Source: an uncultured bacterium | GTDB taxonomy: Bacteria > Patescibacteriota > Saccharimonadia > UBA4664 | Length of the DNA: 64,000 nucleotides | Assembly: GCA_963720265.1 (NCBI GenBank) | Contig: CAVRET010000001.1 | Location: 261,916 to 325,915, forward strand | Direction of reading: 5' to 3' | Shown here: positions 1 to 64,000 of the stretch, in pieces | Layout of the letters: every line of letters begins with the position of its first letter | How positions within the stretch are numbered: position 1 is the stretch's first letter | Made by a program: the position numbers and the translations under genes | The notes under the pieces: generated by a model | The model's database searches: none | Told to the model about the DNA's origin: nothing | The model's input: the letters and a program-made list of their open reading frames with translations, nothing else

Positions 1-99
1 TTGAGTTGGTGCAGTGACCGGGCAAATTCGGCTAATTCTCGCGCTTCGCCGGAGCTTGCTCCAGCTTGCCGCAGCTCCGCTTCGAGTGAATGGGCGTCG

Positions 100-603
100 T
101 TATTCCCCATTTTCTAAGACCTTTCTTAGTTTCCTGAGCGCTCTAAATTGCATGATTCGTACGTTGCCCTCAGAGACACCAAGTATTTCGCCCACCTCCC
201 GAGCCGATAATTCATCAATGAAGCGTAATATCACGACCGCCCGCAGCTCTTCGGGCAGCGTGTCCAACGACTTTCCAAGCAGCCAAACTCTCTTTTCGGC
301 ATCGTAGTCGTAAGGATCAGTGTTATCTGCGATTCGCTCGGTTAGTCCTGGCACGTCGTCCATGAAAAGATCCTTTTTCTTGCGCCAGTGATCGGTTAGC
401 AGATTACGAGCGATGCGGTACAACCAAGCCTGAGCCGACCCACCCTTAAAGCTCTTGCGTGATCCCCACGCCCGCTCGAATGTCGCGCTCGTCAGGTCTT
501 GTGCGAGAGTAGTATCCTTTGTCTGCCAGTACAAGAAGCGGTAAATCGCTTGGCCGTATTTTTGATAGGCTTCTTGAAAGCCTTCTTTGGAGTCCAGTTT
601 CAT
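100..603 (-). CDS. RNA polymerase sigma-70 factor, ECF subfamily
   Basis: 167 aa; region 2 and region 4 signatures (YRFLYW..., DLTSATFERAW, C-terminal ELSAREVGEILGVSEGNVRIMQFRALRKLR HTH). Confidence 0.8.
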   Translation of the reverse strand: MKLDSKEGFQEAYQKYGQAIYRFLYWQTKDTTLAQDLTSATFERAWGSRKSFKGGSAQAWLYRIARNLLTDHWRKKKDLFMDDVPGLTERIADNTDPYDYDAEKRVWLLGKSLDTLPEELRAVVILRFIDELSAREVGEILGVSEGNVRIMQFRALRKLRKVLENGE

Positions 604-720
604 CCTCTGTTATGTATAACGAGTTGCCTGCCTAAATGTTACGGGCATGTGTACATATTGCGAAGCATTCGAGTAAGGGCTTGGTGGCGTTAAACAGGAA
701 ATGACTGAATTACGGCGTTG

Positions 721-755
721 CTAGAGCCCTTGGGTAAAATGCCCAGGGGCTCTAG
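721..755 (-). terminator. Strong 14-bp hairpin (ctagagcccttggg/cccaggggctctag) downstream of the 805..1098 gene
   Basis: Near-perfect inverted repeat with 7-nt loop read directly in sequence; no clear U-tract. Confidence 0.35.
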
Positions 756-804
756 CGTTAACCGTTTGCGCTATTCAAGCGGCTGAGCGGCCAGCGGCTA
801 CTTA

Positions 805-1098
805 CTAATAATAGTTGCTATTGCCGTATTGCATATTGTTACCATTTCCGTAGTTGTTGCTACCGTTGCCGTACATCATTTGGTACCGCTTGCCGTTGCA
901 ATTAAAATCCTTGCCGTAACTCCCATAGTTGTTGTTTCTGTTCATCTGGCTGTAGTTGCTATTGCTAGCATAGCGCATGTTATTGTTGTATCCGTTGTTG
1001 CCATAATTTGGCATATTTGAATAGGCTATCAAGATACCCTCCTCACTTATATTATTTACTTGTTCGACTATGAGCTTGTTATCTGGGATTTGATTCAT
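805..1098 (-). CDS. Hypothetical Asn/Tyr/Gly-rich low-complexity small protein (prion-like composition)
   Basis: Internal ATG (MNQIPDNKLIVEQ...) with AAGG 4 nt upstream; C-terminal 60 aa almost only N, Y, G, S, M. The 5' part of the longer track ORF 805..1341 looks non-coding. Confidence 0.3.
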   Translation of the reverse strand: MNQIPDNKLIVEQVNNISEEGILIAYSNMPNYGNNGYNNNMRYASNSNYSQMNRNNNYGSYGKDFNCNGKRYQMMYGNGSNNYGNGNNMQYGNSNYY

Positions 1099-1164
1099 AA
1101 CCTTGGCAAAATAAGCTACAAAGTATGGGGTAACTTTTTGTGGCAACCGATGTAACGCCACTAC

Positions 1165-1200
1165 CCTGGTTGAGCAGGACGGTCTAGAACCCGGGTTCGA
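1165..1200. repeat. Copy A of a ~35-nt conserved intergenic motif (cctggttgagcaggacggtctagaacccgggttcg); contains a tRNA T-loop-like GGTTCGATCC
   Basis: About 30/35 identity to copy B at 2818..2855; read directly. Confidence 0.35.
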
Positions 1201-1493
1201 TCCCGTTTTTGCTCGATAAATGCTGCAAACGTGCTGTAGCTTTGGCCGGCCCAAGCAGAATATATCTTCCCCAAAGATGAAGTGGAAAGGGAAGGCAATA
1301 TTGTACTGGAAGGAATCAGCCGTAGCTGCATATTTAGTCAAGACTTTACTGCTGCGATTGCGTTTCGGTCGTATAACTTGTCGGCACTGTAATGTGCTCG
1401 TTTTCGTAATTATAGGTAGTGTCGCTATTCACAAGACCCCCGGAATTTGAGACTTTCTCTAGGGTTCGGAACTTGTTGAAAGGTCATCTTAAG

Positions 1494-1522
1494 TTGACTT
1501 TGTACGGCATCAATCTTACAAT
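1494..1522 (+). promoter_or_regulatory. Sigma70-like promoter TTGACT-17-TACAAT; predicted TSS falls on the antitoxin ATG (leaderless)
   Basis: -35 at 1494..1499, 17-nt spacer, -10 at 1517..1522; ATG at 1529 is 7 nt downstream. Confidence 0.5.
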
Positions 1523-1528
1523 GTGACC

Positions 1529-1810
1529 ATGAAGACTACCACTATTAGTACCAAGGAAATACGTAATGATCTCGAAGGATTCTTGCGCAAATTGAAGAGT
1601 GGTCAGACGATTCAGGTGCTGTATCGCTCCAAGCCGTTCGTGACGGTAGCGGCAAAGAATGGCGTTGATCCGTATCAGAAAGATGACGCCGGCAGCCCGG
1701 TTGCGGCTAGGCGCAATGTTAAGTTCGTGAAATCTTTGCGGGATCGACCCGTCGTATTTTCTCCCTCCAAGAACTTCAAGGAGCTGTACGAGGATTCTCA
1801 GAGCTTGTGA
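1529..1810 (+). CDS. Phd/YefM-family antitoxin
   Basis: N-terminal TISTKEIRNDLEGFLRKLKSGQTIQVLYRSKPFVTVAA matches the Phd/YefM fold. Overlaps the downstream PIN gene by GTGA. Track ORF starts at GTG 1523; ATG 1529 preferred. Confidence 0.65.
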   Translation: MKTTTISTKEIRNDLEGFLRKLKSGQTIQVLYRSKPFVTVAAKNGVDPYQKDDAGSPVAARRNVKFVKSLRDRPVVFSPSKNFKELYEDSQSL

Positions 1811-2187
1811 TTTTGCTCGACGCGAATATATTGCTTGAGATGCTGATTGCGGGGCGGCCTAAAAAGGCAGCCGTGTTTGATTGGATGGACGAAAACAAAG
1901 ACCAGTTCTGCGTCAGCATGCTGACGGTTCACTTAGTGCTTCATTTTGGGCTAAAAGACGGGCTAACGATAGCAGAACTAAAGACATTTCTTTCTGACTA
2001 TCCAAAAATGGGATTACTGCCCGAGGATTACGCCGCGGCCATAGACATGCTACGTGATGCAGATCACGAAGATGCGTTGCAGTTGGCCGTGGCTGAACGA
2101 GTAGGTTGTTCGAGTATCGTAACTCTCGACCAAAAGTTTGCACGTACGTATCAGGACAGACTAACATTCGTTACGCCTGGAAGTTAG
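1807..2187 (+). CDS. vapC: PIN-domain toxin (VapC-like)
   Basis: ILLDANILLE N-terminus (Asp of PIN), C-terminal SIVTLDQKFAR motif; 4-bp overlap with the antitoxin. Confidence 0.7.
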   Translation: MILLDANILLEMLIAGRPKKAAVFDWMDENKDQFCVSMLTVHLVLHFGLKDGLTIAELKTFLSDYPKMGLLPEDYAAAIDMLRDADHEDALQLAVAERVGCSSIVTLDQKFARTYQDRLTFVTPGS

Positions 2188-2204
2188 CCAAGGCAAACGG
2201 CGGC

Positions 2205-2522
2205 TTACAACTTCGTAAATCTGGGGACCGCTTTGCCTTCCCGCTCAACTCGCTCTAACCATACTGTCAGCGGGCGTGGAAATGTCAGTCGTTCGCCATA
2301 TTGTGCTACGTAGATAACACAAAGTTCATCATTGGCTCCTAAAAATCCTAGACCTACAATTTCATAAGCCTTGTCCTTACCCTTGTAGTGCCAATACTGA
2401 GCTCCGACTCTAATCTTAGTTTTAGCGTCGTCTATTTCTCTTTTTAATTCGGGCTGCTCTTTATCAGTTCTTCCTATGGCGAAATTATAGCGAACAAAAG
2501 GACTTCCGAAGAAGTCTTTCAT
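2205..2522 (-). CDS. DUF1653-family protein
   Basis: WHYKGKDKAYEIVGL...CVIYVAQYGERLTFPRPLTVWLE resembles the DUF1653 consensus (YRHYKG..Y.V..). Internal start MKDFF preferred over the track start. Confidence 0.55.
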   Translation of the reverse strand: MKDFFGSPFVRYNFAIGRTDKEQPELKREIDDAKTKIRVGAQYWHYKGKDKAYEIVGLGFLGANDELCVIYVAQYGERLTFPRPLTVWLERVEREGKAVPRFTKL

Positions 2523-2817
2523 AGTGCTTGTGCTTTGGCTGGGGTGGCAGTATTTATTCCAAACGTTTGAGGATGATACTGATGTCAACGTAGTGGAAAG
2601 TCGCCAGCTGCTAGAGGACGCCGATGATTCCGACAGGTTACTATTTAAGCGGTAACATCATTTAGAAAGTCAAAGAGTAGTCCATTCATTTCACTGTAGT
2701 TATGGTTTCTCAACTGTTCGGCGGTTTCAACATACGTCAAACCCCTATAGCTTTCTAGCTCACGAGGCACTATTTTCTATCATTCCATTAATCGCTTCAA
2801 TCGTGAACTCAAAGTGA

Positions 2818-2855
2818 TTGCCTGGCTGAGCATGACGGCCTAGAACTCGGCTGAG
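2818..2855. repeat. Copy B of the ~35-nt intergenic motif (cctggctgagcatgacggcctagaactcggctgag)
   Basis: Matches copy A at 1165..1200. Confidence 0.35.
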
Positions 2856-2965
2856 TATTTTAAATGCGAAAGTGAGAAACTGATTTCCCTAAAGGTAGCC
2901 GAGCTTCTTAAAAGAAACGACTCCCGGTGGCCATAGCTTATATTCTGGCAATTTTTTAATACCAA

Positions 2966-3943
2966 ATGACTTATGATAACCGTATGCTTTTACTGCAAAA
3001 ATTAGGCCGCAGTCGCTACGTGCAAGCCGCACTCGTAGTGGGCTTAGTTGTCGTCCTGGGTTACATCATCCATGCTAGTCATGCCGCCACCTTGGTCGGA
3101 GATCTTAATGGTGATGATGCCGTTAATGTCTTTGACCTTTCTATTCTGTTATCTAATTGGAATACCGTAGATCCCGCTATCCAAACCAACCTTGGGAGAA
3201 GTACTACCGAAGCGGTTGGTATCTTTGACTTATCAGTCTTACTCTCCAACTGGGGTCAAACTGGTTCCACTCCAACTGCTACTCCCATTCCTACTGCAAC
3301 TCCCACTCCCACAGTTGCCTTCGTTCAGGCTGACGACACTGGCAGCTTCAACGGCAACGACACCAGCATCGGTAGTGGCACGTACAACCAAGTGCTCGCT
3401 CACGCCACGGGTATAGGCCACACCGTTATTCTCGTAATCCAGACCTTGACCGACCCTGGCACTCAGACGGACACCGTCCAAAGCATCTCTTCAGGGATGG
3501 GTACCTTCCACTTCGTCAACTCGTACAACGATGGTGCTGATAACGAGATATGGATTTGCAATGATACAACTGGCGCGGCCGATACGATGACAGTGAACAC
3601 GTCGACCAACGCGTGGGATGCCTTTGCCATAGAGTTCAACCAACCCGCTACCGGTTTCGTTAATGGCGGTGGCCAGGTTGCTACTCTGGACTACCTGGCT
3701 AACCAGAGCTGGACTCTCTCGCCTGGAGCAGCTGGCAATGTCGCTTTTGTTGCGGTTGACACGGCTGATGCCTACGAGACCGACCCATCTTCACCTTGGA
3801 CCTCCTACGACAAGGGGTACTGGGCCTTCGACAACGGGACTTCGGCGGCTTGGCAAGTGGCTTCGTCAGCATCTCCCGTCACTGCTACTTGGGAACAAGA
3901 CGGCGGCTTGGTTAGCTCTCAGGGTGTGGTGGTTGAGTATTAG
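2966..3943 (+). CDS. Secreted/anchored protein with a dockerin-like EF-hand repeat pair, a Pro/Thr linker and an uncharacterised C-terminal domain
   Basis: N-terminal hydrophobic segment; GDLNGDDAVNVFDLSILLSNW fits the type-I dockerin Ca-loop pattern (D.N.DG.VN..D); a degenerate second repeat VGIFDLSVLLSNW; then TPTATPIPTATPTPT linker. Confidence 0.5.
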   Translation: MTYDNRMLLLQKLGRSRYVQAALVVGLVVVLGYIIHASHAATLVGDLNGDDAVNVFDLSILLSNWNTVDPAIQTNLGRSTTEAVGIFDLSVLLSNWGQTGSTPTATPIPTATPTPTVAFVQADDTGSFNGNDTSIGSGTYNQVLAHATGIGHTVILVIQTLTDPGTQTDTVQSISSGMGTFHFVNSYNDGADNEIWICNDTTGAADTMTVNTSTNAWDAFAIEFNQPATGFVNGGGQVATLDYLANQSWTLSPGAAGNVAFVAVDTADAYETDPSSPWTSYDKGYWAFDNGTSAAWQVASSASPVTATWEQDGGLVSSQGVVVEY

Positions 3944-4045
3944 GAAGCAGTCGCAGGAGAATGTGATGTGCCCGAGGTCAAAGCCCTGATCGTTAGCGAT
4001 GGACTCTCGGGTCGTTCTCGCCCTCTGAGGAATTTTGAGAAGGAA

Positions 4046-4072
4046 AGGACCGGTCACCGAACCCGGTCTTTA
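4046..4072 (+). terminator. Rho-independent terminator after the dockerin-like gene
   Basis: aggaccggtcaccgaacccggtcttt hairpin followed by T-rich tail. Confidence 0.4.
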
Positions 4073-4253
4073 AGATTAATGCTTACTTTGGCTGGCGCGG
4101 TATCCCTCAGGTGGAACCAAATGTATCCAAGTCTGCTTGTAACGCATCGCAAATTGAGAGAATTGGGCCTTGATCCTGGTGACGAGCGATGCTAGCCCTC
4201 GAGGATATCATCCTTGAAGCTGTTGTCGGGCGAGACATTAAACTCAAACAATT

Positions 4254-4541
4254 TCATATCCCACTATATTCATATTCATGGCCGGGACAGATAACAAATA
4301 CATCGCCTTGGGCCATTTCATAAACTTTCGTGTCCAAAATGAATGTGCCCGTGCCTTCGGCAACGAAATAGACGCGCGTGGTATCGATCATTCGTTTTCG
4401 GGGATGCCGACCCTTAACCGTGACAAGCAGCGCGTTAAAACCGGCTTTCATTTCTCGGGTGATATACTCTTGGCCCGAGAAGCCACCTGCGTCAAAGGAA
4501 TCGGTGTCTTCGAGAGCAACTTTTCTGGTGATGTCTTTCAT
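4254..4541 (-). CDS. Cupin-domain protein
   Basis: 95 aa; VYFVAEGTGTFILD...YEMAQGDVFVICPGHEY is a typical cupin_2 two-motif pattern. Confidence 0.55.
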   Translation of the reverse strand: MKDITRKVALEDTDSFDAGGFSGQEYITREMKAGFNALLVTVKGRHPRKRMIDTTRVYFVAEGTGTFILDTKVYEMAQGDVFVICPGHEYEYSGI

Positions 4542-4628
4542 GAGTGCAAGTATAGCAAGCTTTGGTTCCAGACCCGGATACCGCGCCGCTCCTTAGGGTT
4601 AGAACCCAATCAACAGATGGAAAAGTTG

Positions 4629-4664
4629 AAACAAATTAAAAAGGCCTCGGAATTGGAGGGCCTT
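4629..4664 (-). terminator. Terminator hairpin downstream of tRNA-Gln (symmetric, could act in both directions)
   Basis: aaggcctcggaattggagggcctt stem-loop; T-run on the minus strand immediately after. Confidence 0.45.
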
Positions 4665-4683
4665 TCTATCTGTAATAATGCCT

Positions 4684-4758
4684 TGGCTGGGGCGGCAGGG
4701 TTCGAACCTGCGTATCACGGGACCAAAACCCGTTGCCTTACCACTTGGCTACGCCCCA
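4684..4758 (-). tRNA. tRNA-Gln (anticodon UUG), CCA encoded
   Basis: 75-nt cloverleaf drawn by hand: acceptor TGGGGCG/CGCCCCA, D-arm GCCAAGTGGTAAGGC, anticodon arm ACGGG-TTTTGGT-CCCGT, T-arm GCAGG-TTCGAAC-CCTGC, discriminator G, CCA. Close to the E. coli tRNA-Gln layout. Confidence 0.85.
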
Positions 4759-4811
4759 CTGTTCCGGCCACTGACGGACGAACGGACTGATTTTAGCTTA
4801 TACTGAGAGCT

Positions 4812-6497
4812 ATGGCAAACTCTAAGCGGAAGCTCATTGAAGGAAAATACGAGAGTCCTTCCGCCAGACGTCAAGCCGAATGGCCGGTGCGGTTGGTGGC
4901 CGCGCTGGTGTTTTTGAATGGGCTGTTTGCGATCCTTGAGGTGCTGTATAGCCGGCTGAGCCTGAGATTAGAGAGTTTCCTGCCGATTGACTATGAGTAC
5001 TACGGGCGGTTTTTTGGATTGTTTGCCGGACTGCTGCTCATGTACTTTTCCGGGCGGCTGCTGGCCAGGAAGCAACTGGCATGGTGGATCGCCTTCGTAG
5101 CGTCGGCGCTGATTGTGCTTGACCATGCGCTGCTGTCGCGGCATGCGACAGCGCTGCTGTTGCCCTCGGTGACGCTGGCGCTACTCGCGATTTACAAGGA
5201 AGAGTTTGTGGTGCGCAGCGAGCCGACGAATATCGCTCAGGGTGTTAAGCTGCTCGCGCTATCGCTCGGCATTGCTTTGGCGTACGGGACGATTGGTTTT
5301 GTGAAGCTACTGCCGCGTGATTTTCGGCCGCCTCAGCAAATTACATGGAGTGAAGCGGTGGTGCGGACCGTGCGCGAGTATACGTTGGTGGGGAATACCG
5401 ACCTGGTGCCGCGAACGGCGGAGGCAAAATTCTTCTTAACATCGTTGGATGTGTTTGGAGCAGCGTCGATTGGGCTGGCGTTTTACAGCTTGTTCCGGCC
5501 GCTGGCATACCGGTTTGCGACCTTGCCGGCCGAGCGGGCGCGGGCGCGGGAATTACTGGAGCGCTATGGTAACTCAAGTGAAGACGCGTTTAAGTTATGG
5601 CCCGAGGATAAGAGCTACTTTTTTCTGGGCGACGGCTTTATTGCGTACCGGGTAGAGCTTGGTGTGGCCGTGGCGCTAGGCGAGCCGGTGGCGGCAGAAG
5701 GAGCGCACGCGGCTGTGGTGCAGGCGTTCCGCGAGTACTGCCAGCTGCACGGCTGGCAGGTGGCATTTGTCTACGTAAAGCCGGAGCAACTAGGTATATT
5801 TGAGCGCGCCGGTTTGAGGCCGCTGAAAATCGGTGAGGATGCGATTGTTGATACAGCCCATTTTGAGGACGACGTCGTGCACAATAAGCACTTTCGAGCT
5901 GTTACCAACAAATTTAAGCGGCTGGGATATGAGTTTGCGGTATCGGATCCGCCGCATGGACAGGGTGTTTTGAATGAGGCAGCGGCCGTGACGCGCGCTT
6001 GGCTTAACAGCGACGGCCGGGTAGAGCGCGGATTTGGGCTTGGCTATCACGAGCACGGATATTTGCAACGATCACGGCTGTATTTGGTGTATGACGGCGA
6101 GCATCGGCTAGCGGCCTTTGCCAACGGCGTGACATCGTATAACCCCAGGCAGGAAACCATTGACCTGATGCGCTACGTGCCCGGTACTGAAACCGGTGTG
6201 ATGGACCGGCTGTTCGTCGGTATCGTCGGCGCGTTGGCGGTGCGCGGGATAGCGGAATTTAGCCTGGGTCTGGCGCCGCTGGTGGGCGTGGGTAAAGGTG
6301 ACGAGCCAACGCCGGAGGAGCGCGCGATCGGCAGTCTGGCGCGCTTGGGAGGGCGGTCGTTTTCGTTTGACGGTTTGCGGCGATTTAAAGACAAGTTTGA
6401 GCCGCGCTGGGAAGAGCGCTACCTGGTATACGAACGTGGCCCGGTGGGGTTGGCTCTAACGGCAGCCGCGGTGAGGGCGGCGATGAAACCGCGCTAA
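4812..6497 (+). CDS. MprF-like aminoacyl-phosphatidylglycerol synthase (N-terminal membrane domain + DUF2156/LPG_synthase_C domain)
   Basis: N-terminal TM helices; C-terminal KFKRLGYEF...GRSFSFDGLRRFKDKFEPRWEERYLV resembles the MprF C-terminal synthase domain. Confidence 0.55.
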   Translation: MANSKRKLIEGKYESPSARRQAEWPVRLVAALVFLNGLFAILEVLYSRLSLRLESFLPIDYEYYGRFFGLFAGLLLMYFSGRLLARKQLAWWIAFVASALIVLDHALLSRHATALLLPSVTLALLAIYKEEFVVRSEPTNIAQGVKLLALSLGIALAYGTIGFVKLLPRDFRPPQQITWSEAVVRTVREYTLVGNTDLVPRTAEAKFFLTSLDVFGAASIGLAFYSLFRPLAYRFATLPAERARARELLERYGNSSEDAFKLWPEDKSYFFLGDGFIAYRVELGVAVALGEPVAAEGAHAAVVQAFREYCQLHGWQVAFVYVKPEQLGIFERAGLRPLKIGEDAIVDTAHFEDDVVHNKHFRAVTNKFKRLGYEFAVSDPPHGQGVLNEAAAVTRAWLNSDGRVERGFGLGYHEHGYLQRSRLYLVYDGEHRLAAFANGVTSYNPRQETIDLMRYVPGTETGVMDRLFVGIVGALAVRGIAEFSLGLAPLVGVGKGDEPTPEERAIGSLARLGGRSFSFDGLRRFKDKFEPRWEERYLVYERGPVGLALTAAAVRAAMKPR

Positions 6498-6560
6498 ACG
6501 TCGGCCGGCGCCTGGCCGTCGGTTGCGAAGCTACCGGCCTTATGCCACGATGAACGTGTT

Positions 6561-7613
6561 ATGACGCAACAATCCTCGGTGTCAGCGCGCACCATTCTCA
6601 AAGTTTTGAGCTTAACGGCCGGGTTTGTGTTACTGCTCATGGTTGCCTATATGACGAGGCGGGAACTGGTGTGGATTGGTGTGGCGTTTTTCCTGGCGGT
6701 GGCGCTTAATCCGGCTGTGGACTGGTTTGTGCGGCGGGCCCGGATGAACCGAGGGCTGGCGGCCGGTGCGGTGTTTGCCGGCATGCTGGCCGTGTTTGCG
6801 TTTATCGCGGTCACACTTGTGCCGCCGGTGATCCGACAGAGCGAGCAATTGGTTACCAATGTACCGGGTTACGCCAGTGAGCTGGTGAACGGTAATACGG
6901 TGATAAGCCGGCAAGTGCGATCGCTGGGACTCGCGAACGAGATACAGTCGAGCCAAAATGAGCTGTTGCATTATGCGACCGGCGCGGGCGGGTCGGTATT
7001 TAAGATCGTACAGGGCATATTTTCGAGCTTCGCTGCCGGCATAACGATCATCTTTTTGACCTATTTCATGCTTTTGGAGGGACCGGGCTGGTTGGCGCAA
7101 TTTTGGAGGCTGGTGCCGGAGCGAAGGCGGGAACACGGCCAACATTTGGCCGCCCAAATGTATCGTGCCGTCACCGGCTATGTGACCGGCAATTTACTGA
7201 CGAGTTTGCTGGTAGCACTGCTGGTGGCCACGATGCTGACATTGGTGCGGGTGCCGTTTGCCGTGCCACTGGGCATTCTGGTGGGCTTGTTTGATCTCTT
7301 GCCACTGGTGGGTGCGACAATTGGTGCCATAGTTGTGGTCGCGGCCGCGCTGTTTGCATCATTTGCAGCGGCTGTTATTATGACGATTTTTTTCGTGGTC
7401 TATCAGCAGATTGAAAATCATGTGCTGCAGCCGATCATTTATGGCAGGACAGTGCAGATGTCGCCGCTAACGGTGCTGGTATCAATATTGCTAGGCGCGG
7501 GGCTGGCTGGCATTATCGGCGCGATTGTGGCAATCCCGGTTGGCGCGAGCGTGCAGATTTTGCTCAAAGATTTCGTGGCTACAAGGTCGAAGGATCAGCC
7601 GCCGGCTCATTAA
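6561..7613 (+). CDS. AI-2E family transporter (PerM/UPF0118)
   Basis: 350 aa multi-TM protein with the typical AI-2E arrangement (N-terminal TM pair, central loop, C-terminal TM bundle). Confidence 0.65.
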   Translation: MTQQSSVSARTILKVLSLTAGFVLLLMVAYMTRRELVWIGVAFFLAVALNPAVDWFVRRARMNRGLAAGAVFAGMLAVFAFIAVTLVPPVIRQSEQLVTNVPGYASELVNGNTVISRQVRSLGLANEIQSSQNELLHYATGAGGSVFKIVQGIFSSFAAGITIIFLTYFMLLEGPGWLAQFWRLVPERRREHGQHLAAQMYRAVTGYVTGNLLTSLLVALLVATMLTLVRVPFAVPLGILVGLFDLLPLVGATIGAIVVVAAALFASFAAAVIMTIFFVVYQQIENHVLQPIIYGRTVQMSPLTVLVSILLGAGLAGIIGAIVAIPVGASVQILLKDFVATRSKDQPPAH

Positions 7614-9372
7614 CGGCGATGCCAAAGGCTTTGAGCTTGGCTTTATTGGCGGCGGTGGGCTGTTGCAGCGCCAGGAGTTCGGCGTAGACTCCGTGCCCGA
7701 GTGCTAGCTCGTGCGGTGCGCCCTGTTCGGTGATGCGGCCTTGTTCAAGACTGACAATGGTATCAACCGCGGCAATGGTGGACAAACGGTGGGCAATGAT
7801 GAGCGTGGTGCGGTGCTTCATGAGTTCATTGAGAGCTGCTTGCACCTCATGCTCGGCCTTGGAGTCGAGCGAGCTAGTGGCCTCGTCAAGAATGAGGATC
7901 GGTGCATCTTTGAGCAGAGCACGGGCAATGGCAATACGCTGTTTTTGCCCTCCGGAAAGCTTAATTCCCCGCTCGCCGATTTCGGTGTCATAACCTTTTG
8001 GCAAGCCTTCGATAAACCCTGCGGCATTGGCAGCTCTGGCCACTGCCTTGATTTGCTCGGGTGAGGCATGCGGGGTGCCGTAGGCAATGTTTTCCCGCAC
8101 TGTACCGGAAAATAGGGCCGGCTCCTGGAATACTACCGCGATGTGTTCACGTAGCGATTGTTGGCTGACGCTCGCGATATCGGTGCCATCAATGAGAATG
8201 CGACCGCCGGTGAGATTGTAGAGTCGCATGAGCAGGTTGGTAATAGTGGTTTTACCCTGGCCGCTCTCCCCTACCAGCGCTAGCTTGCTGTCGGGTTTGA
8301 TGGTAAACGAGATGTCGTGTAGCACCTGTTCGCCGCCGGCATAGGCAAAGTCGACGTGCTCAAACTCGATCCGGCCTTTCGTAACACCCAGCGACCCCGC
8401 GTCCGGTGCGTCTTGCACGCTCGGCGTCGTTCCCATGACCCCGAAGAAATCACGGGAGCCGGCCGAGGCGCGCTGAATGTTATCGACCACAAACGAGGCT
8501 GCAAACAGCGGAAATTGAGCCGAAGTGGCGAGCTGAATGAGCAAGGTGAAGTCGCCCAGGGAGTAGCGGCCGTGGAGTGTTTCCAAAATAATGTAGGCAT
8601 AGACGCCGAAGAAAATAACGTTGAGTCCGAGCCGGCGCACCACGTCGTACCAATGCCATTCGACCGATTGCTCCTTCGTTTGTTCCTCGATGAGCCGGCG
8701 CTGGTGGCCAAAGAATCGGCTCTCAACCACCTCGGTCACGTAGGCCTTTACTGCCCGTATGCCGGTAATGCTCTCAATAAAGCGGCCCTGGCTGATGTCG
8801 ATATCACGGTTGATGCCCTCCTGTTTGCTCTGCCAGCCGCGGCTTGAGAGCGCGGTCAGCCAGATATAAAACGGAAATAGTGCGGCCAGCAATAGCGCTA
8901 CAGGCCAGGCGTAAAATGCCAGGATAATGAGCGTGATGGCGGCGGTTAAAAAGAAGCCTACAAAGTTGTTGGCAAAGGCGTTCATGAGGTTAGAAATGGT
9001 CGTGATGCTGCGCTCGAGGCGGCTCGTGATTTTGCCCGTGACCTCGTTGTCGTAGTACTCGAGCGGGAGCTGCAAGATATGATCGTAGTAACGCTGCGAC
9101 AGCAGCGAGTTGAGTTTGGCAGCCAGGCGATCGCCAATGTAGCCTTGAATGTTCGAGAATATTGTGACGGCAATACTTACCACGAACACGATGACCAGCA
9201 GCCACATAAAGTAGCTGGTGGCGCGGTGGGCCTGGATGCCGTCGACCGCGAATTTGAGAACGAACGGCACTACTTGGTTGAGCAGCGACACAATAACGAC
9301 GAGAATCGTGCTCCAGACGTAATACGGCTTGAGCTCCCACGAGTAGCGAATAATTTTAATAATGTCTTTCAT
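7579..9372 (-). CDS. ABC exporter, fused permease/ATPase (MsbA-like)
   Basis: N-terminal 6-TM domain; Walker A GESGQGKTT, signature LSGGQKQRIAIARALL, Walker B ILILDEATSSLD. Confidence 0.85.
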   Translation of the reverse strand: MKDIIKIIRYSWELKPYYVWSTILVVIVSLLNQVVPFVLKFAVDGIQAHRATSYFMWLLVIVFVVSIAVTIFSNIQGYIGDRLAAKLNSLLSQRYYDHILQLPLEYYDNEVTGKITSRLERSITTISNLMNAFANNFVGFFLTAAITLIILAFYAWPVALLLAALFPFYIWLTALSSRGWQSKQEGINRDIDISQGRFIESITGIRAVKAYVTEVVESRFFGHQRRLIEEQTKEQSVEWHWYDVVRRLGLNVIFFGVYAYIILETLHGRYSLGDFTLLIQLATSAQFPLFAASFVVDNIQRASAGSRDFFGVMGTTPSVQDAPDAGSLGVTKGRIEFEHVDFAYAGGEQVLHDISFTIKPDSKLALVGESGQGKTTITNLLMRLYNLTGGRILIDGTDIASVSQQSLREHIAVVFQEPALFSGTVRENIAYGTPHASPEQIKAVARAANAAGFIEGLPKGYDTEIGERGIKLSGGQKQRIAIARALLKDAPILILDEATSSLDSKAEHEVQAALNELMKHRTTLIIAHRLSTIAAVDTIVSLEQGRITEQGAPHELALGHGVYAELLALQQPTAANKAKLKAFGIAVNEPAADPSTL

Positions 9373-9500
9373 AATGTGATTGTCTCGTGATTCTCAGCTC
9401 GCGCCAAGCGGAATGTGATGATTACTAATACTCCGACCAGGACCACACTCCATTGGTGTGGCCCTGGTCGTGTCGTGGGTCGGCCGAGCACGTCAGCGAA

Positions 9501-10067
9501 TTACGGGGCCGACTGCTCAGCGGGTTTGGCGAGCCGGTGCATGATCGCCTCGTCCGAGATGTTCCAGCCCCAGCTGGAGCTGAAACATCTCGGCCCCAGA
9601 CGCTGTATAACGTAGTTCTCGAGCGACGCCATACTCGCGCCACCAGGGCGCCGAAAGAGTATGTCCGGCCCCTCCGACTGATTGCCGCGATATCTTGTAT
9701 GACCGAGAACCAGATTATCGCCGTACCCGTTTCCGCAGCACAGGCCAATGCGTGCATGCAGCTTGACCGTCGAAAGACCAGTCTCCTCCATATAGTTCAC
9801 AGGGTCGGTGCTGAGGCCGCTATGCCTGCCGATTGACACCCGTGCCGAGCCGGCGGGGTTCACGATGTCTGATGTTCCGGGGATCTCGTGCCATCCGCGC
9901 GACAACGTTACGCCGGTCAGCTCGGACAGGATCGGCCGGTAGACGACCGCTCCGATGCCGGTGAGCAACCGTAGGTCTTTCCGGCTGATCCTGCGTTGGT
10001 CGTTGCTGCTGATCACGAGCATGACCGAGCTGAACTTGAGGAATTCTCTTAGCGAAAGCAGCCTCAT
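9501..10067 (-). CDS. Hypothetical protein (weak resemblance to M15-type peptidase motifs)
   Basis: Fills the cysS-ABC gap on the same strand, 188 aa; RHSGLSTD and GHTRYRG weakly recall the SxHxxGxAxD / ExWHxRY motifs of D-Ala-D-Ala carboxypeptidases. Not a confident assignment. Confidence 0.3.
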   Translation of the reverse strand: MRLLSLREFLKFSSVMLVISSNDQRRISRKDLRLLTGIGAVVYRPILSELTGVTLSRGWHEIPGTSDIVNPAGSARVSIGRHSGLSTDPVNYMEETGLSTVKLHARIGLCCGNGYGDNLVLGHTRYRGNQSEGPDILFRRPGGASMASLENYVIQRLGPRCFSSSWGWNISDEAIMHRLAKPAEQSAP

Positions 10068-10164
10068 GAGGTTGCCCTTCCTGGTCGGGTTTTTCAGTTG
10101 CTGTAGTGTCTGGTGCTCGAATGGACTACTAGATTAAACCATTTATTCTGATTAAAGTCAATTT

Positions 10165-11625
10165 TTATGTGATGTAGATTTTTGTGCGGCGCCAACGTGG
10201 CCCCTGTGGGGTATCGTCGATCTCGAGATTGTGACTCGCGAGTTTGGCTCTAAGCTGGTCGGCCCTGGCCCAGTCCTTGGCTTTGCGGGCTGTTTCGCGG
10301 TCGACGATAAGCTGCTTTTGGGCGGAGGTGATATCAGCGCGAATGGCCAGGTCAAGACCAAATAGCTCGTCGAGATATTCGGTTGCATCTTGGATATCAT
10401 TCGACCTAAGATCAACTTCATCAGTTATCTCCAACAACTGCGTCAGAAGTGACATTGCGCCTGGCGTATCGAGATCATCGAACAGCCTGTCCCGGATACC
10501 CCTGCCAATTTCTTCGAGAGTAATGCCAGACGGGTGCTCAGGGCTTGCATATATGGGTTGGTGCTTGAGGTCAGCCCAGGCGTATAAATTGAGCAGGCGG
10601 TTCTGGGCGGCCTCGAGCGATTCCCAAGTGAAATTGATCTCTGTACGGTAGTGGGCCTGGAGGTAGAGCAGGCGCAAGGCAAGCGGATGGAAGCCGCGGT
10701 CAGTAATGTCTTTTAAGGTGTATGAATTGCCTTTGGATTTGGCCATTTTGGCGCCGTCGACGAGGATGAACTCATTATGGATCCAATAATCGGCCAGATT
10801 GTGGCCGAAAGCGGCTTCGGTTTGAGCCATCTCGTTGGGGTGGTGGGTGCCGATGTGGTCGACCCCGCCGGTATGGATATCAATGGGGTCGCCGAGGTTG
10901 GCGTGAATGATGGCAGAGCACTCAAGGTGCCAGCCGGGAAAGCCGTCTCCCCAAGGGGATGCCCAATGCATGGTATGGCCTTCAAAGCGGCCGACAGTGA
11001 AGAACCAGACCGAGAAGTCGTACGGATGCTTTTTGTCCGGGTCGGACACGACATCGGACCTAGCCCCGACTTCTTTGTCGGCTAATTTTTGACCGGTGAG
11101 TTTGCCGTAATCTTCCAGCCTGGTGACGTCGAAATAGATGGCTTGTTCGGTTTGGTAAGCAAAACCTTTATCAACGAGGAGCTTGACCATGTCGATTTGC
11201 TCAGGGATGAAATCCGTGGCGCGGGCATACGAGTCATGATCGTCTTTGTTCTTTTCGCGTTTCGGGTTAACACTCGGCGGCAACACGTTTAGAGCGGACA
11301 TATCGGCTTTGAAGGCATTTGTATAATGCTCTGCGACTTGCCAAACGGTTTTGTCTTCGCGGGCCGCACCTTTTTCAAGCTTGTCTTCGCCTTCGTCGTC
11401 GTCCGAGACGAGATGACCGACGTCGGTGATGTTCATGACGTGTTTGACGGTGTAGCCGGAGGCTTCAAGCGTGCGGCGGAGAGTGTCGTTAAAAACCGCG
11501 TTGCGCAGGTTGCCAATGTGGTAATAGTTGTAAACGGTCGGCCCACAGGTATAGAGCGAAATCTGGTCCGGCTTGATGGGTTTAAATTCTTCAACTTTGC
11601 GGGTAAGAGTGTTGTGTAAGCGCAT
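10165..11625 (-). CDS. cysS: Cysteine--tRNA ligase
   Basis: [15 protein letters not shown] (HIGH), KMAKSKGN (KMSKS), class-I fold, 486 aa. Confidence 0.9.
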
Positions 11626-11654
11626 AGTGAAACTTTAGCACGGGTAGGCAGAAT

Positions 11655-11700
11655 CTGCAGGGCAGGCCGGCCCCACGTGAGAACCGGCCTGCCCTCTGCA
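11655..11700 (-). terminator. Long GC-rich hairpin (ctgcagggcaggccgg...ccggcctgccctctgca) between the small Cys/Pro gene and cysS
   Basis: About 14-bp stem read directly; no clean U-tract. Confidence 0.3.
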
Positions 11701-11712
11701 TTCGTCCGGGGC

Positions 11713-11952
11713 TTAACTGGGCGGGGGAAGGATCGCCGGACGCCTTGGCGGGGGAAGAATGGCCAAAGGTATCGGCGGCGCCAGCAAGAAGCACCTTTGC
11801 GGACCGGTTCCGAAGAGGTGGCCTTCGCATACGTACTCGTCAACCACGTAATCGGTACCGGCGTCCACAAGCACCTCAACGACCTCTACAGCCGGTTCGC
11901 TGCAGTGGGCGCACAATCCCAAGCTGAGCTCGGGGTTGATTGGTTCGGACAT
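11713..11952 (-). CDS. Small hypothetical protein with putative zinc-ribbon (CAHC...CEGH) and proline-rich tail
   Basis: ATG preceded by AGGAGA 6 nt upstream; followed by the hairpin at 11655..11700. Confidence 0.35.
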   Translation of the reverse strand: MSEPINPELSLGLCAHCSEPAVEVVEVLVDAGTDYVVDEYVCEGHLFGTGPQRCFLLAPPIPLAILPPPRRPAILPPPS

Positions 11953-12053
11953 CTTGCTCTCCTGACAGCCGGCAGCCTGGATGGCTGCTTGTACCGTAGG
12001 TATCCAGCCCACAGATAGAAAGTGCAGCCGCGTGGAGAAACAGACGGATTATG

Positions 12054-13049
12054 TCATTTTATGGGTGTATTGTCTAGCAGATATTGACTAAAGGTTTGCT
12101 CCAGGAGTTTAATTTCGGCGCGGATGTTGGGGGTTTTACAGCGATAGGCCGCGGCGTTGGGGTGGCCGCCGCCGCCGAGGATTTCGGCCACTGGGCCGGC
12201 TGCGCCGGTGGTCGAACGCAGCGGCACGTTGATTTTGGTGCCGTAATTCTTGAACACGGCGACAAGCTCGACACCTTTGGTCCATTGGATATCAGAGAGA
12301 ATGAGCGTGTAGGGCTCGGCAATATCTTTGTAGCGGGCGACTGTGTCGGGGTTGATCTCGGCTATGGCGAGGCGGCCGTCGAGGTAGAACTCGACACTTT
12401 GCAGGAGTTTGCCCTTGAGGTGAAGTAAGTCTGGCGTAATGGCGGCAGCTTCGCGACGGAGTTTAGCGAGCTCGTATAGGTTAGCACCACGAGCAGTGAG
12501 CTCGGCGAGTGCCGCCACACTTTTGGCCGTGGTGCCGGAGGTAGTGAGACCGAGTGAGTCGGCGAGAAGCGCTGACGCCAGTTTGGTGGCGGCGCGCTCA
12601 TTGATCGGCCATTTCAGTTTTTGTCCGATGCGGGTGACGAGTTCGGACGTGGCGACCGCTTCATCGACAATTTCTGTGACCGGGAAGCCGAATTCCTGCC
12701 GACTGACATGGTGGTCAATAACGAAGAATGGTTTCGAGGTAAGGGCGGCGGCGTGGTGTTCGAGGGCTGATTTTATGAGTGCAGGCGAGCCGGTGTCTAC
12801 GAGAATAATGAGGTCGAAATCTTTGGGCAAGTCTTGGCTAACCCGGTCCCAGCCTTCAAGAAAATGCAGGTACGGCTCCGGCTTTTTATATGAGTAGAGC
12901 GAGACGGTTTTGCCCAGGTCGCCGAAGATTTCCTCTAAGCCGAGCGCGGTGCCGAGCGAGTCGCCGTCGGGTGCGTCGGGCTGAAGGATGAGAATATGGC
13001 CGGCTGCGGTAACGGCACTACCCAGATCTTTTATTTTGGATGAATTCAT
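12054..13049 (-). CDS. nrnA: DHH-family phosphoesterase (NrnA-like oligoribonuclease / pAp phosphatase)
   Basis: ILILQPDAPDGDSLG, IDHH, GGGH motifs; internal start MNSSKIK chosen to avoid overlap with the upstream GT2. Confidence 0.65.
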   Translation of the reverse strand: MNSSKIKDLGSAVTAAGHILILQPDAPDGDSLGTALGLEEIFGDLGKTVSLYSYKKPEPYLHFLEGWDRVSQDLPKDFDLIILVDTGSPALIKSALEHHAAALTSKPFFVIDHHVSRQEFGFPVTEIVDEAVATSELVTRIGQKLKWPINERAATKLASALLADSLGLTTSGTTAKSVAALAELTARGANLYELAKLRREAAAITPDLLHLKGKLLQSVEFYLDGRLAIAEINPDTVARYKDIAEPYTLILSDIQWTKGVELVAVFKNYGTKINVPLRSTTGAAGPVAEILGGGGHPNAAAYRCKTPNIRAEIKLLEQTFSQYLLDNTPIK

Positions 13050-13056
13050 TGGCTGA

Positions 13057-13920
13057 TTATACCAGTTCTTTTGGCCAGTAATTGGGAAAATGAAAGAGAT
13101 AGTGCGGCGGTAACTTTCCGGCCCGATAATCTCGCTCGAGCTGCCGCCAGCGGTCGGCCTTGGTCGGATACCAGGTTTGGCCCTGCATAAGCGGGTCGTT
13201 TTGATGTTTTTCGTAAATGGCGTCGAGCTTGGCGGCGTTGTCTTTATACGACATGCCGAGGCCAGCAACTAAGCCGTCACTGCCGTAGCGTTGATGGTAG
13301 GTGGCAAGCACTTTGGGTACGTATAGGAACCCATCGGGGTAGTAGTTGCCGAATTGCATCACGAGATCAAGGTCTTCCATGCCGGCTAAGGTTGGATCGA
13401 ATTTAATGGAGTCAGTAATGAGGCGGCGTTTATGCATAAAGCCGTTGACGTCGAAGATCATGCGGCGGTGAAAAATATCCTGGATCGAGAGGGTTGCGGG
13501 GTACTCGTCGGAGCGGTCGATGGTTTCCACGCGTCGGCCATTCAGGTAGAGCCCGTGCGTGTAGTGGACCTGTGGTGCTCCGTAGCTGGCTTCGGGGTGG
13601 TGCCGAAACGCCTTACACATGGTTTCCAGGTACTTAGGCTGCAATTCATTATCGGAATCAAGGTAGGCGACCCACTCGGCTCGCGCGAGCGGCAGTGCGC
13701 GGTTGCGGGCGGCGGACGGCCCCGCGTTGGCCTGGAAATGGTAGCTGATGCGCGGATCGCCGATGTCGGAAATGAGCCCCTCGGTGTCGTCGGTGGAGCC
13801 GTCGTCCATAATGATGAGCTCCCAGTTTGGGACGGTTTGGCGCTGAATACTATCGACCGCATTTTTTATAATGTAGGCACGATTATAGGTGGGCATTATA
13901 AACGAAACGAGTGGCTTCAT
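13057..13920 (-). CDS. Family 2 glycosyltransferase
   Basis: MKPLVSFIMPTYNRA...LIIMDDGSTDDT...YLDSDNE (DxD region). Confidence 0.75.
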   Translation of the reverse strand: MKPLVSFIMPTYNRAYIIKNAVDSIQRQTVPNWELIIMDDGSTDDTEGLISDIGDPRISYHFQANAGPSAARNRALPLARAEWVAYLDSDNELQPKYLETMCKAFRHHPEASYGAPQVHYTHGLYLNGRRVETIDRSDEYPATLSIQDIFHRRMIFDVNGFMHKRRLITDSIKFDPTLAGMEDLDLVMQFGNYYPDGFLYVPKVLATYHQRYGSDGLVAGLGMSYKDNAAKLDAIYEKHQNDPLMQGQTWYPTKADRWRQLERDYRAGKLPPHYLFHFPNYWPKELV

Positions 13921-13941
13921 TGGCGGTATTATAACAATAGT

Positions 13942-14379
13942 ATGGTGCCGCTCGAGATTTTCGTAACATACTTTTCGGCTTATTCCGCACATGCGACCGA
14001 GTATGATGGCGTACTTTATGCGACGGTAGAGCATGCCTATCACTGCCAGCGTTATGAAGATGAAGATATCCGAAGGCAGATCATGGCGGCCAGGAGTCCG
14101 TTTTTGGCCTGGCAAAGGTCACAAACGTATAAGGCACGGCAATTGCCCGCCTTTAATGACCGTAAAGTTGCGGTGATGGAGGCTTTGTGCCGCGCCAAGC
14201 TGGCCCAGCACGACGATGTCCGGCAGGCGTTGCTCGATTCGGGCTCACTTATCATTGTGAAGCACATAACGGCCGGGCCATTGGCGGATGGCTTTTGGGA
14301 CGACGGCGCCGACGGTAGGGGCCGCAATGAGGTTGGTCGAATTTGGATGCGATTGCGAGCGGGCATACCTGGTATCTAG
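13942..14379 (+). CDS. NADAR (DUF1768/YbiA-like) family protein
   Basis: F...YSAH..EYDGVLYATVEHAYHCQRY...LIIVKHITAGPLADGFWDDGADGRGRNEVGRIWMRLR matches the NADAR consensus. Only the 3' 145 codons of track ORF 13432..14379 are taken as real. Confidence 0.6.
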   Translation: MVPLEIFVTYFSAYSAHATEYDGVLYATVEHAYHCQRYEDEDIRRQIMAARSPFLAWQRSQTYKARQLPAFNDRKVAVMEALCRAKLAQHDDVRQALLDSGSLIIVKHITAGPLADGFWDDGADGRGRNEVGRIWMRLRAGIPGI

Positions 14380-14975
14380 AAGCTCTGTCGTCCTTGAAGG
14401 GCGCGGCCGAGAGTAACTTGGTCGGCATATTCGAGGTCACCGCCGACGGGCAGGCCGCGAGCTAGGCGGGTGAGTTTGACGCCGGTGCGTTCGAGCTGGC
14501 CGCGGATATACATGGCCGTGGACTCGCCTTCGAGCGAGGGGTTGGTGGCCAGAATTACTTCGTCTATTCCCCCGTCGCCAACGCGTGCGATGAGGCTGGC
14601 GATTTCGAGCCGGTCGGGGCTAATACCGTCGATTGGTGAAATAACACCGCCGAGGACGTGGTACAGGCCGTGGAACAGGCCAGTTTTTTCAATGGCGACG
14701 ACGTCGAACGGCTCCTCCACTACTGCGATGACTCCCCTCTCGCGATCGGTGGCGGCACACACCGCGCATTCGTCGGACTCGGCGAAATTATGGCAGGTGC
14801 GGCAGGAGCGTACGCCCGCGTGGAGGCCGTCGACGGCAGCGCCGAGCGCTGCGGCCCGAGCCGGCTCGGTTTTGAGTAAATGAAACGCTAGCCGTTCGGC
14901 CGTGCGTGGACCCACACCCGGCAATCTGCCAAGCTCCTCAATAAGTCGCTCCACTGACGACGGGACGATACGCAT
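14376..14975 (-). CDS. recR: Recombination protein RecR
   Basis: HhH LPGVGPRTAERLAFHLL, C4 zinc finger CRTCHNFAESDECAVC, Toprim. Confidence 0.9.
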   Translation of the reverse strand: MRIVPSSVERLIEELGRLPGVGPRTAERLAFHLLKTEPARAAALGAAVDGLHAGVRSCRTCHNFAESDECAVCAATDRERGVIAVVEEPFDVVAIEKTGLFHGLYHVLGGVISPIDGISPDRLEIASLIARVGDGGIDEVILATNPSLEGESTAMYIRGQLERTGVKLTRLARGLPVGGDLEYADQVTLGRALQGRQSF

Positions 14976-15616
14976 TAGACGATTATCTTCTTAACCGCGG
15001 CCAGATCATGCACGATATATGTAGGGTTTAATGCTTTTAGCTCCTGTAAGTCGTAGAATTTCTCGTGCTCCGGCGGATAGACGAGGAGTGAGTCAATACC
15101 CGTATTGTTCGCTGCACCTAAGTCTTTGTCGGAGTCGCCAACTATTATTGCTTCGGTCTTAACCGCGTTCAACTGCTTGAGGGCTAGCTCAATCGGCTCG
15201 GGATGCGGCTTGTGGTGAGTGACATCGTCGGATGCGATGATAACGTCAAATAAATCTCGGATCTCGTTTTTCTCGAGCAAGTGCTCGATGTTGTCATGCG
15301 ACGAGGATGTGAGAAGTGCCGTGTGCTTGTGGTGCTCATGTAAGTACTGGAGTAAATCGAAAGCATGCGGGTAAAGCTCGACGTTTGGGAGAGATTGTTT
15401 GGCAATCTGGTCGACTTCATTATACGTTGCCTGCACGTCTGCTATGCCCAGGTCGGTGAGGTACTGGATAAATGCGCCGAAATTCCTGGCAATTTCGTAA
15501 TCGTTGGGACGCTGATTGTGCTTGACCAGCACAACCCTAACGGCGTTTAGCCAGATATCGAGTGTCTTTGCCAGGTTTCCGTCCCAATCCAGCAGGACGT
15601 AATTATAGGTTTTCAT
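14975..15616 (-). CDS. HAD-IA family hydrolase (phosphatase)
   Basis: LLDWDGNL (motif I DxD), TSSSHDN, VGDSDKD (motif IV). Confidence 0.65.
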   Translation of the reverse strand: MKTYNYVLLDWDGNLAKTLDIWLNAVRVVLVKHNQRPNDYEIARNFGAFIQYLTDLGIADVQATYNEVDQIAKQSLPNVELYPHAFDLLQYLHEHHKHTALLTSSSHDNIEHLLEKNEIRDLFDVIIASDDVTHHKPHPEPIELALKQLNAVKTEAIIVGDSDKDLGAANNTGIDSLLVYPPEHEKFYDLQELKALNPTYIVHDLAAVKKIIV

Positions 15617-16248
15617 GAATGTTCCATAGGTGCATCTAATAAAGATATTTTAGCAGGGCCTGATTCGCTCGTTTCGAATACGCGAAACTCACCCTCTTTA
15701 AGTTTGAGCATTGGGACAGGTTTACCGAATTCCACTAACTCGTGTTCGTATTTGGTCCAGTCGGCTAGTGTGCCATACTCTGACGATTGCCAGTGAGTAA
15801 GAATCTTGTACGGTAACAGTCCAAGACCCTTGTGCACTCCGGAAGCGTCGAGTTCGTGGTAGTACCGGCAGAGCGCATAGGCGCCGGCAGAAGTTCCGGC
15901 CACGGTTTTTCCGGATAAATGTCCAAGCCAGTCGGTACTCTTGGCCAGCGCCGTCATGAGCGGGGCCGTCATGCCCCCCTTTATGTATACAACATCGGCC
16001 CAATCGACCTGAGCACTGAGAGTATTCGCCTCGGCGGCCTGAAGGCTGCACCGTATGTTTGGGACGTGCTGCGTGATAAAAGCCTGGTCTCTGCGTATCG
16101 TTTCATCCCATTGATTGCCACCTCTGGCAAACAGTACTTCAAGGATTTTGACCGGGCTCTGTAGGCCGACTACCAATTCCCGGCAAAAGGCACTGCCTCC
16201 ATCCGGGGCTTTTGACGGATAGCCGCCCGTGAGTATGATCTTTGTCAT
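15613..16248 (-). CDS. Peptidase S51 / class-I glutamine-amidotransferase-like protein
   Basis: GTSAGA nucleophile elbow, IKGG motif; paralog of 50536..51138. Confidence 0.5.
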   Translation of the reverse strand: MTKIILTGGYPSKAPDGGSAFCRELVVGLQSPVKILEVLFARGGNQWDETIRRDQAFITQHVPNIRCSLQAAEANTLSAQVDWADVVYIKGGMTAPLMTALAKSTDWLGHLSGKTVAGTSAGAYALCRYYHELDASGVHKGLGLLPYKILTHWQSSEYGTLADWTKYEHELVEFGKPVPMLKLKEGEFRVFETSESGPAKISLLDAPMEHS

Positions 16249-16266
16249 GATTGGATGCGTGGCAAG

Positions 16267-16554
16267 CTACAATCCCGGCAAACCGAGACTGCCGGAGATA
16301 GCTTTCATCTTTTCGGCGGCAGCTTGCTGGCTCTTGGTGATAGCCTGGGTAATGGCTGACTCGAGCCATTTTTCGAGCTTAGCCGTGCCGGCCTCGCGGA
16401 TCAGGTCCTCGTCGAGCGAAATTTTTTGGATCTTTTGCTCTCCGTTGATACGCACTTTTACAGCGCCGTCTCCGGTTTCTACCTCTATAATCTCTTTGGC
16501 TAGAGCAGATTGGATTTTCTTTAATTCGAACAGGGCTTTACTTTTCTCAAACAC
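16267..16554 (-). CDS. ybaB: Nucleoid-associated protein YbaB/EbfC
   Basis: 95 aa, typical YbaB helix-strand pattern and size. Confidence 0.75.
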   Translation of the reverse strand: MFEKSKALFELKKIQSALAKEIIEVETGDGAVKVRINGEQKIQKISLDEDLIREAGTAKLEKWLESAITQAITKSQQAAAEKMKAISGSLGLPGL

Positions 16555-16608
16555 AGGGTGTCTCCATTTCTCTTATGCTAGAATAATAGCCAGATTAAAG
16601 GCCAATTA

Positions 16609-18468
16609 ATGAACACTTACAATCGTATCACAGCCACGCTTGAGGCTTTTGTGCGCCGGTATCACGCGTGGATCGCAGGCGGACTGATCTTTATTATGGC
16701 CGTGCTGGCACTTTCGAGCATGGTCGGAAACTCCGCCATCGTGGATGAACTAGCGCACATACCGGCCGGCTACTCGTACCTTAAGTATGGCGACTACCGG
16801 CTCAACCCCGAGCACCCGCCGCTGATGAAGGATTTGGCGGCGATTCCGCTGCAGTTTATGAACCTCAAAGGCTTTAACACCTTGCCGGAATGGACGAGTC
16901 AGGTTAACGGCGAGTGGCAGGCCGGCTACGACTTTTTGTACAACCTGGGCAACAACGCCAACGCCATACTATTTTGGGCGCGGCTGCCGATTTTGCTCGT
17001 GATGCTCGCTTTTGGCGCTTGGCTCTACTGGGTGAGCCGCCGGCACTGGGGCACTGCTGTGGCTTTGCTTGTGCTGTTCTTCTATGTGTTTAGCCCGAAC
17101 TTTTTGGGCCACGGGGCGCTGGTCACGACCGACTTGGGTGCGGCTATCTTTATGTTTGCGGCGCTGGTGATGTTTGGGCGGTTTGGCAAGCAGCCGGACC
17201 GGGGCAATATGTGGTGGCTGTCGGTCGTGCTGGCCGTGGCGGAGTTGGCCAAGTTTTCGTCCATCCTGTTGTATCCGTTTTTCGTTGTAGGATCTGTGGT
17301 GCTGTGGCTCACGATGACGAAACCAAAGGAGAGTTGGCCAAGATTTAAGACCTACGTCGGCCGCACAATTGTAGCCTGCCTCTTAAGTCTGGTTTGGATC
17401 TATCTGGTCTATGCGCCACAGGTGCGCAATATGCCGACTTCGGTGCAAGACAGCCTCATTACCGGTTCGCTGGTGGCTAGCAATGTGACCGGCATTGGCC
17501 AGCTGCTCGTGAATGTCAGCCACATTCCACTGACGAAGCCGTTGGTGCAGTATGGCTTGGGTGTAACCATGGACGTCGGCCGGCTGGCGGGCGGCAACGT
17601 GACCTACTTTAACGGCCAGGTCAACGATGAGAGTTTCCGCGGTTATTTCCCCGAGCTGTTTGTGGTGAAGACACAGGTGGCCATGCTCATACTGATGCTC
17701 GTTACGCTCGGGTTTGGCATCTGGCGGCTCAGACGCGGGCGCGGGCGCTACCGCGATGTTTCGGAGCGCTGGGTACGGCATTTCCAGCGCCACATCTTGG
17801 AATGGTCGCTTGGTACCTTTGCGGTGTTTTATTTTTGTGTGGCAGTGGGCGGCAACCTCGATCTTGGCATCAGGCATATATTACCGGTGTATTTGCCGAT
17901 CTTTGCGCTGGTTTCGATCGGCACAGTCGAGATTTTGCGCAAGCTGAGGCGGATGAAGTGGCGGGTGTCATCGGGCGTGGTATTGGGTTTACTGTTGGCG
18001 TGGTATGCCGGCAGTACCTTGGCTGTAGCGCCGTCGTATATCGCGTACTTTAATGAGCTTATCGGCGGTCCAAATAATGCGTACAAGTATTTTTCGGATT
18101 CGAGCATTGATTGGGGCCAAGACTTTTTCCGGCTGGTCGACTATGTGCGAGCTCATCCGCAGATTAAGCACATTGCAGTGGATTATTTTGGCGGCGCCAT
18201 ACCGGAATATTACGTTTGCCAGCGGTCGTATGATGCCAGCGGGCATTTGATTACAAACGGCACGTATAATTGCTCAAACAGTATCTACGAAGTGTGGCAC
18301 TCGAGCTATGGCCGCTACACTGGTCAGTATATTGCGGTGTCGGAGACGTATTTGGAAAACGATCGGTACTACTCGGCCCAATCCGGGCAGCCGAGTTATG
18401 CCTATCTGCGAGCGATGAAACCGATTGCGAAGATCGGTGGTAGCATTTACGTTTATAAGCTGTATTAA
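16609..18468 (+). CDS. GT-C fold membrane glycosyltransferase (PMT/ArnT-like, polyprenol-phosphate-sugar dependent)
   Basis: DELAHIPAGYSY motif in the first extracytoplasmic loop, about 11 TM helices, large C-terminal soluble domain. Confidence 0.55.
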   Translation: MNTYNRITATLEAFVRRYHAWIAGGLIFIMAVLALSSMVGNSAIVDELAHIPAGYSYLKYGDYRLNPEHPPLMKDLAAIPLQFMNLKGFNTLPEWTSQVNGEWQAGYDFLYNLGNNANAILFWARLPILLVMLAFGAWLYWVSRRHWGTAVALLVLFFYVFSPNFLGHGALVTTDLGAAIFMFAALVMFGRFGKQPDRGNMWWLSVVLAVAELAKFSSILLYPFFVVGSVVLWLTMTKPKESWPRFKTYVGRTIVACLLSLVWIYLVYAPQVRNMPTSVQDSLITGSLVASNVTGIGQLLVNVSHIPLTKPLVQYGLGVTMDVGRLAGGNVTYFNGQVNDESFRGYFPELFVVKTQVAMLILMLVTLGFGIWRLRRGRGRYRDVSERWVRHFQRHILEWSLGTFAVFYFCVAVGGNLDLGIRHILPVYLPIFALVSIGTVEILRKLRRMKWRVSSGVVLGLLLAWYAGSTLAVAPSYIAYFNELIGGPNNAYKYFSDSSIDWGQDFFRLVDYVRAHPQIKHIAVDYFGGAIPEYYVCQRSYDASGHLITNGTYNCSNSIYEVWHSSYGRYTGQYIAVSETYLENDRYYSAQSGQPSYAYLRAMKPIAKIGGSIYVYKLY

Positions 18469-19427
18469 GCGGGGCGGAGTTCCGCCAGGAGATCAGCAAG
18501 CTTGCAGGTAGCGAGGCAAACTCCTTGATCTCCGGATCCGTAGTAGACATACAGCTCCTCTCCGATAATGAGAGCTCCTTCGGGGAAGCAGACATTGTTC
18601 ACGACCCCCGTCTTCTCGTCTGTGGTTTCAGGTAGTAAAAGTGGCTCGTGACTGGCCGCGATAATCTTGCGTGGATTGTCCCGGTCGAGCAATGCAGCAC
18701 AGATGGTCCAGCGGGGTTCGCGCGAGAACCCCGCGTAAATGAAAAGCCAGCCGGCGTCGGTCTCAATTGGTACGGCTCCAACTTCTTGCTCAGTGAACTG
18801 GCCGGCGAGCGGAATTTTGAGATGGTCCTGATTGAGGTCGGCGTTTTGCCAATAGTCCTGTGTGACGTGCCCGAGTTGCTCCAGCGTGTCAAACTCGGAT
18901 GCAATGACGCGGGAGCGGCCTCCGTTCTTCTGATCCGACCAAAGCATGAGATATCGGCCGTTAATTTGATGCGGGATGACGGCAGCGGCTTTGGAATAAC
19001 GTTGCGGCCCAACGACGCCATATTTGGTAACGGTTTTGAAATCGGTCGTCGTGGCCAGGGCGATGCGGACACGCGAGGTGGTTTTCTCACCGGCCACAGC
19101 GGTGTAGAAAATGTAATATTGGTTGCCAATTTGGGTAATGCGGGGATCCTCACAACCGAGGCTGTTTTCGTATGACTGGTCCGGAGCAATTAACGGTTCT
19201 TGTTCCCGCTCCCAATGGACACCGTCGGCGCTCCAGGCTAGGCCGATTGAGGACACGTATCCCCCACGCTCGCTTGTTTTTATGTCATTTGTGGCGCGGT
19301 AGAGCATACCATATCGGCCGTCTGGCATTTTGCCCCAGGTTGTTGGGTTGAATACCGAACCGGCTTCCCAGTGGTTGTTTGAGTTCTTTGTCAGTATAGG
19401 GTTGGCGGAATGACGGGTGAGCCTCAT
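18465..19427 (-). CDS. Glycoside hydrolase family 130 protein (beta-mannoside phosphorylase/hydrolase-like)
   Basis: NPIL...FNP...YRA...IGLAWSADGVHW...LGCEDPRITQIG..YYIFYTA: the GH130 five-bladed propeller signature. Confidence 0.7.
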   Translation of the reverse strand: MRLTRHSANPILTKNSNNHWEAGSVFNPTTWGKMPDGRYGMLYRATNDIKTSERGGYVSSIGLAWSADGVHWEREQEPLIAPDQSYENSLGCEDPRITQIGNQYYIFYTAVAGEKTTSRVRIALATTTDFKTVTKYGVVGPQRYSKAAAVIPHQINGRYLMLWSDQKNGGRSRVIASEFDTLEQLGHVTQDYWQNADLNQDHLKIPLAGQFTEQEVGAVPIETDAGWLFIYAGFSREPRWTICAALLDRDNPRKIIAASHEPLLLPETTDEKTGVVNNVCFPEGALIIGEELYVYYGSGDQGVCLATCKLADLLAELRPA

Positions 19428-19446
19428 TTCCCCACTATAGCAGTTT

Positions 19447-21366
19447 TTACATAATGGGCTTGAGGCCGGCGATGAGTTCGTCTAAGCCAACGGTGGCAAC
19501 GCCGATGACATGATCGGCGGCGCCGTAGTAGAGGTAGATTGTATCACCTTTTACGACTTGGCCGCAGGGAAACACGACATTGGAGATCCAGCCTTCGCGC
19601 TCGTACGGCTCAACCGGAGTCATGAGGGGCTGGGCGGTCCGGCCGATGAGGTGAGTGGGGTCGCGGCGGTCTAGCAGAGCGGCGCCTAGGCAGTAGTGTC
19701 CAGCCTCGGTGATGCCATGGTAAAACAGAATCCAGCCGGCGGGGGTTTTGATGGGTGGTCCGGCAATACCGACTTTTTTCGCGTCCCACATGCCCGGTCT
19801 CGGGCCCAGAATTTGAATACAGCGGGTAAGTTTTTCATCGCGGAAGTTGAGGCTCGTAACGTAATCGGCACAAATGTGGCCCCCTACGCGGTGGAGTACC
19901 ATGTAGCGGCCGTGCATAGCTTCTGGTACGAGGCAGGCGTCTTTGTCGTCGACGCCTTCCGGGCTGATAAGCCGCGCCGGAGTCCAGCGGTCCCAGCGGT
20001 GAACGAGGAAATCGGCGACCGAGATAGAGCTTTCGGCTACTTCTGGCGCAACGACCGAATCATAGGCAGTGTAGGTGAGGTAAAGCCGGTCACCGATGCG
20101 GGTGAGCCGCCCGTCTTCGCAGCCGGAGTTGTCGCTTGGACCGCCATGTTTTTGCTCAAAATCGGCGCGTGGTCCATAGATTGGCGTTTCCAGGCGCTCA
20201 TTAATGTGGAGGCCGTCTTTGGCTCTGGCATAGCCTATGACCGACGTGTTGTCAGGGCCAACCGCGCGGTAGAGTATGTGTGTACTGCCGTCGAGCTCAA
20301 CGGCAGTGGGATTGAGCACGTGACTGGCCTCCCAAGGGTGTGCTGCCACCGGCTCAAGTATCGGATTGCCCTGATAGCGCTTAGCGGCCTGGGTGACGGT
20401 GCCGTCGGCTGACAGGCTGGCCATCAGGCCGGAGAAGCTTAACCGAGCCCGACAGCAGGTGGTGTCGGTACCGCCGTAATAGAGTTCGAGCTCGTCGCCG
20501 TGACGGAGTGCGCCGGACGGAAAGATAATTTTGGGTAAGCGCCCGTAGCGCTCGTAGCCTTCTTCCGGCACCATGAATGGGAAAACGGTCCGGCGTAGGA
20601 CTTTGGTGGGGTGCTCAAGATCGAGCAGGGCGGCTTCGATGCCAAAGGTTTTGTGGTCGGTGAAGTAGTCTTGGATATGGGCGTATAGGAGTAGCCAGCC
20701 GTCCGGCGTCCAAAGCGGGGGCGCGCCAACCTCGACGTGCTCACCGTCGCCGCGCTTAAGATTTAGAGTGTGCTCGTCCAGGTGGTTGTACCAATGCTCC
20801 CAAAAGTAAGGTGACCACATGTCCTCGGGCGCGGCGAATTCGGCAATAGCGATGGAGCTGGGCGGCCGGTCGGAGTTAACGGTCAGAATGGCGCGTAGTT
20901 TGCCGTTGTGTCGCTCGGGGAAGAGCGCCATAGCCTTGGCGTTGAACGGAGTGACAAGATGGCGTTCATCGATGGTTTTCAGATCCTTCGTGGTGGCAAC
21001 CGCGACCTTAATGTTGTCGGGTCCAAATGGGTAGCCGGCTAAGGCAGTGTAGAAAATATAATAGGTGTGGCCAATTTTGGTTACCCGTGGGTCTTCGCAA
21101 CCAAACCGTTCCCACGGTTGTTCAGGCGTAATGAGCTGGCGTGGGCGGTTGAAGCCACGGCCGTTTGCCTCAGCGATGCCAATGGTTGAGAGCTCGAGGT
21201 CAGCTTGTCCAGCGTAGAGCGTGGGATGGGTGGCGGCGCGAAAGATGGCGTGAAGCTTGCCGTCGTGCATAACCGGCGAAGGGTTGAAAGCGGCTTCGGC
21301 GTACCATGGTTCGTTGGTATCGGGGCTGATAAGCGGGTTTTGGGGGTCGCGGGTGACACTAAACAT
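19447..21366 (-). CDS. Tandem GH130-GH130 fusion protein
   Basis: Two complete GH130 modules, each with its own FGCEDPR / SGCEDGR catalytic region and a C-terminal YYGxxD motif. Confidence 0.7.
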   Translation of the reverse strand: MFSVTRDPQNPLISPDTNEPWYAEAAFNPSPVMHDGKLHAIFRAATHPTLYAGQADLELSTIGIAEANGRGFNRPRQLITPEQPWERFGCEDPRVTKIGHTYYIFYTALAGYPFGPDNIKVAVATTKDLKTIDERHLVTPFNAKAMALFPERHNGKLRAILTVNSDRPPSSIAIAEFAAPEDMWSPYFWEHWYNHLDEHTLNLKRGDGEHVEVGAPPLWTPDGWLLLYAHIQDYFTDHKTFGIEAALLDLEHPTKVLRRTVFPFMVPEEGYERYGRLPKIIFPSGALRHGDELELYYGGTDTTCCRARLSFSGLMASLSADGTVTQAAKRYQGNPILEPVAAHPWEASHVLNPTAVELDGSTHILYRAVGPDNTSVIGYARAKDGLHINERLETPIYGPRADFEQKHGGPSDNSGCEDGRLTRIGDRLYLTYTAYDSVVAPEVAESSISVADFLVHRWDRWTPARLISPEGVDDKDACLVPEAMHGRYMVLHRVGGHICADYVTSLNFRDEKLTRCIQILGPRPGMWDAKKVGIAGPPIKTPAGWILFYHGITEAGHYCLGAALLDRRDPTHLIGRTAQPLMTPVEPYEREGWISNVVFPCGQVVKGDTIYLYYGAADHVIGVATVGLDELIAGLKPIM

Positions 21367-21462
21367 GCTAATAGCGTATCATGCTCATGCTTTTCGTATA
21401 AGGTGCGGTTGATAGGCGCTCAGTATTAGGCTTATTAGGACAAACACCGATATAACGTTGAA

Positions 21463-21500
21463 GGCGGCGCCGCAGGGAGATATTCCCGTGCGGCGCCGCC
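21463..21500 (-). terminator. GC-rich hairpin (ggcggcgccgcaggg...cccgtgcggcgccgcc) downstream of the GC-rich small ORF
   Basis: Read directly. Confidence 0.3.
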
Positions 21501-21521
21501 AATGGATGTTGGTTGCGTCAG

Positions 21522-21827
21522 CTAGTGGGAGGATCGGAGCGAGAGCTCGCGCCTGAGCGCGGGACTCTGGGCGATGTCCACCGCGACGATGACCGCGAGA
21601 GCCACGAGCGCCATCCCGCCCGCGAAGGCGAGGACCTCGTAGGCGGCGTTGTGCGCGGTGGCGGTCGCCAGCAAGAGTGCCAGGTAGGCGACCAAGAGCG
21701 CGGTCGCGCGACGGGAGGAGGTCCTCTCCGCTGCCTGACGTGCTCGACGCCTCGCATCTTGTACGGTCCGTCCGGTCGGCTGGGTCATGACGACCTCCAA
21801 CTTGTCTAGGTTTGAGCCTGCGCTCAC
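21522..21827 (-). CDS. Hypothetical small membrane protein in a ~68% GC islet
   Basis: One predicted TM helix (LLVAYLALLLATATA...), Arg-rich N-terminus; composition unlike its flanks. Confidence 0.3.
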   Translation of the reverse strand: MSAGSNLDKLEVVMTQPTGRTVQDARRRARQAAERTSSRRATALLVAYLALLLATATAHNAAYEVLAFAGGMALVALAVIVAVDIAQSPALRRELSLRSSH

Positions 21828-21944
21828 TTATTTGTCCTGCCCCATCAGCCGTTGTGGCTCCTGGCAGTAACGTTTATGTATAATATCATAAAAATATTTA
21901 TAAGTCAATGTCTCGTTTGTTTTTGACGGCCCGATTGTTTGGCT

Positions 21945-23826
21945 TTATTCGTTGATCGGAAGTGAGAGGTCGACGGCCTCAAGCTGAGGCCTGGCGGCGG
22001 CGGTAAGTGCGTTTAAGAACTGCTCGACGTTGGCGCGGGCAGCGGCAATGCGCTTGTCTCCCCCGCCGTAGTAAACGATGAGGTTGGGGCCCACGATAAC
22101 GGCACCGCAAGTGTAAACCACGCCGGGTTTGCCGTCGTTCTCGTACCATTCCTCGGGGGCGAGAATGGGCTCGTTGGTACGGAAGAGGACCTGGGTGGGG
22201 TCGTGCAAGTCGAGCAACATGGCGCCGATTTTGTAGCGGCTGGGATCGGCTTTGTCGATAGCGTGGTAGAGCAAGAGCCAGCCGAGCTCAGTTTTGATGG
22301 GCGGAGCGCCGGCACCGCGCATGCCGTTGTCCCAGTGATGCGCCCGTTTGGGGTCGTGGTAGCCGCGGCCGCCGGCCTGAGGCAGGCTTTCGATGAATTT
22401 TTTGCCGTTGAGGTCATCGAGGCTGTCGACATATTCAACATGAATCTTGGGGCTGACGCCATGCAAAATGGCGTAGCGGCCGCCGATTTTGTCTGGAAAC
22501 AGCACCCAGTTTTTCTGGAGTTCGCCGGGTTTTGAAATGAGCACGGGCTTGCGCCATTTCCAGTGATGTTTTTGGACTTTGTCGAGCGGAATCGAGGTTA
22601 AAGCTTGGCGCACGAAACTCCAGCCCGTCAAAGGCGACATAGCTCATATAGACATCATCATCAATGACCACGGCGCGCGGATCTTCGCAGCCGGCCCAGC
22701 CGCCGCCTGAAACATTTAATTCGGGATCATAGCCGCGCCGGCCGCCGGCTACGGGTTTGGTTGGGATACCCATGCCTTTTATTGGTGTAAATACCGGGTA
22801 CGGTAGGCGCTCGTCAAAATGAATGCCGTCGGAGCTTGAAGCATACCCCAGGCGCGAAATGCCGTCCGGTCCCATGGCCCGGTACAAGAGGTGTACTCGC
22901 TCGCCGTCGGTAAACGCGGCCGGATTAAACACGGCGTGCGACTCCCATTCGTAGAACGTGGGCGAAAGAATGGGGTTGCGGGCAAAGCGGTGGAGTTTGG
23001 TGGCGTGCCGGCCGGAGCTTTGGCGGTGGTAGGGGTTGGGCAGGCGGACCACCACGATCTTGTCGTGAGCGGTTGAGAAATAGAGGTCAATGGTGTGATC
23101 GAATACCACGGCTCCAAGCGTGCGCGGTTCGGACGTGGCTTTGGCTATGAATTCATAGAATGGGGCTTCGGTGCGCCAGAGCACTCGCTCTGGCTCGCTG
23201 CGTGAACACAACAGGGTGCCGATGGCGATGGTGGTGCGGTCCCGTTTGGTAGTACGCGATTCATAGATCACGAGAATGCCGGTTTCAACTTGATCTACTG
23301 CGATAATTTTGAGTGCGGTGTGATCGAACTCGCCCGCTCGTGGCGCAGCTAGCACCTGAGGTACGGCGTGCCAGGCAACTAGGTTTTTGGAAAACGCGAC
23401 CTTGAGATCGCGCTCACCATAATAGAGTACATATTGGCCGTCGTGGCTATATTCCGGCACAACGGCGCCGGTTCCCCTGAGATGGTTGTTGAGTGCTGCT
23501 ACGTGCCACAGGTCCATTTCGCTATCGGCATCGAAAGCAGCCACGCGGACGTATTGCACGTCATCGTGAACAACCGAGTAGGTCAGGAGGCGCTCGTCGA
23601 GTACTGTCGCAATGCGGGCATCGGTTATGTGGGCCAGCGACTCTTTGCGTCCGAGCGGCAGCATGACGGATGGACTTTCATCTGAAAGATGGAAATTCTC
23701 GCCGTGCCCTTGGCCAACAACTAACCGGTAGGTCTCGGAGTACTTGTCGCGTCCTATGAGTCCGACTGCATTATCGTCACGAAAAATCCCAAGCGGATAG
23801 GTCTTCCTTAACCCCGGTTGCTGCAA
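21945..23826 (-). pseudogene. Multi-module GH130 gene interrupted by a frameshift near 22615..22640 (track ORFs 22435..23826 and 21945..22640 overlap)
   Basis: Upstream ORF has a degenerate propeller plus a GH130 N-half ending ...GCEDPRAVVIDDDVYMSYVAFDG. The downstream ORF continues in another frame with the GH130 C-half (...WVLFPDKIGGRYAILHGV...YYGGGD). Confidence 0.55.
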
Positions 23827-23907
23827 CTGTGGATACTCCCTCTCTTCGTGCTCATTTTAGCACAAGCAGTATGAAAGTGAATAGTTTTTGTGTTGTTTTT
23901 TTTACAA

Positions 23908-24681
23908 CTACTTCGAGCTTGTTGCCGGGTGATGGTATGACGGTTCCTGGTAACGTTCGGACCATAGCCACCAGCGAATCTTTAAAGGGTCCAGTACTTC
24001 GCGCAGAGCACTTTTAAACTGCGGGTCGCCGGTGAGGCCGGCTCCGGGCGGTTTGGGGTCGCGCCAGTCCGCCGCTTCAAAAAAGGTGATATGGTAGCCG
24101 AGGTTGCGGGCGATGCCCAAAATCTCGAGATCAAAACTCCAGTTAATCAGGGTCTGGCGGCCGAATATGGCAAGTGCGGCGCTCGCCTCGAAGACTTTAA
24201 AGCCACATTGGGTGTCTTTAATGCCCGGCACCACAAACAACTGGGCGGCTAGATTGGCCAGTTTTGAGACAAGCCGGCGAGTGGGATTGTGGTGAATGCG
24301 CCAGAGGTCGCGTACCGCAATGCCGACTTGGCCGTGTCCGTCCATAAAGTGCTTCACGTCGTCGAGATGACGCAGAGGGGTGGCAAGATCGGCGTCCATG
24401 AACAGACGGTAGCGCCCAGTGGCTTCAAACATGCCGAGGCGCACCTGGTAGCCTTTGCCGACGCGAGGGCCAGAATCGATGACACGCAGGCGTTTGAACA
24501 GATGAGCTTGGCTTTTTGCGATCTCAAGCGTTCCGTCCGGGCTTTTGCAAATGACTGCCAGTACCTCAACCTCGCCGTAATCGTGCTGTTCTAACCAGGT
24601 TGCGAGCTGTTCCAGGCTTGATGCAATGACCGGTGCCTCATTGTAGGCCGGTATGATAATGCTGAGGTCTATTTCACTCAT
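23908..24681 (-). CDS. GT2 polyprenol-phosphate glycosyltransferase (DPM1/GtrB-like)
   Basis: LSIIIPAYNEA, DADLATP (DxD), QCGFKVF: the dolichyl/polyprenyl-phosphate hexosyltransferase pattern. Confidence 0.75.
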   Translation of the reverse strand: MSEIDLSIIIPAYNEAPVIASSLEQLATWLEQHDYGEVEVLAVICKSPDGTLEIAKSQAHLFKRLRVIDSGPRVGKGYQVRLGMFEATGRYRLFMDADLATPLRHLDDVKHFMDGHGQVGIAVRDLWRIHHNPTRRLVSKLANLAAQLFVVPGIKDTQCGFKVFEASAALAIFGRQTLINWSFDLEILGIARNLGYHITFFEAADWRDPKPPGAGLTGDPQFKSALREVLDPLKIRWWLWSERYQEPSYHHPATSSK

Positions 24682-26216
24682 TTGGTTGAATCATACACGT
24701 AATAAATTTGAGCTTGGTTGAAGGTGGAGTACTGTGGTTGCAAGATATGCCCCGGGAATTTGGCCTGAAGGGCCTTGGTGGCGTCCGAGCGCGATGCAGA
24801 GGCAATCAGGAACTCGACCGGCGTGGTGGCGGGTAGGCTTGTTATGGCCTCAGCGGCTACGACCTGGTACGGGGCCTTATCATAGTTGAGATAGGCTATT
24901 ACTGGCAACTGATCGGCCGGCGCGACGATGTAGCGGGTGCCGGTAAACGGCGTCGATGCCATATAATGTGCCATCCCAACGGCGCCTTCGTCGTAGGCCG
25001 CGTAAACCTCAGAAGCGGCGGCCCAGGCGCGGAAGTATTGGGTGTAGCCCTGAAAAATGGTGAGGCCTAGCAATACTATCACGGCCGACTGACCGGCTGT
25101 GCGAGCAGCCGAATTAATTGGAAACGTAGTATACCAGAGTTCGAGCAGATACGATATGCCGATGGCAGATATGACGAATATGGCTGGCATCATAAAAGCT
25201 GCGTGCGCGGCGTTGGGCACACCGACAGTACTCAGCGTTGTGGTAATGATGCCTATGATTAGAATGACAAATATCAGACGGTAGCGTCGCTCGTGTAACC
25301 TGGAAATCCCGACGAGCAGGCCGGCGACTAGGGTGAGGCCGACGAAGGCGTTGAGCATCGGTTCGCCGGCTAGGTTGTGGCGCCAGTTTTGGTCACCCGA
25401 CACATTAAACATGAAGAGCACTTTGAGCAGATTGGCGGTGAGCGTCATTGGGTTTATGGTCAGGCCGAGGGTGCTGGGCAGATGCTTAAGGTTGTGTAAG
25501 GAGATTGTTGCGGTCATGACAAAGCCGGCCAGACCACCGAGGAGCACGCAGGTGGCAAGGACGTGATTGCGGCCGGTAAGGTTTAGTTTGCGTTCACGAA
25601 TCATAATGGATAGGCCGATCCCCAGTGTGGTGGCAAATATGAGCCAGCCGAGCGGGCCAGAGAATAGATTCGCTACCAATGCAACGGCCAGGGCTGTATA
25701 TGTAATGAGGCCAGGCTTTCGGCGGGCCAAGGTGGCAAGCCAGAGCGTGAGTGTGGCCAGAAACGGAATGATGGCGACGCTTGAGCCGTCGCGGCTTAAC
25801 GTTACCGCCCACGGCGTAACGGCCATGAGGAGCGCGCTTAGCCAGGCGGCCCGCAGGCCAAACCAGTTTTTTGTCCACAGCCAGGTAGTAAGCACGGCGA
25901 GGGTGCCAAAAATGGCCGGCCACAGTCGCAAAGCGAGCAGACTGGAGCCCAGGATTTTAACCATGATGCTTTGCAGTGCGACCCACAGCGGAGCGTAATT
26001 GTTAGCCGAGACCAGCCCGGGCAAGTGGGCATGATGCGCAAGCGCTAGCGCCTGCAGGCCAATTGCGGCCGGGGTGTTGTATAGCCCCGGCGGTATGGTG
26101 CCCAGGCGCCAGAAGCGAAATATAGCGCCCAGTGCCGCCGTGGCAGCAAGCGCAATCTGGGACGTGTAAGGGCCAAGCCAAGCGAACGGCGGCTGGAGCT
26201 TGGGTGCGCGTGGCAT
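24678..26216 (-). CDS. GT-C fold membrane protein (PMT_2/ArnT-like), third component of a GtrABC-like module
   Basis: FWRLGTIPPGLYNTPAAIG loop-1 region after TM1, about 12 TM helices. The usual Asp-Glu pair is replaced by Asn-Thr here. Confidence 0.5.
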   Translation of the reverse strand: MPRAPKLQPPFAWLGPYTSQIALAATAALGAIFRFWRLGTIPPGLYNTPAAIGLQALALAHHAHLPGLVSANNYAPLWVALQSIMVKILGSSLLALRLWPAIFGTLAVLTTWLWTKNWFGLRAAWLSALLMAVTPWAVTLSRDGSSVAIIPFLATLTLWLATLARRKPGLITYTALAVALVANLFSGPLGWLIFATTLGIGLSIMIRERKLNLTGRNHVLATCVLLGGLAGFVMTATISLHNLKHLPSTLGLTINPMTLTANLLKVLFMFNVSGDQNWRHNLAGEPMLNAFVGLTLVAGLLVGISRLHERRYRLIFVILIIGIITTTLSTVGVPNAAHAAFMMPAIFVISAIGISYLLELWYTTFPINSAARTAGQSAVIVLLGLTIFQGYTQYFRAWAAASEVYAAYDEGAVGMAHYMASTPFTGTRYIVAPADQLPVIAYLNYDKAPYQVVAAEAITSLPATTPVEFLIASASRSDATKALQAKFPGHILQPQYSTFNQAQIYYVYDSTK

Positions 26217-26707
26217 TACAGAAACACCACTTTTTTATAGGCTACGTAATTCCAAGCCAGGCTAATAATGGTGCCGACTAGTTTGGCAAAGTTTTTGATA
26301 ATGAACTGGTCGTGCCCGCTGACACCTAAGGCGTGGCAAAGCGTGACGGCGGCATCGGCCGGACCGAGCCAGACTTCGGTGAGCAGTTTGATGGTACCGG
26401 TTTGCAAAACGTAGAGGCCGAAGGCGGTGACGAGGTAGAACGAGATGACCTGGCGCCAAAACGGGCCGCTGTGCTCGCGAAACACCAGCTTGCGGTTGGC
26501 GAAAAAGCTCACGATCATGGCCACGGTGGTGGAGATGAGGTTGGCCTGCACCAGGGTGAGCCGGCCAGGCGCCGAGAGAATGTTGAAGAGCCCGAAATCG
26601 ATGAGCGTGTTAACGACGCCGACGAGTCCAAACTGGCCGATACGCTTAGCCTCTGCCCGCTTTGTTTGGCCTTGTGTCACTCCGACCTCATTTGATGATT
26701 TAAGCAT
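26216..26707 (-). CDS. GtrA-family membrane protein (polyprenol-phosphate-sugar flippase-like)
   Basis: FGLVGVVNTLIDFGLFNIL...SFFANRKLVF, 4 TM, about 160 aa; internal start MLKSS preferred. Confidence 0.65.
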   Translation of the reverse strand: MLKSSNEVGVTQGQTKRAEAKRIGQFGLVGVVNTLIDFGLFNILSAPGRLTLVQANLISTTVAMIVSFFANRKLVFREHSGPFWRQVISFYLVTAFGLYVLQTGTIKLLTEVWLGPADAAVTLCHALGVSGHDQFIIKNFAKLVGTIISLAWNYVAYKKVVFL

Positions 26708-26862
26708 AATTGATTTGGCAGGTAGCTGTAAACCGGCCTCGCGGTAACAGATTGACTGCTTTATCGCCGCACCTAGCGCGGAACGCTCGCTGCGTAACTC
26801 GCTTGCGCTCAAACAGTGCTCGCGCCACGTCCTGCGCTGGACTTGGTATACGGCATGATCGC

Positions 26863-28272
26863 TTATCCGCGGAAGCGTTCAAGGTCGGTGAAGCGGCGCT
26901 GGTCGGCTTGGAAGTAGAGCTCGATATCGCGAATCGGACCGTTACGGTGCTTCCTAATGAGGAGTTCTGTGACGTGCTCATCCTCCTCCTTGTTGTAATA
27001 CCAGGGTCGGTAGATGAAGGCCACTACGTCGGCGTCTTGCTCAATGCTGCCGGAGTCGCGTAGGTCGGATAGCACCGGCACCGGAGGGGTGCGTGATTCA
27101 ACGTTACGTGACAGCTGGCTACAGGCGATGACGGGCACATTGATTTCGCGGGCTAGTCCTTTGAGTCCGCGCGAGATCTCTGACACCTCCTGCTGACGGC
27201 CCTCAAAGCTTTTGGCCCCGCCTGAAATGAGTTGGAGGTAATCGATAATAATGAGGCCCAAACCGTGTTCTGCTTGCAGTCGTCGGGCTTTAGTGCGCAT
27301 TTCCATGACATTGGTAACGGCTGAGTCATCAATGTAGAGAGGGGCTTCGGACAACTCGGCCATGGCTTCGTTGATGCGCGGGAAATCGGCGTCTTCAAGC
27401 GCGCCGGTGCGCAGTTTCCAGGAATCGACCCCGGATTCGATAGCCAAAAGCTGATCAATAAGCTGCTCTTTTGACACCTCAAGACTAAAGAAGCCAACCG
27501 GTACGCCCTCTTTGGCAGCAACATGGTGAGCGAGGTTCATGACGAGCGTTGTCTTGCCCATGGACGGGCGGGCGGCCAGAATGATGAGGTCAGAATTTTG
27601 TAGTCCCGCGAGCGTTGCGTCGAGATCCTTAAAGCCGGTCGGTATGCCGCGGAGTTTGCCGGAGTTGGCATGAAGTTCGCCGAGGCGCTCAAAAGAGTCG
27701 GCGAGGATAGTTTTTACCGGAATGAAGTTTTGTTTGAGGTTTTTTTGCGAGACTTCGAAAATGGTTTGCTCGGCCCGGTCGAGTAGTTGGTCGAGCGGCG
27801 TTTGCTCATCGTAGCCGTTTTGGGAAATAGCGCTGGCTGCGGCGATCAGGCGGCGCAGCGTGGCTTTGTGGCTAACAATACCGGCATAGTGTACAACGTG
27901 GGCGGCGGTTGGTACGGCAGCGGTGAGCTCGGTAACGAAGGCTGCGCCGCCGATGCGGTCGAGTTCGCCCGCGTCGCGCAGTTTGCCTGAGAGCGATACG
28001 ACATCGATGGGCTGGCGCTGCTCGTAAAGGTCCATCATAGCGGCGAAAATAAGGCCGTGGCGGTCGACGTAAAAATCGTCGGCTGTGACGATGTCGGCGA
28101 TTTTGATAATAGCGTCTTTTTCAATCAGGAGGGCACCCAAGAGGCTTGTTTCGGCCTCGATGTTTTGCGGCGGCACGCGGCCGGCCGCTACTTCCATATT
28201 AATGATCTGTCCAACAGACGGCAGATTGCCGCGAGGCGCGCGGGGATTGGTTGCGTTAGGACGGTCGGCCAT
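26863..28272 (-). CDS. dnaB: Replicative DNA helicase DnaB
   Basis: N-terminal DnaB domain (ETSLLGALL), Walker A ARPSMGKTT, RecA-like C-terminal domain. Confidence 0.9.
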   Translation of the reverse strand: MADRPNATNPRAPRGNLPSVGQIINMEVAAGRVPPQNIEAETSLLGALLIEKDAIIKIADIVTADDFYVDRHGLIFAAMMDLYEQRQPIDVVSLSGKLRDAGELDRIGGAAFVTELTAAVPTAAHVVHYAGIVSHKATLRRLIAAASAISQNGYDEQTPLDQLLDRAEQTIFEVSQKNLKQNFIPVKTILADSFERLGELHANSGKLRGIPTGFKDLDATLAGLQNSDLIILAARPSMGKTTLVMNLAHHVAAKEGVPVGFFSLEVSKEQLIDQLLAIESGVDSWKLRTGALEDADFPRINEAMAELSEAPLYIDDSAVTNVMEMRTKARRLQAEHGLGLIIIDYLQLISGGAKSFEGRQQEVSEISRGLKGLAREINVPVIACSQLSRNVESRTPPVPVLSDLRDSGSIEQDADVVAFIYRPWYYNKEEDEHVTELLIRKHRNGPIRDIELYFQADQRRFTDLERFRG

Positions 28273-29774
28273 TAATCCACTACCTCACCGCCTAAGATTT
28301 CGAGCGCTGATGAGACGAGCTCGGTATTAGGGTCAACAGTCTTGGCCTTGGGTCGCGCGCGTTCGTCGGTATGGGCAGTGACTTTGATAGGCCGTCCGTA
28401 GACTTTGGCTGCCGCGGCTTCGATGAGGCGCAAATTAGCCGGCTTGAGGAAGAGGTCGCGATGGAAATTAAAACGGGGTCTAACCACAACTTCGTTGTCG
28501 CCAAAATCAACCGGATACATCTGGAGCGAGGCGCTCAGCGGGACGGATTTGGATTTGATGAGTACCAAGACCTTTGGCCAGAGCTCGGCCGTGAGAGCGG
28601 GAGCGGATGCGGCTGCCTGAGGCTCGGCTGCTAACGGCGCCAGCGGTGTGGCGGCGGCAGCCGGTTGCTCGGGTTCTGGGGCGTCGGCCTCCTGGCGGGG
28701 CCGTTTTGACGCCTCGGCAGGCTGTTTGCGGGCAGGATCTGCCCCGTTCGCGGCAAGCTGAACAACGACAGCTTCGAGTGACAGTTGCGGCCAGGCCGAG
28801 CGGCTAATTTCTAGTAATGCCTGCACGATTTCGGCGCACCGGGCCGGTGATACAGCGAGGTCTGGCTGTTCGGCGCCTGTAGCGCCGGCGGCCGCCAGGA
28901 GCTGTTCGCGCCAATAGTCGGTTAGTTGGGCAACGAGCTGACCAGCCGGGGTGCCTGCGGCCTCGAGCTTACTAATAGCCACAAGGGCGGTTTTGGCATC
29001 ACTTTCGGCAATGGCCGTACTGATCGCGGCTATGGCTTCGATATCAGTAAAACCAAGTAAGTCGCGGGCGATGGCGGCGGTAATTGGTGCAGTACCGGCG
29101 GCGGCTAGCTGGTCGAGCAGACTGATGGCATCGCGGAAACCGCCTCTCGCCGCCCGGGCAATCACCTCGAGCGCGGCCGGCTCGATGGTGATGTTTTCGG
29201 CAGCCGCAATTTTTGCCAGATGGCTCATAAGGTCGGCATTACTAATAGGTTTAAAGTTGAAGCGCTGCGTGCGCGAAATAATGGTAGCCGGCAGCTTGTG
29301 CGCCTCAGTGGTGGCGAGTATAAACACGGCGTGAGCCGGCGGCTCCTCAAGGGTTTTAAGCAAGGCGTTAAAGGCCTCGGCCGTGAGCATGTGGACTTCA
29401 TCAATAATGTAGACTTTGTACTTGCCCTGAGTGGGAGCCAGGTTGATCTTGTCCTTTAGCTCGCGGATTGAATCAATAGAGCGATTGGAGGCGGCATCGA
29501 TCTCGATCACGTCCAAGGAGGCGCTTTGGATGGCCTTGCAGTTGGCGCATTCGTTGCACGGCTTGGGATTTCCAGTACAGTTAAGCGCCTTAGCCAGTAA
29601 TCTGGCGACGCTCGTCTTGCCCGTACCGCGTGGGCCGGTAAAGAGGTAGGCGTGACTCGTGCGTCCATTCGTCAGCGCGTTTACCAGCGTTGCTACAACA
29701 TGGTCTTGCCCGACCACTTCGTCGAACCGTGCGCTCCGATACTTGCGATATAATACCTGGTCAGACACCCTCAC
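28272..29774 (-). CDS. dnaX: DNA polymerase III subunit gamma/tau
   Basis: GQDHVV..L.NAL..GR..HAYLFTGPRGTGKTS, Zn module CNECANC. Confidence 0.9.
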   Translation of the reverse strand: MRVSDQVLYRKYRSARFDEVVGQDHVVATLVNALTNGRTSHAYLFTGPRGTGKTSVARLLAKALNCTGNPKPCNECANCKAIQSASLDVIEIDAASNRSIDSIRELKDKINLAPTQGKYKVYIIDEVHMLTAEAFNALLKTLEEPPAHAVFILATTEAHKLPATIISRTQRFNFKPISNADLMSHLAKIAAAENITIEPAALEVIARAARGGFRDAISLLDQLAAAGTAPITAAIARDLLGFTDIEAIAAISTAIAESDAKTALVAISKLEAAGTPAGQLVAQLTDYWREQLLAAAGATGAEQPDLAVSPARCAEIVQALLEISRSAWPQLSLEAVVVQLAANGADPARKQPAEASKRPRQEADAPEPEQPAAAATPLAPLAAEPQAAASAPALTAELWPKVLVLIKSKSVPLSASLQMYPVDFGDNEVVVRPRFNFHRDLFLKPANLRLIEAAAAKVYGRPIKVTAHTDERARPKAKTVDPNTELVSSALEILGGEVVD

Positions 29775-29803
29775 CCCCGTTTAGTCGTGACTTCTATTAT
29801 ATC

Positions 29804-30364
29804 TTAGCTGGGCTTGTGGGCGGTAGTGGATAAGACCTGCGCCAGCTCACGCGCGGCAACAGCGCGCATGCTTATGCGGTTTTTGATTTCGGGGCCGAGT
29901 TCGGCGAAGGTTTGGTCGTATCCGTCTGGCACAAAAATCGGGTCAAAGCCATGGCCGTTGGTACCTCTAGGTGGCACAATTCGGCCATGGACCTCGCCGG
30001 TAACGTAGTGGTTGTGACCATTGGCATCGCGGAAGCCAAGCGTGGTGCGAACGATGACTGATTGATCATCGTAGCGGCTGGCCAGTTCTGCTATGCCCTC
30101 GAGGCCGATGCCTTTGATAAACCATTTGACAAGTGGCCCAGGTAAGCTGCCCAGGCAGTTTAGGATGTAGGCTGTGTCATCGACGATAAATTCGCCGTCG
30201 TGATGAAGCGCGGCTTGCTCTAATTTGTGCTCAATAACAACTTGCGAATCAAGGCTCTGAATTTCATCAAGGTCGAGGTCTAGCTGCTGAAGCTCGAAGT
30301 CGGCTAAAAGCACCGACATCTCGCGGAATTTGTTAGCGTTACCGCTGATAAAATAGAGCGGCAT
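29804..30364 (-). CDS. rdgB: Non-canonical purine NTP pyrophosphatase (RdgB/HAM1)
   Basis: [10 protein letters not shown]-terminal motif, GHGFDPIF. Confidence 0.8.
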
Positions 30365-30888
30365 TAGCCGATGACGGCTTCGATGGCGGCCCAGGTGGCG
30401 TCGCCCTCTTCTGGGATTACCATGGTGACCTGGTCACCGGGTTGGGCTTTGAAATAGGTAACGCTGGCGAAGAGTACGTGATACTCCTGGCCGCGGGCTT
30501 CTACGAAGTAGGCTCCGTCTTTGAGGCCGAGCGTGCCAATGAGTTTTTTGCGCTCCACCGGCCCAATCTGTTTGTAAATAAATGTGCCGTCGTCGCCGAT
30601 TATGAGCTTGAGTTGGTCGCCCTGCACGAGCTTAGACTTCGAGGCATAGTTGGCCGGCACCGGATACGACTTGCCGTCTGGGCCAATCATGTGCTGGCCG
30701 TCAAAGCCGCCCTCGATGATCTTGCCGGTCTGGGCGGTAACCGCGGCTTTGGCCTCGGTGGGAGACACAACATCATCCGAGCCTACGAGGCTAGTGAGCA
30801 GTTCCTTGGCTCCGGCCAGGTTCGTCTCAGCCGACTCGATCAGCTTCTTGAGCGTCTTAAGTTGTTTTTCCGTAATATCTGCCACCAC
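30364..30888 (-). CDS. Hypothetical protein (first gene of the rdgB-dnaX-dnaB string, GTG start)
   Basis: 174 aa, no recognisable motif; AAGGA 5 nt upstream of GTG. Confidence 0.4.
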
Positions 30889-30923
30889 CGTCCTTTGTCT
30901 TGGTCTTGCATTACTTGGCTCTA

Positions 30924-30952
30924 TTCATACTACGCCTTGCGAACAAAGTCAA
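30924..30952 (-). promoter_or_regulatory. Candidate native promoter (TTGACT-17-TATGAA on minus strand) for the hyp-rdgB-dnaX-dnaB string
   Basis: Read directly; lies about 40 bp outside the IS982 left end. Confidence 0.25.
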
Positions 30953-30988
30953 AACTGAGAGCCATTTATTACCCGTTTGAGGCTTCTG

Positions 30989-31895
30989 CCCTGAATCTAA
31001 AAACCTAGCCAACTAGAAAACGAGCGGGCGCATACTGTTTCTTGTAAGAGAAAACAAACATGCAACCACTCGCTCTCGAATCACATCATATCGTGGATTT
31101 ATTTGTCGTCATAGACGACGCCGTAGCAGAACCGACCCGGCCGCAGGGTGGCCGGCCAAAACTTGTTCGTGATTCAGAAATCATTACCCTTTTAATCTGG
31201 AATTGTATATCGGATACGCGTCAGCGTACCCTTAAATCCATCTTTCATTGGGCCTTGTTGTACCACCGTCGTGACGTGCCCAGGCTCGGTACATATGGGG
31301 CTTTTGTGGCCCATTGCCACCGTCTTTTGCCTCAACTTCTCGAGCTTTTGGGGCAGATGCTGGTTCCAGCCGAGATCCAGCTAGTAGATTCAACCAGGCT
31401 GCCGGTGTGCCGTAACCACCGGGCCGACAGTTACAAAGTGGCAGCCGGTCTGGCGGGCTGGGGTAAAAACTGGCAGGGCTTTTGGTTTGGATTTAAGTTG
31501 CACGCGGCGGTGGACGTGGAAGGGTGGCTTTCGGCCGTGACCTTTACTCCAGCTGACGTCTACGACGGTCATGTGACGCCCGGGCTGGTACGGCCCGAAA
31601 CTAAAATTGTAGTGGGCGACAGCCATTACGGCGACAAAATCGCCCGGGAAAAGCTTTGGCGCGAGCATGGTGTAGTGGTTGTAGCACCGGTTCATTACCG
31701 GCAAGTTTCTCAAATTATGGCTTCGTGGCAACAAAAACTTCTTGCTGCACGAGTCAAAGTCGAATGCACATTTGACTACTTAAAAGAACATCTGAACTTA
31801 GTTAGTTCATTCCCGCGGAGCAAAAACGGCTATCTGCTCCATTACGTCAGGATTTTGCTGGGCTACCAGATGGGACGGGGTTTTTAGATTCAGGG
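30989..31895 (+). mobile_element. IS982-family insertion sequence, 907 bp, perfect 17-bp terminal inverted repeats, flanked by 5-bp direct repeat TTCTG
   Basis: IRL ccctgaatctaaaaacc at 30989..31005; IRR ggtttttagattcaggg at 31879..31895. TTCTG at 30984..30988 and 31896..31900. Transposase stop codon lies inside IRR. Confidence 0.7.
31060..31887 (+). CDS. IS982-family DDE transposase
   Basis: VDSTRLPVCRNHRADSYKV...WFGFKLHAAVDVEGWLSAVTFTPADVYDG...VVGDSHYGDK matches the IS982 transposase core. Confidence 0.75.
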   Translation: MQPLALESHHIVDLFVVIDDAVAEPTRPQGGRPKLVRDSEIITLLIWNCISDTRQRTLKSIFHWALLYHRRDVPRLGTYGAFVAHCHRLLPQLLELLGQMLVPAEIQLVDSTRLPVCRNHRADSYKVAAGLAGWGKNWQGFWFGFKLHAAVDVEGWLSAVTFTPADVYDGHVTPGLVRPETKIVVGDSHYGDKIAREKLWREHGVVVVAPVHYRQVSQIMASWQQKLLAARVKVECTFDYLKEHLNLVSSFPRSKNGYLLHYVRILLGYQMGRGF

Positions 31896-31903
31896 TTCTG
31901 ATA

Positions 31904-31932
31904 TTGATTTTATATAGTACTTATGCTATAAT
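31904..31932 (+). promoter_or_regulatory. Near-consensus sigma70 promoter TTGATT-17-TATAAT just outside the IS right end, reading outward
   Basis: -35 at 31904..31909, -10 at 31927..31932. Confidence 0.5.
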
Positions 31933-31979
31933 ATAGCCTGAACTTGAACATATCGACTCGCCTAGAAGGTGGTACTCAA

Positions 31980-32294
31980 ATGAGCGCACTGGCAACCGGT
32001 TACGGCCCGCAGGCGAATCTTAGCCCGCTCGTCGCGGTGCTGGTCGTCCTCGGGATCTTCGCAGTTCTCGCTGTCTGTGACCACCTTTGTGGCGGACAGA
32101 AGGAAAGATACGAGCACTGGCTCAGCAATATTCTCGAACGACGTATTGACGAGGCTATCCTCGCCGTGGCCGCTTCGGGGACCAACGTGGCAAACCTCCT
32201 CGACCAGCAGGCGCGCGACCGGCGAAGCCGACTCCATGCAGAGCCGTACAGGCGCACGCGCGAACTCCTGGCCGGTTATGGCCACATCGTTTGA
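31980..32294 (+). CDS. Hypothetical small membrane protein, GC-rich
   Basis: AAGGTGG 8 nt upstream of ATG; one TM helix (LVAVLVVLGIFAVLAV); about 65% GC. Confidence 0.3.
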   Translation: MSALATGYGPQANLSPLVAVLVVLGIFAVLAVCDHLCGGQKERYEHWLSNILERRIDEAILAVAASGTNVANLLDQQARDRRSRLHAEPYRRTRELLAGYGHIV

Positions 32295-32343
32295 TCAAGT
32301 TCAGGACGACGACCGCAGCGCGGCCGTCGTCCTAGAACGCAAT

Positions 32344-32375
32344 TATTCCTAACAAAAAAGAAGGCCACTCGGGTC
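32344..32375. terminator. Bidirectional rho-independent terminator (aaaaaagaag-loop-cttctttttt) between the small ORF and rplL
   Basis: 10-bp stem with A-run and T-run on either side. Confidence 0.5.
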
Positions 32376-32402
32376 TTCTTTTTTGTTCTGCTTGCGCGAG
32401 TG

Positions 32403-32834
32403 TTACTGCAGTTCGACGGTAGCGCCGGCAGCTTCGAGTTTAGTCTTGGCTTCGTCGGCGTCAGCCTTGGCGATGTTTTCCTTAACGGCCTTGGGGGCGC
32501 CGTCAACGAGAGCCTTCGATTCCGCGAGGCCCAGGCCCGTGATTTCACGCACAGCCTTAATGACGTTGATCTTCTGGTCGCCGGCCGACTTCAAGATCAC
32601 GGTCGCGGTAACCTTCTCAGGCGCAGCTTCGGCTTCGTCGCCGCCTGCGGCAGGACCAGCAGCCACGGCCACGGCCGGAGCAGCGGCCGACACGCCGTAG
32701 TGGTCTTCGAGCACGTGCACGAGCTCGCTCAGTTCGAGCACGCTCAGCTTGTCGATCTGCTCAACTAACTCTTTAAATTTCTTGGGGATTTCTACTTCTT
32801 TTTTCTCAGTCTTTTCCTCAGTGGCTTCTGCCAT
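32403..32834 (-). CDS. rplL: 50S ribosomal protein L7/L12 with about 25-aa charged N-terminal extension
   Basis: Ala-rich hinge, C-terminal domain [32 protein letters not shown]. Confidence 0.9.
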
Positions 32835-32855
32835 GATGATTCTCCTTTAGTGATG

Positions 32856-33386
32856 TTACGAACGGGCCTCAGACAGCGCGTTCAGGACGTACATAATAGA
32901 TCGGACGTTAGCGGTCATGACACCGACGAGACCAGACAGCGGGGCGGCAAGGGTGCCGACCAATTGTCCGAGCAATTGCTCACGGGTTGGGAGCGTGGCG
33001 AGGGCTTTCACTTCGGCGGCCGAAAGCAAGTTCCCGTCAGCCGTGATGGCGCCCACGATCTCGAGCGCGTCGTGCTTCTTCGCGTACTGGAAGATCACAC
33101 GGGCCGGTGCAACTTCATCGTCAAAGCCAATGGCAAGCGCCATCGGGCCTTTAAACGAAGCCGGGTCGATGCCTTTTAAGGCCGGGGTGCCAGCGACAGC
33201 CAGGCGCAACAGGGTATTCTTGGTGACCCGGTAAGTCATCCCCTGCTCGCGCAAGTTGCCACGAAGCTCCTCGATCTCACCGACGCCCAAGCCCCGGTAG
33301 TCGGTCATGACGGCCAGTTTGAGGCGGCTTAAGTCTCCGGACAGCTGTTCAACTGCCGATTCCTTGGCCGCACGCGTAATGGCCAT
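32856..33386 (-). CDS. rplJ: 50S ribosomal protein L10
   Basis: MAITRAAKESAVEQL... typical L10 N-terminus; internal start chosen over the track ORF start. Confidence 0.85.
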   Translation of the reverse strand: MAITRAAKESAVEQLSGDLSRLKLAVMTDYRGLGVGEIEELRGNLREQGMTYRVTKNTLLRLAVAGTPALKGIDPASFKGPMALAIGFDDEVAPARVIFQYAKKHDALEIVGAITADGNLLSAAEVKALATLPTREQLLGQLVGTLAAPLSGLVGVMTANVRSIMYVLNALSEARS

Positions 33387-33600
33387 ATGTTGACTCCTTT
33401 GGTTGATATTAAAAAACTCTTGGCGCACACCAAGAGACATTGAGAATTCCGTAATGAGCGCGGTTGGGCGCTTTTTGGATACCTCGGTAGCCGAATTTTA
33501 AGCCCGGGATGGGCGGCTACTGTCTATGGTGAACGAGAGAATTGTACGTTATCTGGGGGCTTTGGTCAAGATTTCTCCGAATTAACTCCTTCAAGCGCGG
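33387..33600 (-). promoter_or_regulatory. Probable L10 (rplJL) 5' leader / autoregulatory region
   Basis: About 210-nt non-coding stretch upstream of rplJ with several stem-forming segments. Position-based inference only. Confidence 0.3.
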
Positions 33601-33607
33601 ATTTACA

Positions 33608-34084
33608 CTAGCTCTGATAAGAATCGTGGTCAAAATACGATCGAAAATCACCAAGTATTTCCGTTATAAAACTTGGTAATGCCAAGGCCGTGACCACGAA
33701 TGTCGAGCGTTTCAAGGGTACCATAGCATTGCCTTTATTTTTGCCTTGGACTTGCTCGTTAAATGTTAGCGGATAGCTGTAAAGCACCCAATCTCTGGAC
33801 TTCAGGTTTAGCTTGTTTGGGTCGATGTCGCCGGTAGCCTTATTGATATCAGCGGCATCATAGTCGGTCACCCAAAGATTGGCCGTGGTTACGACTATTG
33901 GGACAATAACATTGGGTACATCATTTGCTGGAGTCAAGCTGGGCATGTTTTCGATAAGGCCCGGTATAGCCTCATTGGTTTGCTTAATTGCGTAGTACGC
34001 TCGCGAGGCTTTGTCCGCTTGTCGACTAATTCGACCCTCAGTTTCGCTGAACTCAAATACGTTAACAGCGTGCTCGAAGTCCAT
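33608..34084 (-). CDS. Hypothetical protein, no recognisable family
   Basis: 158 aa; divergent from the cold-shock-domain gene; coding-like composition. Confidence 0.4.
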   Translation of the reverse strand: MDFEHAVNVFEFSETEGRISRQADKASRAYYAIKQTNEAIPGLIENMPSLTPANDVPNVIVPIVVTTANLWVTDYDAADINKATGDIDPNKLNLKSRDWVLYSYPLTFNEQVQGKNKGNAMVPLKRSTFVVTALALPSFITEILGDFRSYFDHDSYQS

Positions 34085-34208
34085 AGGCGCATCGTATTTC
34101 AGCCCCGGGAAACTATACTGCTGAGTGTAAAAGCTGGCCCCTCGCTTATAGAGACCTAGAATAAGCTGTCAACCACCAAACGTCTTAGCCAAGCTTGAGC
34201 GTAAAACT

Positions 34209-34237
34209 TTGACGAAGCGACCTATTTGTGCTAAAAT
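34209..34237 (+). promoter_or_regulatory. Sigma70-like promoter TTGACG-17-TAAAAT followed by about 140-nt structured 5' UTR
   Basis: -35 at 34209..34214, -10 at 34232..34237. The UTR contains the ctccca-tt-tgggag hairpin, as in csp-type leaders. Confidence 0.45.
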
Positions 34238-34383
34238 ATGCATGCTTTGTGGATTACATAAAAGCGCTCATTTAAGCTCTCTGTTATCTTTCACTCCTCC
34301 CATTTGGGAGTTCTGGACATAAATCTATTTGTGTTTGGTGCTCCCTAATGGGAACCCCACCATTCGAGTGATTGGAGTGAGCC

Positions 34384-35043
34384 ATGGTGGAATTCGGTAA
34401 GGTTAAGTTCTTCGACGACCGCGAGGGAAAGCACTACGGCTTCCTGATGGTCGTCGATGCCGACGACAACCCCACTGGCGAGGAGATCTTCTTCCACTAC
34501 AACGACGGCAAGTTCATCAGCTGCCACACCTTCTATGACCGCATAGCGCGTCGTGGGAACGAATCAATCCGCCTGAAGGTGCCCCGAAAGCTCGACAAGC
34601 TCGTCTTCGAGCGTCAGCCGGGCCGAAAGGGCGACAAAGCTTGCCCCTGGAGCTTCGCCAACGAGTGGGACGTTATCCGGTGGCGCGTCGTGCGCGAGGA
34701 CTACTACATCGAGCCGTACCAGGAAGAGCCAGGTAGCACTACGTTCTGCGACAGCGGTTCTAGCTACAAGAGCACTGTCCGTAACGGCTCGACCACGGCG
34801 GATCTCGAGGTCGTCAGCAAGTGGACCGGCGCGGACGTCGGTCTCTACGACGACGAGCAGGACGAGCCGGAAGGCGGCGGAGGTTTCTACGACGGCGCAA
34901 ACTACTGGCTACAAGTCATCCGTGATGGCAACTGGACCAGGGTCGGCATCGTCAAGCCGGCGCGCGACGCCGAAGACGACGAGGTCGATGATGTGAGCCG
35001 CGCCGAGTACGAATACGGCAAGGCCCACGAGATGTATAGCTAG
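34384..35043 (+). CDS. Cold-shock-domain protein with about 150-aa acidic C-terminal extension
   Basis: GKVKFFDDREGKHYGFL resembles the CSD RNP1 region (G.VKWFN..KGFGFI); C-terminal half is rich in D/E. Confidence 0.55.
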   Translation: MVEFGKVKFFDDREGKHYGFLMVVDADDNPTGEEIFFHYNDGKFISCHTFYDRIARRGNESIRLKVPRKLDKLVFERQPGRKGDKACPWSFANEWDVIRWRVVREDYYIEPYQEEPGSTTFCDSGSSYKSTVRNGSTTADLEVVSKWTGADVGLYDDEQDEPEGGGGFYDGANYWLQVIRDGNWTRVGIVKPARDAEDDEVDDVSRAEYEYGKAHEMYS

Positions 35044-35166
35044 AACAGAGGGCTCCGGGAGGGAGGTCGGCTGAGTGCACCGCGCACTCGGCCGCACTTC
35101 CTTCCCGGCAGTTCCTAAAACCATTATTCGGTTACGAAATAGTGTCGTTAGGTTCTGCCCAATCTC

Positions 35167-36108
35167 TTAAGCAACGTATGGCGTCCCTCGTCTCCAGACC
35201 GCGTGCACTCGGTTGAGGAGCTTTCTTGCAACCACAATGTTGGCTTCGGTATACCGCTTGCCCTCGGCCCGTTTCTTGGCGTACACCGCCTTGAGCGCAG
35301 GGTCGTGCCGTTCAGCGCTAGCGGCCGCCATATAGATTGCTCGACGCAAGTATGGTGAGCCGCGTTTAGTGAGATGCGTATTGCGGTTAAGGCTCGCTCC
35401 ACTTTGCCGGACTCGTGGGTCTAAACCGGCAAAAGCAATGAGCGATTTACCAGTCGGGAATCTGGAAATGTCACCAATCTCGGCTAGGAGCGTGCATGAG
35501 ATGACAACTCCAATGCCTGGGATGGATTCAAGCAGGCTTTTCAGCTCCGGTGCTGCATGCGTGCCGGCCTGGGCCCGAAACACCTCTGAGGCTTCACCGA
35601 GTCGCTGCTCGCAAGCAGCCAATTCAGCAATGAGATCCGCTTCAGCAGGAAGAACGGTGGTTAAGTGGTAACGCATGAGCGTCAGCGCTTGTCGTATGTT
35701 GACGAGTTTTACGCCGGTACGCACCATGGACTTCATTGCTCCAAAGGTCGCCGCTGTCACGAGCGTTCCCTCGCCTTGGGCGGCCACTCGAGCCACAACC
35801 TCAGCGTCGGTAATATCCGTCTTCTTCTTGCGCACGGTGGCCCTCGTGAATTGCTTGGTCGTAATGGGGTTGAGCAATCTAAATGGCACTCCGAGATCCA
35901 AACATATTTGAGCCAGAGGCCGGTGATATTCAGCGGTAGCTTCACTAGCCAGTACCAGATGTTTGTAGCGCCTGCGCAGGCTTTCCACGACTGGCAGAAT
36001 AGCTTCTTTGGTGTTTGCGATTTTGTATTGCTCCTTAACGGCACCGCTTCTATCTATACGAGCTCCAAACAGCATATCTTTGCCCACGTCGAATCCAACC
36101 ACCACCAT
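35167..36108 (-). CDS. IS110-family transposase (DEDD)
   Basis: VVGFDVGKD N-terminus, C-terminal GIGVVISCTLLAEIGDISRF...AFAGLDPRVRQSG...TKRGSPYLRRAIYMAA. Element ends not determinable by eye. Confidence 0.8.
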   Translation of the reverse strand: MVVVGFDVGKDMLFGARIDRSGAVKEQYKIANTKEAILPVVESLRRRYKHLVLASEATAEYHRPLAQICLDLGVPFRLLNPITTKQFTRATVRKKKTDITDAEVVARVAAQGEGTLVTAATFGAMKSMVRTGVKLVNIRQALTLMRYHLTTVLPAEADLIAELAACEQRLGEASEVFRAQAGTHAAPELKSLLESIPGIGVVISCTLLAEIGDISRFPTGKSLIAFAGLDPRVRQSGASLNRNTHLTKRGSPYLRRAIYMAAASAERHDPALKAVYAKKRAEGKRYTEANIVVARKLLNRVHAVWRRGTPYVA

Positions 36109-36262
36109 GGCAACCTCCTCGAATCTTGTTTATCTATCTGAAAAAGAAAGGAGAGAAGGAAGAGAGGAAAGAACTGGAGATACATGGAGTCCCCTGGCTG
36201 TTGGCATACAATTGGCTTGCGGGTGATCTGAGCCACAATGCTCAACCTAGAATAGATTGCCG

Positions 36263-36769
36263 CTACAACAGGAGGAGACCAGACGCTTTACTGGTGGGCT
36301 TACCGATGGACCCGGTAACCCAAAACAAAAACCGCTGGCTCTCCTTCTTTAGCTTAGACCCGTAGGTCTGCTGGGATGATACAAACAAAAACCATGGCGT
36401 TTCTCGGTGATCATTTGACCTATGTGGCTCAAACACCCAGTGCTTAAGTTTTGGATCCGCCTTCTTGCATTCAATTGGGAATACCAAGACAAGTTCAGCG
36501 CGGGAGTAGTCATACATCGGAGCGATTCCAAGGACGTCGATCGCGCCATTAACTATGACCGGGTGAACGCCATAGCTATAGGGGTATTCTCTATGCACCT
36601 TAAATGAGACTGGTTCAGTTTTTCTTAGAAACTCGTAAGTGTCACGTTCGAGAAAAACGCCAGTTCCTATCAGATCTGCCTTGATTTTCTCCATCGCGAC
36701 ATTGGCGCCACCTGACTTGGTTATTGGGGTTTTAGTAGGATCGGAATTTGGTTCCATGCGTTCTTTCAA
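36263..36769 (-). CDS. Hypothetical protein, possible PD-(D/E)XK-like nuclease fold
   Basis: AIDVLGI ... AELVLVFPIECKK resembles a D...E.K motif; 4-bp overlap with glyA stop. Confidence 0.35.
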   Translation of the reverse strand: MKERMEPNSDPTKTPITKSGGANVAMEKIKADLIGTGVFLERDTYEFLRKTEPVSFKVHREYPYSYGVHPVIVNGAIDVLGIAPMYDYSRAELVLVFPIECKKADPKLKHWVFEPHRSNDHRETPWFLFVSSQQTYGSKLKKESQRFLFWVTGSIGKPTSKASGLLLL

Positions 36770-38034
36770 GTTGGTTGCGGATAGTACCAGCTGAGTTTGG
36801 CGGTGAGGATCTTGACCTGAGCCTGGACGTTGGACTCGGAGGCTTGGTTTTGAGCGAAATGGCCGATAAGTGTGCCGAGGTCGTGGGCCTGATCGGCCGT
36901 AAGGCCGCGGCTGGTGAGGGCGGCCGTGCCGAGGCGGAGGCCGGAGGGGCGCCAGGCGGATTTTTGGTCGAAGGGGATCACATTGCGGTTTGTGATGATA
37001 CCGGCTCGCTCGAGGGCGCGTTGGAATTCGAGGCTGTCCAATTCGTCCGGCAGTTTGATTAAGCTAAGGTGATTTTGGCTGGGACTGATGATTTGCAGGC
37101 CGGTCTCGCCTATCCCCTGCTCCAGCGCGTGGTTGGTATCGATGATGGCCTGGGAGTAGGTTTTGAAGTCGCGGTGATCGGGGTAATCGTCTTCGCCTAG
37201 GATTTCGAGCAGGGCCTGGCCGGTGGCGGCGATTTGGTGCAGGTGCGGGCCGCCGGAGGTGCCGGGGAAAATGGTACGGTTTATGGCTTTCATATGCTCT
37301 TCTTTGGCGAATAGCATGGCGCCACGGGGGCCGCGGAAGGTCTTGTGCGTGGTCATGGAGACGAAATCTGCGCCCTCGTCCCCTTTTTTGAACGGCGTGT
37401 CGTGGAGACCGGCGGCTACCAGGCCATTAATGTGGGCAATATCGGCTAGCACTAAGGCTCCGGCTTCGTGGGCGGCTTTGGTGAGTTTGGCGAATTCGTA
37501 TTTGCGCGGGTAGGCGGAGAAGCCCAAGATGACAAGTTTTGGCATGGCCTCTTTGAGTTTCGCCAGATAATCGGCTTCGTCGATTTCGTAATTGTTGGGC
37601 TCGGTTTCCTTCACGTCGTAATTCACGAGTTTGAAGAATTTGAGCCAGTTGGAGGTCGTGTGCATGTGGCTGAGGTGGCCGCCGTTGGGCAGGTTAAGCG
37701 CCATAATGGTGTCGCCGGCTTCAAGCATAGCCAGAAAGACCATGGCATTGGCTGGTGAGCCGGACAGCACCTGGACGTTTACGCCGTATTCGCCGGTGGA
37801 ATCGAAGACCCCCAGGGCCTTTTCCTGCACAAAGGTCTCCATCTCGTCGGCGTGGACGTTGCCGGCGTAGTAGCGCTTGCCGGGTGTGCCTTCGGCATAT
37901 TTGTTCATCCAAACCGAGCCTAAGAGTTCGAGGACTTTGGGTGAAGGATAATTTTCAGATGCAATGAGGTTTAAGGTGTCGCGCTGCTTGGCGTATTCGG
38001 ATGCTGTGAGTTCGAATAAGTGGTTTTCGGCCAT
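36766..38034 (-). CDS. glyA: Serine hydroxymethyltransferase
   Basis: PLP site TTHKTFRGPRG, 422 aa. Confidence 0.9.
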   Translation of the reverse strand: MAENHLFELTASEYAKQRDTLNLIASENYPSPKVLELLGSVWMNKYAEGTPGKRYYAGNVHADEMETFVQEKALGVFDSTGEYGVNVQVLSGSPANAMVFLAMLEAGDTIMALNLPNGGHLSHMHTTSNWLKFFKLVNYDVKETEPNNYEIDEADYLAKLKEAMPKLVILGFSAYPRKYEFAKLTKAAHEAGALVLADIAHINGLVAAGLHDTPFKKGDEGADFVSMTTHKTFRGPRGAMLFAKEEHMKAINRTIFPGTSGGPHLHQIAATGQALLEILGEDDYPDHRDFKTYSQAIIDTNHALEQGIGETGLQIISPSQNHLSLIKLPDELDSLEFQRALERAGIITNRNVIPFDQKSAWRPSGLRLGTAALTSRGLTADQAHDLGTLIGHFAQNQASESNVQAQVKILTAKLSWYYPQPT

Positions 38035-38097
38035 GATAAATCTCCGTTGGTGGTTTGCTGCTTCGAGTTGGCGGAGACTTACGGGTGCTTCATGCTC

Positions 38098-38601
38098 TTA
38101 TAGCTCCCAGCGCAACGGCTGCGGTAGTTCCTGGTCGGCCATGGATTCAACAAAGACCTCCAGGAATTGGTGGAGCTGGAACTTGGCGTCTTCGTAGTCT
38201 CGAAAAGCGATTTCGGCCACCACGGCCGGATTGCCGCGCACCATGCGAGTGACGCGCCGGCTTGCCAGCTTGGTTTGCTCAGCCATGATCACGACAGGTT
38301 TGCTGGCATGATTGGCCATTTCGATTTCAATACCAACGCCGAGCGACGGCTCGCCGACGTAGGCAACGACGACGCTTGATTGCGAGACGGCCAGCCGGTC
38401 GAGCTGGTCCACGCGCTGGGGGGTGAGGTGAGGATGGAGGCCTGGATCGGAATGCTTGTGCGGCAGATAGGGCTCGATGCCAAATTCGGCGCAGACCGCG
38501 CCCAGCGATTCGTAGAATACACGCAGTTTGGCCCGGCGGTCGGGCCCGACGTCGGTTAAGGGGCCTGCGATGTAGGCTGATCTGCGGTTTGGTTTGGCCA
38601 T
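38098..38601 (-). CDS. Nucleoside 2-deoxyribosyltransferase-like protein
   Basis: SAYIAGPL N-terminal flavodoxin-like start, conserved acidic core; fold-family call only. Confidence 0.45.
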   Translation of the reverse strand: MAKPNRRSAYIAGPLTDVGPDRRAKLRVFYESLGAVCAEFGIEPYLPHKHSDPGLHPHLTPQRVDQLDRLAVSQSSVVVAYVGEPSLGVGIEIEMANHASKPVVIMAEQTKLASRRVTRMVRGNPAVVAEIAFRDYEDAKFQLHQFLEVFVESMADQELPQPLRWEL

Positions 38602-38631
38602 GCCCGTTATGTTCCCTTTGTGCTTAATCTA

Positions 38632-39180
38632 TCAGGGACGTCCGGCTTTGTCGATTCGGTAGTGAAGGACGGCTGTGCCGTCGGAGGTGTAGACCTGGGT
38701 GTCGAGGAGGGAGAGGCTGGTGGTTAATCTGCGGTCGAGCAGGCGTACGCCGTCGCCAAATAGTGTGGGCTGCATGCTGAGATAGAGCTCGTCGATGAGA
38801 CCGGTCTCCAGAAACTGCCGGTATATTTGGGTGCCGCCACAAATGAGAGCGCTTTTTACGCCTTCGGCTTCGAGCCGTTCAGTAAGGGCCTTGGGTGCCT
38901 CGCTTGTGGTTTCGATCTCGGCCGGATAGTCGTCTACGGTTTCAGGATGGTGCGTGAAGACGATTAGCCTGCGGTCCGGAATCGATTTACTAAAGGCTGT
39001 AGGGTTCTTTTCGGCTGTCGTGAGAAAGGTGTTGAGCCCCATCACGAGCACGCGAACGTCTTTGGCAAGCCTCAAAAACAGCTGCTTGTCCGAGTTGGTA
39101 GTCCAAGTGGTGGCGAGATGCCCGGCGTCGCGACCGATGTAGCCGTCGGCCGATACGGCGGCCAGAAGGATGAGTTTCAT
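38632..39180 (-). CDS. Dihydrofolate reductase family protein (RibD C-terminal-domain type)
   Basis: MKLILLAAVSADGYIG...LVMGLNTF...LICGGTQIY...LYLSMQPTLFGDG. Confidence 0.6.
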   Translation of the reverse strand: MKLILLAAVSADGYIGRDAGHLATTWTTNSDKQLFLRLAKDVRVLVMGLNTFLTTAEKNPTAFSKSIPDRRLIVFTHHPETVDDYPAEIETTSEAPKALTERLEAEGVKSALICGGTQIYRQFLETGLIDELYLSMQPTLFGDGVRLLDRRLTTSLSLLDTQVYTSDGTAVLHYRIDKAGRP

Positions 39181-39242
39181 AGTCTTAATGATGCCACAGC
39201 TATTTGACTTTACAAATGCGGGCTCCAGTGCATAATCGGGTT

Positions 39243-39398
39243 ATGAGTACAGAATACGAAGTTGAACTGCAGCCGGAAGGCGATGATCCAGATAGCTACT
39301 ACGGGGAAGAGGATATGGACGCGGGCGATCTCGATTTGAGCTTTCTCGACGACGCCGACAGCGACGAGGATGAAGACGAGGAAAAGCACACGACTTGA
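39243..39398 (+). CDS. Small highly acidic peptide, translationally coupled (ATGA overlap) to the GT4 gene
   Basis: 51 aa, about 50% D/E; CATAAT 6 nt before the ATG. Confidence 0.25.
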   Translation: MSTEYEVELQPEGDDPDSYYGEEDMDAGDLDLSFLDDADSDEDEDEEKHTT

Positions 39399-40591
39399 GA
39401 GTCGGGCTCGTCGTCCCCCACATTTTTATGCAGGCGGATATTTTACCGCGGGTGATATTTTCGCCTGGACAGCTAGCGCTTGATTTGTGCTCTGGTCTGA
39501 CTGAAGCCGGCGCGGCGGTGACGCTGTTTTCGCCCGGACTGGTGGCGACGCCCGCCCGCAACGTGACGGCGGATTTGTCGGCGTTTGAGGCGGAGCTTAC
39601 GGCACGGGGTGACGATTATTTGGACTTATTGCGCAAGCACCCGCTCGTTTTTGTGTCGCTGGCGCGGGCGGTACAGGCCGAGCTTATTGCCAAGGCTTAT
39701 GCCATGGCTAATGCCGGCGAGCTTGACGTGGTCCACATCTATATGACCGAAGAGGACATTGCGCTGCCGTTTGCGCAGTTTTGTACCCGGCCAGTGGTCT
39801 TTACGCATCACGATCCGTTTAATTTTGCGGCCAGATATCGGCATAGTTTTCCGCGGTTTAAGGGCTTGAACTGGGTTTCGATCTCGATGTCGCAACGGCG
39901 GCACATGCCGTCTGATACGAATTGGGTGGGTAACGTGTACCACGGCCTGTGGGCGGACGAGTTTGAGCCCAGGCCCGGTGGCACGAGCGATTATGTCGCA
40001 TATTTGGGCCGGATTGTGGAGCCCAAGGGCGTGCATCTTGCGATTAAGGCAGTACAGCAATATAACAAATCAGCTCAGCGGCCAGTTACGCTCAAAATCG
40101 CGGGCAAACATTACAGTGGAGAGAAGGATGAATATTGGCAGGCAAAGATTGCGCCGGAAGTCGATGGGAAGACGGTGGAGTACTTAGGTTTTATCCGGGA
40201 CACTCAGGCAAAGGGCGCGTTTTTGGCCGGGGCGGAGGCATTGCTCATGCCCTCGACCTGGGACGAGCCGTTTGGCCTATCGATGGTGGAGGCGCTGGCA
40301 AGTGGTACGCCGGTGATTGGACTTGATTCAGGCTCGATTCCGGAGGTTGTGCGCGATGGCACGACGGGCATAGTTGTGCCGAAAACGATGCGCCGGGTGG
40401 CCGACGCGAAGTCCGGCCATCCGCACGAAGTCGTGGACGATGCGCCTACGGTGGCGGCGTTGGCTGCAGCACTCGCGCGGATCGGCGAGATCGACCGCCG
40501 GGCCTGCCGGGCCGAGTTTGAAGCCCGGTTTACGCTTGAACAAATGGCGGCCGGCTATCTGGATGTCTACCAGCGGCTTATGAATTCTTGA
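39395..40591 (+). CDS. Family 4 glycosyltransferase (GT-B, glycos_transf_1)
   Basis: EPKGVHLAI...LKIAG...LMPSTWDEPFGLSMVEALASGTPVIG...GTTGIVV. Confidence 0.7.
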   Translation: MRVGLVVPHIFMQADILPRVIFSPGQLALDLCSGLTEAGAAVTLFSPGLVATPARNVTADLSAFEAELTARGDDYLDLLRKHPLVFVSLARAVQAELIAKAYAMANAGELDVVHIYMTEEDIALPFAQFCTRPVVFTHHDPFNFAARYRHSFPRFKGLNWVSISMSQRRHMPSDTNWVGNVYHGLWADEFEPRPGGTSDYVAYLGRIVEPKGVHLAIKAVQQYNKSAQRPVTLKIAGKHYSGEKDEYWQAKIAPEVDGKTVEYLGFIRDTQAKGAFLAGAEALLMPSTWDEPFGLSMVEALASGTPVIGLDSGSIPEVVRDGTTGIVVPKTMRRVADAKSGHPHEVVDDAPTVAALAAALARIGEIDRRACRAEFEARFTLEQMAAGYLDVYQRLMNS

Positions 40592-40865
40592 CGGGTTGAA
40601 AGCGTGGGCTCTCAAGGCCGTTATTCATAACCGGTGTGAGCCAGCCGTCTTTGCCGCGCAAAGGGCGCACCCAGACGACCGGTTTTGGCTTTACCAGGAG
40701 CTCATAAACGACCACCAACTCCTCGGTGGCCTCATCTATGCCAACGCGGACCACGCGGTAGTGCTGGTCGGGATTGCGCCAATGGTAATACAAGCTTCCG
40801 GGCACTACTTTCATCTCGGCGCCTTGAATGCGGTTGGCAAGTTCTGGGTAGGGCGTGTGGGCCAT
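40578..40865 (-). CDS. DUF1653-family protein (second paralog)
   Basis: GSLYYHWRNPDQHYRVVRVGIDEATEELVVVYELL...VWVRPL parallels the 2205..2522 protein. Confidence 0.55.
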   Translation of the reverse strand: MAHTPYPELANRIQGAEMKVVPGSLYYHWRNPDQHYRVVRVGIDEATEELVVVYELLVKPKPVVWVRPLRGKDGWLTPVMNNGLESPRFQPVKNS

Positions 40866-40867
40866 GG

Positions 40868-41716
40868 TTATAAGATTACCAGATCGGTCTTAATGGCAGG
40901 GTGTGCCTGATAGTTTTCGAGCGCTATATTATCGGCTGTAAAGTCGTCGATGGTCTTGGGGTTGCCGACGATTTTTAGCTTCGGAAACGGATATGGCTTG
41001 CGCTGCAGCTGTTCCTTGGCAGATTTAATATGGTTGCGGTAAAGGTGGGCATTGCCGGCGGCAATGATGAGTTCGCGCGGCTCGGCGTCAACCAGATGCG
41101 CGATCATGTAGAGCAGCATGGCGTATTGGGCGATGTTGAAGGGCGCACCGAGGAATACGTCCCACGAACGTTGGTAGAGCTGGAGGCGCAATTTGCCGCC
41201 GGTGAGATCGAACTGGAACATGGTATGACATGGTGGCAAGCGCATGTCGCCGTAATCATCCGGGTTCCAGCGGCGGTCGCCGAGCTCGCCGGCGTTCCAG
41301 GACGAAACGATAATGCCCTTGGAGTCGGGATTGGTCTTGAGTTGTTCAATTGCCCACGCCAGTTGGTCAAATTCCGTACCGTCCGGCCGCAGCCAATGCC
41401 GCCATTGTACGCCGTAAATGCGGCCGAGATCGTCGTAGCCGTCGCGCAAAAAGCCGTCCCAATAATGGATGTTGTGCTCGTGCAAATATTTGGCCTCGGA
41501 GCTGCCGGAAATAAACCACAACAGTTCGTGCGTGAGCATTTTGAACGGCATTTTCTTGGTGGTGAGGAGCGGGAAACCGTAACGCAGGTCGAAGCGGATT
41601 TGGACGCCGAATAGCGTTTTGAGTGGATAAAGGCCGCGTGAAGGCTTGCTGCGGCCATTTTTCATGATGTCGGACATCAGACCCAGATATTCGTACTCTG
41701 GATGGCGCCTGGGCAT
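40868..41716 (-). CDS. thyA: Thymidylate synthase
   Basis: LLTTKKMPFKMLTHELLWFISGS, catalytic PPCHTMFQF. Confidence 0.9.
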   Translation of the reverse strand: MPRRHPEYEYLGLMSDIMKNGRSKPSRGLYPLKTLFGVQIRFDLRYGFPLLTTKKMPFKMLTHELLWFISGSSEAKYLHEHNIHYWDGFLRDGYDDLGRIYGVQWRHWLRPDGTEFDQLAWAIEQLKTNPDSKGIIVSSWNAGELGDRRWNPDDYGDMRLPPCHTMFQFDLTGGKLRLQLYQRSWDVFLGAPFNIAQYAMLLYMIAHLVDAEPRELIIAAGNAHLYRNHIKSAKEQLQRKPYPFPKLKIVGNPKTIDDFTADNIALENYQAHPAIKTDLVIL

Positions 41717-41717
41717 G

Positions 41718-42053
41718 CTAGCCCCCGGCCGTCAGCGTGGCGTCGATCCAGTCCTGGAGCTCGGTGTTCAGCGCATCAGGTTGCACAAACGTGACCATCG
41801 GTACTTCCTCTTGACTGGTACGGCGGACGTCGTCGATGAGCGCCTTGAGATGCCGGCTCGTGGTGTAGCTCGTGATCGTGATGTAATGCGGCATGTCGTT
41901 GATTTCGCCCTTCCACAGAAAGCGGGCCGGTGCGTGGAAAAACTGCCCGCCGGTGACGAGCCGCTTTTCGAGCAGTGAATTTAGAATTGTTTCGGCCTGC
42001 GCCCGGTCCTCGGCGCTAATTTTTACCTCGTAATATTGATGCTCTTCCACCAC
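41718..42053 (-). CDS. cutA: Divalent-cation tolerance protein CutA
   Basis: 111 aa, CutA1 pattern (ferredoxin-like fold, conserved WKG, C-terminal P..E.P). Confidence 0.6.
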   Translation of the reverse strand: MVEEHQYYEVKISAEDRAQAETILNSLLEKRLVTGGQFFHAPARFLWKGEINDMPHYITITSYTTSRHLKALIDDVRRTSQEEVPMVTFVQPDALNTELQDWIDATLTAGG

Positions 42054-42116
42054 TCCCTCCGCGCTAGTTACACTTATGGTATCAGGAGTGTCTAGCTTGA
42101 TCCAGGAGGGATATTA

Positions 42117-42848
42117 TTGTATTATGTTATTTCTAGGGGATATCGGACTTTCACATTGGAGGTGGGACACCACATGGACTCCGTGTTTGCGGATGGTTTT
42201 GCGGATAGCATGTGCGATCTATTGGCAGGCGTGGCGCGAATTGATTATGCGCATCATGACAATGCCCTTGATCCAGCCTTTCTGGCACTGCTGGCAGAAG
42301 AGCTCATCGCAGCCCGCTACAAGCCCTGGATGCTAGACACCTGCGGACCGGCCGAGAGGCTTGGGCTACGGGTTATGACCGCGCGTTCGCGTGGTTTTCC
42401 CCACACGAGGCGTCTCCAGGGGGAATTTACCGCGCTTGTTCGGGGCTGTGGACTTGATTGGACGCCGGATACCGTAATAGCGCAGCGCTATCCGGTTGGA
42501 CATCCTGGGCTGCCGACTCACGCCGACCCCCCGGTTGACAAGGTTCTGGTGGCGCTATTTCCAGTGACCGGGAGCGCGGATTTCCAGATTCTCGAAAGCT
42601 ACCAGCGGGTAGGCGTGGTGGCGGAATGGGTGTCTGCTGCGGGCGGCGTGACACTCTTGCGAGGGCCGGCGGTTAGCGTCAACGACGGTGATTTGGGGCC
42701 TTTTCACAAGGTCAGTGGACCGATCGGTGATGTCGCTCGGATACTGCTCGGCTTCCACATGGTGAGAGAGTTACGAGGAATGAATGGGCCGGGTGTGCCC
42801 GGCCCATTCATTCCTTGCAAAGGATTTATACATTTGGGATTTAGGTAA
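42117..42848 (+). CDS. Hypothetical protein, GC-rich
   Basis: 243-aa ORF, about 62% GC, no recognisable family. Confidence 0.3.
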   Translation: MYYVISRGYRTFTLEVGHHMDSVFADGFADSMCDLLAGVARIDYAHHDNALDPAFLALLAEELIAARYKPWMLDTCGPAERLGLRVMTARSRGFPHTRRLQGEFTALVRGCGLDWTPDTVIAQRYPVGHPGLPTHADPPVDKVLVALFPVTGSADFQILESYQRVGVVAEWVSAAGGVTLLRGPAVSVNDGDLGPFHKVSGPIGDVARILLGFHMVRELRGMNGPGVPGPFIPCKGFIHLGFR

Positions 42849-43791
42849 CAAGCCGCCGGACGTTCTTGCCGGCGAGTTCAAGCATTTTGACCGCGTAGCC
42901 GGATGAGTGGTCTTCGCGGTAAACAAATTCGGCGATATCAGTGGCCATGAACATGCGAGCGCAGGTGGGGCACGGTAGCAGGTTAATGAATAGCGTCGTG
43001 TCGTGCAGGTCGATGCCCTCGCGTCCGGCGGTGACAATGGTTTGGACCTCAGCGTGGTTAACGTCGTAGTGGTTGAGGTCGTTCATGGGCGAGAAGTGTC
43101 GCTCCCGCGAGGCGCCGTAGTGCATGGCGTAGGTTTGGTATGGCACGACCGCGTTGAACTGGGTGAGCAAGAGCTGGAATTTGCCGCCCTTGCGTCGACC
43201 CAGCGCGATGCCGGCTTGAAATTCGCTATAGGCCAGAGAATACTTGGCAATATTGTCGGCTTCTTGGAACATCTCGACGTCAGTGAGCAGCTTTGTGTTG
43301 ATTTCGGGAGGCGTCGGTAGGCTTGCGGCGTAGCTACGGGCTTCGGCTTCGGAGGCGAAGGGTGAGATGAGGTCGTAATCGATGCGGCGGCGGGCCAGGA
43401 CGTAATACTCCGGGTGGAGGTGGAACGCGAAGTACCAAGAGCCGTTAATGAAGACGGCACGGCGGATGTCGAGCTTTTCGAGGATATAGGGCAGGTCGCG
43501 CTGGAAATAGCTAAGCGCGGTGATTTTGTGTGGGCTCTTGGCATTGACCTGGTCGATGATGGGCTGGACGGAACCCAGGGAGAGCATTTTGAACTGAGGC
43601 TGGTTTTCGAGCCCGAGTACGTACGGCTCTTTGGCGAGGCCGAGAATAATATTGCCCTTGGGCAGGTAGGTCTTGACGAGCTGCTTAAAGCGAGCCGGTG
43701 AGAGCTCGCGTGGGGCGGCGATGAAGGTGGCATTCAGCTCGCTTAAGGGCTTTTTCGAGCTAAAGGCGAGGTCGGTCCAGTCGAAGTTCAC
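42841..43791 (-). CDS. Fusion protein: unknown N-terminal domain (about 180 aa) + dCMP deaminase (ComEB-like) C-terminal domain
   Basis: C-terminal HAEVQTIVTAG...LLPCPTCARM is the CDA zinc signature (HAE / PCxxC). Confidence 0.6.
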   Translation of the reverse strand: MNFDWTDLAFSSKKPLSELNATFIAAPRELSPARFKQLVKTYLPKGNIILGLAKEPYVLGLENQPQFKMLSLGSVQPIIDQVNAKSPHKITALSYFQRDLPYILEKLDIRRAVFINGSWYFAFHLHPEYYVLARRRIDYDLISPFASEAEARSYAASLPTPPEINTKLLTDVEMFQEADNIAKYSLAYSEFQAGIALGRRKGGKFQLLLTQFNAVVPYQTYAMHYGASRERHFSPMNDLNHYDVNHAEVQTIVTAGREGIDLHDTTLFINLLPCPTCARMFMATDIAEFVYREDHSSGYAVKMLELAGKNVRRLVT

Positions 43792-44324
43792 GACGAACCA
43801 TCACGGTATTTGTCTTCAAATTTGGCAGCGAGACGGGCGATTTGTTTGGCCTGGTCTTTATAGAGGTTGGCGTTTTCGAGCGGTGTATGTTTGAGCTTGC
43901 GGTAATTCCAGACACTTAAGTCGGGTGAATCGAAAGGAATGCATTGGAAATGCAGATGATCGGGCACCGAGCCTTGGGCGTCGGTGCCGTCTTTTTGAAT
44001 AATCTGCATGCCCTTGACGTCGTGAGACTCGCGGATGAGGCGTTTGGCAATATAAAAAAGCTTGCGCATAGTAGACCATTCAAGCTCAGTGAGATCCTTG
44101 GGCGAACGGATATGCCGGCGCGGAACCACGAGCAAATGGCCGTCAATATAGGCGTAGAGGTTGATGGTCATGACGACACCGTTTTCCTCGAAGAAGACGT
44201 ACTTGGGGTTTAGATCGCAATAGACGCATTTTCCGACCGTTTGCCAGATGCCGTCATAGTTTTTAGTAAAACGCGCATCGCGATAGTATTCTTGCTTTTT
44301 TTGTTCGTCCGCGGGCGCCGGCAC
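43788..44324 (-). CDS. GalT-branch HIT-superfamily nucleotidyltransferase/phosphorylase-like protein
   Basis: VPDHLHFQCIP (H.H.Q as in GalT/Ap4A phosphorylase) and N-terminal CVYCD. Confidence 0.5.
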   Translation of the reverse strand: MPAPADEQKKQEYYRDARFTKNYDGIWQTVGKCVYCDLNPKYVFFEENGVVMTINLYAYIDGHLLVVPRRHIRSPKDLTELEWSTMRKLFYIAKRLIRESHDVKGMQIIQKDGTDAQGSVPDHLHFQCIPFDSPDLSVWNYRKLKHTPLENANLYKDQAKQIARLAAKFEDKYRDGSS

Positions 44325-44326
44325 TG

Positions 44327-44899
44327 CTATCTCTCTTTGACCGGTTCTTTGCGCAGGTCGATGAAATCTTTGAAGACATCATAGAGATGACCGCCGATGG
44401 CTCGTTGCACGATTTTGGTGGTGGATACGGCTGTTGACTGGCGGTCGATCATGATAGCTTCGCCGCCGTATTTGATGACGGTTTTGTATTCTTTGGATTG
44501 TTTGTAATCGTCGGTCCAATCTTCACGGTCGGTGACGTAGACGTCGGGTCGCAGTAAGCCTAGCGACGGCTGGCAGGTTGGCTCGGGCAAGACGGTGACA
44601 AAATCGACAAACTTCAGGAACGTGAGCATTTCGCAACGCAGCTTTTCGTCGAGAATGGGTTTGTTGGGGCCCTTTAGCTTGCGAATGGCGGCGTCGGAGC
44701 TGACGCCGACCACCATGACGTCGCCGTAGCTACTGACTTGTTCCAAGTAACGGCAATGCCCGGGATGCAAGAGGTCCCACGTGCCGGCAGTGAAGACGAT
44801 TTTTTTGTCGCGTTTTTTCAGTTCATCGTGCAAATTCATCAGGTCGCTTTGGGCAACTAAACGTTTTTTCCACGTTGTTTTGGTAACTGTCTGCGGCAT
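44327..44899 (-). CDS. Cytidylyltransferase-like nucleotidyltransferase (RfaE domain II / TagD-like)
   Basis: FTAGTWDLLHPGHCRYLEQ (H.GH motif), Rossmann-like. Confidence 0.6.
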   Translation of the reverse strand: MPQTVTKTTWKKRLVAQSDLMNLHDELKKRDKKIVFTAGTWDLLHPGHCRYLEQVSSYGDVMVVGVSSDAAIRKLKGPNKPILDEKLRCEMLTFLKFVDFVTVLPEPTCQPSLGLLRPDVYVTDREDWTDDYKQSKEYKTVIKYGGEAIMIDRQSTAVSTTKIVQRAIGGHLYDVFKDFIDLRKEPVKER

Positions 44900-44935
44900 G
44901 TTCCACCTGTTCTTAGCAGTATCATACCGGTTTCG

Positions 44936-45964
44936 CTAGACGCGCTGCAATCCTCTTTTGATCTGGCGGGGCGAGCGCAAGATGAAGCTGCGGGCGAGCA
45001 AAAGGTCTTTAGTACGGACAAAATGTTCGTTTTCGGGCAAAGATTCGTACGGATTGTGGCGCAGGAATTTATAGAGGTCGTACATGAGAAAGAGATCAAC
45101 GAGCTCTTCGAGTAGATTGAGGCTGCGCGTGCCGGTGTGCAGGACCGGTTGCTGGAATTTGGCGGCGCCACGCTTATTGTAGCCGGACTGCAGGAAATAT
45201 TTGCGGACGTGGTGCTCGGTTTTGTACTTTGAGTCGACAAGCAGGAAGGCGAGCGTGCGGGCGACATCGAAAACCGGGTGTCCGAAAGCGGTTTTTTCGA
45301 AATCGAGGATGCCTGAGACCTCGGGGCCGGCCGGGGTATCTTGGAAGAGAATATTGCCGCGGACGAAATCCATATGCAGCGGCTGCCGGTGCGGGAGCTG
45401 CTCTGTAATCTCAAGCACGCGCCGGAGCCTGTCGAGACGCCTGAGTGGTAACTCTATTCCGAGCTTGCTGTGAGCGGCAGATTGCACGGCGGCTTGCGCG
45501 AAGTAGCTCCGCATACGCGTTAGAATGGCCTGTAACTCAGCAGCGGCAAGTGGCAAGTTGTTTCGCGGCATGGCAACGAGTGCGGCGTGCATTTGGCTCA
45601 TGGTGGCACCGAGGAGCATGAGGTGGTGACGGGTGTAGGCCTCCCAGGGGATGGTGAAGCCGGGTAGGTAGTTGTAGAGCGCTGCATATTTTATGCGGGT
45701 GGGTATTCTGAGTACCACGATATGCGTATCAGCAGGATGCCGGACCGGCAGGCTGCTAGCTGCGAGGTAGCTTGAGACCGCATTGGCGCTGCGGATGCGG
45801 CTTAGAATGTCGGCGTCCGACTTGTAGAGGATGAGATTCACCATGCGGCCGTCGGTTAGATGCGCTGGGTATGAGTGGTTACGGTAGCCTGTCTGGCACG
45901 CGAGATACCCGGCTGGTTTGGCGCCGTAGAAATTCAAGATTTGCGTCAACATATTTTCCGTCAC
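44936..45964 (-). CDS. APH/choline-kinase-family phosphotransferase (possible sugar-1-kinase)
   Basis: HMDFVRGNILF (Brenner motif H.D....N), ILDFEKTAFGHPVFD. Confidence 0.6.
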   Translation of the reverse strand: MTENMLTQILNFYGAKPAGYLACQTGYRNHSYPAHLTDGRMVNLILYKSDADILSRIRSANAVSSYLAASSLPVRHPADTHIVVLRIPTRIKYAALYNYLPGFTIPWEAYTRHHLMLLGATMSQMHAALVAMPRNNLPLAAAELQAILTRMRSYFAQAAVQSAAHSKLGIELPLRRLDRLRRVLEITEQLPHRQPLHMDFVRGNILFQDTPAGPEVSGILDFEKTAFGHPVFDVARTLAFLLVDSKYKTEHHVRKYFLQSGYNKRGAAKFQQPVLHTGTRSLNLLEELVDLFLMYDLYKFLRHNPYESLPENEHFVRTKDLLLARSFILRSPRQIKRGLQRV

Positions 45965-46072
45965 GTCCAGAAGTATATCAGCAAACCATTCTCTTTACGG
46001 ATGATGAGATTTGTTTTAATATATTGTTGCCTTTTGTAAATCGTATTTCTACGAGAACCGGGAGGGAGCACC

Positions 46073-46504
46073 ATGTCGGGCTTGCCGTCTGGCGAAGATG
46101 CGGAGACAGACGCACCGGATTTGGATGCGCTGCAGAGGTTTGATGCGGTATACGAAGCCGCAAAGGCTGTTACCGGCAGGGAAATACCAAGGGTGGGCCA
46201 GTCAAGGATGCGCCCACAAGAGCGGGCGCTTGTGCTCATGGTGCGCGCATTGGCAGTTGCCGTTGCCGTGGGTGAAGTTGGCGACCGTGCGACGCACAGC
46301 AAACAAATTCTCTTTGAGCCGGCCGCAATCACCGGCATTCCAATCCAGACGCTGTATAATGCCGTGTCTGAGATGGAACGGCTTCTCGTTGGTCGGCCGG
46401 CCGAGCGGCAGGTGATTCTGGACGTCCTCGCTTGCTTGGATGACCAGCATATCAAGGTGGTTCTACCCGAGGCCTGGCGGGCGGCGATCGATTTCGCCTG
46501 GTAG
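46073..46504 (+). CDS. Hypothetical protein
   Basis: GGGAGGGA RBS 6 nt upstream of ATG; 143 aa. Confidence 0.4.
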   Translation: MSGLPSGEDAETDAPDLDALQRFDAVYEAAKAVTGREIPRVGQSRMRPQERALVLMVRALAVAVAVGEVGDRATHSKQILFEPAAITGIPIQTLYNAVSEMERLLVGRPAERQVILDVLACLDDQHIKVVLPEAWRAAIDFAW

Positions 46505-46602
46505 CTCCGGATGCGACGGAAACATGGGCGCGGGGAGAATGGTGACTCCTCGGCCCTGAGCGACCCGGTAACGGATCGCTCTTCTTGTTTTTATGCAGTT
46601 CG

Positions 46603-46875
46603 TCAGGCCGTGCCGAAGCGCTGGGCTGCCCTAGCCTTAGCTTTGGCGGTTTCGACGTCGCGATCGCGGGGTTCGGCCGCGGTGACTAGCGAGCCAAGCA
46701 GGCGGCGTGCTACGGCTGCCGTGTCGTTCACGGCCTGCTCAAATGCGGCGGTATTGGCGGCCGAGGGCTTGGTGAAGCCGGACAGTTTGCGCACAAATTG
46801 CGTGGCTGCCGCGCGGATTTCGTCGTCCGTGGCTGGCGGGTCAAAGTTGTATAACACTTTAATGCTACGGCACAT
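46603..46875 (-). CDS. DUF2277-family protein
   Basis: MCRSIKVLYNFDPPATDDEIRAAATQFVRKLSG matches the DUF2277 N-terminal consensus. Confidence 0.5.
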   Translation of the reverse strand: MCRSIKVLYNFDPPATDDEIRAAATQFVRKLSGFTKPSAANTAAFEQAVNDTAAVARRLLGSLVTAAEPRDRDVETAKAKARAAQRFGTA

Positions 46876-46896
46876 AGTCCCTCCGTGCGGGCGGTG

Positions 46897-47997
46897 TTAT
46901 TTCTTGCTGGTGGCAATGGCCGAGATGGTGGCCGGAGCGTCAAGCTTAATACCGGGCCCCATCGAGGTGGTGACAGCCAGGCCGCGTACGTACGTGCCCT
47001 TGGCGGCCGAGGGCTTGGCTTGCAAAATAGCTTTGAGCAGCGTTGTGGCGTTGTCTTCGAGGTTTGCAGCGCTAAAGCTGGCCTTGCCAATGGCTTGGTG
47101 CACGATGGCCTGCTTGTCGATGCGGAACTCAACCTTACCGGCCTTGGCGGCTTTTACGGCTTCGGCCACATTGGGTGTAACCGTTCCGGACTTGGGGTTG
47201 GGCATGAGGCCGCGCGGGCCTAAGATCTTGGCAACTTTGCCGAGTGCGGCCATGCCGGCCGGCGGGGCAACGAGCAAGTCGAAATCGAGCTTGCCGGCCT
47301 CGATGTCGGCCAGCAGATCGATAGTACCGACACGGTCCGCGCCGGCGTCTTTCGCGGCTTTTGCCGCATCACCGTCGGCGTAAACTGCTACGCGCACGGT
47401 TTTGCCCGTGCCATGAGGTAGAGTCACGCTGGCGCGCACCATTTGATCGGCCTGGCGCGGGTCAACACCGAGATTAATGTGTAGCTCGACCGAGCTATCA
47501 AACTTGGTGACCGAGGTTTGTTTGGCAAGCTCCAGCGCTTCCGTGAGGGCATAGGCCTTGTCTATATCAATCAATTCAGCGGCTTTGCGGTACTTTTTGC
47601 CGTGCTGATGGAGCGGATTGGGCATTTGGCGCTTGGGCGCTTTAGGCTCGGCGGCTGCGGCCGCTTCGGCCTCGGCGTGATGCTCCTTGGCTTCCTGTCG
47701 CGCTTCCTCGGCTTCGGCTTCGCGCACGGCTTTGGCGCTACGCCTGCCGGCTTTGGCTATGTCTCTCTCGACCGGCTTTGGGGCCTTGGTGTCTTCGATT
47801 GGTGTGTCGTCTTCGGCCTCGGCCGATTTAATTTCCTTGACCTCTTTGGAGCCGGGTTTGTCGAGTTTCTGATCTTCGGCTGAGGCTACGGTATCGGCAG
47901 TAAGCTCAATTTCTGGCTCGGTCTCTTGGACCTCGGCAATCTCGGCCTGCATTTCCTCTTCAGCCTTAATGTCTTCGGTTTTCTTGGTCTGTGCCAT
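46897..47997 (-). CDS. rplA: 50S ribosomal protein L1 with 124-aa Lys/Glu/Ala-rich N-terminal extension
   Basis: Canonical L1 begins at MPNPLHQHGKKYRKAAE (47625). The in-frame upstream 124 codons start 2 nt after the rplK stop, with a GGAGGA RBS. Confidence 0.8.
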   Translation of the reverse strand: MAQTKKTEDIKAEEEMQAEIAEVQETEPEIELTADTVASAEDQKLDKPGSKEVKEIKSAEAEDDTPIEDTKAPKPVERDIAKAGRRSAKAVREAEAEEARQEAKEHHAEAEAAAAAEPKAPKRQMPNPLHQHGKKYRKAAELIDIDKAYALTEALELAKQTSVTKFDSSVELHINLGVDPRQADQMVRASVTLPHGTGKTVRVAVYADGDAAKAAKDAGADRVGTIDLLADIEAGKLDFDLLVAPPAGMAALGKVAKILGPRGLMPNPKSGTVTPNVAEAVKAAKAGKVEFRIDKQAIVHQAIGKASFSAANLEDNATTLLKAILQAKPSAAKGTYVRGLAVTTSMGPGIKLDAPATISAIATSKK

Positions 47998-47999
47998 GA

Positions 48000-48434
48000 T
48001 TAGTCCTCCACCTCAATGCCCATACTGCGGGCTTGGCCGGCAATGATCTTTTGTGCAGCTTCGGGGTCGTGGGCGTTCATGTCGCTTTGCTTCTTCTCGG
48101 CCAGATCGGCAACTTGCGCGTGGGTGAGCTTACCGACCTTGGTCTTGTTGGGCACACCCGAGCCTTTATCTACGCCGGCGGCTTTGCGGATTAGATTGGC
48201 GGTCGTTTCGCCCTTGTAGGTGAAACTAAAGGTGCGGTCTTCGAAAATTCTGACGCGCACACTCAAAAGCTGGTCACCGAGCTCGCGGGTCTGCTCGTTG
48301 AAGGTGTTAATGAAGTCCATCATGTTGACGCCGTGGGCGCCGAGTGTGGACCCGACTGGCGGCGCTGGGGTGGCTTTGCCGGCCGGCACACGGAATTTGA
48401 TATTGGCCCTTACAGGCTTGGCAACTTGGGCCAT
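48000..48434 (-). CDS. rplK: 50S ribosomal protein L11
   Basis: PAGKATPAPPVGSTLG...GVNMMDF, 144 aa. Confidence 0.9.
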   Translation of the reverse strand: MAQVAKPVRANIKFRVPAGKATPAPPVGSTLGAHGVNMMDFINTFNEQTRELGDQLLSVRVRIFEDRTFSFTYKGETTANLIRKAAGVDKGSGVPNKTKVGKLTHAQVADLAEKKQSDMNAHDPEAAQKIIAGQARSMGIEVED

Positions 48435-48588
48435 AGAGTTCTCCTAGTGGTCAAATGGCCGTTGTGTGGCCTCCCACGATTACGTTAGCTTTGTAATAGT
48501 AACAGATTGAGTGTTGTTTGGGAAGGGTTTGTGGTTCGTTTGTTATACTAGCTCGTACCCGCAAAAATCACGCTTCGGATTGAGGACG

Positions 48589-48966
48589 ATGCGAATGAGA
48601 GCATGCCAACGCGGCTCGGCGCGACCGGGTCAGACTGTGGATGACGGCGTACGCGGTATTGCGTATACCATCATGGGCGACCCGATTGTGCCCGGGCTCC
48701 AGATAACGCGGCTGGAATTTGGTCCGGGCGCGGAGCTTCCGCTCAGGAAGCTTGAACTGGCGGGTGAAGAGACCCTTCTCGTCGGACTTACCGGCTTGAT
48801 GGTAGTGACCGAGGCGGACGAGGAGTCTCCACTGGGCCCAGGCGATGTCATCGTGCTTGACCGTCACACCATCTGGGGCATCAGGAACGCGGGCGATGAC
48901 CCGGCTGCAGTACTTGTCCAGCAGCCGGCGGAGAGTTTGCCGGTGGCGCGGCCCATGCCAATGTGA
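48589..48966 (+). CDS. Cupin-like hypothetical protein, GC-rich
   Basis: GDVIVLDRHTIWGIRNAGDDPAAVLV is a cupin motif-2-like strand; internal start MRMRA chosen. Confidence 0.3.
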   Translation: MRMRACQRGSARPGQTVDDGVRGIAYTIMGDPIVPGLQITRLEFGPGAELPLRKLELAGEETLLVGLTGLMVVTEADEESPLGPGDVIVLDRHTIWGIRNAGDDPAAVLVQQPAESLPVARPMPM

Positions 48967-49167
48967 GCCTCGGTGTGTGCTTTAGCCGGAGGCACCCCTG
49001 ATCGCGGGGTGCCTCCGGCTGGCAAAAAATACTTATCACGGTCATGTGAAACTTACATTTATGGCTGTTATAGAGATTATTGGTCTTTTGTGAAGCCTTT
49101 TCGCACTGGAATCAGCGTGCGCGTTGTGGGGACTGTTGAAATTTTGCTACGATTAAGCCAATAAGCC

Positions 49168-50007
49168 ATGAATGCAAAATCATTAGGCTACAAACTTCTG
49201 TCATTCAACGCGGTACTCAGTTGGGCCGTTGTGATACTTGGATTGGTTGGATTGGGCTTGGCATCGTTTGCTGTTGTCGGGCTCGTCGGCATACCGTCGG
49301 TTCAAAAATGGCTGCTACCTTTTCTCGCTTATCTTGCCATCTCGTTTTTGCTTTTAGTCGACGGTGTTATTCTGAAGCGCGTTCGTTCGGCTCCATCGGC
49401 TGCTTTTACCTATTTTGCAGGCACCCGGTTTGTTTTAGCTTTGGTTATTGCCGCATATGGATATCTGCAAGCCGGAAATTTCAATAGTGCCTACCTGTTT
49501 CCGGTCCTGGTAGTTGCGTGGGCCTTGTTTGTTTTGGCGACCGCCTACTCTTTGTTCAAAGACAACCGTGTGGTACTCAAACTAGCTATGGTTTTGCTTG
49601 CCTGTGTTTGTGCTATCGCAGTAAGTGGATATGTGGTTGCGGTCATATCGGGATATGTCGGCGCTGCTTCCGGTAAGCGTACGGATGCCCAGACTTCGTA
49701 CGATTTTCAACTCTTACGCCAAGATATCCAATCCGATGCTTTACAGAACAATGGTATGTTGCCGGCCGCGGACAGCCTAAAATCCATCGCACAGGCCGGT
49801 TTTTATAGCCAGTCCGCGCATGTCGCGCTGAGGGTAGCCAAATATACGTACATACCGCTGCAAAATCAGGGCAAGTTCGAGCTGTGCGCTACCTTTTACA
49901 CGGATACCATGGGGAACTATCAACCTCAGTTGTCCGGCGGCCTGTCCGATGATGAAAGCTTTCATCACGCCGGCTACCAGTGCATTATCTATCTCGCCAA
50001 TAGTTAG
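49168..50007 (+). CDS. Hypothetical membrane protein (5-6 TM)
   Basis: 279 aa, N-terminal TM bundle, C-terminal soluble region with two Cys. Confidence 0.45.
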   Translation: MNAKSLGYKLLSFNAVLSWAVVILGLVGLGLASFAVVGLVGIPSVQKWLLPFLAYLAISFLLLVDGVILKRVRSAPSAAFTYFAGTRFVLALVIAAYGYLQAGNFNSAYLFPVLVVAWALFVLATAYSLFKDNRVVLKLAMVLLACVCAIAVSGYVVAVISGYVGAASGKRTDAQTSYDFQLLRQDIQSDALQNNGMLPAADSLKSIAQAGFYSQSAHVALRVAKYTYIPLQNQGKFELCATFYTDTMGNYQPQLSGGLSDDESFHHAGYQCIIYLANS

Positions 50008-50018
50008 GTGCTCGGCAG

Positions 50019-50525
50019 ATGCTGTTGAGCTTTATGGCCAGAATCGAAATTGTTGGGGCAAATCCTTATGTGTCCGTGTCGGTTGAGCAGGCGGAGAGGC
50101 TGAAGGCCGATTGGCGCAAACCAATGCCGGTACTGGTGCAGGTGAATGGTGAACCTAAGCCGCCGTGGAGGATAAACATGATGCCGCGCGGGGATGCGAG
50201 TTTTTATTTGTATCTGGCGGGGATGGTGCGCAAGGCTTCTGGGACGAAGGTTGGCGATACGGTGCAGGTTGAAGTGGAATTTGATGAAGATTATCGTGGC
50301 GGCCCGACAGACATGCCGGAGTGGTTTGCGGAAGCGCTTGAATCCGACGATGTGGCTATGACCTCGTGGCTGGCGCTATCGCCCAGTAGGCAAAAAGAGG
50401 TCGCGCGATACTTGGCCAATTTGAAGTCGGACGAGGCGAGGGCGCGTAATTTGGCCAAAGCAATGGAGATGCTTGGCGGCAAAGCCGGCCGGTTTATTGC
50501 TCGCGATTGGAAAGACGGGAAGTAG
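50019..50525 (+). CDS. DUF1905 + YdeI/OmpD-associated domain protein
   Basis: C-terminal WLALSPSRQKEVARYLANLKSDEARARNL matches the YdeI/OmpD-associated family consensus. Confidence 0.55.
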   Translation: MLLSFMARIEIVGANPYVSVSVEQAERLKADWRKPMPVLVQVNGEPKPPWRINMMPRGDASFYLYLAGMVRKASGTKVGDTVQVEVEFDEDYRGGPTDMPEWFAEALESDDVAMTSWLALSPSRQKEVARYLANLKSDEARARNLAKAMEMLGGKAGRFIARDWKDGK

Positions 50526-50535
50526 GCTGTGAGCG

Positions 50536-51138
50536 TTACCGCTCGAAAACCTCGTACTCGCCTTCTTTTAAGGCGTAAATCGGCAGCGAGGTATCATCAT
50601 ACTTTTCCAGCTTGTCGTGCGCCTGCTGCCAATTAACCGGTCCACGGGGGTCGGCATCGCCGAAGTTAGCCAGGTAATGTGGTATGAACTTGATTGGCAG
50701 AATTCCAAGACCGTCAAGGCATTTGCGCCAGTCGGATGACCAGAACTGCGCTGCCAGCACGTCGGAGCTGGCCGAGCCGGTGGCGACGACTTTGCCCTCG
50801 AAGAGCTTTGTCAGGTCAAATTGGCTCATCCAATACTTGAGCAAGACATCGTCACCGCTATTGAAGTAAATAACATCGGCGGCTGCGCACTGATCTTCAA
50901 GATTGTCAGGCACTGCAAGTTCAAAGCTTGGAGAAACACCGTTTGGCATGTCTTCAGCGATTGTGCCCGCATAACCCTTGAACCTAATATTCCAATATTC
51001 CCGCCCTTCCGCAAAGCTGCAGATGACGAACTTCGGATGACTACCCAGGTCTTTTACGAGCTCCCGGTGAAATTTTCGCTTGAGCTCGTGTAGTGGGTGG
51101 CTCTGCCGGAATCCGGAATTTAGCACATATTTCGTCAT
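50536..51138 (-). CDS. Peptidase S51-like protein (paralog of 15613..16248)
   Basis: Shares length and C-terminus with the other copy (LKEGEYEVFER vs LKEGEFRVFE) and has ATGSASS at the elbow position. Confidence 0.5.
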   Translation of the reverse strand: MTKYVLNSGFRQSHPLHELKRKFHRELVKDLGSHPKFVICSFAEGREYWNIRFKGYAGTIAEDMPNGVSPSFELAVPDNLEDQCAAADVIYFNSGDDVLLKYWMSQFDLTKLFEGKVVATGSASSDVLAAQFWSSDWRKCLDGLGILPIKFIPHYLANFGDADPRGPVNWQQAHDKLEKYDDTSLPIYALKEGEYEVFER

Positions 51139-51168
51139 GGCCGGAATTATGCCGTTGCTAAGGAATAG

Positions 51169-51726
51169 CTAAATCTTCTTAACCTGGAGCGAGTCGAGCT
51201 CGACTGGGGTTTCTCGGCCGAACATGTTGACGAGGACCTTGATTTTACCCTTGTTTTCGTCGATTTCGTTGACCATGCCGTCGAAGCCTTTGAACGGACC
51301 GTCGGTGATGTTGACTGCCTCGCCGACCGAGAAGTCGATGTTGAATTTGGGCTCTTCAACGCCCATGCGCTTTTGGATATGTTTAACTTCATCCTCGGAG
51401 ATCGGGGTGGGCGTGGTGCCGGAGCCCACAAAGCCGGTGACGTTGGGCGTATTGCGCACGACATACCAGGAATCTTCAGTGACGTCCATTTGCACGAGCA
51501 CGTAGCCGGGGAAAATACGGCGTTCCACGATGCGGCGGCGGCCGTTTTTGATCTCGATTTGATTCTCTTTGGGCACGATGACATCAAAAATTTTGTCAGC
51601 CATGTGCATGGTTTCGATGCGTTGGCGCAGGTTTTCTGCCACGCGGTCCTCGTAGCCGGAGTAAGTGTGAATGACGTACCAATGTTTGATGGCGGAATGA
51701 GCCATGGGTTGTAAATTACGCTCCAA
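51169..51726 (-). CDS. nusG: Transcription termination/antitermination factor NusG
   Basis: KHWYVIHTYSGYEDRV NGN domain, C-terminal KOW (GEAVNITDGPFKGFDGMV). Real start may be the Met 7 codons in. Confidence 0.9.
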   Translation of the reverse strand: MERNLQPMAHSAIKHWYVIHTYSGYEDRVAENLRQRIETMHMADKIFDVIVPKENQIEIKNGRRRIVERRIFPGYVLVQMDVTEDSWYVVRNTPNVTGFVGSGTTPTPISEDEVKHIQKRMGVEEPKFNIDFSVGEAVNITDGPFKGFDGMVNEIDENKGKIKVLVNMFGRETPVELDSLQVKKI

Positions 51727-51901
51727 TTAATTTTTGCACGATCGACTGGAACACGTAGTCGAGCGCACCTAAGAATATTGCGAGTACGGTCGAGAAAACG
51801 ATCACGAGAAAGGTCAGCCGGATCGTCTGCTGGCGATTGGGCCAGGTGACTTTGGCGAGCTCGGCGCGGGAGGCGGCGAGGTAGTCCATGAGCGGTTTCA
51901 T
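51716..51901 (-). CDS. secE: Preprotein translocase subunit SecE
   Basis: 61 aa, single C-terminal TM; AAGGAG 6 nt upstream of the chosen ATG. Confidence 0.75.
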   Translation of the reverse strand: MKPLMDYLAASRAELAKVTWPNRQQTIRLTFLVIVFSTVLAIFLGALDYVFQSIVQKLIGA

Positions 51902-51936
51902 CGAGCGGCTCCTTGGCTTGACCGGGTTAGAGGTCA

Positions 51937-51964
51937 AAATTAAAAAACCTTGCGGCTTTGTCAA
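51937..51964 (-). promoter_or_regulatory. Candidate secE-nusG promoter (TTGACA-16-TAATTT on minus strand)
   Basis: Read directly. Confidence 0.25.
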
Positions 51965-52027
51965 TAGTTTGCCTGATTTGAGCATAAAAGTCAACGAGTT
52001 TATGGTATACTCCTGAAGCCTAACCGA

Positions 52028-52957
52028 ATGTTTCCGCGGTCTTGCGGACGATCATGGAAAGGAGTGATGAGATTGCGGGCAATGCAAGCTGCGATCTCCC
52101 CCGATGCTCCGCTTGGAGCGTTGGGGCCGCAAAATCTGACAAGCACTTCCGGCAACTACGAACGCCTGGCGGAGCGGTGGAGCGATCCCGGGGCGACTCC
52201 GGCTCAGCTGGCTGGCCTTCTCGATGAGGCTTGTGCCCTTCCTATCCGGCTCGCCGCCCAACATTTCTGGACTCCTGGGCTTGCTTCGTGCATGCTGTTT
52301 GTCATTAAAGTGGCAATGTGCACAGGGCTGCCGCCAAACAGCTCCCAGCCGCTGGGGCCGGACGGCGGCATTATCACCTGGACCGAGACCCATCGGAGGC
52401 TCGCGCGGACCGCACTCGAGCATTTGTGCGAGCGCGTGTTCCGTGTCACAGAGCGCGACGGCGAACTGTTTGCGTGCCTCGTGGCCGATATCAAGATTGT
52501 CGAGGCGCTCATCCAGGTGTTCCGGGTGGTCCGCAATGAGGACAGCGGGCATATCTTCTTCCCTGGTTTGCTCGACATCGAGGACGATGAGCGAAGGCGT
52601 GCGGCACACACCTTCGCGATCGCACTGGCTCAGCATAGCCTCGGGTATTCCCTTCGAGACGGACGCAAGGACGGAATACTTCTGGCCCAGTACCAGTCGC
52701 ACCAGCGGGATTTCCTCGACATGCTCTGGGCAACCAATGCATTGACCTGGTTGCTTAAAGAGCAGCGCTACCGGCTGCTCACACCCGGGGGCTGGGAGTG
52801 GCTGCGTGAGCTCGCCTGTCTGCCGGGACCCGGCCAGACCGAACCCGTCGATGAGCCGAAAATGGCCGAGCTCCTCGGACGTTCAGGGGCCATCCTGTAC
52901 TGCGCGCTGGATCGTCAGCGAACAACAGCTATCGCTCTGGGCGCCCGGCCGGACTGA
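52028..52957 (+). CDS. Hypothetical protein, about 66% GC
   Basis: 309-aa ORF (start may be 52067); several antisense ORFs overlap it, as expected for high GC. Confidence 0.35.
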   Translation: MFPRSCGRSWKGVMRLRAMQAAISPDAPLGALGPQNLTSTSGNYERLAERWSDPGATPAQLAGLLDEACALPIRLAAQHFWTPGLASCMLFVIKVAMCTGLPPNSSQPLGPDGGIITWTETHRRLARTALEHLCERVFRVTERDGELFACLVADIKIVEALIQVFRVVRNEDSGHIFFPGLLDIEDDERRRAAHTFAIALAQHSLGYSLRDGRKDGILLAQYQSHQRDFLDMLWATNALTWLLKEQRYRLLTPGGWEWLRELACLPGPGQTEPVDEPKMAELLGRSGAILYCALDRQRTTAIALGARPD

Positions 52958-52983
52958 GCCGGACGAGTCCGTGCGGTTATGCG

Positions 52984-53016
52984 CTAGGGTGACAGCCGTG
53001 GTGGCTGTCACCCTAG
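52984..53016. terminator. Perfect 14-bp hairpin (ctagggtgacagcc-gtggt-ggctgtcaccctag) between convergent genes
   Basis: Read directly. Confidence 0.45.
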
Positions 53017-53029
53017 CGGGGATAATGCA

Positions 53030-54511
53030 TTAATTCTTAGGAATCGTGAGCCACGGAATAGCGAGAGCGGCGGCGATGAGGAATGACGTGAGCGCCACAA
53101 TAAGCGTGAGCGGGCCGCGGCGGGCGGCAGTGGCGGGTTGGCCGGTAAGGAGCGCCGGCGCGGTTTCGCGGTCTTCGATAGTAACAAGCTTGCGATAGAG
53201 CGCGGTCCACCAGGAAGCGGTGCCGGCACCGAATAAGGCGCCGGCCAGCCATGCCAACAGCCCAATTACTATAACTGTCTCCGGTTGCCAGATGGACGGC
53301 ACAGTCACAATGAGACCGACGGCAATGACGGCCAGGGGTAGGGCTAAAATGAGCTCGAGAATGAGCATTACGAAGCGCCAACCGATGAGCTCCAGGCGGT
53401 GGCTAAACAGCCTCCAGCCGAGTTTAGCTGCCGGCAGCGGTGCCTTGTTGGTGAGCGTGAGGGCGACGCCGCTGATGCCGCGGGTGAGCGCCAGAGCAGT
53501 GGCGGCATAGAGCAATAAGAGGAAGATGATAAACAAAGCTGTCAGTTGGAGCTCTGAGCTGACCGGCCACGTACCGCCACCGGTGAATACAAGGGCTGTT
53601 ACTGTGGCAAATATGAGCAGCTCAGACAGCCCAAAGCCGAGATCGAGCGCCAGGCGACGGCTAAACGTGTTGATACCGACGCCGACTTGCTGGCCGAGAC
53701 CGACCGGCCTGGCGTCAGCCTCGCGGGCAAGGCCGTAGATTATCGCGGTATGGCCAATGCTGCGGCCGATATAATAGATTGCTGCCAGCACGACTACTTC
53801 AACCCAAAGGCGCGGACCGGCCGTGACAATCCCCGACGCCATACGCGGCAGGCCGCCGGTGTACATGAGCCAGACTAAATAACCGCAGGCCAGACCGATA
53901 ACAGCCGCTGCGGCCGCGGCCAAGGCCAACCAGTGCAGGCGAGCCCGGGCACGCAGGCTGGCTTTGGTAATAGGGCCGAAATGCAGCGGCGCTACGCCGA
54001 CTTTGTGGGCCGGCGGCCGATGAGGTTTGGGATCATGGGCGGGCTTTGGTAGTGCCAGGTCGGTGAGGCGGCGAGCCGGCGTGGCAGTTTCGGCGGGAGT
54101 AGTCTCGTTGGCTGAGCTTTTTGCCTCGGCAACGTGCTTGCGGCGCCGAAGCTTGTGGATTTTGGGCTGCTTTGGCTCGGGTGCCTGCGTCGCAGTAGCG
54201 GTCGGTTTTGGATCCGGCGGCGGCCCGGGGGTTTGCGGTGACACAGCGAATTTAGCTATGGCCGGCGACGGTTTGATATCAGCCACGGATTTTAGCGGCG
54301 CATCGAGTTGAACACTGCGAGGTCGCCCAGGCGGCCGTTTCTTAGTAATGCGTGACGCTTTGGAAGTGCTTGTTGGTGCCCCGCCGGTTTGACTGGTTGT
54401 GGTTGGTGCGGCTGCCACAACTGATTCCGGAACCATTTGGCCACAATTAATACAAAAGTGCTGATCTTGCACCGCAATAATCTGATCTGAATGGCAGTTA
54501 GGACAGGTCAT
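53030..54511 (-). CDS. Zinc-ribbon (CPNC...CINC) / proline-rich linker / polytopic membrane-domain protein
   Basis: N-terminal C.{2}C.{14}C.{2}C, about 180-aa Pro/Ala/Thr/Lys-rich linker, 8+ TM helices. Confidence 0.5.
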   Translation of the reverse strand: MTCPNCHSDQIIAVQDQHFCINCGQMVPESVVAAAPTTTSQTGGAPTSTSKASRITKKRPPGRPRSVQLDAPLKSVADIKPSPAIAKFAVSPQTPGPPPDPKPTATATQAPEPKQPKIHKLRRRKHVAEAKSSANETTPAETATPARRLTDLALPKPAHDPKPHRPPAHKVGVAPLHFGPITKASLRARARLHWLALAAAAAAVIGLACGYLVWLMYTGGLPRMASGIVTAGPRLWVEVVVLAAIYYIGRSIGHTAIIYGLAREADARPVGLGQQVGVGINTFSRRLALDLGFGLSELLIFATVTALVFTGGGTWPVSSELQLTALFIIFLLLLYAATALALTRGISGVALTLTNKAPLPAAKLGWRLFSHRLELIGWRFVMLILELILALPLAVIAVGLIVTVPSIWQPETVIVIGLLAWLAGALFGAGTASWWTALYRKLVTIEDRETAPALLTGQPATAARRGPLTLIVALTSFLIAAALAIPWLTIPKN

Positions 54512-54657
54512 CCTTAGTGATATTTAAGCACTACCGGGAGCGATACTCAATGCGGTTATGCTTCGAAGTTTTCCCATGCTATCCCCTGTTTTGTTGGTGG
54601 AAATTCCAATGAGTAGCGGATGGCGATTAGGATTTTGTCTAAACTGTGCGACTCGGT

Positions 54658-55737
54658 CTAGGCCGGTCGGTTGATGAGGTAGCTGGCTAAGCGGCTGAGT
54701 TCGCCTTCGACCGAGGCAGAAAACTCCAGCTGGGGCAACACCGCTAGGGCCTGGTCGATGCGCTCCCCGGCCAGGTCTTCGGTGGCTTTGCGCGCGCCAC
54801 AACGTTCGTAAATCGTGCGTACTGTGGCCAAGTGGTGGTAACCTGCCTTGGGGTTTCCGGCAATGGTCTCGAGTATCCGGCGATCGGCCGGGTCGGCTCG
54901 GTGTAAGGCGGTCATATGTAAGACCGTGCGCTTGCCTTCGCGCAGATCGGAGAGCACGGATTTGCCGAGCTGCTGTTCGTTGCCGAAGGTACCGAGCAGG
55001 TCGTCGGCGAGCTGAAACGCTACGCCCAGAGGCTCGGCAAAGTCCGGAATGTGCCGGATAGCGGCAACTGGTGCGCCGGCCAGCAGTGCGCCCATGAGGA
55101 GCGGGGCGCGAAAACTGTAGGCTGCGGTTTTGGCCTGGTAGAGCTTGAGCAGGCGTTCCGGTGTAATCTCGGTCGCGTCTCTTGTGGGCATGAGCACGTC
55201 GAGCGTCTCGCCGGCAAATACCTCGAAGTTGGCATCGATATTGGCGCGGGCGGCGGCGAGGCGCGCGCTTTCGGCAAACGGCGACGTGAGAATGAGCTCG
55301 GTAGCGAGATTGGCGTTAATGTCGCCGGCGATGAGTGCCATGGCGTCGGCCAGGTGCCGGCCGCCGGCAATGCGCTCTTTGGTAAACTGGGCGCGGTAAA
55401 GGCCGGCAATATTTGGGCCGCCGTAACGTACGAGATCGCGGTCGATCAGATCATCGTGAATGAGCCAGGCGTTGTGGTAGAGCTCGGACGCAATCGAGGT
55501 TTTCAGAAGGGCTGGCTCGTACTCAGCCGGTCCATCGCTGCCGGTATAGCTGAGGTAGACCAGATATGGCCGCAGCCGTTTACCGCCGCGGGCCAAGAAA
55601 GCCGACAAGTGTCTGAGCAACTCGCCGTAGGCCGGGTCAAATTCAGCTGCGGCAGCGGTGCGTTCGGCCATCACCGCCACCAGCTCGGCGTTAAAGCGCT
55701 CTCGGAAGTCGGCCAAATTCAGCGGCGCACGCGTCAT
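54658..55737 (-). CDS. Polyprenyl diphosphate synthase (trans-isoprenyl diphosphate synthase family)
   Basis: LIHDDLIDRD (first DDxxD), FQLADDLLG (second). Confidence 0.8.
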   Translation of the reverse strand: MTRAPLNLADFRERFNAELVAVMAERTAAAAEFDPAYGELLRHLSAFLARGGKRLRPYLVYLSYTGSDGPAEYEPALLKTSIASELYHNAWLIHDDLIDRDLVRYGGPNIAGLYRAQFTKERIAGGRHLADAMALIAGDINANLATELILTSPFAESARLAAARANIDANFEVFAGETLDVLMPTRDATEITPERLLKLYQAKTAAYSFRAPLLMGALLAGAPVAAIRHIPDFAEPLGVAFQLADDLLGTFGNEQQLGKSVLSDLREGKRTVLHMTALHRADPADRRILETIAGNPKAGYHHLATVRTIYERCGARKATEDLAGERIDQALAVLPQLEFSASVEGELSRLASYLINRPA

Positions 55738-57326
55738 GTGGCTGCGACCGGAGCTGGTTTCGCGGCTACGGGGTCTTCTGAAGCCTGGTTGGTTTGAGGC
55801 AGTGTGAGCGTAAAGGTGGAGCCGTGGTTAAGCTTGGAGGTGAAGGTAATGCGGGCGCCTAGTTTTTCGGCCAGTTTGTGGGTGATGTAGAGGCCAAGGC
55901 CGGTGCCACCGGTGGCCCGGGTGCGGTAGTCCTCGGAGCGGTAGAATTTGGTGAAAATCATGGGTTTGTCGCTGGCCGAGATACCAATGCCGGTATCGCT
56001 GACGGCAAACTCGAGACCGGTCTTGGCACGTTTGACAGACAGCGTAATGCTGCCTTTGGGTGTGTACTTGATGGCGTTGGTGATGAGGTTTTGCAGGATT
56101 TCGCGGAGCTCCATTTGGCTGGTAACGATGCTTCCCAAATCCGGCTCAGCCTCAAGCTCGAGCTTCAGGCGCTTGGCCCGGGCCTGATCGTGGTAGTCGC
56201 GAACGAGTTGCTCGGCGACACCTCCGACATCAACGAGGTCGTGGCTGAGGTTGAGCTGGTCGCGTTCGGCTCTGGCGAGCGTTGAGAGGTCTTGAATGAG
56301 TTGGCTTAGGAACACAATGTTGTTGTGCGATTCGTCGAGGAGCGGACGGATTTTGGCCGGCAATTTGGCAAAACTGGGCAACATGGCAGTGGAAAGGTTG
56401 GCCTCAGCGATGGCGAGTGGAGTGCGTAATTCGTGCGAGGTGACGGCAATGAATTCGCTGCGTTCCTCGTCGAGTGATTTTTGCTTGGTGATGTCGCGGA
56501 AAACCACCATGTAGCCGCCGCGGTGATCGGTGCCGGTGCCGAAAGCCCGGACCGGCGTGAGTGTGAGGTCGAGGATGATGTTGGACCCATCGGAGGCATG
56601 GTAGGTGAGATCCCCGCGACTGAGCGGCCGATCCCCGTGGGCGATGAGCTGAAGTATGTTTACTCGGTGGTCGTGGGCATCGTGTAAGGGCAAAACGTTG
56701 CTAATAGCAAGGCCGGCGATCGACCGGTTGGTATTGAGGAGCTCGAGGGCGGCCGCGTTGTAGAGGTAGATTTTGCCGTGTTCATCAATGGCTAGGACGG
56801 CGCTTGAGATGCTATTAATGAGCGCGAGCAGGCGCTGGCGTTCGCCTTCGGCCTGACGACTGAAGCGATCTTCGAGCATAAAGCTAAAGAGGAGCAAAAG
56901 TGTCAGTTTCACGACGAGTCCGGCGCCGGTGCTGGTTGCCGCCGGGCTGACATGAATTTGCCAGACGATAACGCCCATGGCCAATTGGCTACTGATGGCA
57001 AAGGAAAAGCCGGCCAGCCCGTAGTTGCTAATGAGGGCGGCGATGAGCAAAAAGACCAACGGGTAGTAGGTACTCTCGAGTCCGCCGGTCAATACGATGA
57101 GGCCAAAAACGAACAAGTGATCGATGGCCAGCGTATTCATACGTGATGTGAATACGGCAGCGCCGGTGCGCGGCCGTAGATAATGGGCCAGGTTGTAGAA
57201 GATGCCAGCCCCGAGCAACGTCAGCAGCATGATACTCGTCGGGTTGTGGCTGAACGGATAGGTTAGGAGTACGAGCGCGATGCACACCCAGCGCATGGTG
57301 CGGGCGGCTACGTCATATGATTTCAT
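55734..57326 (-). CDS. Membrane sensor histidine kinase with PAS-like domain
   Basis: 6 TM, H-box IAVTSHELRTPL, N/G boxes NAIKYT...DTGIGI...GGTGLGLYI. Confidence 0.8.
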   Translation of the reverse strand: MKSYDVAARTMRWVCIALVLLTYPFSHNPTSIMLLTLLGAGIFYNLAHYLRPRTGAAVFTSRMNTLAIDHLFVFGLIVLTGGLESTYYPLVFLLIAALISNYGLAGFSFAISSQLAMGVIVWQIHVSPAATSTGAGLVVKLTLLLLFSFMLEDRFSRQAEGERQRLLALINSISSAVLAIDEHGKIYLYNAAALELLNTNRSIAGLAISNVLPLHDAHDHRVNILQLIAHGDRPLSRGDLTYHASDGSNIILDLTLTPVRAFGTGTDHRGGYMVVFRDITKQKSLDEERSEFIAVTSHELRTPLAIAEANLSTAMLPSFAKLPAKIRPLLDESHNNIVFLSQLIQDLSTLARAERDQLNLSHDLVDVGGVAEQLVRDYHDQARAKRLKLELEAEPDLGSIVTSQMELREILQNLITNAIKYTPKGSITLSVKRAKTGLEFAVSDTGIGISASDKPMIFTKFYRSEDYRTRATGGTGLGLYITHKLAEKLGARITFTSKLNHGSTFTLTLPQTNQASEDPVAAKPAPVAAT

Positions 57327-58225
57327 GACTCCAGCAGTGACTTGAGTTTTTGTAAAGCTTCTGGCGAGAAGAGGTCGGTGAGCTCGCCGTCCTCAACCCA
57401 TTCGTGGTATTCGAGCTCGGTGTTTACTTTGCTTTCTTTGTCGCTAGGTTTATCTTCAGGCGCCTCTGATTCGGCCTTGGCAGCCTCGACCGGTTTGAAT
57501 GAATAGCGTACCCGGTATGAACTGCCGGATCTGGCTAGTGTAAAGTGCTCGGCCGGCTCAAAGCCGACAATCTCATATTCGGTCCACTCTCCATCCTGGT
57601 TTTGGTTCTTGTAAATTGTGCCAAGTTTGGGCGGCCGTTCGTTGGCTTCTTCATCAGCAATAGCGTCAATCCATTTGGCAGTATTCGAGGGATCAAGCGT
57701 GTAATCGAAAACCGTGGCGGCCGGCCGGTCGATTGTAATGGTGAGTGTGTGACTGTGAATCGGCTCAGGCTCGGGTTCATCGGCTGGGGTGGGTGGAATG
57801 GTGCGGCGCGGATGACGCAGCCAGCGCCAGGCAAAGAAACCGCCGACCAATATCACGACGATGACGCCGAACCACCACAGCCAGGCCCATGAGCTGTCGC
57901 CCGTGAGCTGGTACGGGCTACCGTCGGCCTCACCTTGGATGACTTGGAGTGTACCTTGGTCTGAGGCCGGGGCCTGGAGCGCGTTTGAATTGGGTGCGGT
58001 GAGGCCGTTTGAAGCACCGGTGGCTGATTGCAGCGGATTATTGCCGGCCGGCTGGAGTGTGGCACTGTCCGCACTGGAACCGCCGGTGGAGGTACCGGAG
58101 CTGGCTGCCGGTCCAAGCCCGGCGGCTGATGCACCTTGATCCACTGCTACATCGGCCAAGCCCGCGGCCGGTATAAGCGCAACGATTGAAGCAAAGCTGA
58201 TTGCGATAAGTGTGCGCCGAAGCAT
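57323..58225 (-). CDS. Secreted/anchored protein with Ser/Ala/Gly-rich region, TM anchor and C-terminal SRPBCC-like domain
   Basis: Signal-like MLRRTLIAISFASIVALIPAAG, central TM WAWLWWFGVIVVILVGGFFAW; domain call is tentative. Confidence 0.45.
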   Translation of the reverse strand: MLRRTLIAISFASIVALIPAAGLADVAVDQGASAAGLGPAASSGTSTGGSSADSATLQPAGNNPLQSATGASNGLTAPNSNALQAPASDQGTLQVIQGEADGSPYQLTGDSSWAWLWWFGVIVVILVGGFFAWRWLRHPRRTIPPTPADEPEPEPIHSHTLTITIDRPAATVFDYTLDPSNTAKWIDAIADEEANERPPKLGTIYKNQNQDGEWTEYEIVGFEPAEHFTLARSGSSYRVRYSFKPVEAAKAESEAPEDKPSDKESKVNTELEYHEWVEDGELTDLFSPEALQKLKSLLES

Positions 58226-58355
58226 AGTGGTATTGTATCTGCTCCGAGGCCCTGCGACAAACGATATGGGGGTCATGCGCGAGGAATATAGGGTTGATTT
58301 TTTTGATGAGATGTTTTATTGTTAGGTATCCCTGCTGCGCGAACGGAGTAGCAGG

Positions 58356-58988
58356 ATGCAAACCGTACGACCAAACGAAGGGGCGGGAATGAAGCATTTT
58401 CTGATGGAGAACTTTCCCCTCATGTACTGGAGCAATCTCGAGGCCAAGGCTGGCGCGGTGCTATGCATCGTTCTCGGAGCTGCGGCCGCCACCGAGGCAT
58501 TGCGACAGCGCAGGCTGTGGACAAAGCGCATCGCGACGCTGGTCTGGTTCGCGCTCGCGGCCGCCGAGGTCACGATCGCGCTCTTCGAGTTCACGAAGGA
58601 CGTGGTGACACTCCTGCTGACAGCCGTGTTGATCATGGTGCTCATGGTGCACGGGATCAACAGCTTTATGGCCGAGCGCAACGGCAGCGCGAAGAGCCGC
58701 CGCAAGGCCATGACTCTGGGCTCGCTGGCGGCTGCAATCGCGGTCGAGCTAGTAATGCTGATCGCGTGCCTGTGGTACGTATTCAGTGCCCTGCACTGGC
58801 CGTCGTGGACCATGACTGTCCTGGACTGGGTGGACAACTATGTCTTCTGGTTCATGGCCGCCGCTGCGTTCGCGTACATGGTGTGCTGGCTCGGGCCGGT
58901 ACTTCTCGGTGAACGGCACCTCAAGGAGTGGTGGACTCGGGACATCTATCAGCCGCTACGCTGGGGCCTGGTCGCCGCCGGCGTTTGA
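58356..58988 (+). CDS. Hypothetical membrane protein (4-5 TM), GC-rich
   Basis: 210-aa ORF, about 64% GC. Confidence 0.35.
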   Translation: MQTVRPNEGAGMKHFLMENFPLMYWSNLEAKAGAVLCIVLGAAAATEALRQRRLWTKRIATLVWFALAAAEVTIALFEFTKDVVTLLLTAVLIMVLMVHGINSFMAERNGSAKSRRKAMTLGSLAAAIAVELVMLIACLWYVFSALHWPSWTMTVLDWVDNYVFWFMAAAAFAYMVCWLGPVLLGERHLKEWWTRDIYQPLRWGLVAAGV

Positions 58989-58995
58989 TTATCGA

Positions 58996-59040
58996 GCCCG
59001 GCGGGAGTAACGGAGCATGCCTGCTCCCCTCCCGCCGGGC
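58996..59040 (+). terminator. GC-rich hairpin (cccggcggga...tcccgccggg) after the membrane ORF
   Basis: 10-bp stem read directly; no U-tract. Confidence 0.3.
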
Positions 59041-59328
59041 TACGAGGTTTCATGCTGTTTGCATGAATATGCGAGGTATGGTACAAACGCGACACAGGCG
59101 ATGACGCAGCTGACACTGCCGAGCTAAGAGAAGAACGCCGCGGTTGCGGTTATTAGAACTCTTCGGGTGCGCCCGTTACTGCGCAACGCCGCTATGCGGC
59201 GACCAAGGCCGGATCGGCAACGGTTTGGTGAAGCAAGGTGGCACCACGATTGTATTCGTCCTTGCACGTTAGTTCTAAGCTTTGGCTTAGGGCTGCGAGC
59301 GGGATTTTTTTAATGGCTGGAGGAATGT

Positions 59329-60642
59329 ATGGCAGAGGATGTGTTGGTCCGGGATTTAAAAGAACATGCCGGTAAGAACGTGAGCGTGCGCGGCTGGCTG
59401 CACAAGCGTCGTGATTTGGGCGGTATTGTGTTTGTGGTGTTGCGCGACCGGAGTGGCCTAGTACAGGCGGTTATTCATAGTGCAGATGAGCAGGCCAAGC
59501 TGGAGGGCTTGTACAACGGAACGGTGCTGGGGATTGCGGGCCAGGTCGTGGACGAGCCGCGGGCAGTCGGCGGCGTGGAACTGCACGAGCCGAAGCTTAC
59601 AATTATTACTCCGGTGAGCGAGGTGATGCCGGTGGAGATCGATAAACCGATTGACCACCGCTCGGAGAATTTTGACACCTTGTTTGAAAACCGGGCGCTT
59701 AATTTGCGCAACGTGGATGAGCAGCGGGTGTTTCGTGTGCGGGCGGCGCTTAACCGCTATATCCGCGAATTTCTGACTGAGCATGAATTTGTGGAAATTC
59801 AGACGCCCAAGCTGCTGGCCGGCGCGACTGAAGGCGGCGCTGAAGTGTTTAAACTCGATTATTTTGGCCAAGAAGCGACACTCGCGCAAAGTCCACAGCT
59901 ATACAAGCAGATGATGGTGGGGGTGTTTGAGCGGGTATTTGAGATTGGGCCGGCGTTTCGGGCTGAGCCGTCGGTGACCACGCGGCACATGAGCGAAGTG
60001 ACCATGCTCGACATTGAGTTTGGGTTCATCCGCGACCATGAAGAAGTGCTTGATATGGTGCAAGACATGACGTATAGCGTTATTACCCGGGTCTACCAGG
60101 AGCACGGCGGCGATTTGAAAGCGCTCAAGGCACCTGAGCTTGTGCTAAAGCCGAAATATCCGCGGTATTCAATGGATGAGATTCATAAAATGTACCAAGA
60201 AGCGACTGGTACTGATGTGTCAACCGAGCTTGATTTGACGCCGGATGAGGAGCGCTGGATTTGCGAATACACCCGTGACCACGAGGGTTGCGAGGCCGTG
60301 TATGCGACTGGGTTACCCAAGAGTAAGATGAAGTTTTACCACATGGCCTCAGAGGATGGCAAAACCGCGAAATCGGCCGACCTCTTGTTTCGCGGGGTGG
60401 AGATTGCGACTTGCCCGCAGCGGGAGCACCGGTATGAGATCTTGATTGAGCAAATGAAAGCGGCCGGGCTTGATCCTGACGCTCCGGGCAATCGCTATTT
60501 TGTGCAGGCGATCAAATTTGGTTTGCCGCCCCACGGCGGCTGCGGGTTTGGCATCGACCGCTTGGTGGAGAAGGTTTGTGGCCTGGGGAACGTCAAAGAA
60601 GCCACATTGTTCCCGCGTGACACGAAGCGGCTGGCGCCGTAA
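59329..60642 (+). CDS. aspS: Archaeal/eukaryal-type class IIb aspartyl-tRNA synthetase (AsnRS not excluded)
   Basis: 437 aa; OB-fold N-terminus, motif 2 GPAFRAE, motif 3 GLPPHGGCGFGIDRLV. Size and DRL favour AspRS type 2. Confidence 0.7.
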   Translation: MAEDVLVRDLKEHAGKNVSVRGWLHKRRDLGGIVFVVLRDRSGLVQAVIHSADEQAKLEGLYNGTVLGIAGQVVDEPRAVGGVELHEPKLTIITPVSEVMPVEIDKPIDHRSENFDTLFENRALNLRNVDEQRVFRVRAALNRYIREFLTEHEFVEIQTPKLLAGATEGGAEVFKLDYFGQEATLAQSPQLYKQMMVGVFERVFEIGPAFRAEPSVTTRHMSEVTMLDIEFGFIRDHEEVLDMVQDMTYSVITRVYQEHGGDLKALKAPELVLKPKYPRYSMDEIHKMYQEATGTDVSTELDLTPDEERWICEYTRDHEGCEAVYATGLPKSKMKFYHMASEDGKTAKSADLLFRGVEIATCPQREHRYEILIEQMKAAGLDPDAPGNRYFVQAIKFGLPPHGGCGFGIDRLVEKVCGLGNVKEATLFPRDTKRLAP

Positions 60643-60662
60643 TAGAGCCGGATTGCCGGCAC

Positions 60663-61388
60663 CTAGCCAACGTGTGTATTCAGGAGCCGACCGATGAAAT
60701 AGGTGGCGCCGGCGGCGAGAATGAGTACGATGAGCTGGCGTAAGGCGGACCTGACCGGCTTGCCGGTAGTTGTTTGACCGAGATAGCCGCCGATGCCCAA
60801 GGCTGCAATGATCGCCAGGCTAAACGATGTCATTGCGGCGGTGGCTCCTGTGGCAAAGAACCAGGGTAAAAGCGGCACGAGTGCGCCAAGCGAGAACATG
60901 ATAAAAGACGATAAGGCTGAGCCCCAGGGTGAGCCTAGTTCGTCGGGATTAATGCCAAGCTCGCTGCGGGCATAAACCGTCATGGCCTTGTCGGGGTCAC
61001 GGGCAATTTCTTTGCCGGCGATAGCGGCGGTTTCAGCCGTAACACCGTCTGAGACGAGGAGCTCTCGTAAGGTGGTGCGCATGATGTCTGGGTCGCGTTG
61101 TAGTTCCTCGCGTTCGGCTGTCAGGACGCTTTCGAGAAGCTCTGCCTGGCCACGCATGGAGATATACTCCCCCACAGCCATTGAACAGGCGCCGGCGATG
61201 AGGCTGGCGAAGCCGGCAATGCGGACAATGTCGGCCGACGTGCCGGCGCCGACAACGCCCAAAATCAATGATACGTTGGTAACCAGGCCGTCGCTGACTC
61301 CGAGTAGGGCGGCGCGGGCGGTGCCGCTTTGGGCACGCTCAATACGCTTACGGTGCGCTTCGTGCGGGCGGCGCAATTGTTCTTCCAT
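60663..61388 (-). CDS. VIT1/CCC1-family iron/manganese transporter
   Basis: LLGVSDGLVTNVSLILGVVGAG and 5 TM, DUF125 pattern. Confidence 0.7.
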   Translation of the reverse strand: MEEQLRRPHEAHRKRIERAQSGTARAALLGVSDGLVTNVSLILGVVGAGTSADIVRIAGFASLIAGACSMAVGEYISMRGQAELLESVLTAEREELQRDPDIMRTTLRELLVSDGVTAETAAIAGKEIARDPDKAMTVYARSELGINPDELGSPWGSALSSFIMFSLGALVPLLPWFFATGATAAMTSFSLAIIAALGIGGYLGQTTTGKPVRSALRQLIVLILAAGATYFIGRLLNTHVG

Positions 61389-61415
61389 GTAGGGTATTAT
61401 ACCGGGCAGGCAGTG

Positions 61416-62357
61416 CTACCACCAATGGTCGGACGGGTAGTACTTACGGGCGAGCGGGCCGGTAAGACGCGTGATTTCGGCGATTTCGTCCGGCTCCAGG
61501 ATGCGGCGCCAGCGGTCGAGGTTTTTGGCTGAGTCGCGGCGCAACACGTGGGCCTTATTGCCGGTTGGGTCAATCGGATTACCGGCCCGCGTATGCCGAT
61601 CGATGGTGGCGCGGACTTTGGACGTAAACTCGAGGCCAAGCTCCTGATAGAGCGCACGAAACCCGCTCGTGGGGTTGAGCGACAAGTCTTCGTGCCTCAC
61701 CATGATCATGTCGGGATTGTCGCGCAAAAAGGCATCGAGCACGGTGTAGATAGCAAGCCAGAGGTAGCTCCATTCTTCGATCTCAGTGAGGTTTTCGATA
61801 GTTAGGCCGCCGAGCACCGGCCCAAGGTAGCGATCCATGAGATTCGTCTGGTCGGTGAGCTCGTGGAGATTGTAACGCCAGCCGAGCCGCTTGTAGCTCG
61901 CAATCGTGGAGGCAGGATGACGCACAATGATAACCGTTTGCATGCTGAAATGTCGCTGCAGGTACTGGGACGCAAAGCAGGCCATCGGATCTTTGACCAG
62001 ATAGCGGTGCTTAAACGGATTGGCGGTGTCGAGCTGGTACTGGAGTTGCGGCTTAGAGCGGAAGAGCACGCGGGCGGCCCGTTTGGCGGTCGAGGGCTGG
62101 GCGTCGCGGTAGGGGTTAATCCTAAACCGGGAGCGGCCGGTTAGCAGGCCTTCGATGACTTCGTCGTAGGCCCGCACGTCGGCGCTGTTACTATCGTCAA
62201 GATAGGCGAAGGCCCGGTCGATACCCTCGATGCCGATTTCTTTATTAAACGGCTCTGAGAGATATATAACTTCGCGCGGCAAGGCAAGCATTTGTCCAAC
62301 GAACGTAGTGCCGCTGCGAGGTGCACCGGTAATCAGAATGGGTGTGGTAATAGCCAT
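61416..62357 (-). CDS. Sulfotransferase-family protein
   Basis: PILITGAPRSGTTFVGQML (5'-PSB PAPS loop), RHPAS (3'-PB region). Confidence 0.6.
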   Translation of the reverse strand: MAITTPILITGAPRSGTTFVGQMLALPREVIYLSEPFNKEIGIEGIDRAFAYLDDSNSADVRAYDEVIEGLLTGRSRFRINPYRDAQPSTAKRAARVLFRSKPQLQYQLDTANPFKHRYLVKDPMACFASQYLQRHFSMQTVIIVRHPASTIASYKRLGWRYNLHELTDQTNLMDRYLGPVLGGLTIENLTEIEEWSYLWLAIYTVLDAFLRDNPDMIMVRHEDLSLNPTSGFRALYQELGLEFTSKVRATIDRHTRAGNPIDPTGNKAHVLRRDSAKNLDRWRRILEPDEIAEITRLTGPLARKYYPSDHWW

Positions 62358-62408
62358 AACTTTATTATCCGCTGGAATCTGGGGATAATCTGAGAGGGCC
62401 AGTAAGGC

Positions 62409-64000
62409 TTAATCTCCGAACCAGGTCCAGGTGGGCGCGGAGGAATACGTAAGGGTAATAGCCTGGCCGGCGGGGAGACGGATGCTGCCTGTTGTTAGGC
62501 CGGTTGATGCACCGCCAACAGCAATAGCACTTACGCTACCACCCAAAACGTAAACCGTGCAGTCGACGTTAAATGGGTTCGTGAGCGGTGTTCCTGAGGC
62601 CGGAACTGTGGGCGCTGATAGTGAACCAACGGGGTTATAGCCCAGATTCTGCGCAATTTTACCATTCGTGCCGGTGACGCCTGAGAGGTTGCCAATGGCC
62701 TGGTTAACGTTGCCGCGAAGATCATTGCCGGTGATGGCGAAGTTGTCGGTGGCGCCGGAGTCAAAGTTAATGCCGTTGCTTTGGGTGGTGCCTTGCTGCC
62801 AACCGTTGCCGATGCGGCAACTCTCGACGGTAAGACCCATGACGCCGGCTGTAACCTCGATGCCGGAGCGGGTGTTGGTGGTGGTGATAGAGTTGGCAAT
62901 GATGTCGCAGCCGGTGATACCTATGTCGGAGCCGCCGGCGAGGCGCAAACCCGCCAGGCCATTGTGTAATATTTTGCAGCCCACAAAGCGAAAGCCCTGG
63001 ATGAGGCCGGTGCCGCCTTGCTCGATTAGTACGCCATAATTTGTGGCGCTGCCGGCCCAGCAGTTTACGAACGCCAGGCCGACCACGTCTCCCCCGTTCG
63101 CGCCGGTGAGCTTGACGGAGTTGTCGCTGGCGGTGTCGAATTCGGCTGTGGTAAAGAAGCCCCAGCGACATTGCCGACCAGTGGACGGCGCCACCAGGAA
63201 GCCTTCGCCAAAGTGCAGGAAGTCGCAGTTTTGGATAACGAAGTTCTCGCCGCCGAGCCACTGCAGGCCGGGGTTCGAGTTGGCAACGTTGGGGTTGTCG
63301 GCCGCGATGTTATTCAGATAGCAGTCGTAGCCGGCGCCGAGGTCGGATTCGAACACGAAGGCGCTTTCGGAGTTATCGCGGATATCGGAATCGCGAAAAA
63401 AGGTTTCGGTACAGTTGAGTATGTGAACGGCCCGGTAGCCGTGCTCAGCGCGTACCCGTACGATCCAGGTTTTGAACCCGAGCCAGACCTTGATCGCGGT
63501 GCCGGCCGTGCGTTGGGTGGCGGCGTCAAACAGAATGTCCTCGATGCGGACGTGCGCGATCGTGTCGGTGCCGTCGCCGACCTGGAGCATGGTGACTGTG
63601 GTAGCGGAAGAGGTAGTTTTTATGACCGAAGCGCCGGCACCGGCGCCCACGAGACCAATGTCGTCGCTGGTGATGTTGAGTTGCGATGAAATCATGTAAA
63701 TGCCGGGCGGCAGATACACAATGCCGCTGCCGGAACCTTGGCAGGCATTAATGGCAGCTTGAACGGCGGCCGTGTCGTCGGTGGCGCCGTCGCCGGCCGC
63801 ACCATAGGCCTTCACGTCGTAAACTTGCCCGCCTTTATCAAGTAGCGGGGCGGTCAGCGTGCCAGTTTTGGTTTGGCTTGAGGTTAGGTCAACGAAGTTT
63901 TGGGAAATTGAGCCGGTGCCGCCTTGGTTGATAGGTAGCGCTGCAGTTAGGTGCGTGCCGGTAATCGTGGGGACGGCGGCTGTGCCGCCGAGGTCGCCGG
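62409..64000 (-). CDS. Right-handed parallel beta-helix protein (pectate-lyase-superfamily / tailspike-like), N-terminus beyond window end
   Basis: VKAYGAAGDGATDDTAAVQAAINA motif, many NxxG beta-helix rungs. Reading frame stays open upstream of the GTG at 63815 to the window edge. Confidence 0.6.
   Translation of the reverse strand, partial: GDLGGTAAVPTITGTHLTAALPINQGGTGSISQNFVDLTSSQTKTGTLTAPLLDKGGQVYDVKAYGAAGDGATDDTAAVQAAINACQGSGSGIVYLPPGIYMISSQLNITSDDIGLVGAGAGASVIKTTSSATTVTMLQVGDGTDTIAHVRIEDILFDAATQRTAGTAIKVWLGFKTWIVRVRAEHGYRAVHILNCTETFFRDSDIRDNSESAFVFESDLGAGYDCYLNNIAADNPNVANSNPGLQWLGGENFVIQNCDFLHFGEGFLVAPSTGRQCRWGFFTTAEFDTASDNSVKLTGANGGDVVGLAFVNCWAGSATNYGVLIEQGGTGLIQGFRFVGCKILHNGLAGLRLAGGSDIGITGCDIIANSITTTNTRSGIEVTAGVMGLTVESCRIGNGWQQGTTQSNGINFDSGATDNFAITGNDLRGNVNQAIGNLSGVTGTNGKIAQNLGYNPVGSLSAPTVPASGTPLTNPFNVDCTVYVLGGSVSAIAVGGASTGLTTGSIRLPAGQAITLTYSSAPTWTWFGD

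Follow-up and report, generated by a model that had tools for sequence, protein, structure and literature searches.

In bacteria, sugars are transferred to the cell envelope by three-component systems such as GtrA/GtrB/GtrC of Shigella phages, CsbB/GtcA/YfhO of Firmicutes, Ppm1 together with a GT-C enzyme in Actinobacteria, and ArnC/ArnT. Catalysis by GT-C enzymes takes place at the outer face of the membrane.

Among the known or predicted GH130 mannoside phosphorylases, more than 99% consist of a single module (PMC7660257). Beta-1,2-mannoside phosphorylases are marked by a proton-donor Asp and an E/K pair responsible for beta-1,2 specificity (PMC7660257, PMC4599007), and phosphate is bound by an Arg/His pair (R168/H231 of UhgbMP, corresponding to R202/H261 of Uhgb_MS). 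Members of GH130_3 carry a signal peptide, and the carboxylates E227/E268 of BT3780 replace the basic residues of the phosphate site (PMC4599007). There is also published precedent for synthesis by GH130-fold enzymes (PMC12814180, PMC10913872), and GT108 members that have the phosphate-site Arg are phosphorylases, those without it strict transferases (PMC10913872, PMC12814180). On their own, the residues at the active site are an unreliable predictor of phosphorylase versus transferase activity (PMC10913872), and the weak transferase reaction shown by GH130 phosphorylases may lack physiological relevance (PMC12814180).

Here, a locus in a Saccharimonadia (TM7, Patescibacteria) genome was analyzed within a window of 64 kb, the whole stretch of DNA studied. 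Two independently conserved units were found at the locus, a membrane glycosylation module and a GH130 mannoside-processing set. The latter forms a 5.4-kb block (18465-23826) between the GT2 gene and the second GT-C gene. A previous sequence-only reading had named the genes and their domains, and Pfam searches support it in that eight genes are real and belong to the families stated. Its description of the genes as co-oriented does not hold, as only seven of the eight lie on the minus strand and the gene at 16609-18468 (+) converges on that at 18465-19427. The two parts, which had been called fused, are adjacent, and no gene fusion joins glycosylation and GH130 functions. The window also holds two transposase insertions.

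The membrane glycosylation module

The module starts with a small GtrA-family membrane protein, presumed to be a polyprenyl-phosphate sugar flippase (26216..26707, minus strand; PF04138, GtrA_DPMS_TM, 70.7 bits). Its ORF spans 26216-26812 (-), and the ATG at 26707 is favored as the start codon because the orthologs, which directly follow DnaB in the distantly related loci L087-L089, are 157-161 aa in length. It is the first gene of a translationally coupled trio, and its final base (26216) is the first base of the gene for a PMT_2/ArnT-like membrane glycosyltransferase of GT-C fold (24678..26216, minus strand; 512 aa; PF13231, 29.0 bits at a cut-off of 26.1). The orthologs of this protein come almost exclusively from Saccharimonadia and their profile matches the AglB oligosaccharyltransferase (6.6e-7). 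For its AlphaFold2 model (pLDDT 89.9), the best solved structure identified by Foldseek was ArnT (5F15; E 2.8e-10, TM 0.55), followed by oligosaccharyltransferases. As both rank structurally above the PMTs, an assignment of the 512-aa protein as a PMT was rejected.

The third gene of the trio, a position that it always holds in L087-L089, encodes a soluble GT2 glycosyltransferase of 257 aa (23908..24681, minus strand; PF00535, Glycos_transf_2, 68.6 bits). The overlap between this gene and that of the GT-C enzyme is 4 nt, and that between the GtrA and GT-C genes is 1 nt. No membrane segment was found in the protein by a hydropathy scan, and its matches to solved structures are weak, namely to an archaeal mannosyltransferase (6YV7, 8e-7) and to the Pyrococcus dolichol-P-mannose synthase (5MLZ, 1e-4). 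Its genomic context and the weak dolichol-P-mannose synthase matches indicate that it is likely a polyprenyl-phosphate-sugar synthase (GtrB/DPM1/Ppm1-like). The three components of such systems, a GtrA-family protein, a GT2 and a GT-C enzyme, are encoded together, all with Pfam scores above the respective cut-offs.

The fourth gene of the ancestral module encodes a membrane protein of 619 aa (16609..18468, plus strand), a divergent GT-C-like protein whose scores for PMT_2 (24.8 bits) and PMT (20.6 bits) both fall just short of the cut-offs. Among its orthologs, the PMT_2 match is strong in L087 and weak in L088 and L089, and an hhalign comparison with the family of the 512-aa GT-C enzyme gave a probability of 88%. 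The protein contains about 11 hydrophobic segments and an invariant VDEIAH motif after the first of its membrane segments. No match to solved structures was obtained by sequence search. A classification as protein O-mannosyltransferase (GT39, PMT) was discarded, since PF02366 remains below its cut-off of 22.7 bits and no MIR domain was reported.

Judging by these family memberships, the soluble GT2 would act at the inner membrane face and charge polyprenyl phosphate with a sugar taken from a nucleotide sugar, GtrA would assist in flipping the sugar-loaded lipid, and the GT-C enzyme or enzymes would pass the sugar to an acceptor of the envelope outside the cell.

GH130 modules and their active sites

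The most upstream GH130 gene (21945..23826, minus strand) is split, with Pfam and NCBIfam matches on the pieces 22435-23826 and 21945-22640 (PF04041, 5.6e-26 and 1.3e-14, respectively). Its C-terminal part (21945-22971, minus strand) is termed the type C module. The N-terminal part (22972-23826, minus strand) is a degenerate GH130 module, recognized solely by profile-profile comparison (hhalign probability of about 99% over 229-243 columns of other GH130 modules). The frameshift that the sequence-only reading had noted in this gene was traced to a surplus G within the GGG at 22624-22626. Removal of one G yields a protein of 626 aa that aligns collinearly with the L003 ortholog, and the orthologs, that of L003 included, are intact. 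An ORF of 88 aa with two membrane segments, predicted from the ORF list and a hydropathy scan, is located between the GH130 genes (21522..21788, minus strand) and had been missed before. Apart from the window, only the near-identical contig L001 was found to carry it, and it matches no Pfam family at cut-off.

The second gene encodes a GH130-GH130 fusion of 639 aa (19447..21366, minus strand; PF04041, 3e-84, in two stretches), whose first half is termed type A (20401-21366, minus strand) and whose second half is termed type B (19447-20400, minus strand). Its AlphaFold2 model (pLDDT 93.9, pTM 0.90), the one obtained for a GH130 protein, adopts the five-bladed beta-propeller fold, and the best solved match is Teth514_1788 (Foldseek TM 0.90, rmsd 1.9 A, 34% identity). 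The third gene encodes a single GH130 of 320 aa (18465..19427, minus strand; PF04041, 1e-41), a type-A-like paralog that shares 34% identity with type A in a pairwise module comparison and that is carried by only L001 and L003 among the 86 related loci compared. For this protein, GH43 and GH32 were rejected as alternative families (2.5e-4 and 6.5e-3, below the family cut-offs), and profile searches place the propellers in GH130, as had been supposed. A hydropathy scan revealed no signal peptide, membrane segment or other hydrophobic segment in the GH130 proteins, which are therefore predicted to be cytoplasmic.

Types A, B and C represent three paralog groups of old origin. Active-site residues were assessed by published criteria (PMC7660257, PMC4599007, PMC12814180). 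All four catalytic modules bear the beta-1,2-mannoside signature: E136, D137 and K184 are found in 107 of 107 type A, 87 of 87 type B and 83-86 of 86 type C sequences, and also in the single copy. The degenerate module lacks these three and has lost all catalytic residues. In type B, every phosphorylase residue is present in 87/87 sequences, with Lys or, less often, Arg at the position of R242, and the L2 loop is as short as in Teth514_1788. In type A, R202 is replaced by Thr or Ser and H261 by Ser. Type C retains H261 besides E136, D137 and K184, and has mostly Ser, Gly or Asn in place of R202, while R202, R242 and H261 are all missing from the single GH130. Close to the R242 position, a conserved His-x-Glu is found in type A and a Glu-x-Glu in the single copy. 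Five beta-mannoside-phosphorylase modules had been claimed for the locus; there are indeed five GH130 homologs, of which type B is the only one with the complete phosphorylase residue set.

Type B is predicted from its full phosphate site to be an active phosphorylase, which would interconvert beta-1,2-manno-oligosaccharides plus phosphate and alpha-mannose-1-phosphate. Types A and C have probably kept their sugar subsites without catalyzing phosphorolysis, as the phosphate-binding arginine is absent and the R153H variant of GT108 offers an analogy (PMC10913872). Possible roles for them are to start or lengthen chains with a nucleotide sugar as donor, to hydrolyze, or to serve as partner subunits.

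The frameshift of the type C gene raises the possibility that this genome carries a cassette with only part of its activity. A stronger version of this scenario is decay, with a real frameshift, a type C pseudogene and non-canonical modules that are inactive relics. The one-base insertion, the lack of any catalytic residue in the first module of the type C gene and the transposase insertions would be in agreement with this. However, neither half of the gene contains a further stop, their identity to the intact L003 ortholog is 55-67%, and one-base additions to homopolymer runs are typical of assembly errors. Moreover, conservation is strong in types A and C, with E136, D137 and K184 retained by every type A sequence (100%) and by no fewer than 97% of those of type C, and even the degenerate module is kept in at least 27 loci. 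Decay is thus regarded as quite unlikely.

Distribution and proposed roles of the two modules

The two modules are separable. In distant Saccharimonadia (L087-L089), the order DnaX-DnaB-GtrA-GT-C-GT2-second GT-C-YbaB-RecR is intact and GH130 genes are absent, the GT-C orthologs being 41-49% identical. In contig_29178, the glycosylation module (341-363 kb) and the GH130 pair (550-572 kb) are located about 200 kb apart, and five other Saccharimonadia contexts (L007, L084, L086, L090, L091) contain the GH130 pair without glycosyltransferase neighbors. The embedded arrangement is limited to L002-L006, which have fusions of about 68% identity or more; at least 15 candidate contigs are common to the match lists of the fusion and the GT-C enzyme. 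The intact order without GH130 genes and the distant location of the pair suggest that the GH130 block was inserted into an older four-gene module. Judging from this gene order, the cassette appears to have landed inside the glycosylation module in one small Saccharimonadia clade. The GH130 pair itself reaches well beyond Saccharimonadia, across Patescibacteria, with at least 597 sites confirmed as relatives among the 600 matches listed in a one-genome-per-species collection.

These distributions bear on the proposal of the sequence-only reading that the locus is one integrated system of ten genes for a surface beta-mannan or mannoprotein, in which GH130 enzymes would polymerize or trim a glycan destined for export or attachment by the GT-C enzymes. 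The genes are adjacent, seven of eight share a strand, the arrangement is kept in L002-L006, the GH130 modules carry a mannoside signature and GT2 weakly resembles dolichol-P-mannose synthase, all of which would fit such a system. It is nevertheless improbable, given that the glycosylation module exists without GH130 genes in L087-L089, that about 200 kb separate the two units in one genome, and that the GH130 pair is found far beyond Saccharimonadia whereas the GT-C orthologs are almost confined to this class. In addition, the GH130 proteins have neither signal peptide nor membrane segment, in contrast to GT-C catalysis outside the cytoplasm, and GT2 is separated from the first GH130 gene by 81 nt that include a promoter-like site, which weakly argues in the same direction. 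As a counterpoint, the GH130 block is held exactly between GT2 and the second GT-C gene across the whole subclade, and selection for a mannose-related link could be the cause of its retained position.

Outside Saccharimonadia, the usual partners of the GH130 pair are a cupin mannose-6-phosphate isomerase (PF01050; 45 of 87 loci, median gap of 19 nt to the GH130 genes) and a eukaryotic-type phosphomannomutase (PF03332; 44 of 87 loci, median gap of 22 nt), neither of which was found within the 64-kb window. An RfaE-domain-II-like nucleotidyltransferase was identified at 9 loci. Among the loci compared, no sugar-uptake genes are conserved beside the GH130 pair, in line with the non-foraging context that had been suggested, and the recurrent ABC neighbors of the cassette are of the MacB/FtsX type. 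Relatives devoid of glycosyltransferase partners and placed beside mannan-uptake transporters had been named as evidence against an integrated system; the former were found, the latter were not seen. In L084, the two genes of the pair are separated by one for a membrane protein with weak MFS resemblance, and a GH63-like gene adjoins the pair.

A purely catabolic role would imply that beta-1,2-linked manno-oligosaccharides are imported from a host or the environment, converted to mannose-1-phosphate and channeled via phosphomannomutase and isomerase into glycolysis, with types A and C as exo-mannosidases or debranching helpers. GH130 phosphorylases are classically catabolic (PMC7660257), both enzymes border the cassette, and type A lacks basic phosphate-site residues, as do GH130 hydrolases, and has a conserved His and Glu nearby (PMC4599007); the gene content of L084 could be read in the same way. 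Yet no conserved sugar-uptake system adjoins the cassette, beta-1,2-mannans are rare substrates for genes that are near-universal across habitats, the nucleotidyltransferase points to activation rather than breakdown, and the known GH130 hydrolases are secreted (PMC4599007), unlike the proteins described here. Pure catabolism is therefore considered possible but rather doubtful.

The best explanation, with a probability of roughly 0.55, is that two functionally separable modules were united in one Saccharimonadia subclade and that the GH130 set runs a cytoplasmic beta-1,2-mannoside/mannose-1-phosphate cycle. The flanking isomerase and phosphomannomutase, sometimes joined by the nucleotidyltransferase, would tie this cycle to fructose-6-phosphate. 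The cassette most likely serves endogenous turnover in a reserve- or buffer-like manner; we infer its enzyme activities and its direction of flux. On the other side, no report of beta-1,2-mannan in Patescibacteria was found in the literature searched. Coupling to surface glycosylation would consist at most of a shared pool of mannose-1-phosphate or nucleotide-mannose.

A more tentative proposal is a Patescibacteria-wide, mannogen-like reserve or buffer of cytoplasmic beta-1,2-mannan built by GH130 instead of GT108 paralogs. In this scheme, the RfaE-like nucleotidyltransferase would turn mannose-1-phosphate into nucleotide-mannose, which the arginine-less types A and C would use as donor to start and lengthen chains. 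Type B would phosphorolyze these back to mannose-1-phosphate, and isomerase and phosphomannomutase would connect the cycle with fructose-6-phosphate. If the proposal is true, the cassette was captured in the glycosylation module in the clade of the window, where a common pool of mannose-1-phosphate or nucleotide-mannose feeds surface mannosylation.

Comparison with described systems

As in the three-component systems, the GtrA-family protein, the GT2 and the GT-C enzyme are tightly coupled and conserved as a unit. Differences are that the C-terminal membrane helices of GtrB have no counterpart in GT2, that a second, very divergent GT-C is always convergent beside the trio, and that the unit is interrupted by the GH130 block in the clade of the window.

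The beta-1,2-mannosidases of GH130_3 (BT3780, BACOVA_03624) resemble type A and the single GH130, which keep the equivalents of E141/D142/K199 and likewise lack the basic phosphate-binding residues (PMC4599007). In contrast to GH130_3, the proteins described here have no signal peptide and carry Thr or Ser instead of Glu at the position of the phosphate-binding Arg.

The mannogen cycle of Leishmania, based on a tandem array of GT108 genes, shares with the GH130 set an array of cytoplasmic five-bladed-propeller paralogs, beta-1,2-mannosides, the presence of the phosphate-site Arg in some paralogs and its absence from others, and the connection to mannose-1-phosphate. The fusion was rejected as a GT108 member, as MTP2/MTP4 match it with a TM of about 0.6, 15% identity and an E of about 1e-9, compared to a TM of 0.90 and an E of about 1e-26 for GH130, and no MTP was among the sequence-search matches of the GH130 proteins. 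Unlike in Leishmania GT108, several modules are joined in one multi-domain polypeptide, and types A and C are no more than putative transferases.

The closest match to the fusion in both sequence and structure is the GH130_6 pair Teth514_1788/Teth514_1789 of Thermoanaerobacter sp. X-514 (phmmer, 3.9e-51). These cytoplasmic enzymes, which agree in location with that predicted here, share with type B the proton-donor Asp, the E/K beta-1,2 pair, the R/H phosphate pair and the short L2 loop. Type B differs in that R242 is usually Lys and in that it is permanently fused behind a non-phosphorylase type A module and paired with type C. The genomic partners differ as well, being isomerase and phosphomannomutase in most Patescibacteria and glycosyltransferase genes at this locus.

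Gene inventory and the glycosyltransferase module

All genes named in the sequence-only reading were recovered with their proposed families in the ORF list and the Pfam scan. The minus strand carries a GtrA gene (26216-26812, 198 aa, 70.7 bits), a gene for a PMT_2-type membrane protein (24678-26216, 512 aa), which at 29.0 bits barely exceeds the cut-off, and a GT2 gene (23908-24681, 257 aa, 68.6 bits), with overlaps of 1 and 4 nt within this trio. On the same strand are two overlapping GH130 ORFs (22435-23826 and 21945-22640; 463 and 231 aa), one gene with two GH130 stretches (19447-21366, 639 aa, 3e-84) and a single GH130 gene (18465-19427, 320 aa, 1e-41). A second GT-C-like gene (16609-18468, 619 aa), whose PMT_2 and PMT scores fall slightly under the cut-offs, is located on the plus strand; the genes are therefore not all co-oriented, contrary to the earlier claim. 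The profile search agrees with the earlier assignment of the propeller genes to GH130, and membership in GH43 or GH32 was ruled out (2.5e-4 and 6.5e-3, under the cut-offs, versus 1e-41 for GH130). For all GH130 pieces, beta-1,2-mannobiose phosphorylase ranked first in NCBIfam, with scores under the equivalog cut-offs.

Single-sequence searches returned no solved-structure match for either GT-C protein (512 aa and 619 aa), nor did a search with a profile of the 619-aa family. Placement of the 512-aa family required an ortholog profile and a predicted structure: the profile matches the oligosaccharyltransferase AglB, and the model (pLDDT 89.9) has its best match in ArnT, followed by oligosaccharyltransferases, ALG9/12 and PMTs. 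By these two comparisons, the 512-aa protein is assigned as a GT-C enzyme. The 619-aa protein shows about 11 hydrophobic segments, and its family carries an invariant VDEIAH motif downstream of the first of these and aligns with the 512-aa family at 88% probability (hhalign). Among its orthologs in three more distant Saccharimonadia, PMT_2 matches are strong in one locus (L087, on record) and weak in the other two (L088 and L089). The GT2 protein is soluble and weakly similar to an archaeal mannosyltransferase and to the Pyrococcus dolichol-P-mannose synthase; from its context, it is probably a polyprenyl-phosphate-sugar synthase. Neither the sugar nor the acceptor of the module can be read from the sequence, and the Pfam name “mannosyltransferase” is no evidence for mannose.

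Several other genes of the window are envelope-related, namely those for a polyprenyl synthetase (54658-55737, minus strand), which could supply the lipid carrier of the glycosyltransferase module, a GT4 glycosyltransferase (39395-40591, plus strand) and a pectate-lyase-like beta-helix protein (62409-63815, minus strand). A 561-aa protein (4812-6497, plus strand) strongly matches the phosphatidylglycerol lysyltransferase C-terminal domain (MprF-like, 8.9e-67), a function in membrane-lipid modification that is encoded here in a very small genome. A further GT2 gene (13057-14115, minus strand; PF00535, 103 bits) separates the DHH gene from RecR and has a short NADAR-domain ORF next to it on the opposite strand (13981-14379, plus); in a near-identical contig (L001), this GT2 is called as 287 aa and no gene is called in place of the NADAR ORF. 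An L10 leader, a bacterial marker, is present at 33401-33547.

Module types and active sites of the GH130 proteins

The description of a frameshifted multi-module GH130 gene proved accurate: a tblastn search with the intact ortholog of a close relative (L003) revealed one frame change near 22626, where the window DNA reads GACGGGCTGGAG. Removal of one G from the GGG run at 22624-22626 yields a 626-aa protein collinear with its orthologs. The near-identical contig, which stems from another sample, starts at window position 22608, about 16-18 nt past the GGG site, and so does not cover the extra G. A programmed frameshift need not be assumed, because one surplus G in the GGG run accounts for the split of a gene whose orthologs are uninterrupted; the simplest reading is a homopolymer error or else a lesion of very recent date. 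The 578-nt gap between two of the GH130 genes contains an 88-aa ORF (21522-21788, minus strand) with two predicted membrane segments, which is found only in the window strain and the near-identical contig; in L003, the GH130 genes abut.

The five GH130 modules are 28-36% identical to each other and are old paralogs rather than recent repeats. In the fusion, the first module was named type A, as was the single copy, and the second type B; in the split gene, the second module was named type C, and the first is the degenerate module. Homology of the degenerate module to the other GH130 modules is supported at about 99% probability over 229-243 columns (hhalign). In 86-107 sequences per type, we surveyed the published criterion residues, namely the Asp that acts as proton donor, the E/K pair marking beta-1,2 linkages and the Arg/His pair of the phosphate site (PMC7660257, PMC4599007, PMC12814180), using Uhgb_MS numbering checked on the alignment. 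Type B retains the Asp, the E/K pair, R202 and H261 in all sequences, with Lys or Arg at R242, and its loop L2 has the same short length as that of Teth514_1788. Type A likewise retains the Asp and E/K pair throughout, while R202 is replaced by Thr/Ser, R242 by His, followed two positions on by an invariant Glu, and H261 by Ser; judging by spacing, a type A residue may correspond to E268 of the hydrolase BT3780. In type C, the Asp, E/K pair and H261 are kept, R202 is mostly Ser/Gly/Asn, and R242 corresponds to a conserved Arg displaced by one position. The single copy keeps the Asp and E/K pair, lacks R202 and H261, and shows Glu-x-Glu at the R242 position, and in the degenerate module none of the Asp, E/K, R202, R242 or H261 is conserved. 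This survey argues that only type B is a canonical phosphorylase. The earlier count of five GH130 modules stands, with the canonical phosphorylase residues confined to one of them.

The predicted structure of the GH130-GH130 fusion (pLDDT 93.9, pTM 0.90) is nearest to Teth514_1788/1789 (TM 0.90). Membership in GT108 was ruled out on structure and sequence, the model reaching a TM of about 0.6 against the Leishmania GT108 enzymes. As no hydrophobic segment was found in any GH130 protein of the window, these proteins are predicted to be cytoplasmic.

Distribution and genomic context of the two modules

A one-genome-per-species scan with the fusion confirmed relatives at 597 of the 600 sites listed, that is, at least 597, from Saccharimonadia and other Patescibacteria. 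When 80 retained loci were searched with the window proteins, the full order DnaX-DnaB-GtrA-GT-C-GT2-GH130-GH130-(GH130)-second GT-C-YbaB-RecR was found only in the closest relatives (L002-L006, 68-74% identity). The remaining retained loci hold only a pair, consisting of an upstream GH130 gene with a type C end followed by the A-B fusion, and in other Saccharimonadia this pair occurs in unrelated contexts. Orthologs of the 512-aa GT-C are almost confined to Saccharimonadia. Three more distant members (L087-L089) exhibit the order Ham1-DnaX-DnaB-GtrA-GT-C-GT2-second GT-C-YbaB-RecR-DHH-CysS, with no genes between GT2 and the second GT-C. In one genome (contig_29178), the two modules lie apart: 341-363 kb holds the glycosyltransferase module, 550-572 kb the GH130 pair. 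The window is syntenic with distant Saccharimonadia over about 6.5-38 kb, except for the GH130 block and two transposase genes. This synteny and the module order lacking GH130 genes argue that the GH130 block (18465-23826) was inserted into a glycosyltransferase module that predates its arrival. A promoter/terminator scan identified 10 promoter-like sites versus 5.7 +/- 2.5 expected, two of which precede GH130 genes, lending weak support to separate transcription of the latter.

Since the GH130 pair occurs in relatives without the glycosyltransferase partners and the glycosyltransferase module without GH130 genes, comparative genomics separates the two; the earlier observation is largely confirmed, while the single integrated surface-mannan system proposed from it is not supported. 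In compact genomes, two adjacent sugar modules can reflect lineage-specific rearrangement rather than a system. The two transposase genes, one IS5-like of the DDE type (31060-31887, plus strand) and one of the IS110 family (35167-36108, minus strand), break up the region surrounding the L10/L12 operon, which is otherwise syntenic with distant Saccharimonadia, and indicate recent genome rearrangement in the lineage of the window.

All neighbouring genes of the loci were clustered and scanned against Pfam and NCBIfam. A cupin mannose-6-phosphate isomerase (PF01050, 117 aa) occurs in 45 of 87 loci and a eukaryotic-type phosphomannomutase (PF03332, about 253 aa) in 44 of 87, at median gaps to the GH130 genes of 19 and 22 nt, respectively; a profile search detected neither within the 64-kb window. 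These enzymes, the usual partners of the cassette, link mannose-1-phosphate with fructose-6-phosphate. Nine loci (L034, L038, L047, L057, L058, L064, L070, L075 and L080) encode a nucleotidyltransferase of about 160 aa ahead of the GH130 pair, in the order nucleotidyltransferase, phosphomannomutase or a similar HAD-type protein, usually the isomerase, and the GH130 genes; in most of them, it adjoins the genes for phosphomannomutase and isomerase. This nucleotidyltransferase is matched best by RfaE domain II, a heptose-1-phosphate adenylyltransferase (5.8e-22, under the cut-off), and could be a maker of nucleotide-mannose.

A MacB-type set (HlyD-like protein, ABC ATPase and FtsX-permease) recurs directly upstream of the pair in several loci (L035, L040, L066 and L072) from Moraniibacteriota, Parcubacteria and unclassified MAGs, “HlyD-like” being assigned by sequence reading rather than by profile. 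A transporter of this type serves efflux rather than sugar uptake. In one marine Saccharibacteria genome (L084), a 406-aa membrane protein with a weak MFS match (1.3e-4) is encoded between the two GH130 genes (8731-9951, minus strand), and a GH63/mannosylglycerate-hydrolase-like gene follows the fusion (11921-13276, plus strand), which may point to a connection with transport or compatible solutes in this lineage.

A putative mannoside cycle

In the GH130 cassette, which is very widespread in Patescibacteria, three paralog types are conserved, all carrying the beta-1,2-mannoside signature. From residue patterns and analogy to characterized enzymes, we favour a reversible, cytoplasmic cycle between beta-1,2-mannoside and mannose-1-phosphate, in which type B would act as the phosphorylase and types A and C as non-phosphorolytic partners with a transferase, hydrolase or structural role. 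All tested beta-1,2 GH130 phosphorylases also show weak GDP-mannose transferase activity (PMC12814180). In the related family GT108, paralogs that lack the phosphate-site Arg act strictly as transferases, and replacement of this Arg ends phosphorolysis (PMC10913872), while hydrolase activity is possible in GH130 enzymes lacking the basic residues (PMC4599007). The main rival to the reversible cycle is a purely catabolic cassette. Under the favoured cycle, coupling to the glycosyltransferase module would be at most metabolic, via a shared mannose pool.

Patescibacteria have tiny genomes with few recognised pathways and, to our knowledge, carbon storage or buffering in them is poorly understood. 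GH130-GH130 proteins are rare, with only four sequences in one dataset (PMC7660257), and one paper that mentions in passing a Microgenomates genome with two GH130 genes lacking signal peptides suggested intracellular sugar metabolism (PMC7143001). A search of the literature on GH130 in Patescibacteria, outside which most subscription-journal papers lie, found no paper describing the cassette, the three paralog types or the partner enzymes. The spread over at least 597 species-level genomes, the three paralog types, the rare fusion and the mannose-phosphate partners therefore make the cassette a specific candidate, open to testing, for a sugar cycle conserved in these organisms. Its enzymes form a natural set for studying the boundary between GH130 phosphorylases, transferases and hydrolases, and merit biochemical testing. 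Compared with known systems, the cassette is a variant on mannoside-phosphorylase pathways, and the glycosyltransferase module is an ordinary three-component polyprenyl-phosphate glycosylation system with an extra, divergent GT-C.

Follow-up and report, generated by a model that had tools for sequence, protein, structure and literature searches.

The 64-kb window, that is, the whole stretch of DNA analyzed here, most likely contains a complete insertion sequence (IS) of a Saccharibacteria clade of the IS982 family, which has come to lie in the spacer that separates rplL from the hyp-rdgB-dnaX-dnaB operon, with duplication of the 5-bp target TTCTG. We put the probability of this reading at roughly 0.9. 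From the chemistry of the family, the DDE transposase would bind the 17-nt ends of the element and insert it where TTCTG was cut with a 5-bp stagger. The insertion point lies between two pre-existing, divergent host promoters that were formerly about 40 bp apart: the candidate promoter of hyp is now 36 bp to the left of the element and that of a small open reading frame (small ORF) 8 bp to its right, with no core promoter or gene broken. The element itself is new, its family is already known, and an IS insertion as such is ordinary. The features of the locus are as follows.

30364..30888, minus strand: conserved hypothetical gene hyp, first gene of the operon beside the insertion
30924..30952, minus strand: candidate hyp-rdgB-dnaX-dnaB promoter, TTGACT-17-TATGAA, conserved in loci L012, L014 and L015; function predicted
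30984..30988: left copy of the target-site duplication, TTCTG
30989..31895, plus strand: IS982-family insertion sequence, Saccharibacteria clade, 907 bp, 100% identical to Logan contig L001
30989..31005, plus strand: left terminal inverted repeat, CCCTGAATCTAAAAACC
31060..31887, plus strand: DDE transposase gene, 275 aa (PF13612, 84 bits; NCBIfam IS982, 121 bits)
31879..31895, minus strand: right terminal inverted repeat, which carries the transposase stop codon
31896..31900: right copy of the target-site duplication, TTCTG
31904..31932, plus strand: native small-ORF promoter, TTGATT-17-TATAAT with extended -10 TG, 10/12 in the promoter scan, outside the IS
31980..32294, plus strand: orphan small gene, 104 aa, one predicted transmembrane helix; a variable cassette, not part of the IS
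32303..32333, plus strand: GC-rich hairpin right after the small-ORF stop (-27.8 kcal/mol, z -6.5)
32351..32387: intrinsic terminator, bidirectional, serving both the small ORF (plus strand, -20.2 kcal/mol) and rplL (minus strand, -16.3 kcal/mol)

The two terminal inverted repeats (30989–31005 and 31879–31895) are complementary at 17 of 17 positions and form the longest inverted repeat of the region, as an initial annotation made from this DNA had described them in every coordinate. When the 64-kb window was searched for CCCTGAATCTAAAAACC with up to 3 mismatches, the only two matches were the two element ends; the chance expectation was 0.17, and none of 100 shuffles contained two or more matches. 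TTCTG abuts the element on both sides and the match does not extend to 6 nt, and the probability of a 5-nt match at fixed positions is ~1/1024. The same terminal repeat is present in two relatives of the element, L002 and L021. The sole long ORF within the element (31060–31887) closes with a TAG stop at 31885–31887, inside the right repeat. This placement had been called typical of IS982, a statement in agreement with the literature, as many registered IS982 ORFs terminate in the last few nucleotides of the element (PMC7335449, Table 1). Just inside the left end, TAGCCA-17-CATACT (8/12) is, by our reading, probably a weak promoter of the transposase gene.

Assembled reads from the run ERR11523669 provide a second view of these ends. 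An exact-protein look-up returned Logan contig L001, the 907 nt of which correspond exactly to window positions 30989–31895 at 100% identity. The left-flank contig from this run (L011, with rdgB and hyp) stops 30 nt into the element, and the right-flank contig (L010, with the small ORF and rplL) begins 28 nt inside its right end. Graph breaks about k-1 from both ends of a sequence, together with a separate repeat unitig, mark a sequence that occurs in multiple contexts or that carries a circle or tandem junction. The break pattern observed here supports termini of the element at 30989 and 31895, a TTCTG that is not part of it, and more than one occurrence of the element in the community. One copy lies within the 64-kb window. 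The identical 275-aa transposase is also recorded on a contig of 1,108,292 nt, and the records of the small ORF and of rdgB are limited to a contig of 567,794 nt and to Logan contigs. Viral collections, searched at both the DNA and the protein level, held no relative of the element, so nothing points to carriage by a phage.

The target site before insertion could be reconstructed from related genomes. Four orthologous loci (L012, L013, L014 and L015) were reached through homologues of hyp that share 95–97% of its amino acids. In L012, L013 and L015, rplL is followed by hyp across a 222-bp spacer that holds neither the IS nor the small ORF. The order in L014 is rplL, an oppositely oriented ORF of 106 aa, and hyp, which is the arrangement of the window without the IS. 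After removal of the IS and one copy of TTCTG, the window (reconstructed empty-site sequence GTTTGAGGCTTCTGATATTGATTTT) aligns with L014 gap-free through the junction, where the window reads AGGC-TTCTG-ATATTGATTTT and L014 reads AGGC-CTCTA-GTATTGGTTTT, the 5-mer being single-copy in L014. This uninterrupted alignment represents the classical proof of an insertion with target duplication, and the TTCTG repeats that had been proposed as a target-site duplication are genuine.

No strain-level empty site was found, the empty sites coming only from lineages that are ~86% identical in hyp. The three lineages are approximately equidistant from one another (nucleotide identities of ~86% for hyp, ~90% for rplL and ~72% for rdgB), and the age of the insertion is thus not tightly dated. 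In other relatives the position is occupied by three unrelated ORFs or spanned by a spacer of 130 bp. Given that the interval between rplL and hyp is found empty, with the small ORF, or with three ORFs, it is a variable spot.

The transposase scores 84.1 bits with the Pfam model DDE_Tnp_1_3 (PF13612; gathering score 27). With the NCBIfam model transpos_IS982 (NF033520), it scores 121.3 bits (E 4.8e-35) over profile positions 2–241 of 243, which is 9 bits under the curated cut-off of 130. The runner-up NCBIfam models are those of IS5, at 36–37 bits against cut-offs of 110–140. IS982 was the best model for all 10 clade members tested and lay ~85 bits above every IS5 model. A tblastn search of PLSDB returned 299 records, all below 60% identity; among the matches listed, identity was 27–30% across ~95% of the protein, and any family-level annotation was always IS982 transposase, IS1592 included. 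NCBI naming agrees within the clade, a 72%-identical relative (P0038) being called IS982. When the protein was aligned with seven clade members, with IS1592 and with an IS982 transposase of Fulvitalea, five residues were invariant: D110, D187, E235, R231 and K242. The DDE catalytic triad is intact.

IS982 is an ISfinder family that has been reviewed by Fayad, Kallassy Awad and Mahillon (2020; PMC7335449). Its members are 845–1282 bp long, with 11–32 identical nucleotides in the repeats, duplications of 2–10 bp, and a transposase of about 290 aa (ORF range ~208–326 aa) (PMC7335449). With one DDE ORF, 907 bp, 275 aa, 17-nt repeats and a 5-bp duplication, the element falls within these ranges. 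It differs from the family in its low identity to annotated members (27–30% at the amino-acid level) and in details of its ends. [quoted passage not shown] Published IS982 ends follow 5'-AC(N)6T(N)5TT-3' (PMC7335449). Positions 15–16 of the element are AA instead of the TT of this motif, and a T stands at position 9 only when the count starts from the A, which is absent from the window copy. Saccharibacteria/Patescibacteria are also absent from the host groups in the table of the review (PMC7335449). Judged on these comparisons, the element is probably best regarded as a distant but genuine IS982-family member. The family named in the initial annotation stands as the best match by a clear margin, with the qualification that the relationship is a distant one.

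Individual members of the family resemble the element to different degrees. The transposase of IS1592, from Pasteurellaceae plasmids, can be aligned over 95% of its length (E 2e-18) and has the D, D and E residues, R231 and K242 in common with it. The identity is 27.6%; IS1592 itself is 1027 bp long, encodes a transposase of 294 aa and duplicates 2 bp of its target. ISDge8 of Deinococcus geothermalis (907 bp, 271 aa, 19/19 repeats and a 5-bp duplication) and ISCaa5 of Ca. Amoebophilus (920 bp, 274-aa transposase) are compact members that, on the dimensions compared, are nearly the same as the element.

Much closer relatives of the element are abundant. A protein search found 886 relatives of the transposase at E ≤ 1e-5, the best at 89% identity, and those with a source name belong to Candidatus Saccharibacteria or Saccharimonadia. 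Most of the 886 lie on contigs of about 0.9–1.2 kb, a size typical of repeats. Scans of genomes and metagenomes yielded 47 loci with related elements, and the best relative in the GTDB genome scan was 81% identical. These elements are ~900–965 bp long, most of them below 935 bp, and have the ends (A)CC(C/G)TGAATC. A literature search found no paper describing a Saccharibacteria IS982-like clade.

A comparison of duplication lengths at other copies had been suggested as a check on TTCTG, and the relatives of the element allow one. Adjacent 5–7-bp duplications are clear in ~10 of 33 relatives, against a chance expectation of ~0.2 (CAGAT, TAGGT, ATTATAA, ATCAAT, GTTAAT, CTATTA, TAGAG, TTCTCC, CCACGCT and TATAAG). 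By our own count these duplications are ~72% A+T, which suggests that the clade targets AT-rich, intergenic DNA. Among the relatives for which both flanks are available, the closest ones (L020, L021 and L002) showed no duplication. In three further loci (L042, L054 and L055), one element occurs with permuted flanks, X-IS-Y, Y-IS-Z and Z-IS-X, and 5–7-bp duplications can be recovered across the set. Simple duplication calling failed in ~2/3 of the metagenome relatives. At least some of these contigs join the flanks of different copies, and permutation of this kind explains the many failures. Chimeric assembly across repeats may therefore account for the missing duplications in L020, L021 and L002.

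On the left of the element, 36 bp separate the IS end from the -35 hexamer of the candidate hyp promoter (TTGACT at 30952–30947, minus strand), in keeping with the distance of about 40 bp given earlier. The block that contains this promoter (30880–30967) is 100% identical in L014. At least 8000 homologues of hyp were found, the source-named ones from Saccharimonadia/Saccharibacteria; the protein had no match in Pfam, and its start may be placed to give 173 aa (gene caller) or 174 aa. On the right, the small-ORF promoter begins 8 nt beyond the element. The initial annotation had described a near-consensus promoter reading outward from the IS. A promoter of this description is present, scoring 10/12, but it is neither in nor created by the IS, as L014, which has no IS, carries TTGGTT-17-(TG)TATAAT in the same register before the homologous small ORF. 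This conservation shows that the promoter is native to the host and older than the insertion. Beyond the small ORF, the bidirectional terminator proposed to stand before rplL folds on both strands, and no shuffle was as stable as its hairpin (32351–32387) on either strand.

Several alternatives to a recent insertion of an IS982-family element beside native promoters were weighed. Chimeras are frequent where metagenome assemblies run through copies of an IS, as the permuted flanks of L042, L054 and L055 illustrate, and the IS might be a misplaced repeat. Both junctions are, however, reproduced in separate Logan contigs that reach 30 and 28 nt into the element, and a matching 5-bp duplication with flanks colinear with a single empty site is not expected of a chimera of two copies, so that we give an assembly artefact next to no credence. 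An old, fixed and now inactive insertion is unlikely but deserves more attention. It would fit the single copy in the 64-kb window and the several close relatives that lack duplications, and its age could reach back to the split from the lineages ~86% identical in hyp. Repeats matching at 17 of 17 positions, a duplication matching at 5 of 5, and a full ORF with its DDE triad nevertheless speak against long neutral decay. So do the unitig of ERR11523669, which matches all 907 nt at 100% identity and has a graph break on either side, and a second large contig that encodes the identical protein. A recent, mobile insertion remains our preferred reading. The wording "freshly inserted" used at the outset is accordingly plausible from the intactness of the element and its identical copies elsewhere, but the event is undatable given that the empty sites come from lineages at ~86% identity.

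A different DDE family could also be considered, for example a short subgroup of IS5 (IS1031/IS427/ISL2). The length of ~900 bp and the K at the E+7 position resemble IS5-type motifs, IS982 has been described as having no conserved K/R at that position (PMC7335449), and the transposase falls below the IS982 curated cut-off while matching IS5 models weakly (36–37 bits). Yet the bona fide member IS1592 has the same K at E+7, the advantage of the IS982 model over every IS5 model holds in 10 of 10 clade members, the listed PLSDB matches with family-level annotation are all IS982, and length, repeats and duplication agree with the published IS982 ranges. We consider an IS5 assignment very improbable and retain IS982. 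Members of the IS982 family are able to form hybrid or mobile promoters (PMC7335449), and the IS might in the same way supply or create the promoter of the small ORF. ISAba825 and IS1187 do activate genes by such promoters and, as here, lie directly upstream of the gene concerned and point the same way; the small-ORF promoter starts 8 bp past the right end, and the transposase gene reads in the same direction with no terminator between. In this locus, by contrast, the whole promoter pre-existed outside the element, so that the small ORF needs no activation by the IS: neither hexamer overlaps the element or its duplication, L014 has the same -35, -10 and extended -10 TG with no IS, and a promoter scan of both IS ends found no outward-facing promoter-like site. 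Hardly any weight can be placed on an IS-made promoter, and a host promoter next to which the element landed is the reading we adopt.

The small ORF downstream of this promoter was examined as part of the host locus. It is preceded by a Shine-Dalgarno-like AAGGTGG and encodes one hydrophobic 19-mer (residues 14–32, mean Kyte-Doolittle 2.85), consistent with the good ribosome-binding site and single transmembrane segment originally proposed. Its description as GC-rich was an overstatement. At 0.619, its GC content is mildly high: the mean of the window is 0.557, the excess amounts to 1.3 SD, and 10% of all 315-nt segments reach or surpass this value. The positional homologue in L014 (106 aa) has 36% amino-acid identity over the full length (E 2.7e-15), the two genes differ by gaps in whole codons only, and both proteins contain one strongly hydrophobic 19-mer. 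Nucleotide identity to L014 is 52% in the coding sequence versus 87–93% in the flanks (93% for the hyp promoter and leader, 87% for hyp and 90% for rplL). The small ORF is thus a real, fast-evolving gene.

Few homologues of the small ORF exist in the collections searched. Among 1.84 billion representatives, the only true homologue was the L014-type protein, and a word-based search returned the small ORF itself only. An exhaustive search also gave a match to an alpha-helical repeat protein, which we judged spurious and unrelated. Searches of Pfam, NCBIfam and PADLOC returned no match.

A 14-nt inverted repeat (31937–50 and 32292–305) brackets the small-ORF cassette. We considered and rejected the idea that it bounds a MITE-like mobile unit: the indel in L012/L015 also removes the promoter, which lies outside the repeat, and the repeat matches the IS end at only ~10 of 16 positions. 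The repeat could pair the 5' end of the small-ORF mRNA with the region of the stop codon.

Since neither a core promoter nor any gene was interrupted, the insertion is probably close to neutral for the host. With the hyp promoter block 100% identical to that of L014, the replication operon would be expected to be affected little. With the transposase gene oriented toward the small ORF, read-through transcription into it is possible. The promoter and the small ORF beside the element belong, on the comparison with L014, to the host locus. The element itself looks transposition-competent on the basis of its perfect repeats, its intact DDE ORF and the identical copies in the same community, and it may well be active at present.

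Taken alone, a further IS from a family already described, in an intergenic position where it does no harm, matters little. The wider set of relatives documents an abundant, compact and apparently active IS982-like clade in the Saccharibacteria, which are genome-reduced episymbionts. A small element with defined ends offers a possible starting point for native transposon tools, and natural competence has been described in some Saccharibacteria (PMC10633639). The locus is also informative about its host, as it shows that accessory DNA can be gained repeatedly in the spacer next to rplJL and dnaX-dnaB, two essential operons. A bolder proposal, which we regard as doubtful and offer as speculation, is that the spacer is a recurrent landing pad, the small ORF a diversifying, membrane-bound, effector- or toxin-like protein of the episymbiont, and the IS an arrival at the boundary of this cassette. 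The position of the IS at the cassette boundary may reflect a preference for the AT-rich DNA of divergent promoters.

The spacer between rplL and hyp, the conserved hypothetical gene, differs between close relatives (window 30889-32402 compared with L012 3779-4000, L014 656-1311 and L016 418-3000). Three states were found in these relatives: an empty spacer of 130-222 bp, a spacer carrying the small ORF only, and one carrying three ORFs of 255, 190 and 187 aa. When the window is compared with the cassette-free loci L012 and L015, homology restarts within a few bases of the IS target site.

The small ORF itself (31980-32294, + strand) shares 52% CDS nucleotide identity with its counterpart in L014 (809-1129, - strand), compared with 87-93% in the flanks. 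By this comparison, the single-TM gene evolves far faster than its surroundings. In a search of 1.84 billion representatives, the L014-type protein was the only true homologue of its product. An inverted repeat also brackets the ORF, with one arm close to the predicted transcription start and the other at the stop codon:

31937-31950 / 32292-32305, 14-nt inverted repeat, CCTGAACTTGAACA / TGATCAAGTTCAGG, 13/14 matching

Pairing of the two arms is present in the centroid fold of the small-ORF mRNA, and could close the 5' end of this transcript onto its 3' end. The GAACTTGA core is kept in L014, and the L014 comparison showed no compensatory changes in the repeat.

On the other side of the rplJL operon, the following features lie around rplJ and toward SHMT:

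33401-33547, - strand, ribosomal protein L10 leader upstream of rplJ (Rfam RF00557)
33608-34084, - strand, ORF in the SHMT-rplJ interval
34384-35043, + strand, ORF in the SHMT-rplJ interval
35167-36108, - strand, IS110-family transposase (PF01548 and PF02371)
36263-36769, - strand, ORF in the SHMT-rplJ interval

The L10 leader scored 55 bits, above the family's gathering threshold of 44. The IS110-family element, the second insertion sequence in the region, lies ~3.3 kb from the IS982-type element and is surrounded by orphan ORFs, with SHMT on one side and rplJ on the other. Since L012 and L013 carry just a 92-aa ORF there, the SHMT-rplJ interval is a second accessory zone flanking the operon.

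For hyp (30364-30888, - strand), the gene at the head of the rdgB-dnaX-dnaB string, the search gave at least 8000 close homologues, and those among these matches that bear a source name are labelled Saccharimonadia/Saccharibacteria. Because its product matches nothing in Pfam, NCBIfam or PADLOC, it is a conserved hypothetical gene in an essential-gene neighbourhood.

Two transposase residues of the 907-bp IS are placed as follows:

31762-31764, E235, catalytic Glu
31783-31785, K242, seven residues after the catalytic Glu

Lysine at this position is invariant within the Saccharibacteria IS982-type clade, and IS1592 and an IS982 transposase from Fulvitalea share it. A 2020 review described IS982 transposases as lacking a conserved Lys/Arg at that distance from the catalytic Glu (PMC7335449).

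Finally, one IS relative has flanks that are cyclically permuted over three metagenome contigs (L042, L054 and L055), reading X-IS-Y, Y-IS-Z and Z-IS-X. Duplications of 5-7 bp were recovered in these contigs only when flanks were paired across them. The permuted arrangement suggests that the assembly joined different IS copies into chimeras or that the copies recombined.

Follow-up and report, generated by a model that had tools for sequence, protein, structure and literature searches.

IS621 and the other bridge-RNA elements of the IS110 group pair a DEDD recombinase carrying a Transposase_20 domain with a long left end that encodes a structured two-loop RNA and with a short right end, and they lack terminal inverted repeats; the 5′ loop strands of the RNA read in the same sense as the left target and the left donor, the 3′ strand of the target loop is the complement of CT followed by the right target, and in the IS621 model the same core dinucleotide, a duplicated CT, lies at both ends (Durrant et al. 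2024, PMC11208160). Cargo-bearing IS110 loci have already been described by Hu et al. (2026 preprint, bioRxiv 10.64898/2026.08.14.744561), who report acquisition of DNA downstream of the transposase as well as half-match recombination. ISPpu9, also of the IS110 family, can carry an additional module after its transposase, in this case the small RNA gene ssr9, which has its own repeated boxes and can circularise alone (PMC12288879). Here we analysed a 64-kb stretch of DNA from a Saccharimonadia bacterium (hereafter the window), in which the spacer between glyA and rplJ very probably holds a foreign gene split by a 2.2-kb RNA-guided IS110 element with a cold-shock-like passenger, and not a defence module (Table 1).

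Table 1. Features between and around rplJ and glyA, in window coordinates.
Feature	Coordinates	Strand	Remarks
rplJ	32856-33440		
Ribosomal protein L10 leader	33401-33547	-	Rfam RF00557, 55.1 bits vs gathering score 44
Promoter-like site of L10 leader	33541-33569	-	
C-terminal part of disrupted ~285-aa gene	33608-34151	-	homology restarts at 34151
158-aa ORF	33608-34084	-	ORF list; ATG-initiated remnant of disrupted gene
Complete IS110-family element, 2,229 bp	34152-36380	-	ATCATCC...TTATTCTAGGTCT; boundaries +/-1 nt
Right end (left donor half-site), 24 bp	34152-34175	-	TGGTTGACAGCTTATTCTAGGTCT; includes conserved TTGACA
Passenger (cargo) segment, ~985 bp	34176-35160	+	between transposase stop and right end
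Sigma-70-like promoter, sequence-predicted	34209-34237	+	TTGACG-17-TAAAAT, TG extension
Structured 5′ leader, ~140 nt	34244-34383	+	by folding
219-aa ORF	34384-35043	+	ORF list; cold-shock domain residues 1-100, acidic tail residues 101-219
313-aa ORF, IS110-family DEDD recombinase/transposase	35167-36108	-	ORF list; full length
Left end, 272 bp	36109-36380	-	encodes bridge-RNA-like ncRNA
Left donor guide (donor-binding loop)	36245-36255	-	CTATTCTAGGT
168-aa ORF	36263-36769	-	ORF list
Right target guide (target-binding loop)	36286-36294	-	
Left target guide (target-binding loop)	36323-36333	-	GGTTTTTGTTT
N-terminal part of disrupted ~285-aa gene	36381-36769	-	alignment with 283-284-aa homologues
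glyA	36766-38034		

Four ORFs separate the L10 leader from glyA, and all of them lie where an earlier, sequence-only reading of this DNA had placed them. That reading measured the locus against a contiguous rplKAJL cluster, which proved the wrong comparison, as synteny gives glyA-rplJ-rplL as the conserved order in Saccharimonadia relatives and the L10 leader as the native neighbour of glyA. Its view of the block as accessory is borne out by the synteny comparison it had proposed: the block is missing from 12 of 12 related glyA loci, and in the closest relative (L034) only 281 bp lie between glyA and rplJ. The glyA-rplJ spacer is naturally variable, and the block is accessory.

The IS110 assignment made in the sequence-only reading agrees with both Pfam (PF01548, DEDD_Tnp_IS110, 2.5e-18; PF02371, Transposase_20, 5.7e-28) and NCBIfam (NF033542, ‘IS110 family RNA-guided transposase’, 1.9e-53, 181.8 bits, cut-off 140, residues 3-310), and among 1,756 homologues of the transposase the closest named ones come from Candidatus Saccharimonadales. 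On the minus strand the element runs from the left end with its bridge RNA through the transposase and the cargo to the right end; it lacks terminal inverted repeats, and its ORFs include no further transposase. Related elements define its boundaries. The closest of them, L014, has a transposase 89% identical to that of the window and matches left end and transposase (window 36391-35161) at 84%, after which similarity returns at the right end (window 34175-34149 against L014 1964-1990, 26/27). A further set (L015-L018 and L035-L044) has its boundaries in common with the window element and terminates in the same right-end motif. In length the elements range from 2,229 bp (window) and ~1,955 bp (L014) to 1,245-1,304 bp (others). 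No second copy occurs elsewhere in the window, and the transposase is found on a single contig of the protein collection; an exact-protein look-up for other copies, a scan for the transposase in a representative genome set that lacks the source genome and a blastn search of the element against plasmids all gave no match, and a metagenome scan for other copies returned just seven distant loci. The element may be active; the whole 2.2-kb unit is seen in one copy only.

Within the left end, the predicted RNA has a conserved structure of two stem/internal-loop modules, with compensatory changes at 17 of 50 pairs in the RNAalifold consensus of 6 related left ends and at 11 of 40 in that of 9, and after the donor loop it continues into a terminal hairpin and a pyrimidine tract that ends just 5′ of the transposase start (36108). 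Across ~12 related elements, co-variation links the predicted RNA segments both to the flanking target and to the right end. The 5′ strand of the target loop carries the left target sequence, and the left target guide matches the left flank at 11/11 positions in the window, 10/11 in L017, 9/9 in L038 and 8/8 in L042, and over GTGCTTG in L016. The 3′ strand of this loop is the complement of CT and the right target: when reverse-complemented, the right target guide reads CT followed by the right flank, at 5/5 for ATGAT, ACAAT (two sites), AGAAT (two sites), CGAAC and AGAAC. This 5/5 agreement holds in L017, L018 and L035-L044, but in the window, where the guides predict the target GGTTTTTGTTTGT|CT...., just 2/5 predicted bases are matched, and the insertion therefore looks like an off-target event matched in its left half only. 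The left donor guide matches the element’s own right end, and the variable right-end bases co-vary with it (ATTCTAGGT, ATTGTAGGT, ATTCCAGG); a k-mer search for a right donor guide that would fit the terminus of the left end gave no convincing match. The two junctions differ (left ...TGTTT-GT|AT, right ...AGGT-CT|), and every element examined has GT on the left and CT on the right, which is not the same core at both ends. We also considered a promoter across the joined ends: the right end contains TTGACA, but direct joining of right end to left end would put TATCAT after a 14-nt spacer.

The window element resembles the IS621/IS110 group in its recombinase domains, in its long left end with a two-loop RNA and its short right end, in its lack of terminal inverted repeats, and in the sense of its loop strands. 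It departs from IS621 in having GT and CT at its ends where IS621 has a duplicated CT, in that no right donor guide was recognised and its RNA matches no Rfam model, in its host, a bacterium of the candidate phyla radiation (CPR), and in its length, which is 2.2 kb instead of ~1.3 kb because of the passenger gene.

The ORFs of 168 and 158 aa on either side of the element had been read as separate genes, respectively a PD-(D/E)XK-like protein and a protein without recognisable family, and are in fact the N- and C-terminal fragments of a single ~285-aa gene. Intact homologues of 283-284 aa align by their N-terminus with the 168-aa ORF, of which they cover just 61-69%, and by their C-terminus with the 158-aa ORF. 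The N-terminal homology stops at ...PWFLFV, at ~36381, and the 168-aa ORF then runs on for ~40 codons, to 36263, as read-through into the left end of the IS. Excision in silico of 34152-36380 (2,229 bp) yields one 310-codon ORF that is 54% identical to the intact homologue P0002 over 280 residues (E 1e-110) and has one residue more at the junction than the homologues; when all duplication models were tried against the reading frame, only the join without a duplicated base restored it. The insertion point lies at codon ~131, and TTG 36769, ATG 36757 and ATG 36694 are possible starts of the N-terminal part. This part also holds the conserved E..D..ExK motif, in which, among 20 homologues, D58, E77 and K79 never vary and E21 is kept in at least 90%, all four residues being kept in the window’s fragment. 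Judging by this motif, the broken gene may have encoded a nuclease. Profiles of Pfam, NCBIfam, PHROG and PADLOC gave no match to the gene, a profile search of the PDB returned noise only, and tblastn against plasmids and phages found nothing; an AF2 model of the family reached a mean pLDDT of 30.7 on a shallow alignment of 20 sequences whose members are 74-89% identical to the first sequence. The GC3 of the disrupted gene is 0.47-0.50, against 0.61-0.72 in the conserved host genes flanking the islet.

Inside the element, the cargo comprises the predicted promoter, the 5′ leader, the 219-aa cold-shock-domain (CSD)-like gene, which is the sole ORF of note besides the transposase, and an inverted-repeat-rich spacer. 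The equivalent slot of L014 holds a 213-aa HAD hydrolase. L015-L018 and L035-L044 have no cargo, and their right end abuts the transposase, as directly in L015, or lies within ~100 nt of its stop. As in the loci of Hu et al., extra DNA that is not of IS origin follows the transposase within the donor ends, where no further transposase or integrase is encoded, and the insertion is well matched at one target half only; we infer the empty site from restoration of the gene. Unlike those loci, the window element has no LD/RD half-match at its internal boundaries, where no LD- or RD-like donor half-site with at most two mismatches was found on either side of the cargo, and it has a close relative with an alternative cargo in the same slot. 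Its own cargo is a single housekeeping-type gene, where the loci of Hu et al. hold plasmid-derived or resistance cargo. In contrast to ssr9 of ISPpu9, the module of the window element encodes a protein, and no repeats are detectable at its ends.

The 219-aa protein has a cold-shock fold, as the sequence-only reading had proposed, according to its predicted structure and its family profile. Conservation among 170 relatives is limited to residues 1-100, for which the family profile finds Csp proteins in the PDB (E 5e-5, the CspB alignment spanning GxVKxF..GFGF and FxH). PF00313, the Pfam CSD, is matched by 21 of 48 relatives (best 5.3e-8), and the window protein itself has no match to it at E ≤ 0.1. 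The AF2 model (pLDDT >92 for residues 1-90, 84 for residues 91-100) is of a five-stranded OB barrel that superposes on CspA and CspB, with CspB, CspE and CspA as top Foldseek matches (probability 1.0, TM 0.77, target TM 0.70-0.78) and Lin28 and YB-1 also found. With the CspA family it has in common this OB-fold domain, RNP-like motifs (KxxGFL, FFH) and a long structured 5′ leader, and it differs from that family in a predicted ~20-residue beta-hairpin insert, in falling below the Pfam CSD threshold and in a 120-residue acidic tail, which is poorly modelled and, in keeping with the acidity already noted, has 27 D+E in 119 residues. The strong promoter and long structured 5′ UTR claimed for the gene also find a counterpart in the cargo, in a promoter-like site that is kept upstream of the homologue in L003 and in a leader that folds at a minimum free energy of -53.9 kcal/mol (z = -4.04; 0 of 200 shuffles equally stable). 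In the predicted fold a long hairpin pairs with the Shine-Dalgarno region; this hairpin is retained in L003 and L045, and 11 of its 36 pairs show compensatory change. No Rfam family matches the leader, not even the cspA 5′ UTR thermosensor, from which the leader also differs in its predicted masking of the Shine-Dalgarno sequence. These relatives make up a divergent CSD family with a conserved leader predicted to mask the Shine-Dalgarno sequence. The same cassette occurs in another metagenome as an ordinary chromosomal gene. We considered the high GC3 of the CSD gene (0.81, against 0.56 in the transposase) as a sign of foreign origin and rejected it, because the L003 homologue has a GC3 of 0.76 in a contig of 0.46 GC, so the bias belongs to the gene family. 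Most likely the cassette is hitch-hiking cargo: its protein would bind RNA or ssDNA in the manner of a chaperone, with translation controlled through the leader, and the cassette is unlikely to work together with the broken gene.

We propose that a foreign, low-GC gene of ~285 aa would have arrived directly after glyA, in the glyA-rplJ spacer, and that the 2,229-bp element would then have inserted into it and left the two pseudo-ORFs, with a bridge RNA from the 272-bp left end guiding the DEDD recombinase to the left target; this order of the two events is the one we consider most likely. The sequence-only reading suggested instead four independent genes that make up, or lie beside, a small defence or addiction module, for which one might cite the invariant D..ExK motif and the neighbours of the intact homologues (type I and type III restriction-modification, HEPN_Toprim_N, DUF2726 and Bub-like, that is ubiquitin-like, genes), but we regard this as highly improbable: its ‘nuclease’ is a broken insertion target whose two halves rejoin in frame, the CSD gene is a passenger within the IS, in a slot that L014 gives to an unrelated HAD hydrolase, and the ORFs are adjacent because the IS insertion itself made them so. 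The PADLOC run which that reading called for matched no model in PADLOC-DB to any window protein or to the intact homologues, and tests of the neighbour genes produced one weak match only (a 75-aa ORF to PDC-M28A, E 0.0035). Neither the CSD gene nor the window’s IS is present in any of the intact-homologue loci examined, and CSD relatives are found in ordinary chromosomal contexts. With no PADLOC match, fragments for ORFs, a CSD gene that is IS cargo and no co-occurrence in homologue loci, we reject the module.

An artefact of assembly, in which a chimeric metagenome-assembled contig had mis-joined a repeated IS and the insertion was not real, is scarcely credible even though the related copies L039-L044 have flanks shuffled between metagenome contigs (which can reflect chimeric contigs or IS-mediated rearrangements), since in the window both flanks belong to the same gene and join in frame once an element defined independently at other loci is removed, and the left flank matches the element’s own guide throughout. 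A more substantial alternative, to which we give an appreciable but lesser chance, is growth in situ: a minimal ~1.25-kb IS110 element would have inserted first and gained the CSD cassette here, so that the cargo never moved with the element. Stepwise acquisition in situ downstream of the transposase is common in the survey of Hu et al. (n = 703) and whole-unit mobility falls with size, yet 2.2 kb is well within the range still mobile as a unit there; and while the 2.2-kb form is known from one copy only in the window and protein collection, and its cargo differs in GC3 from the transposase, L014 bears a different cargo in the same slot at another insertion site, which places the cargo-bearing form at more than one site.

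For annotation, the preferred reading, a gene split by a cargo-bearing IS110 element, turns two deposited ‘hypothetical proteins’ into one pseudogene and cautions against reading the neighbours of an IS as an operon. The locus also provides a natural bridge-RNA element from CPR bacteria with readable co-variation of guide and target, and its apparent half-match insertion and passenger gene are relevant to current questions of how bridge recombinases behave off target and how much cargo they can carry. We speculate, as an unlikely extension, that between the recombinase stop and the 24-bp right end the IS110 elements of this Saccharimonadia clade may keep a defined slot for one cargo gene, filled in close relatives by varied self-contained cassettes, that the CSD cargo would bring an undescribed conserved leader, and that the broken gene may represent a new defence-island nuclease family switched off by the IS; if the cargo-slot reading is true, these minimal RNA-guided elements would serve to shuttle gene cassettes in ultra-small CPR genomes. 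Separately, the intact homologues of the split gene form an uncharacterised family of ~285-aa proteins found in the company of defence genes.

The 2.2-kb interruption between glyA and rplJ is very probably a cargo-carrying, bridge-RNA-guided IS110 element whose insertion knocked out a gene of horizontal origin within a variable spacer. All four open reading frames (ORFs) that the sequence-only reading had listed here are found in the window, but the 158-aa and 168-aa "hypothetical proteins", which it treated as separate genes, are by their sequence one gene. Queried with the 168-aa ORF, a homology search recovered ~20 proteins of 283–284 aa covering only its first 61–69%; their N-terminal ~107 residues align with this ORF and their C-terminal ~175 residues with the 158-aa ORF extended upstream, homology stopping at ...PWFLFV and restarting at YKRGASFYTQQ. 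In-silico removal of the intervening 2,229 bp yields a single 310-codon ORF that aligns end to end with the intact homologue P0002 (E 1e-110, 54% of 280 residues identical), the sole gap being one residue at the join. The frame is restored only without a duplicated base at the join, and the predicted empty site reads GGTTTTTGTTTGT followed directly by CTATAAGCG. The final ~40 codons of the 168-aa ORF are read-through into foreign DNA.

Coordinates of features in the window and in related loci (L numbers)
Feature	Sequence	Coordinates	Strand	Remark
Second IS	window	30989-31895
Second IS transposase	window	31060-31887	+	275 aa, DDE_Tnp_1_3
rplL	window	32403-32834	-	downstream of islet
rplJ	window	32856-33440	-	downstream of islet
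L10 leader	window	33401-33547		Rfam match, 55 bits
158-aa ORF	window	33608-34084	-	C-terminal part of split gene
IS110 element	window	34152-36380
Cargo promoter-like site	window	34209-34237		TTGACG-17-TAAAAT
Conserved cargo leader	window	34244-34383
Conserved cargo leader	L003	1592-1736
Conserved cargo leader	L045	1-159
219-aa ORF	window	34384-35043	+	cargo
313-aa ORF	window	35167-36108	-	transposase
168-aa ORF	window	36263-36769	-	N-terminal part of split gene
glyA	window	36766-38034	-	upstream of islet
167-aa ORF	window	38098-38601		PF05014, E 2.3e-5
Intact ~284-aa family member	L001	5068-6179
Intact ~284-aa family member	L009	3799-4918
Intact ~284-aa family member	L013	79-1205

The interrupting DNA belongs to the IS110 group of bridge-RNA insertion sequences. 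It encodes a complete IS110-family recombinase of 313 aa, with Pfam domains PF01548 and PF02371, that matches the NCBIfam family "IS110 family RNA-guided transposase" at 1.9e-53, bearing out the earlier call; the 158-, 168- and 219-aa ORFs have no match in Pfam, NCBIfam, PHROGs or PADLOC. The closest related element, in L014, encodes a transposase 89% identical to the window's and matches the window's DNA from 36391 to 35161 (84% identity) and again over a 27-nt stretch (26/27, window 34175-34149) that adjoins the C-terminal gene fragment. In L015 (80% identity) the transposase gene overlaps directly at its end with the motif TGGTTGACAG[C/G]TTATTCTAGGTCT, and in L016–L018 and L035–L044 no more than ~100 nt separate the right-end motif from the transposase stop. 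These cargo-less elements (L015–L018, L035–L044) measure 1,245–1,304 bp. The space from transposase stop to motif is taken up in L014 by a HAD hydrolase of 213 aa; in the window that slot holds, on the strand opposite to the transposase, the 219-aa gene along with its promoter and leader. Because the motif lies at the transposase end in cargo-less relatives and beyond the cargo in L014 and the window, it is the right end (TTGACNNNNNATTNNAGGTCT; left-end anchor, GGAGAGCCAGC), which places the 219-aa gene inside the element. The predicted circular junction joins ...TTCTAGGTCT to ATCATCCC.... A TTGACA or TTGACT hexamer is also conserved in every related right end (window 34152-34175), 14 nt in from the tip; joined to the left end it would stand 14 nt from TATCAT, too short a spacing for a standard sigma-70 junction promoter.

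The cargo itself is much as the sequence-only reading described it, a cold-shock-domain (CSD) gene with its own promoter and structured leader, though not linked to the other ORFs in the way proposed. For the 219-aa protein, exhaustive HMMER searching yielded 170 relatives, conserved only over residues 1–100; a profile built from 48 of them matches the CSDs of CspB, CspA and Y-box proteins in the PDB (E 5e-5 at best), and 21/48 individually match Pfam CSD (best 5.3e-8), a match that the window protein itself lacks. In its AlphaFold model pLDDT exceeds 92 over residues 1–90 and is 84 over residues 91–100, and the top Foldseek matches are cold-shock proteins (probability 1.0, target TM 0.70–0.78), with an extra hairpin inserted at about residues 44–63; residues 101–219, an acidic stretch with 27 D+E, are modelled poorly. 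The ~140-nt leader is far more stable than its shuffles (z = -4.0), and in its predicted hairpin the Shine-Dalgarno region is paired. Upstream of the L003 and L045 homologues the promoter, the leader motifs and this hairpin are all kept; across the three sequences 11 of 36 hairpin pairs are compensatory, and TTCGAGTGA is conserved in the leader, which matches no Rfam family. The L003 homologue lies among ordinary chromosomal genes with no IS, and its GC3 of 0.76, against 0.46 GC for the contig as a whole, makes the high GC3 of the cargo (0.81) a trait of the gene family.

IS110-group elements encode an RNA in their long left end (PMC11208160). The 272-bp left end of the window element is conserved in nine related elements; its fold comprises two stem/internal-loop modules and a terminal hairpin, and compensatory changes occur at 17 of 50 pairs in six sequences and 11 of 40 in nine. 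Three loop segments behave like guides. The 5′ strand of the first loop reproduces the left flank (11/11 in the window, GGTTTTTGTTT) and co-varies with it (GTGCTTG in L016, 10/11 in L017, 9/9 in L038, 8/8 in L042); the reverse complement of its 3′ strand equals CT plus the right flank, matching 5/5 at ATGAT (L035), ACAAT (L037 and L038, two sites), AGAAT (L039–L044), CGAAC (L017) and AGAAC (L018). In the second loop, the 5′ strand has the sequence of the right end and co-varies with it (ATTCTAGGT, ATTGTAGGT, ATTCCAGG). The same strand logic is published for IS621, whose left target guide pairs to the bottom strand and whose right target guide pairs to the top (PMC11208160). The predicted full target is GGTTTTTGTTT-GT/CT-TTACT; the right target in the window keeps only 2/5 of these bases (CTATA for TTACT), so the insertion looks, from its flanking sequence, like a one-sided match, a configuration that recent preprints find common for off-target events.

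The element departs from the IS621 model at its termini. Every element examined (L014–L018, L035–L044 and the window) has GT at the left junction and CT at the right, breaking throughout the clade between ...TGTTTGT and AT and directly after ...AGGTCT (window 36380-36384 and 34150-34153), whereas IS621 has a duplicated CT core. Also unlike IS621, a search of the left-end RNA found no guide matching the left-end terminus. Among L039–L044, which share an identical transposase (P0037), left and right flanks are recombined between contigs, reflecting either IS-mediated rearrangement or chimeric assembly; one right flank resembles a tRNA gene.

The 2.2-kb unit could have moved as a whole or grown in place after insertion. 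Cargo-bearing IS110 loci described in 2026 gain DNA downstream of the transposase and tolerate half-matches (bioRxiv 10.64898/2026.08.14.744561), and ISPpu9 has an optional sRNA module in this position (PMC12288879). In departure from the bridge-RNA model, the window element has unequal junction dinucleotides, and we found no donor half-sites at the cargo boundaries; the cargo also has neither terminal repeats nor a second transposase. We regard growth in place as possible, though somewhat less likely than not. The window adds a small, clean example of a cargo-bearing IS110 element from a CPR bacterium, and the element's nearest relative carries other cargo.

The surroundings were compared across twelve glyA loci, which mostly carry the labels Saccharimonadia, Saccharibacteria or Patescibacteria but include one distant Lentisphaerae locus (39% identity). 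The order glyA, rplJ, rplL is kept in 6/12, five of which also have orf174, so glyA-adjacent rplJL, rather than the rplKAJL assumed as a baseline, is normal for the lineage. The ~285-aa gene, the IS and the CSD gene are absent from all twelve, as expected of the accessory block that had been proposed. Across L023, L027, L028, L029, L033 and L034, the glyA-rplJ spacer measures 281 bp in the closest relative (L034) and 640, 866, 1,219, 1,636 and 3,297 bp in the others, and the longer ones are filled by unrelated genes (Crp-like regulators; a protein of 229 aa, HD-domain-like by eye; genes resembling serA/serC). In Saccharimonadia MAGs, different insertions recur in the stretch from glyA to the L10 leader, a hot spot that ranges from 281 bp to 3.3 kb.

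Intact homologues of the split gene occur in shifting neighbourhoods with many defence genes, including type III restriction-modification with DUF2726, HEPN_Toprim_N, type I restriction-modification and a Bub-like ubiquitin system. Together with the GC3 of the split gene (0.47–0.50 vs 0.61–0.72 in conserved host genes flanking the islet), this supports the label "accessory" and makes it plausibly a mobile, defence-associated gene. A 75-aa ORF often precedes the ~284-aa homologue, and the two may form an uncharacterised two-gene cassette. D58 and E77-x-K79 are invariant and E21 nearly invariant among homologues, hence the idea, from conserved motif, of a candidate nuclease; profile searches with the family gave no match, and its structure model has pLDDT 31. 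The four-gene defence or addiction module suggested earlier is not supported, since two of its ORFs are one gene, the CSD gene lies inside the IS, and neither the window proteins nor the intact homologues match a known system in PADLOC.

Two further features flank the locus. A second, unrelated IS (907 bp, perfect 17-bp terminal inverted repeats, CCCTGAATCTAAAAACC) separates rplL from the conserved 174-aa gene, two genes that lie ~130–180 bp apart in L023, L028 and L029. Between glyA and a DHFR-like gene, the 167-aa ORF resembles nucleoside 2-deoxyribosyltransferases, below the family cut-off, and among the related loci is detectable only in L025.
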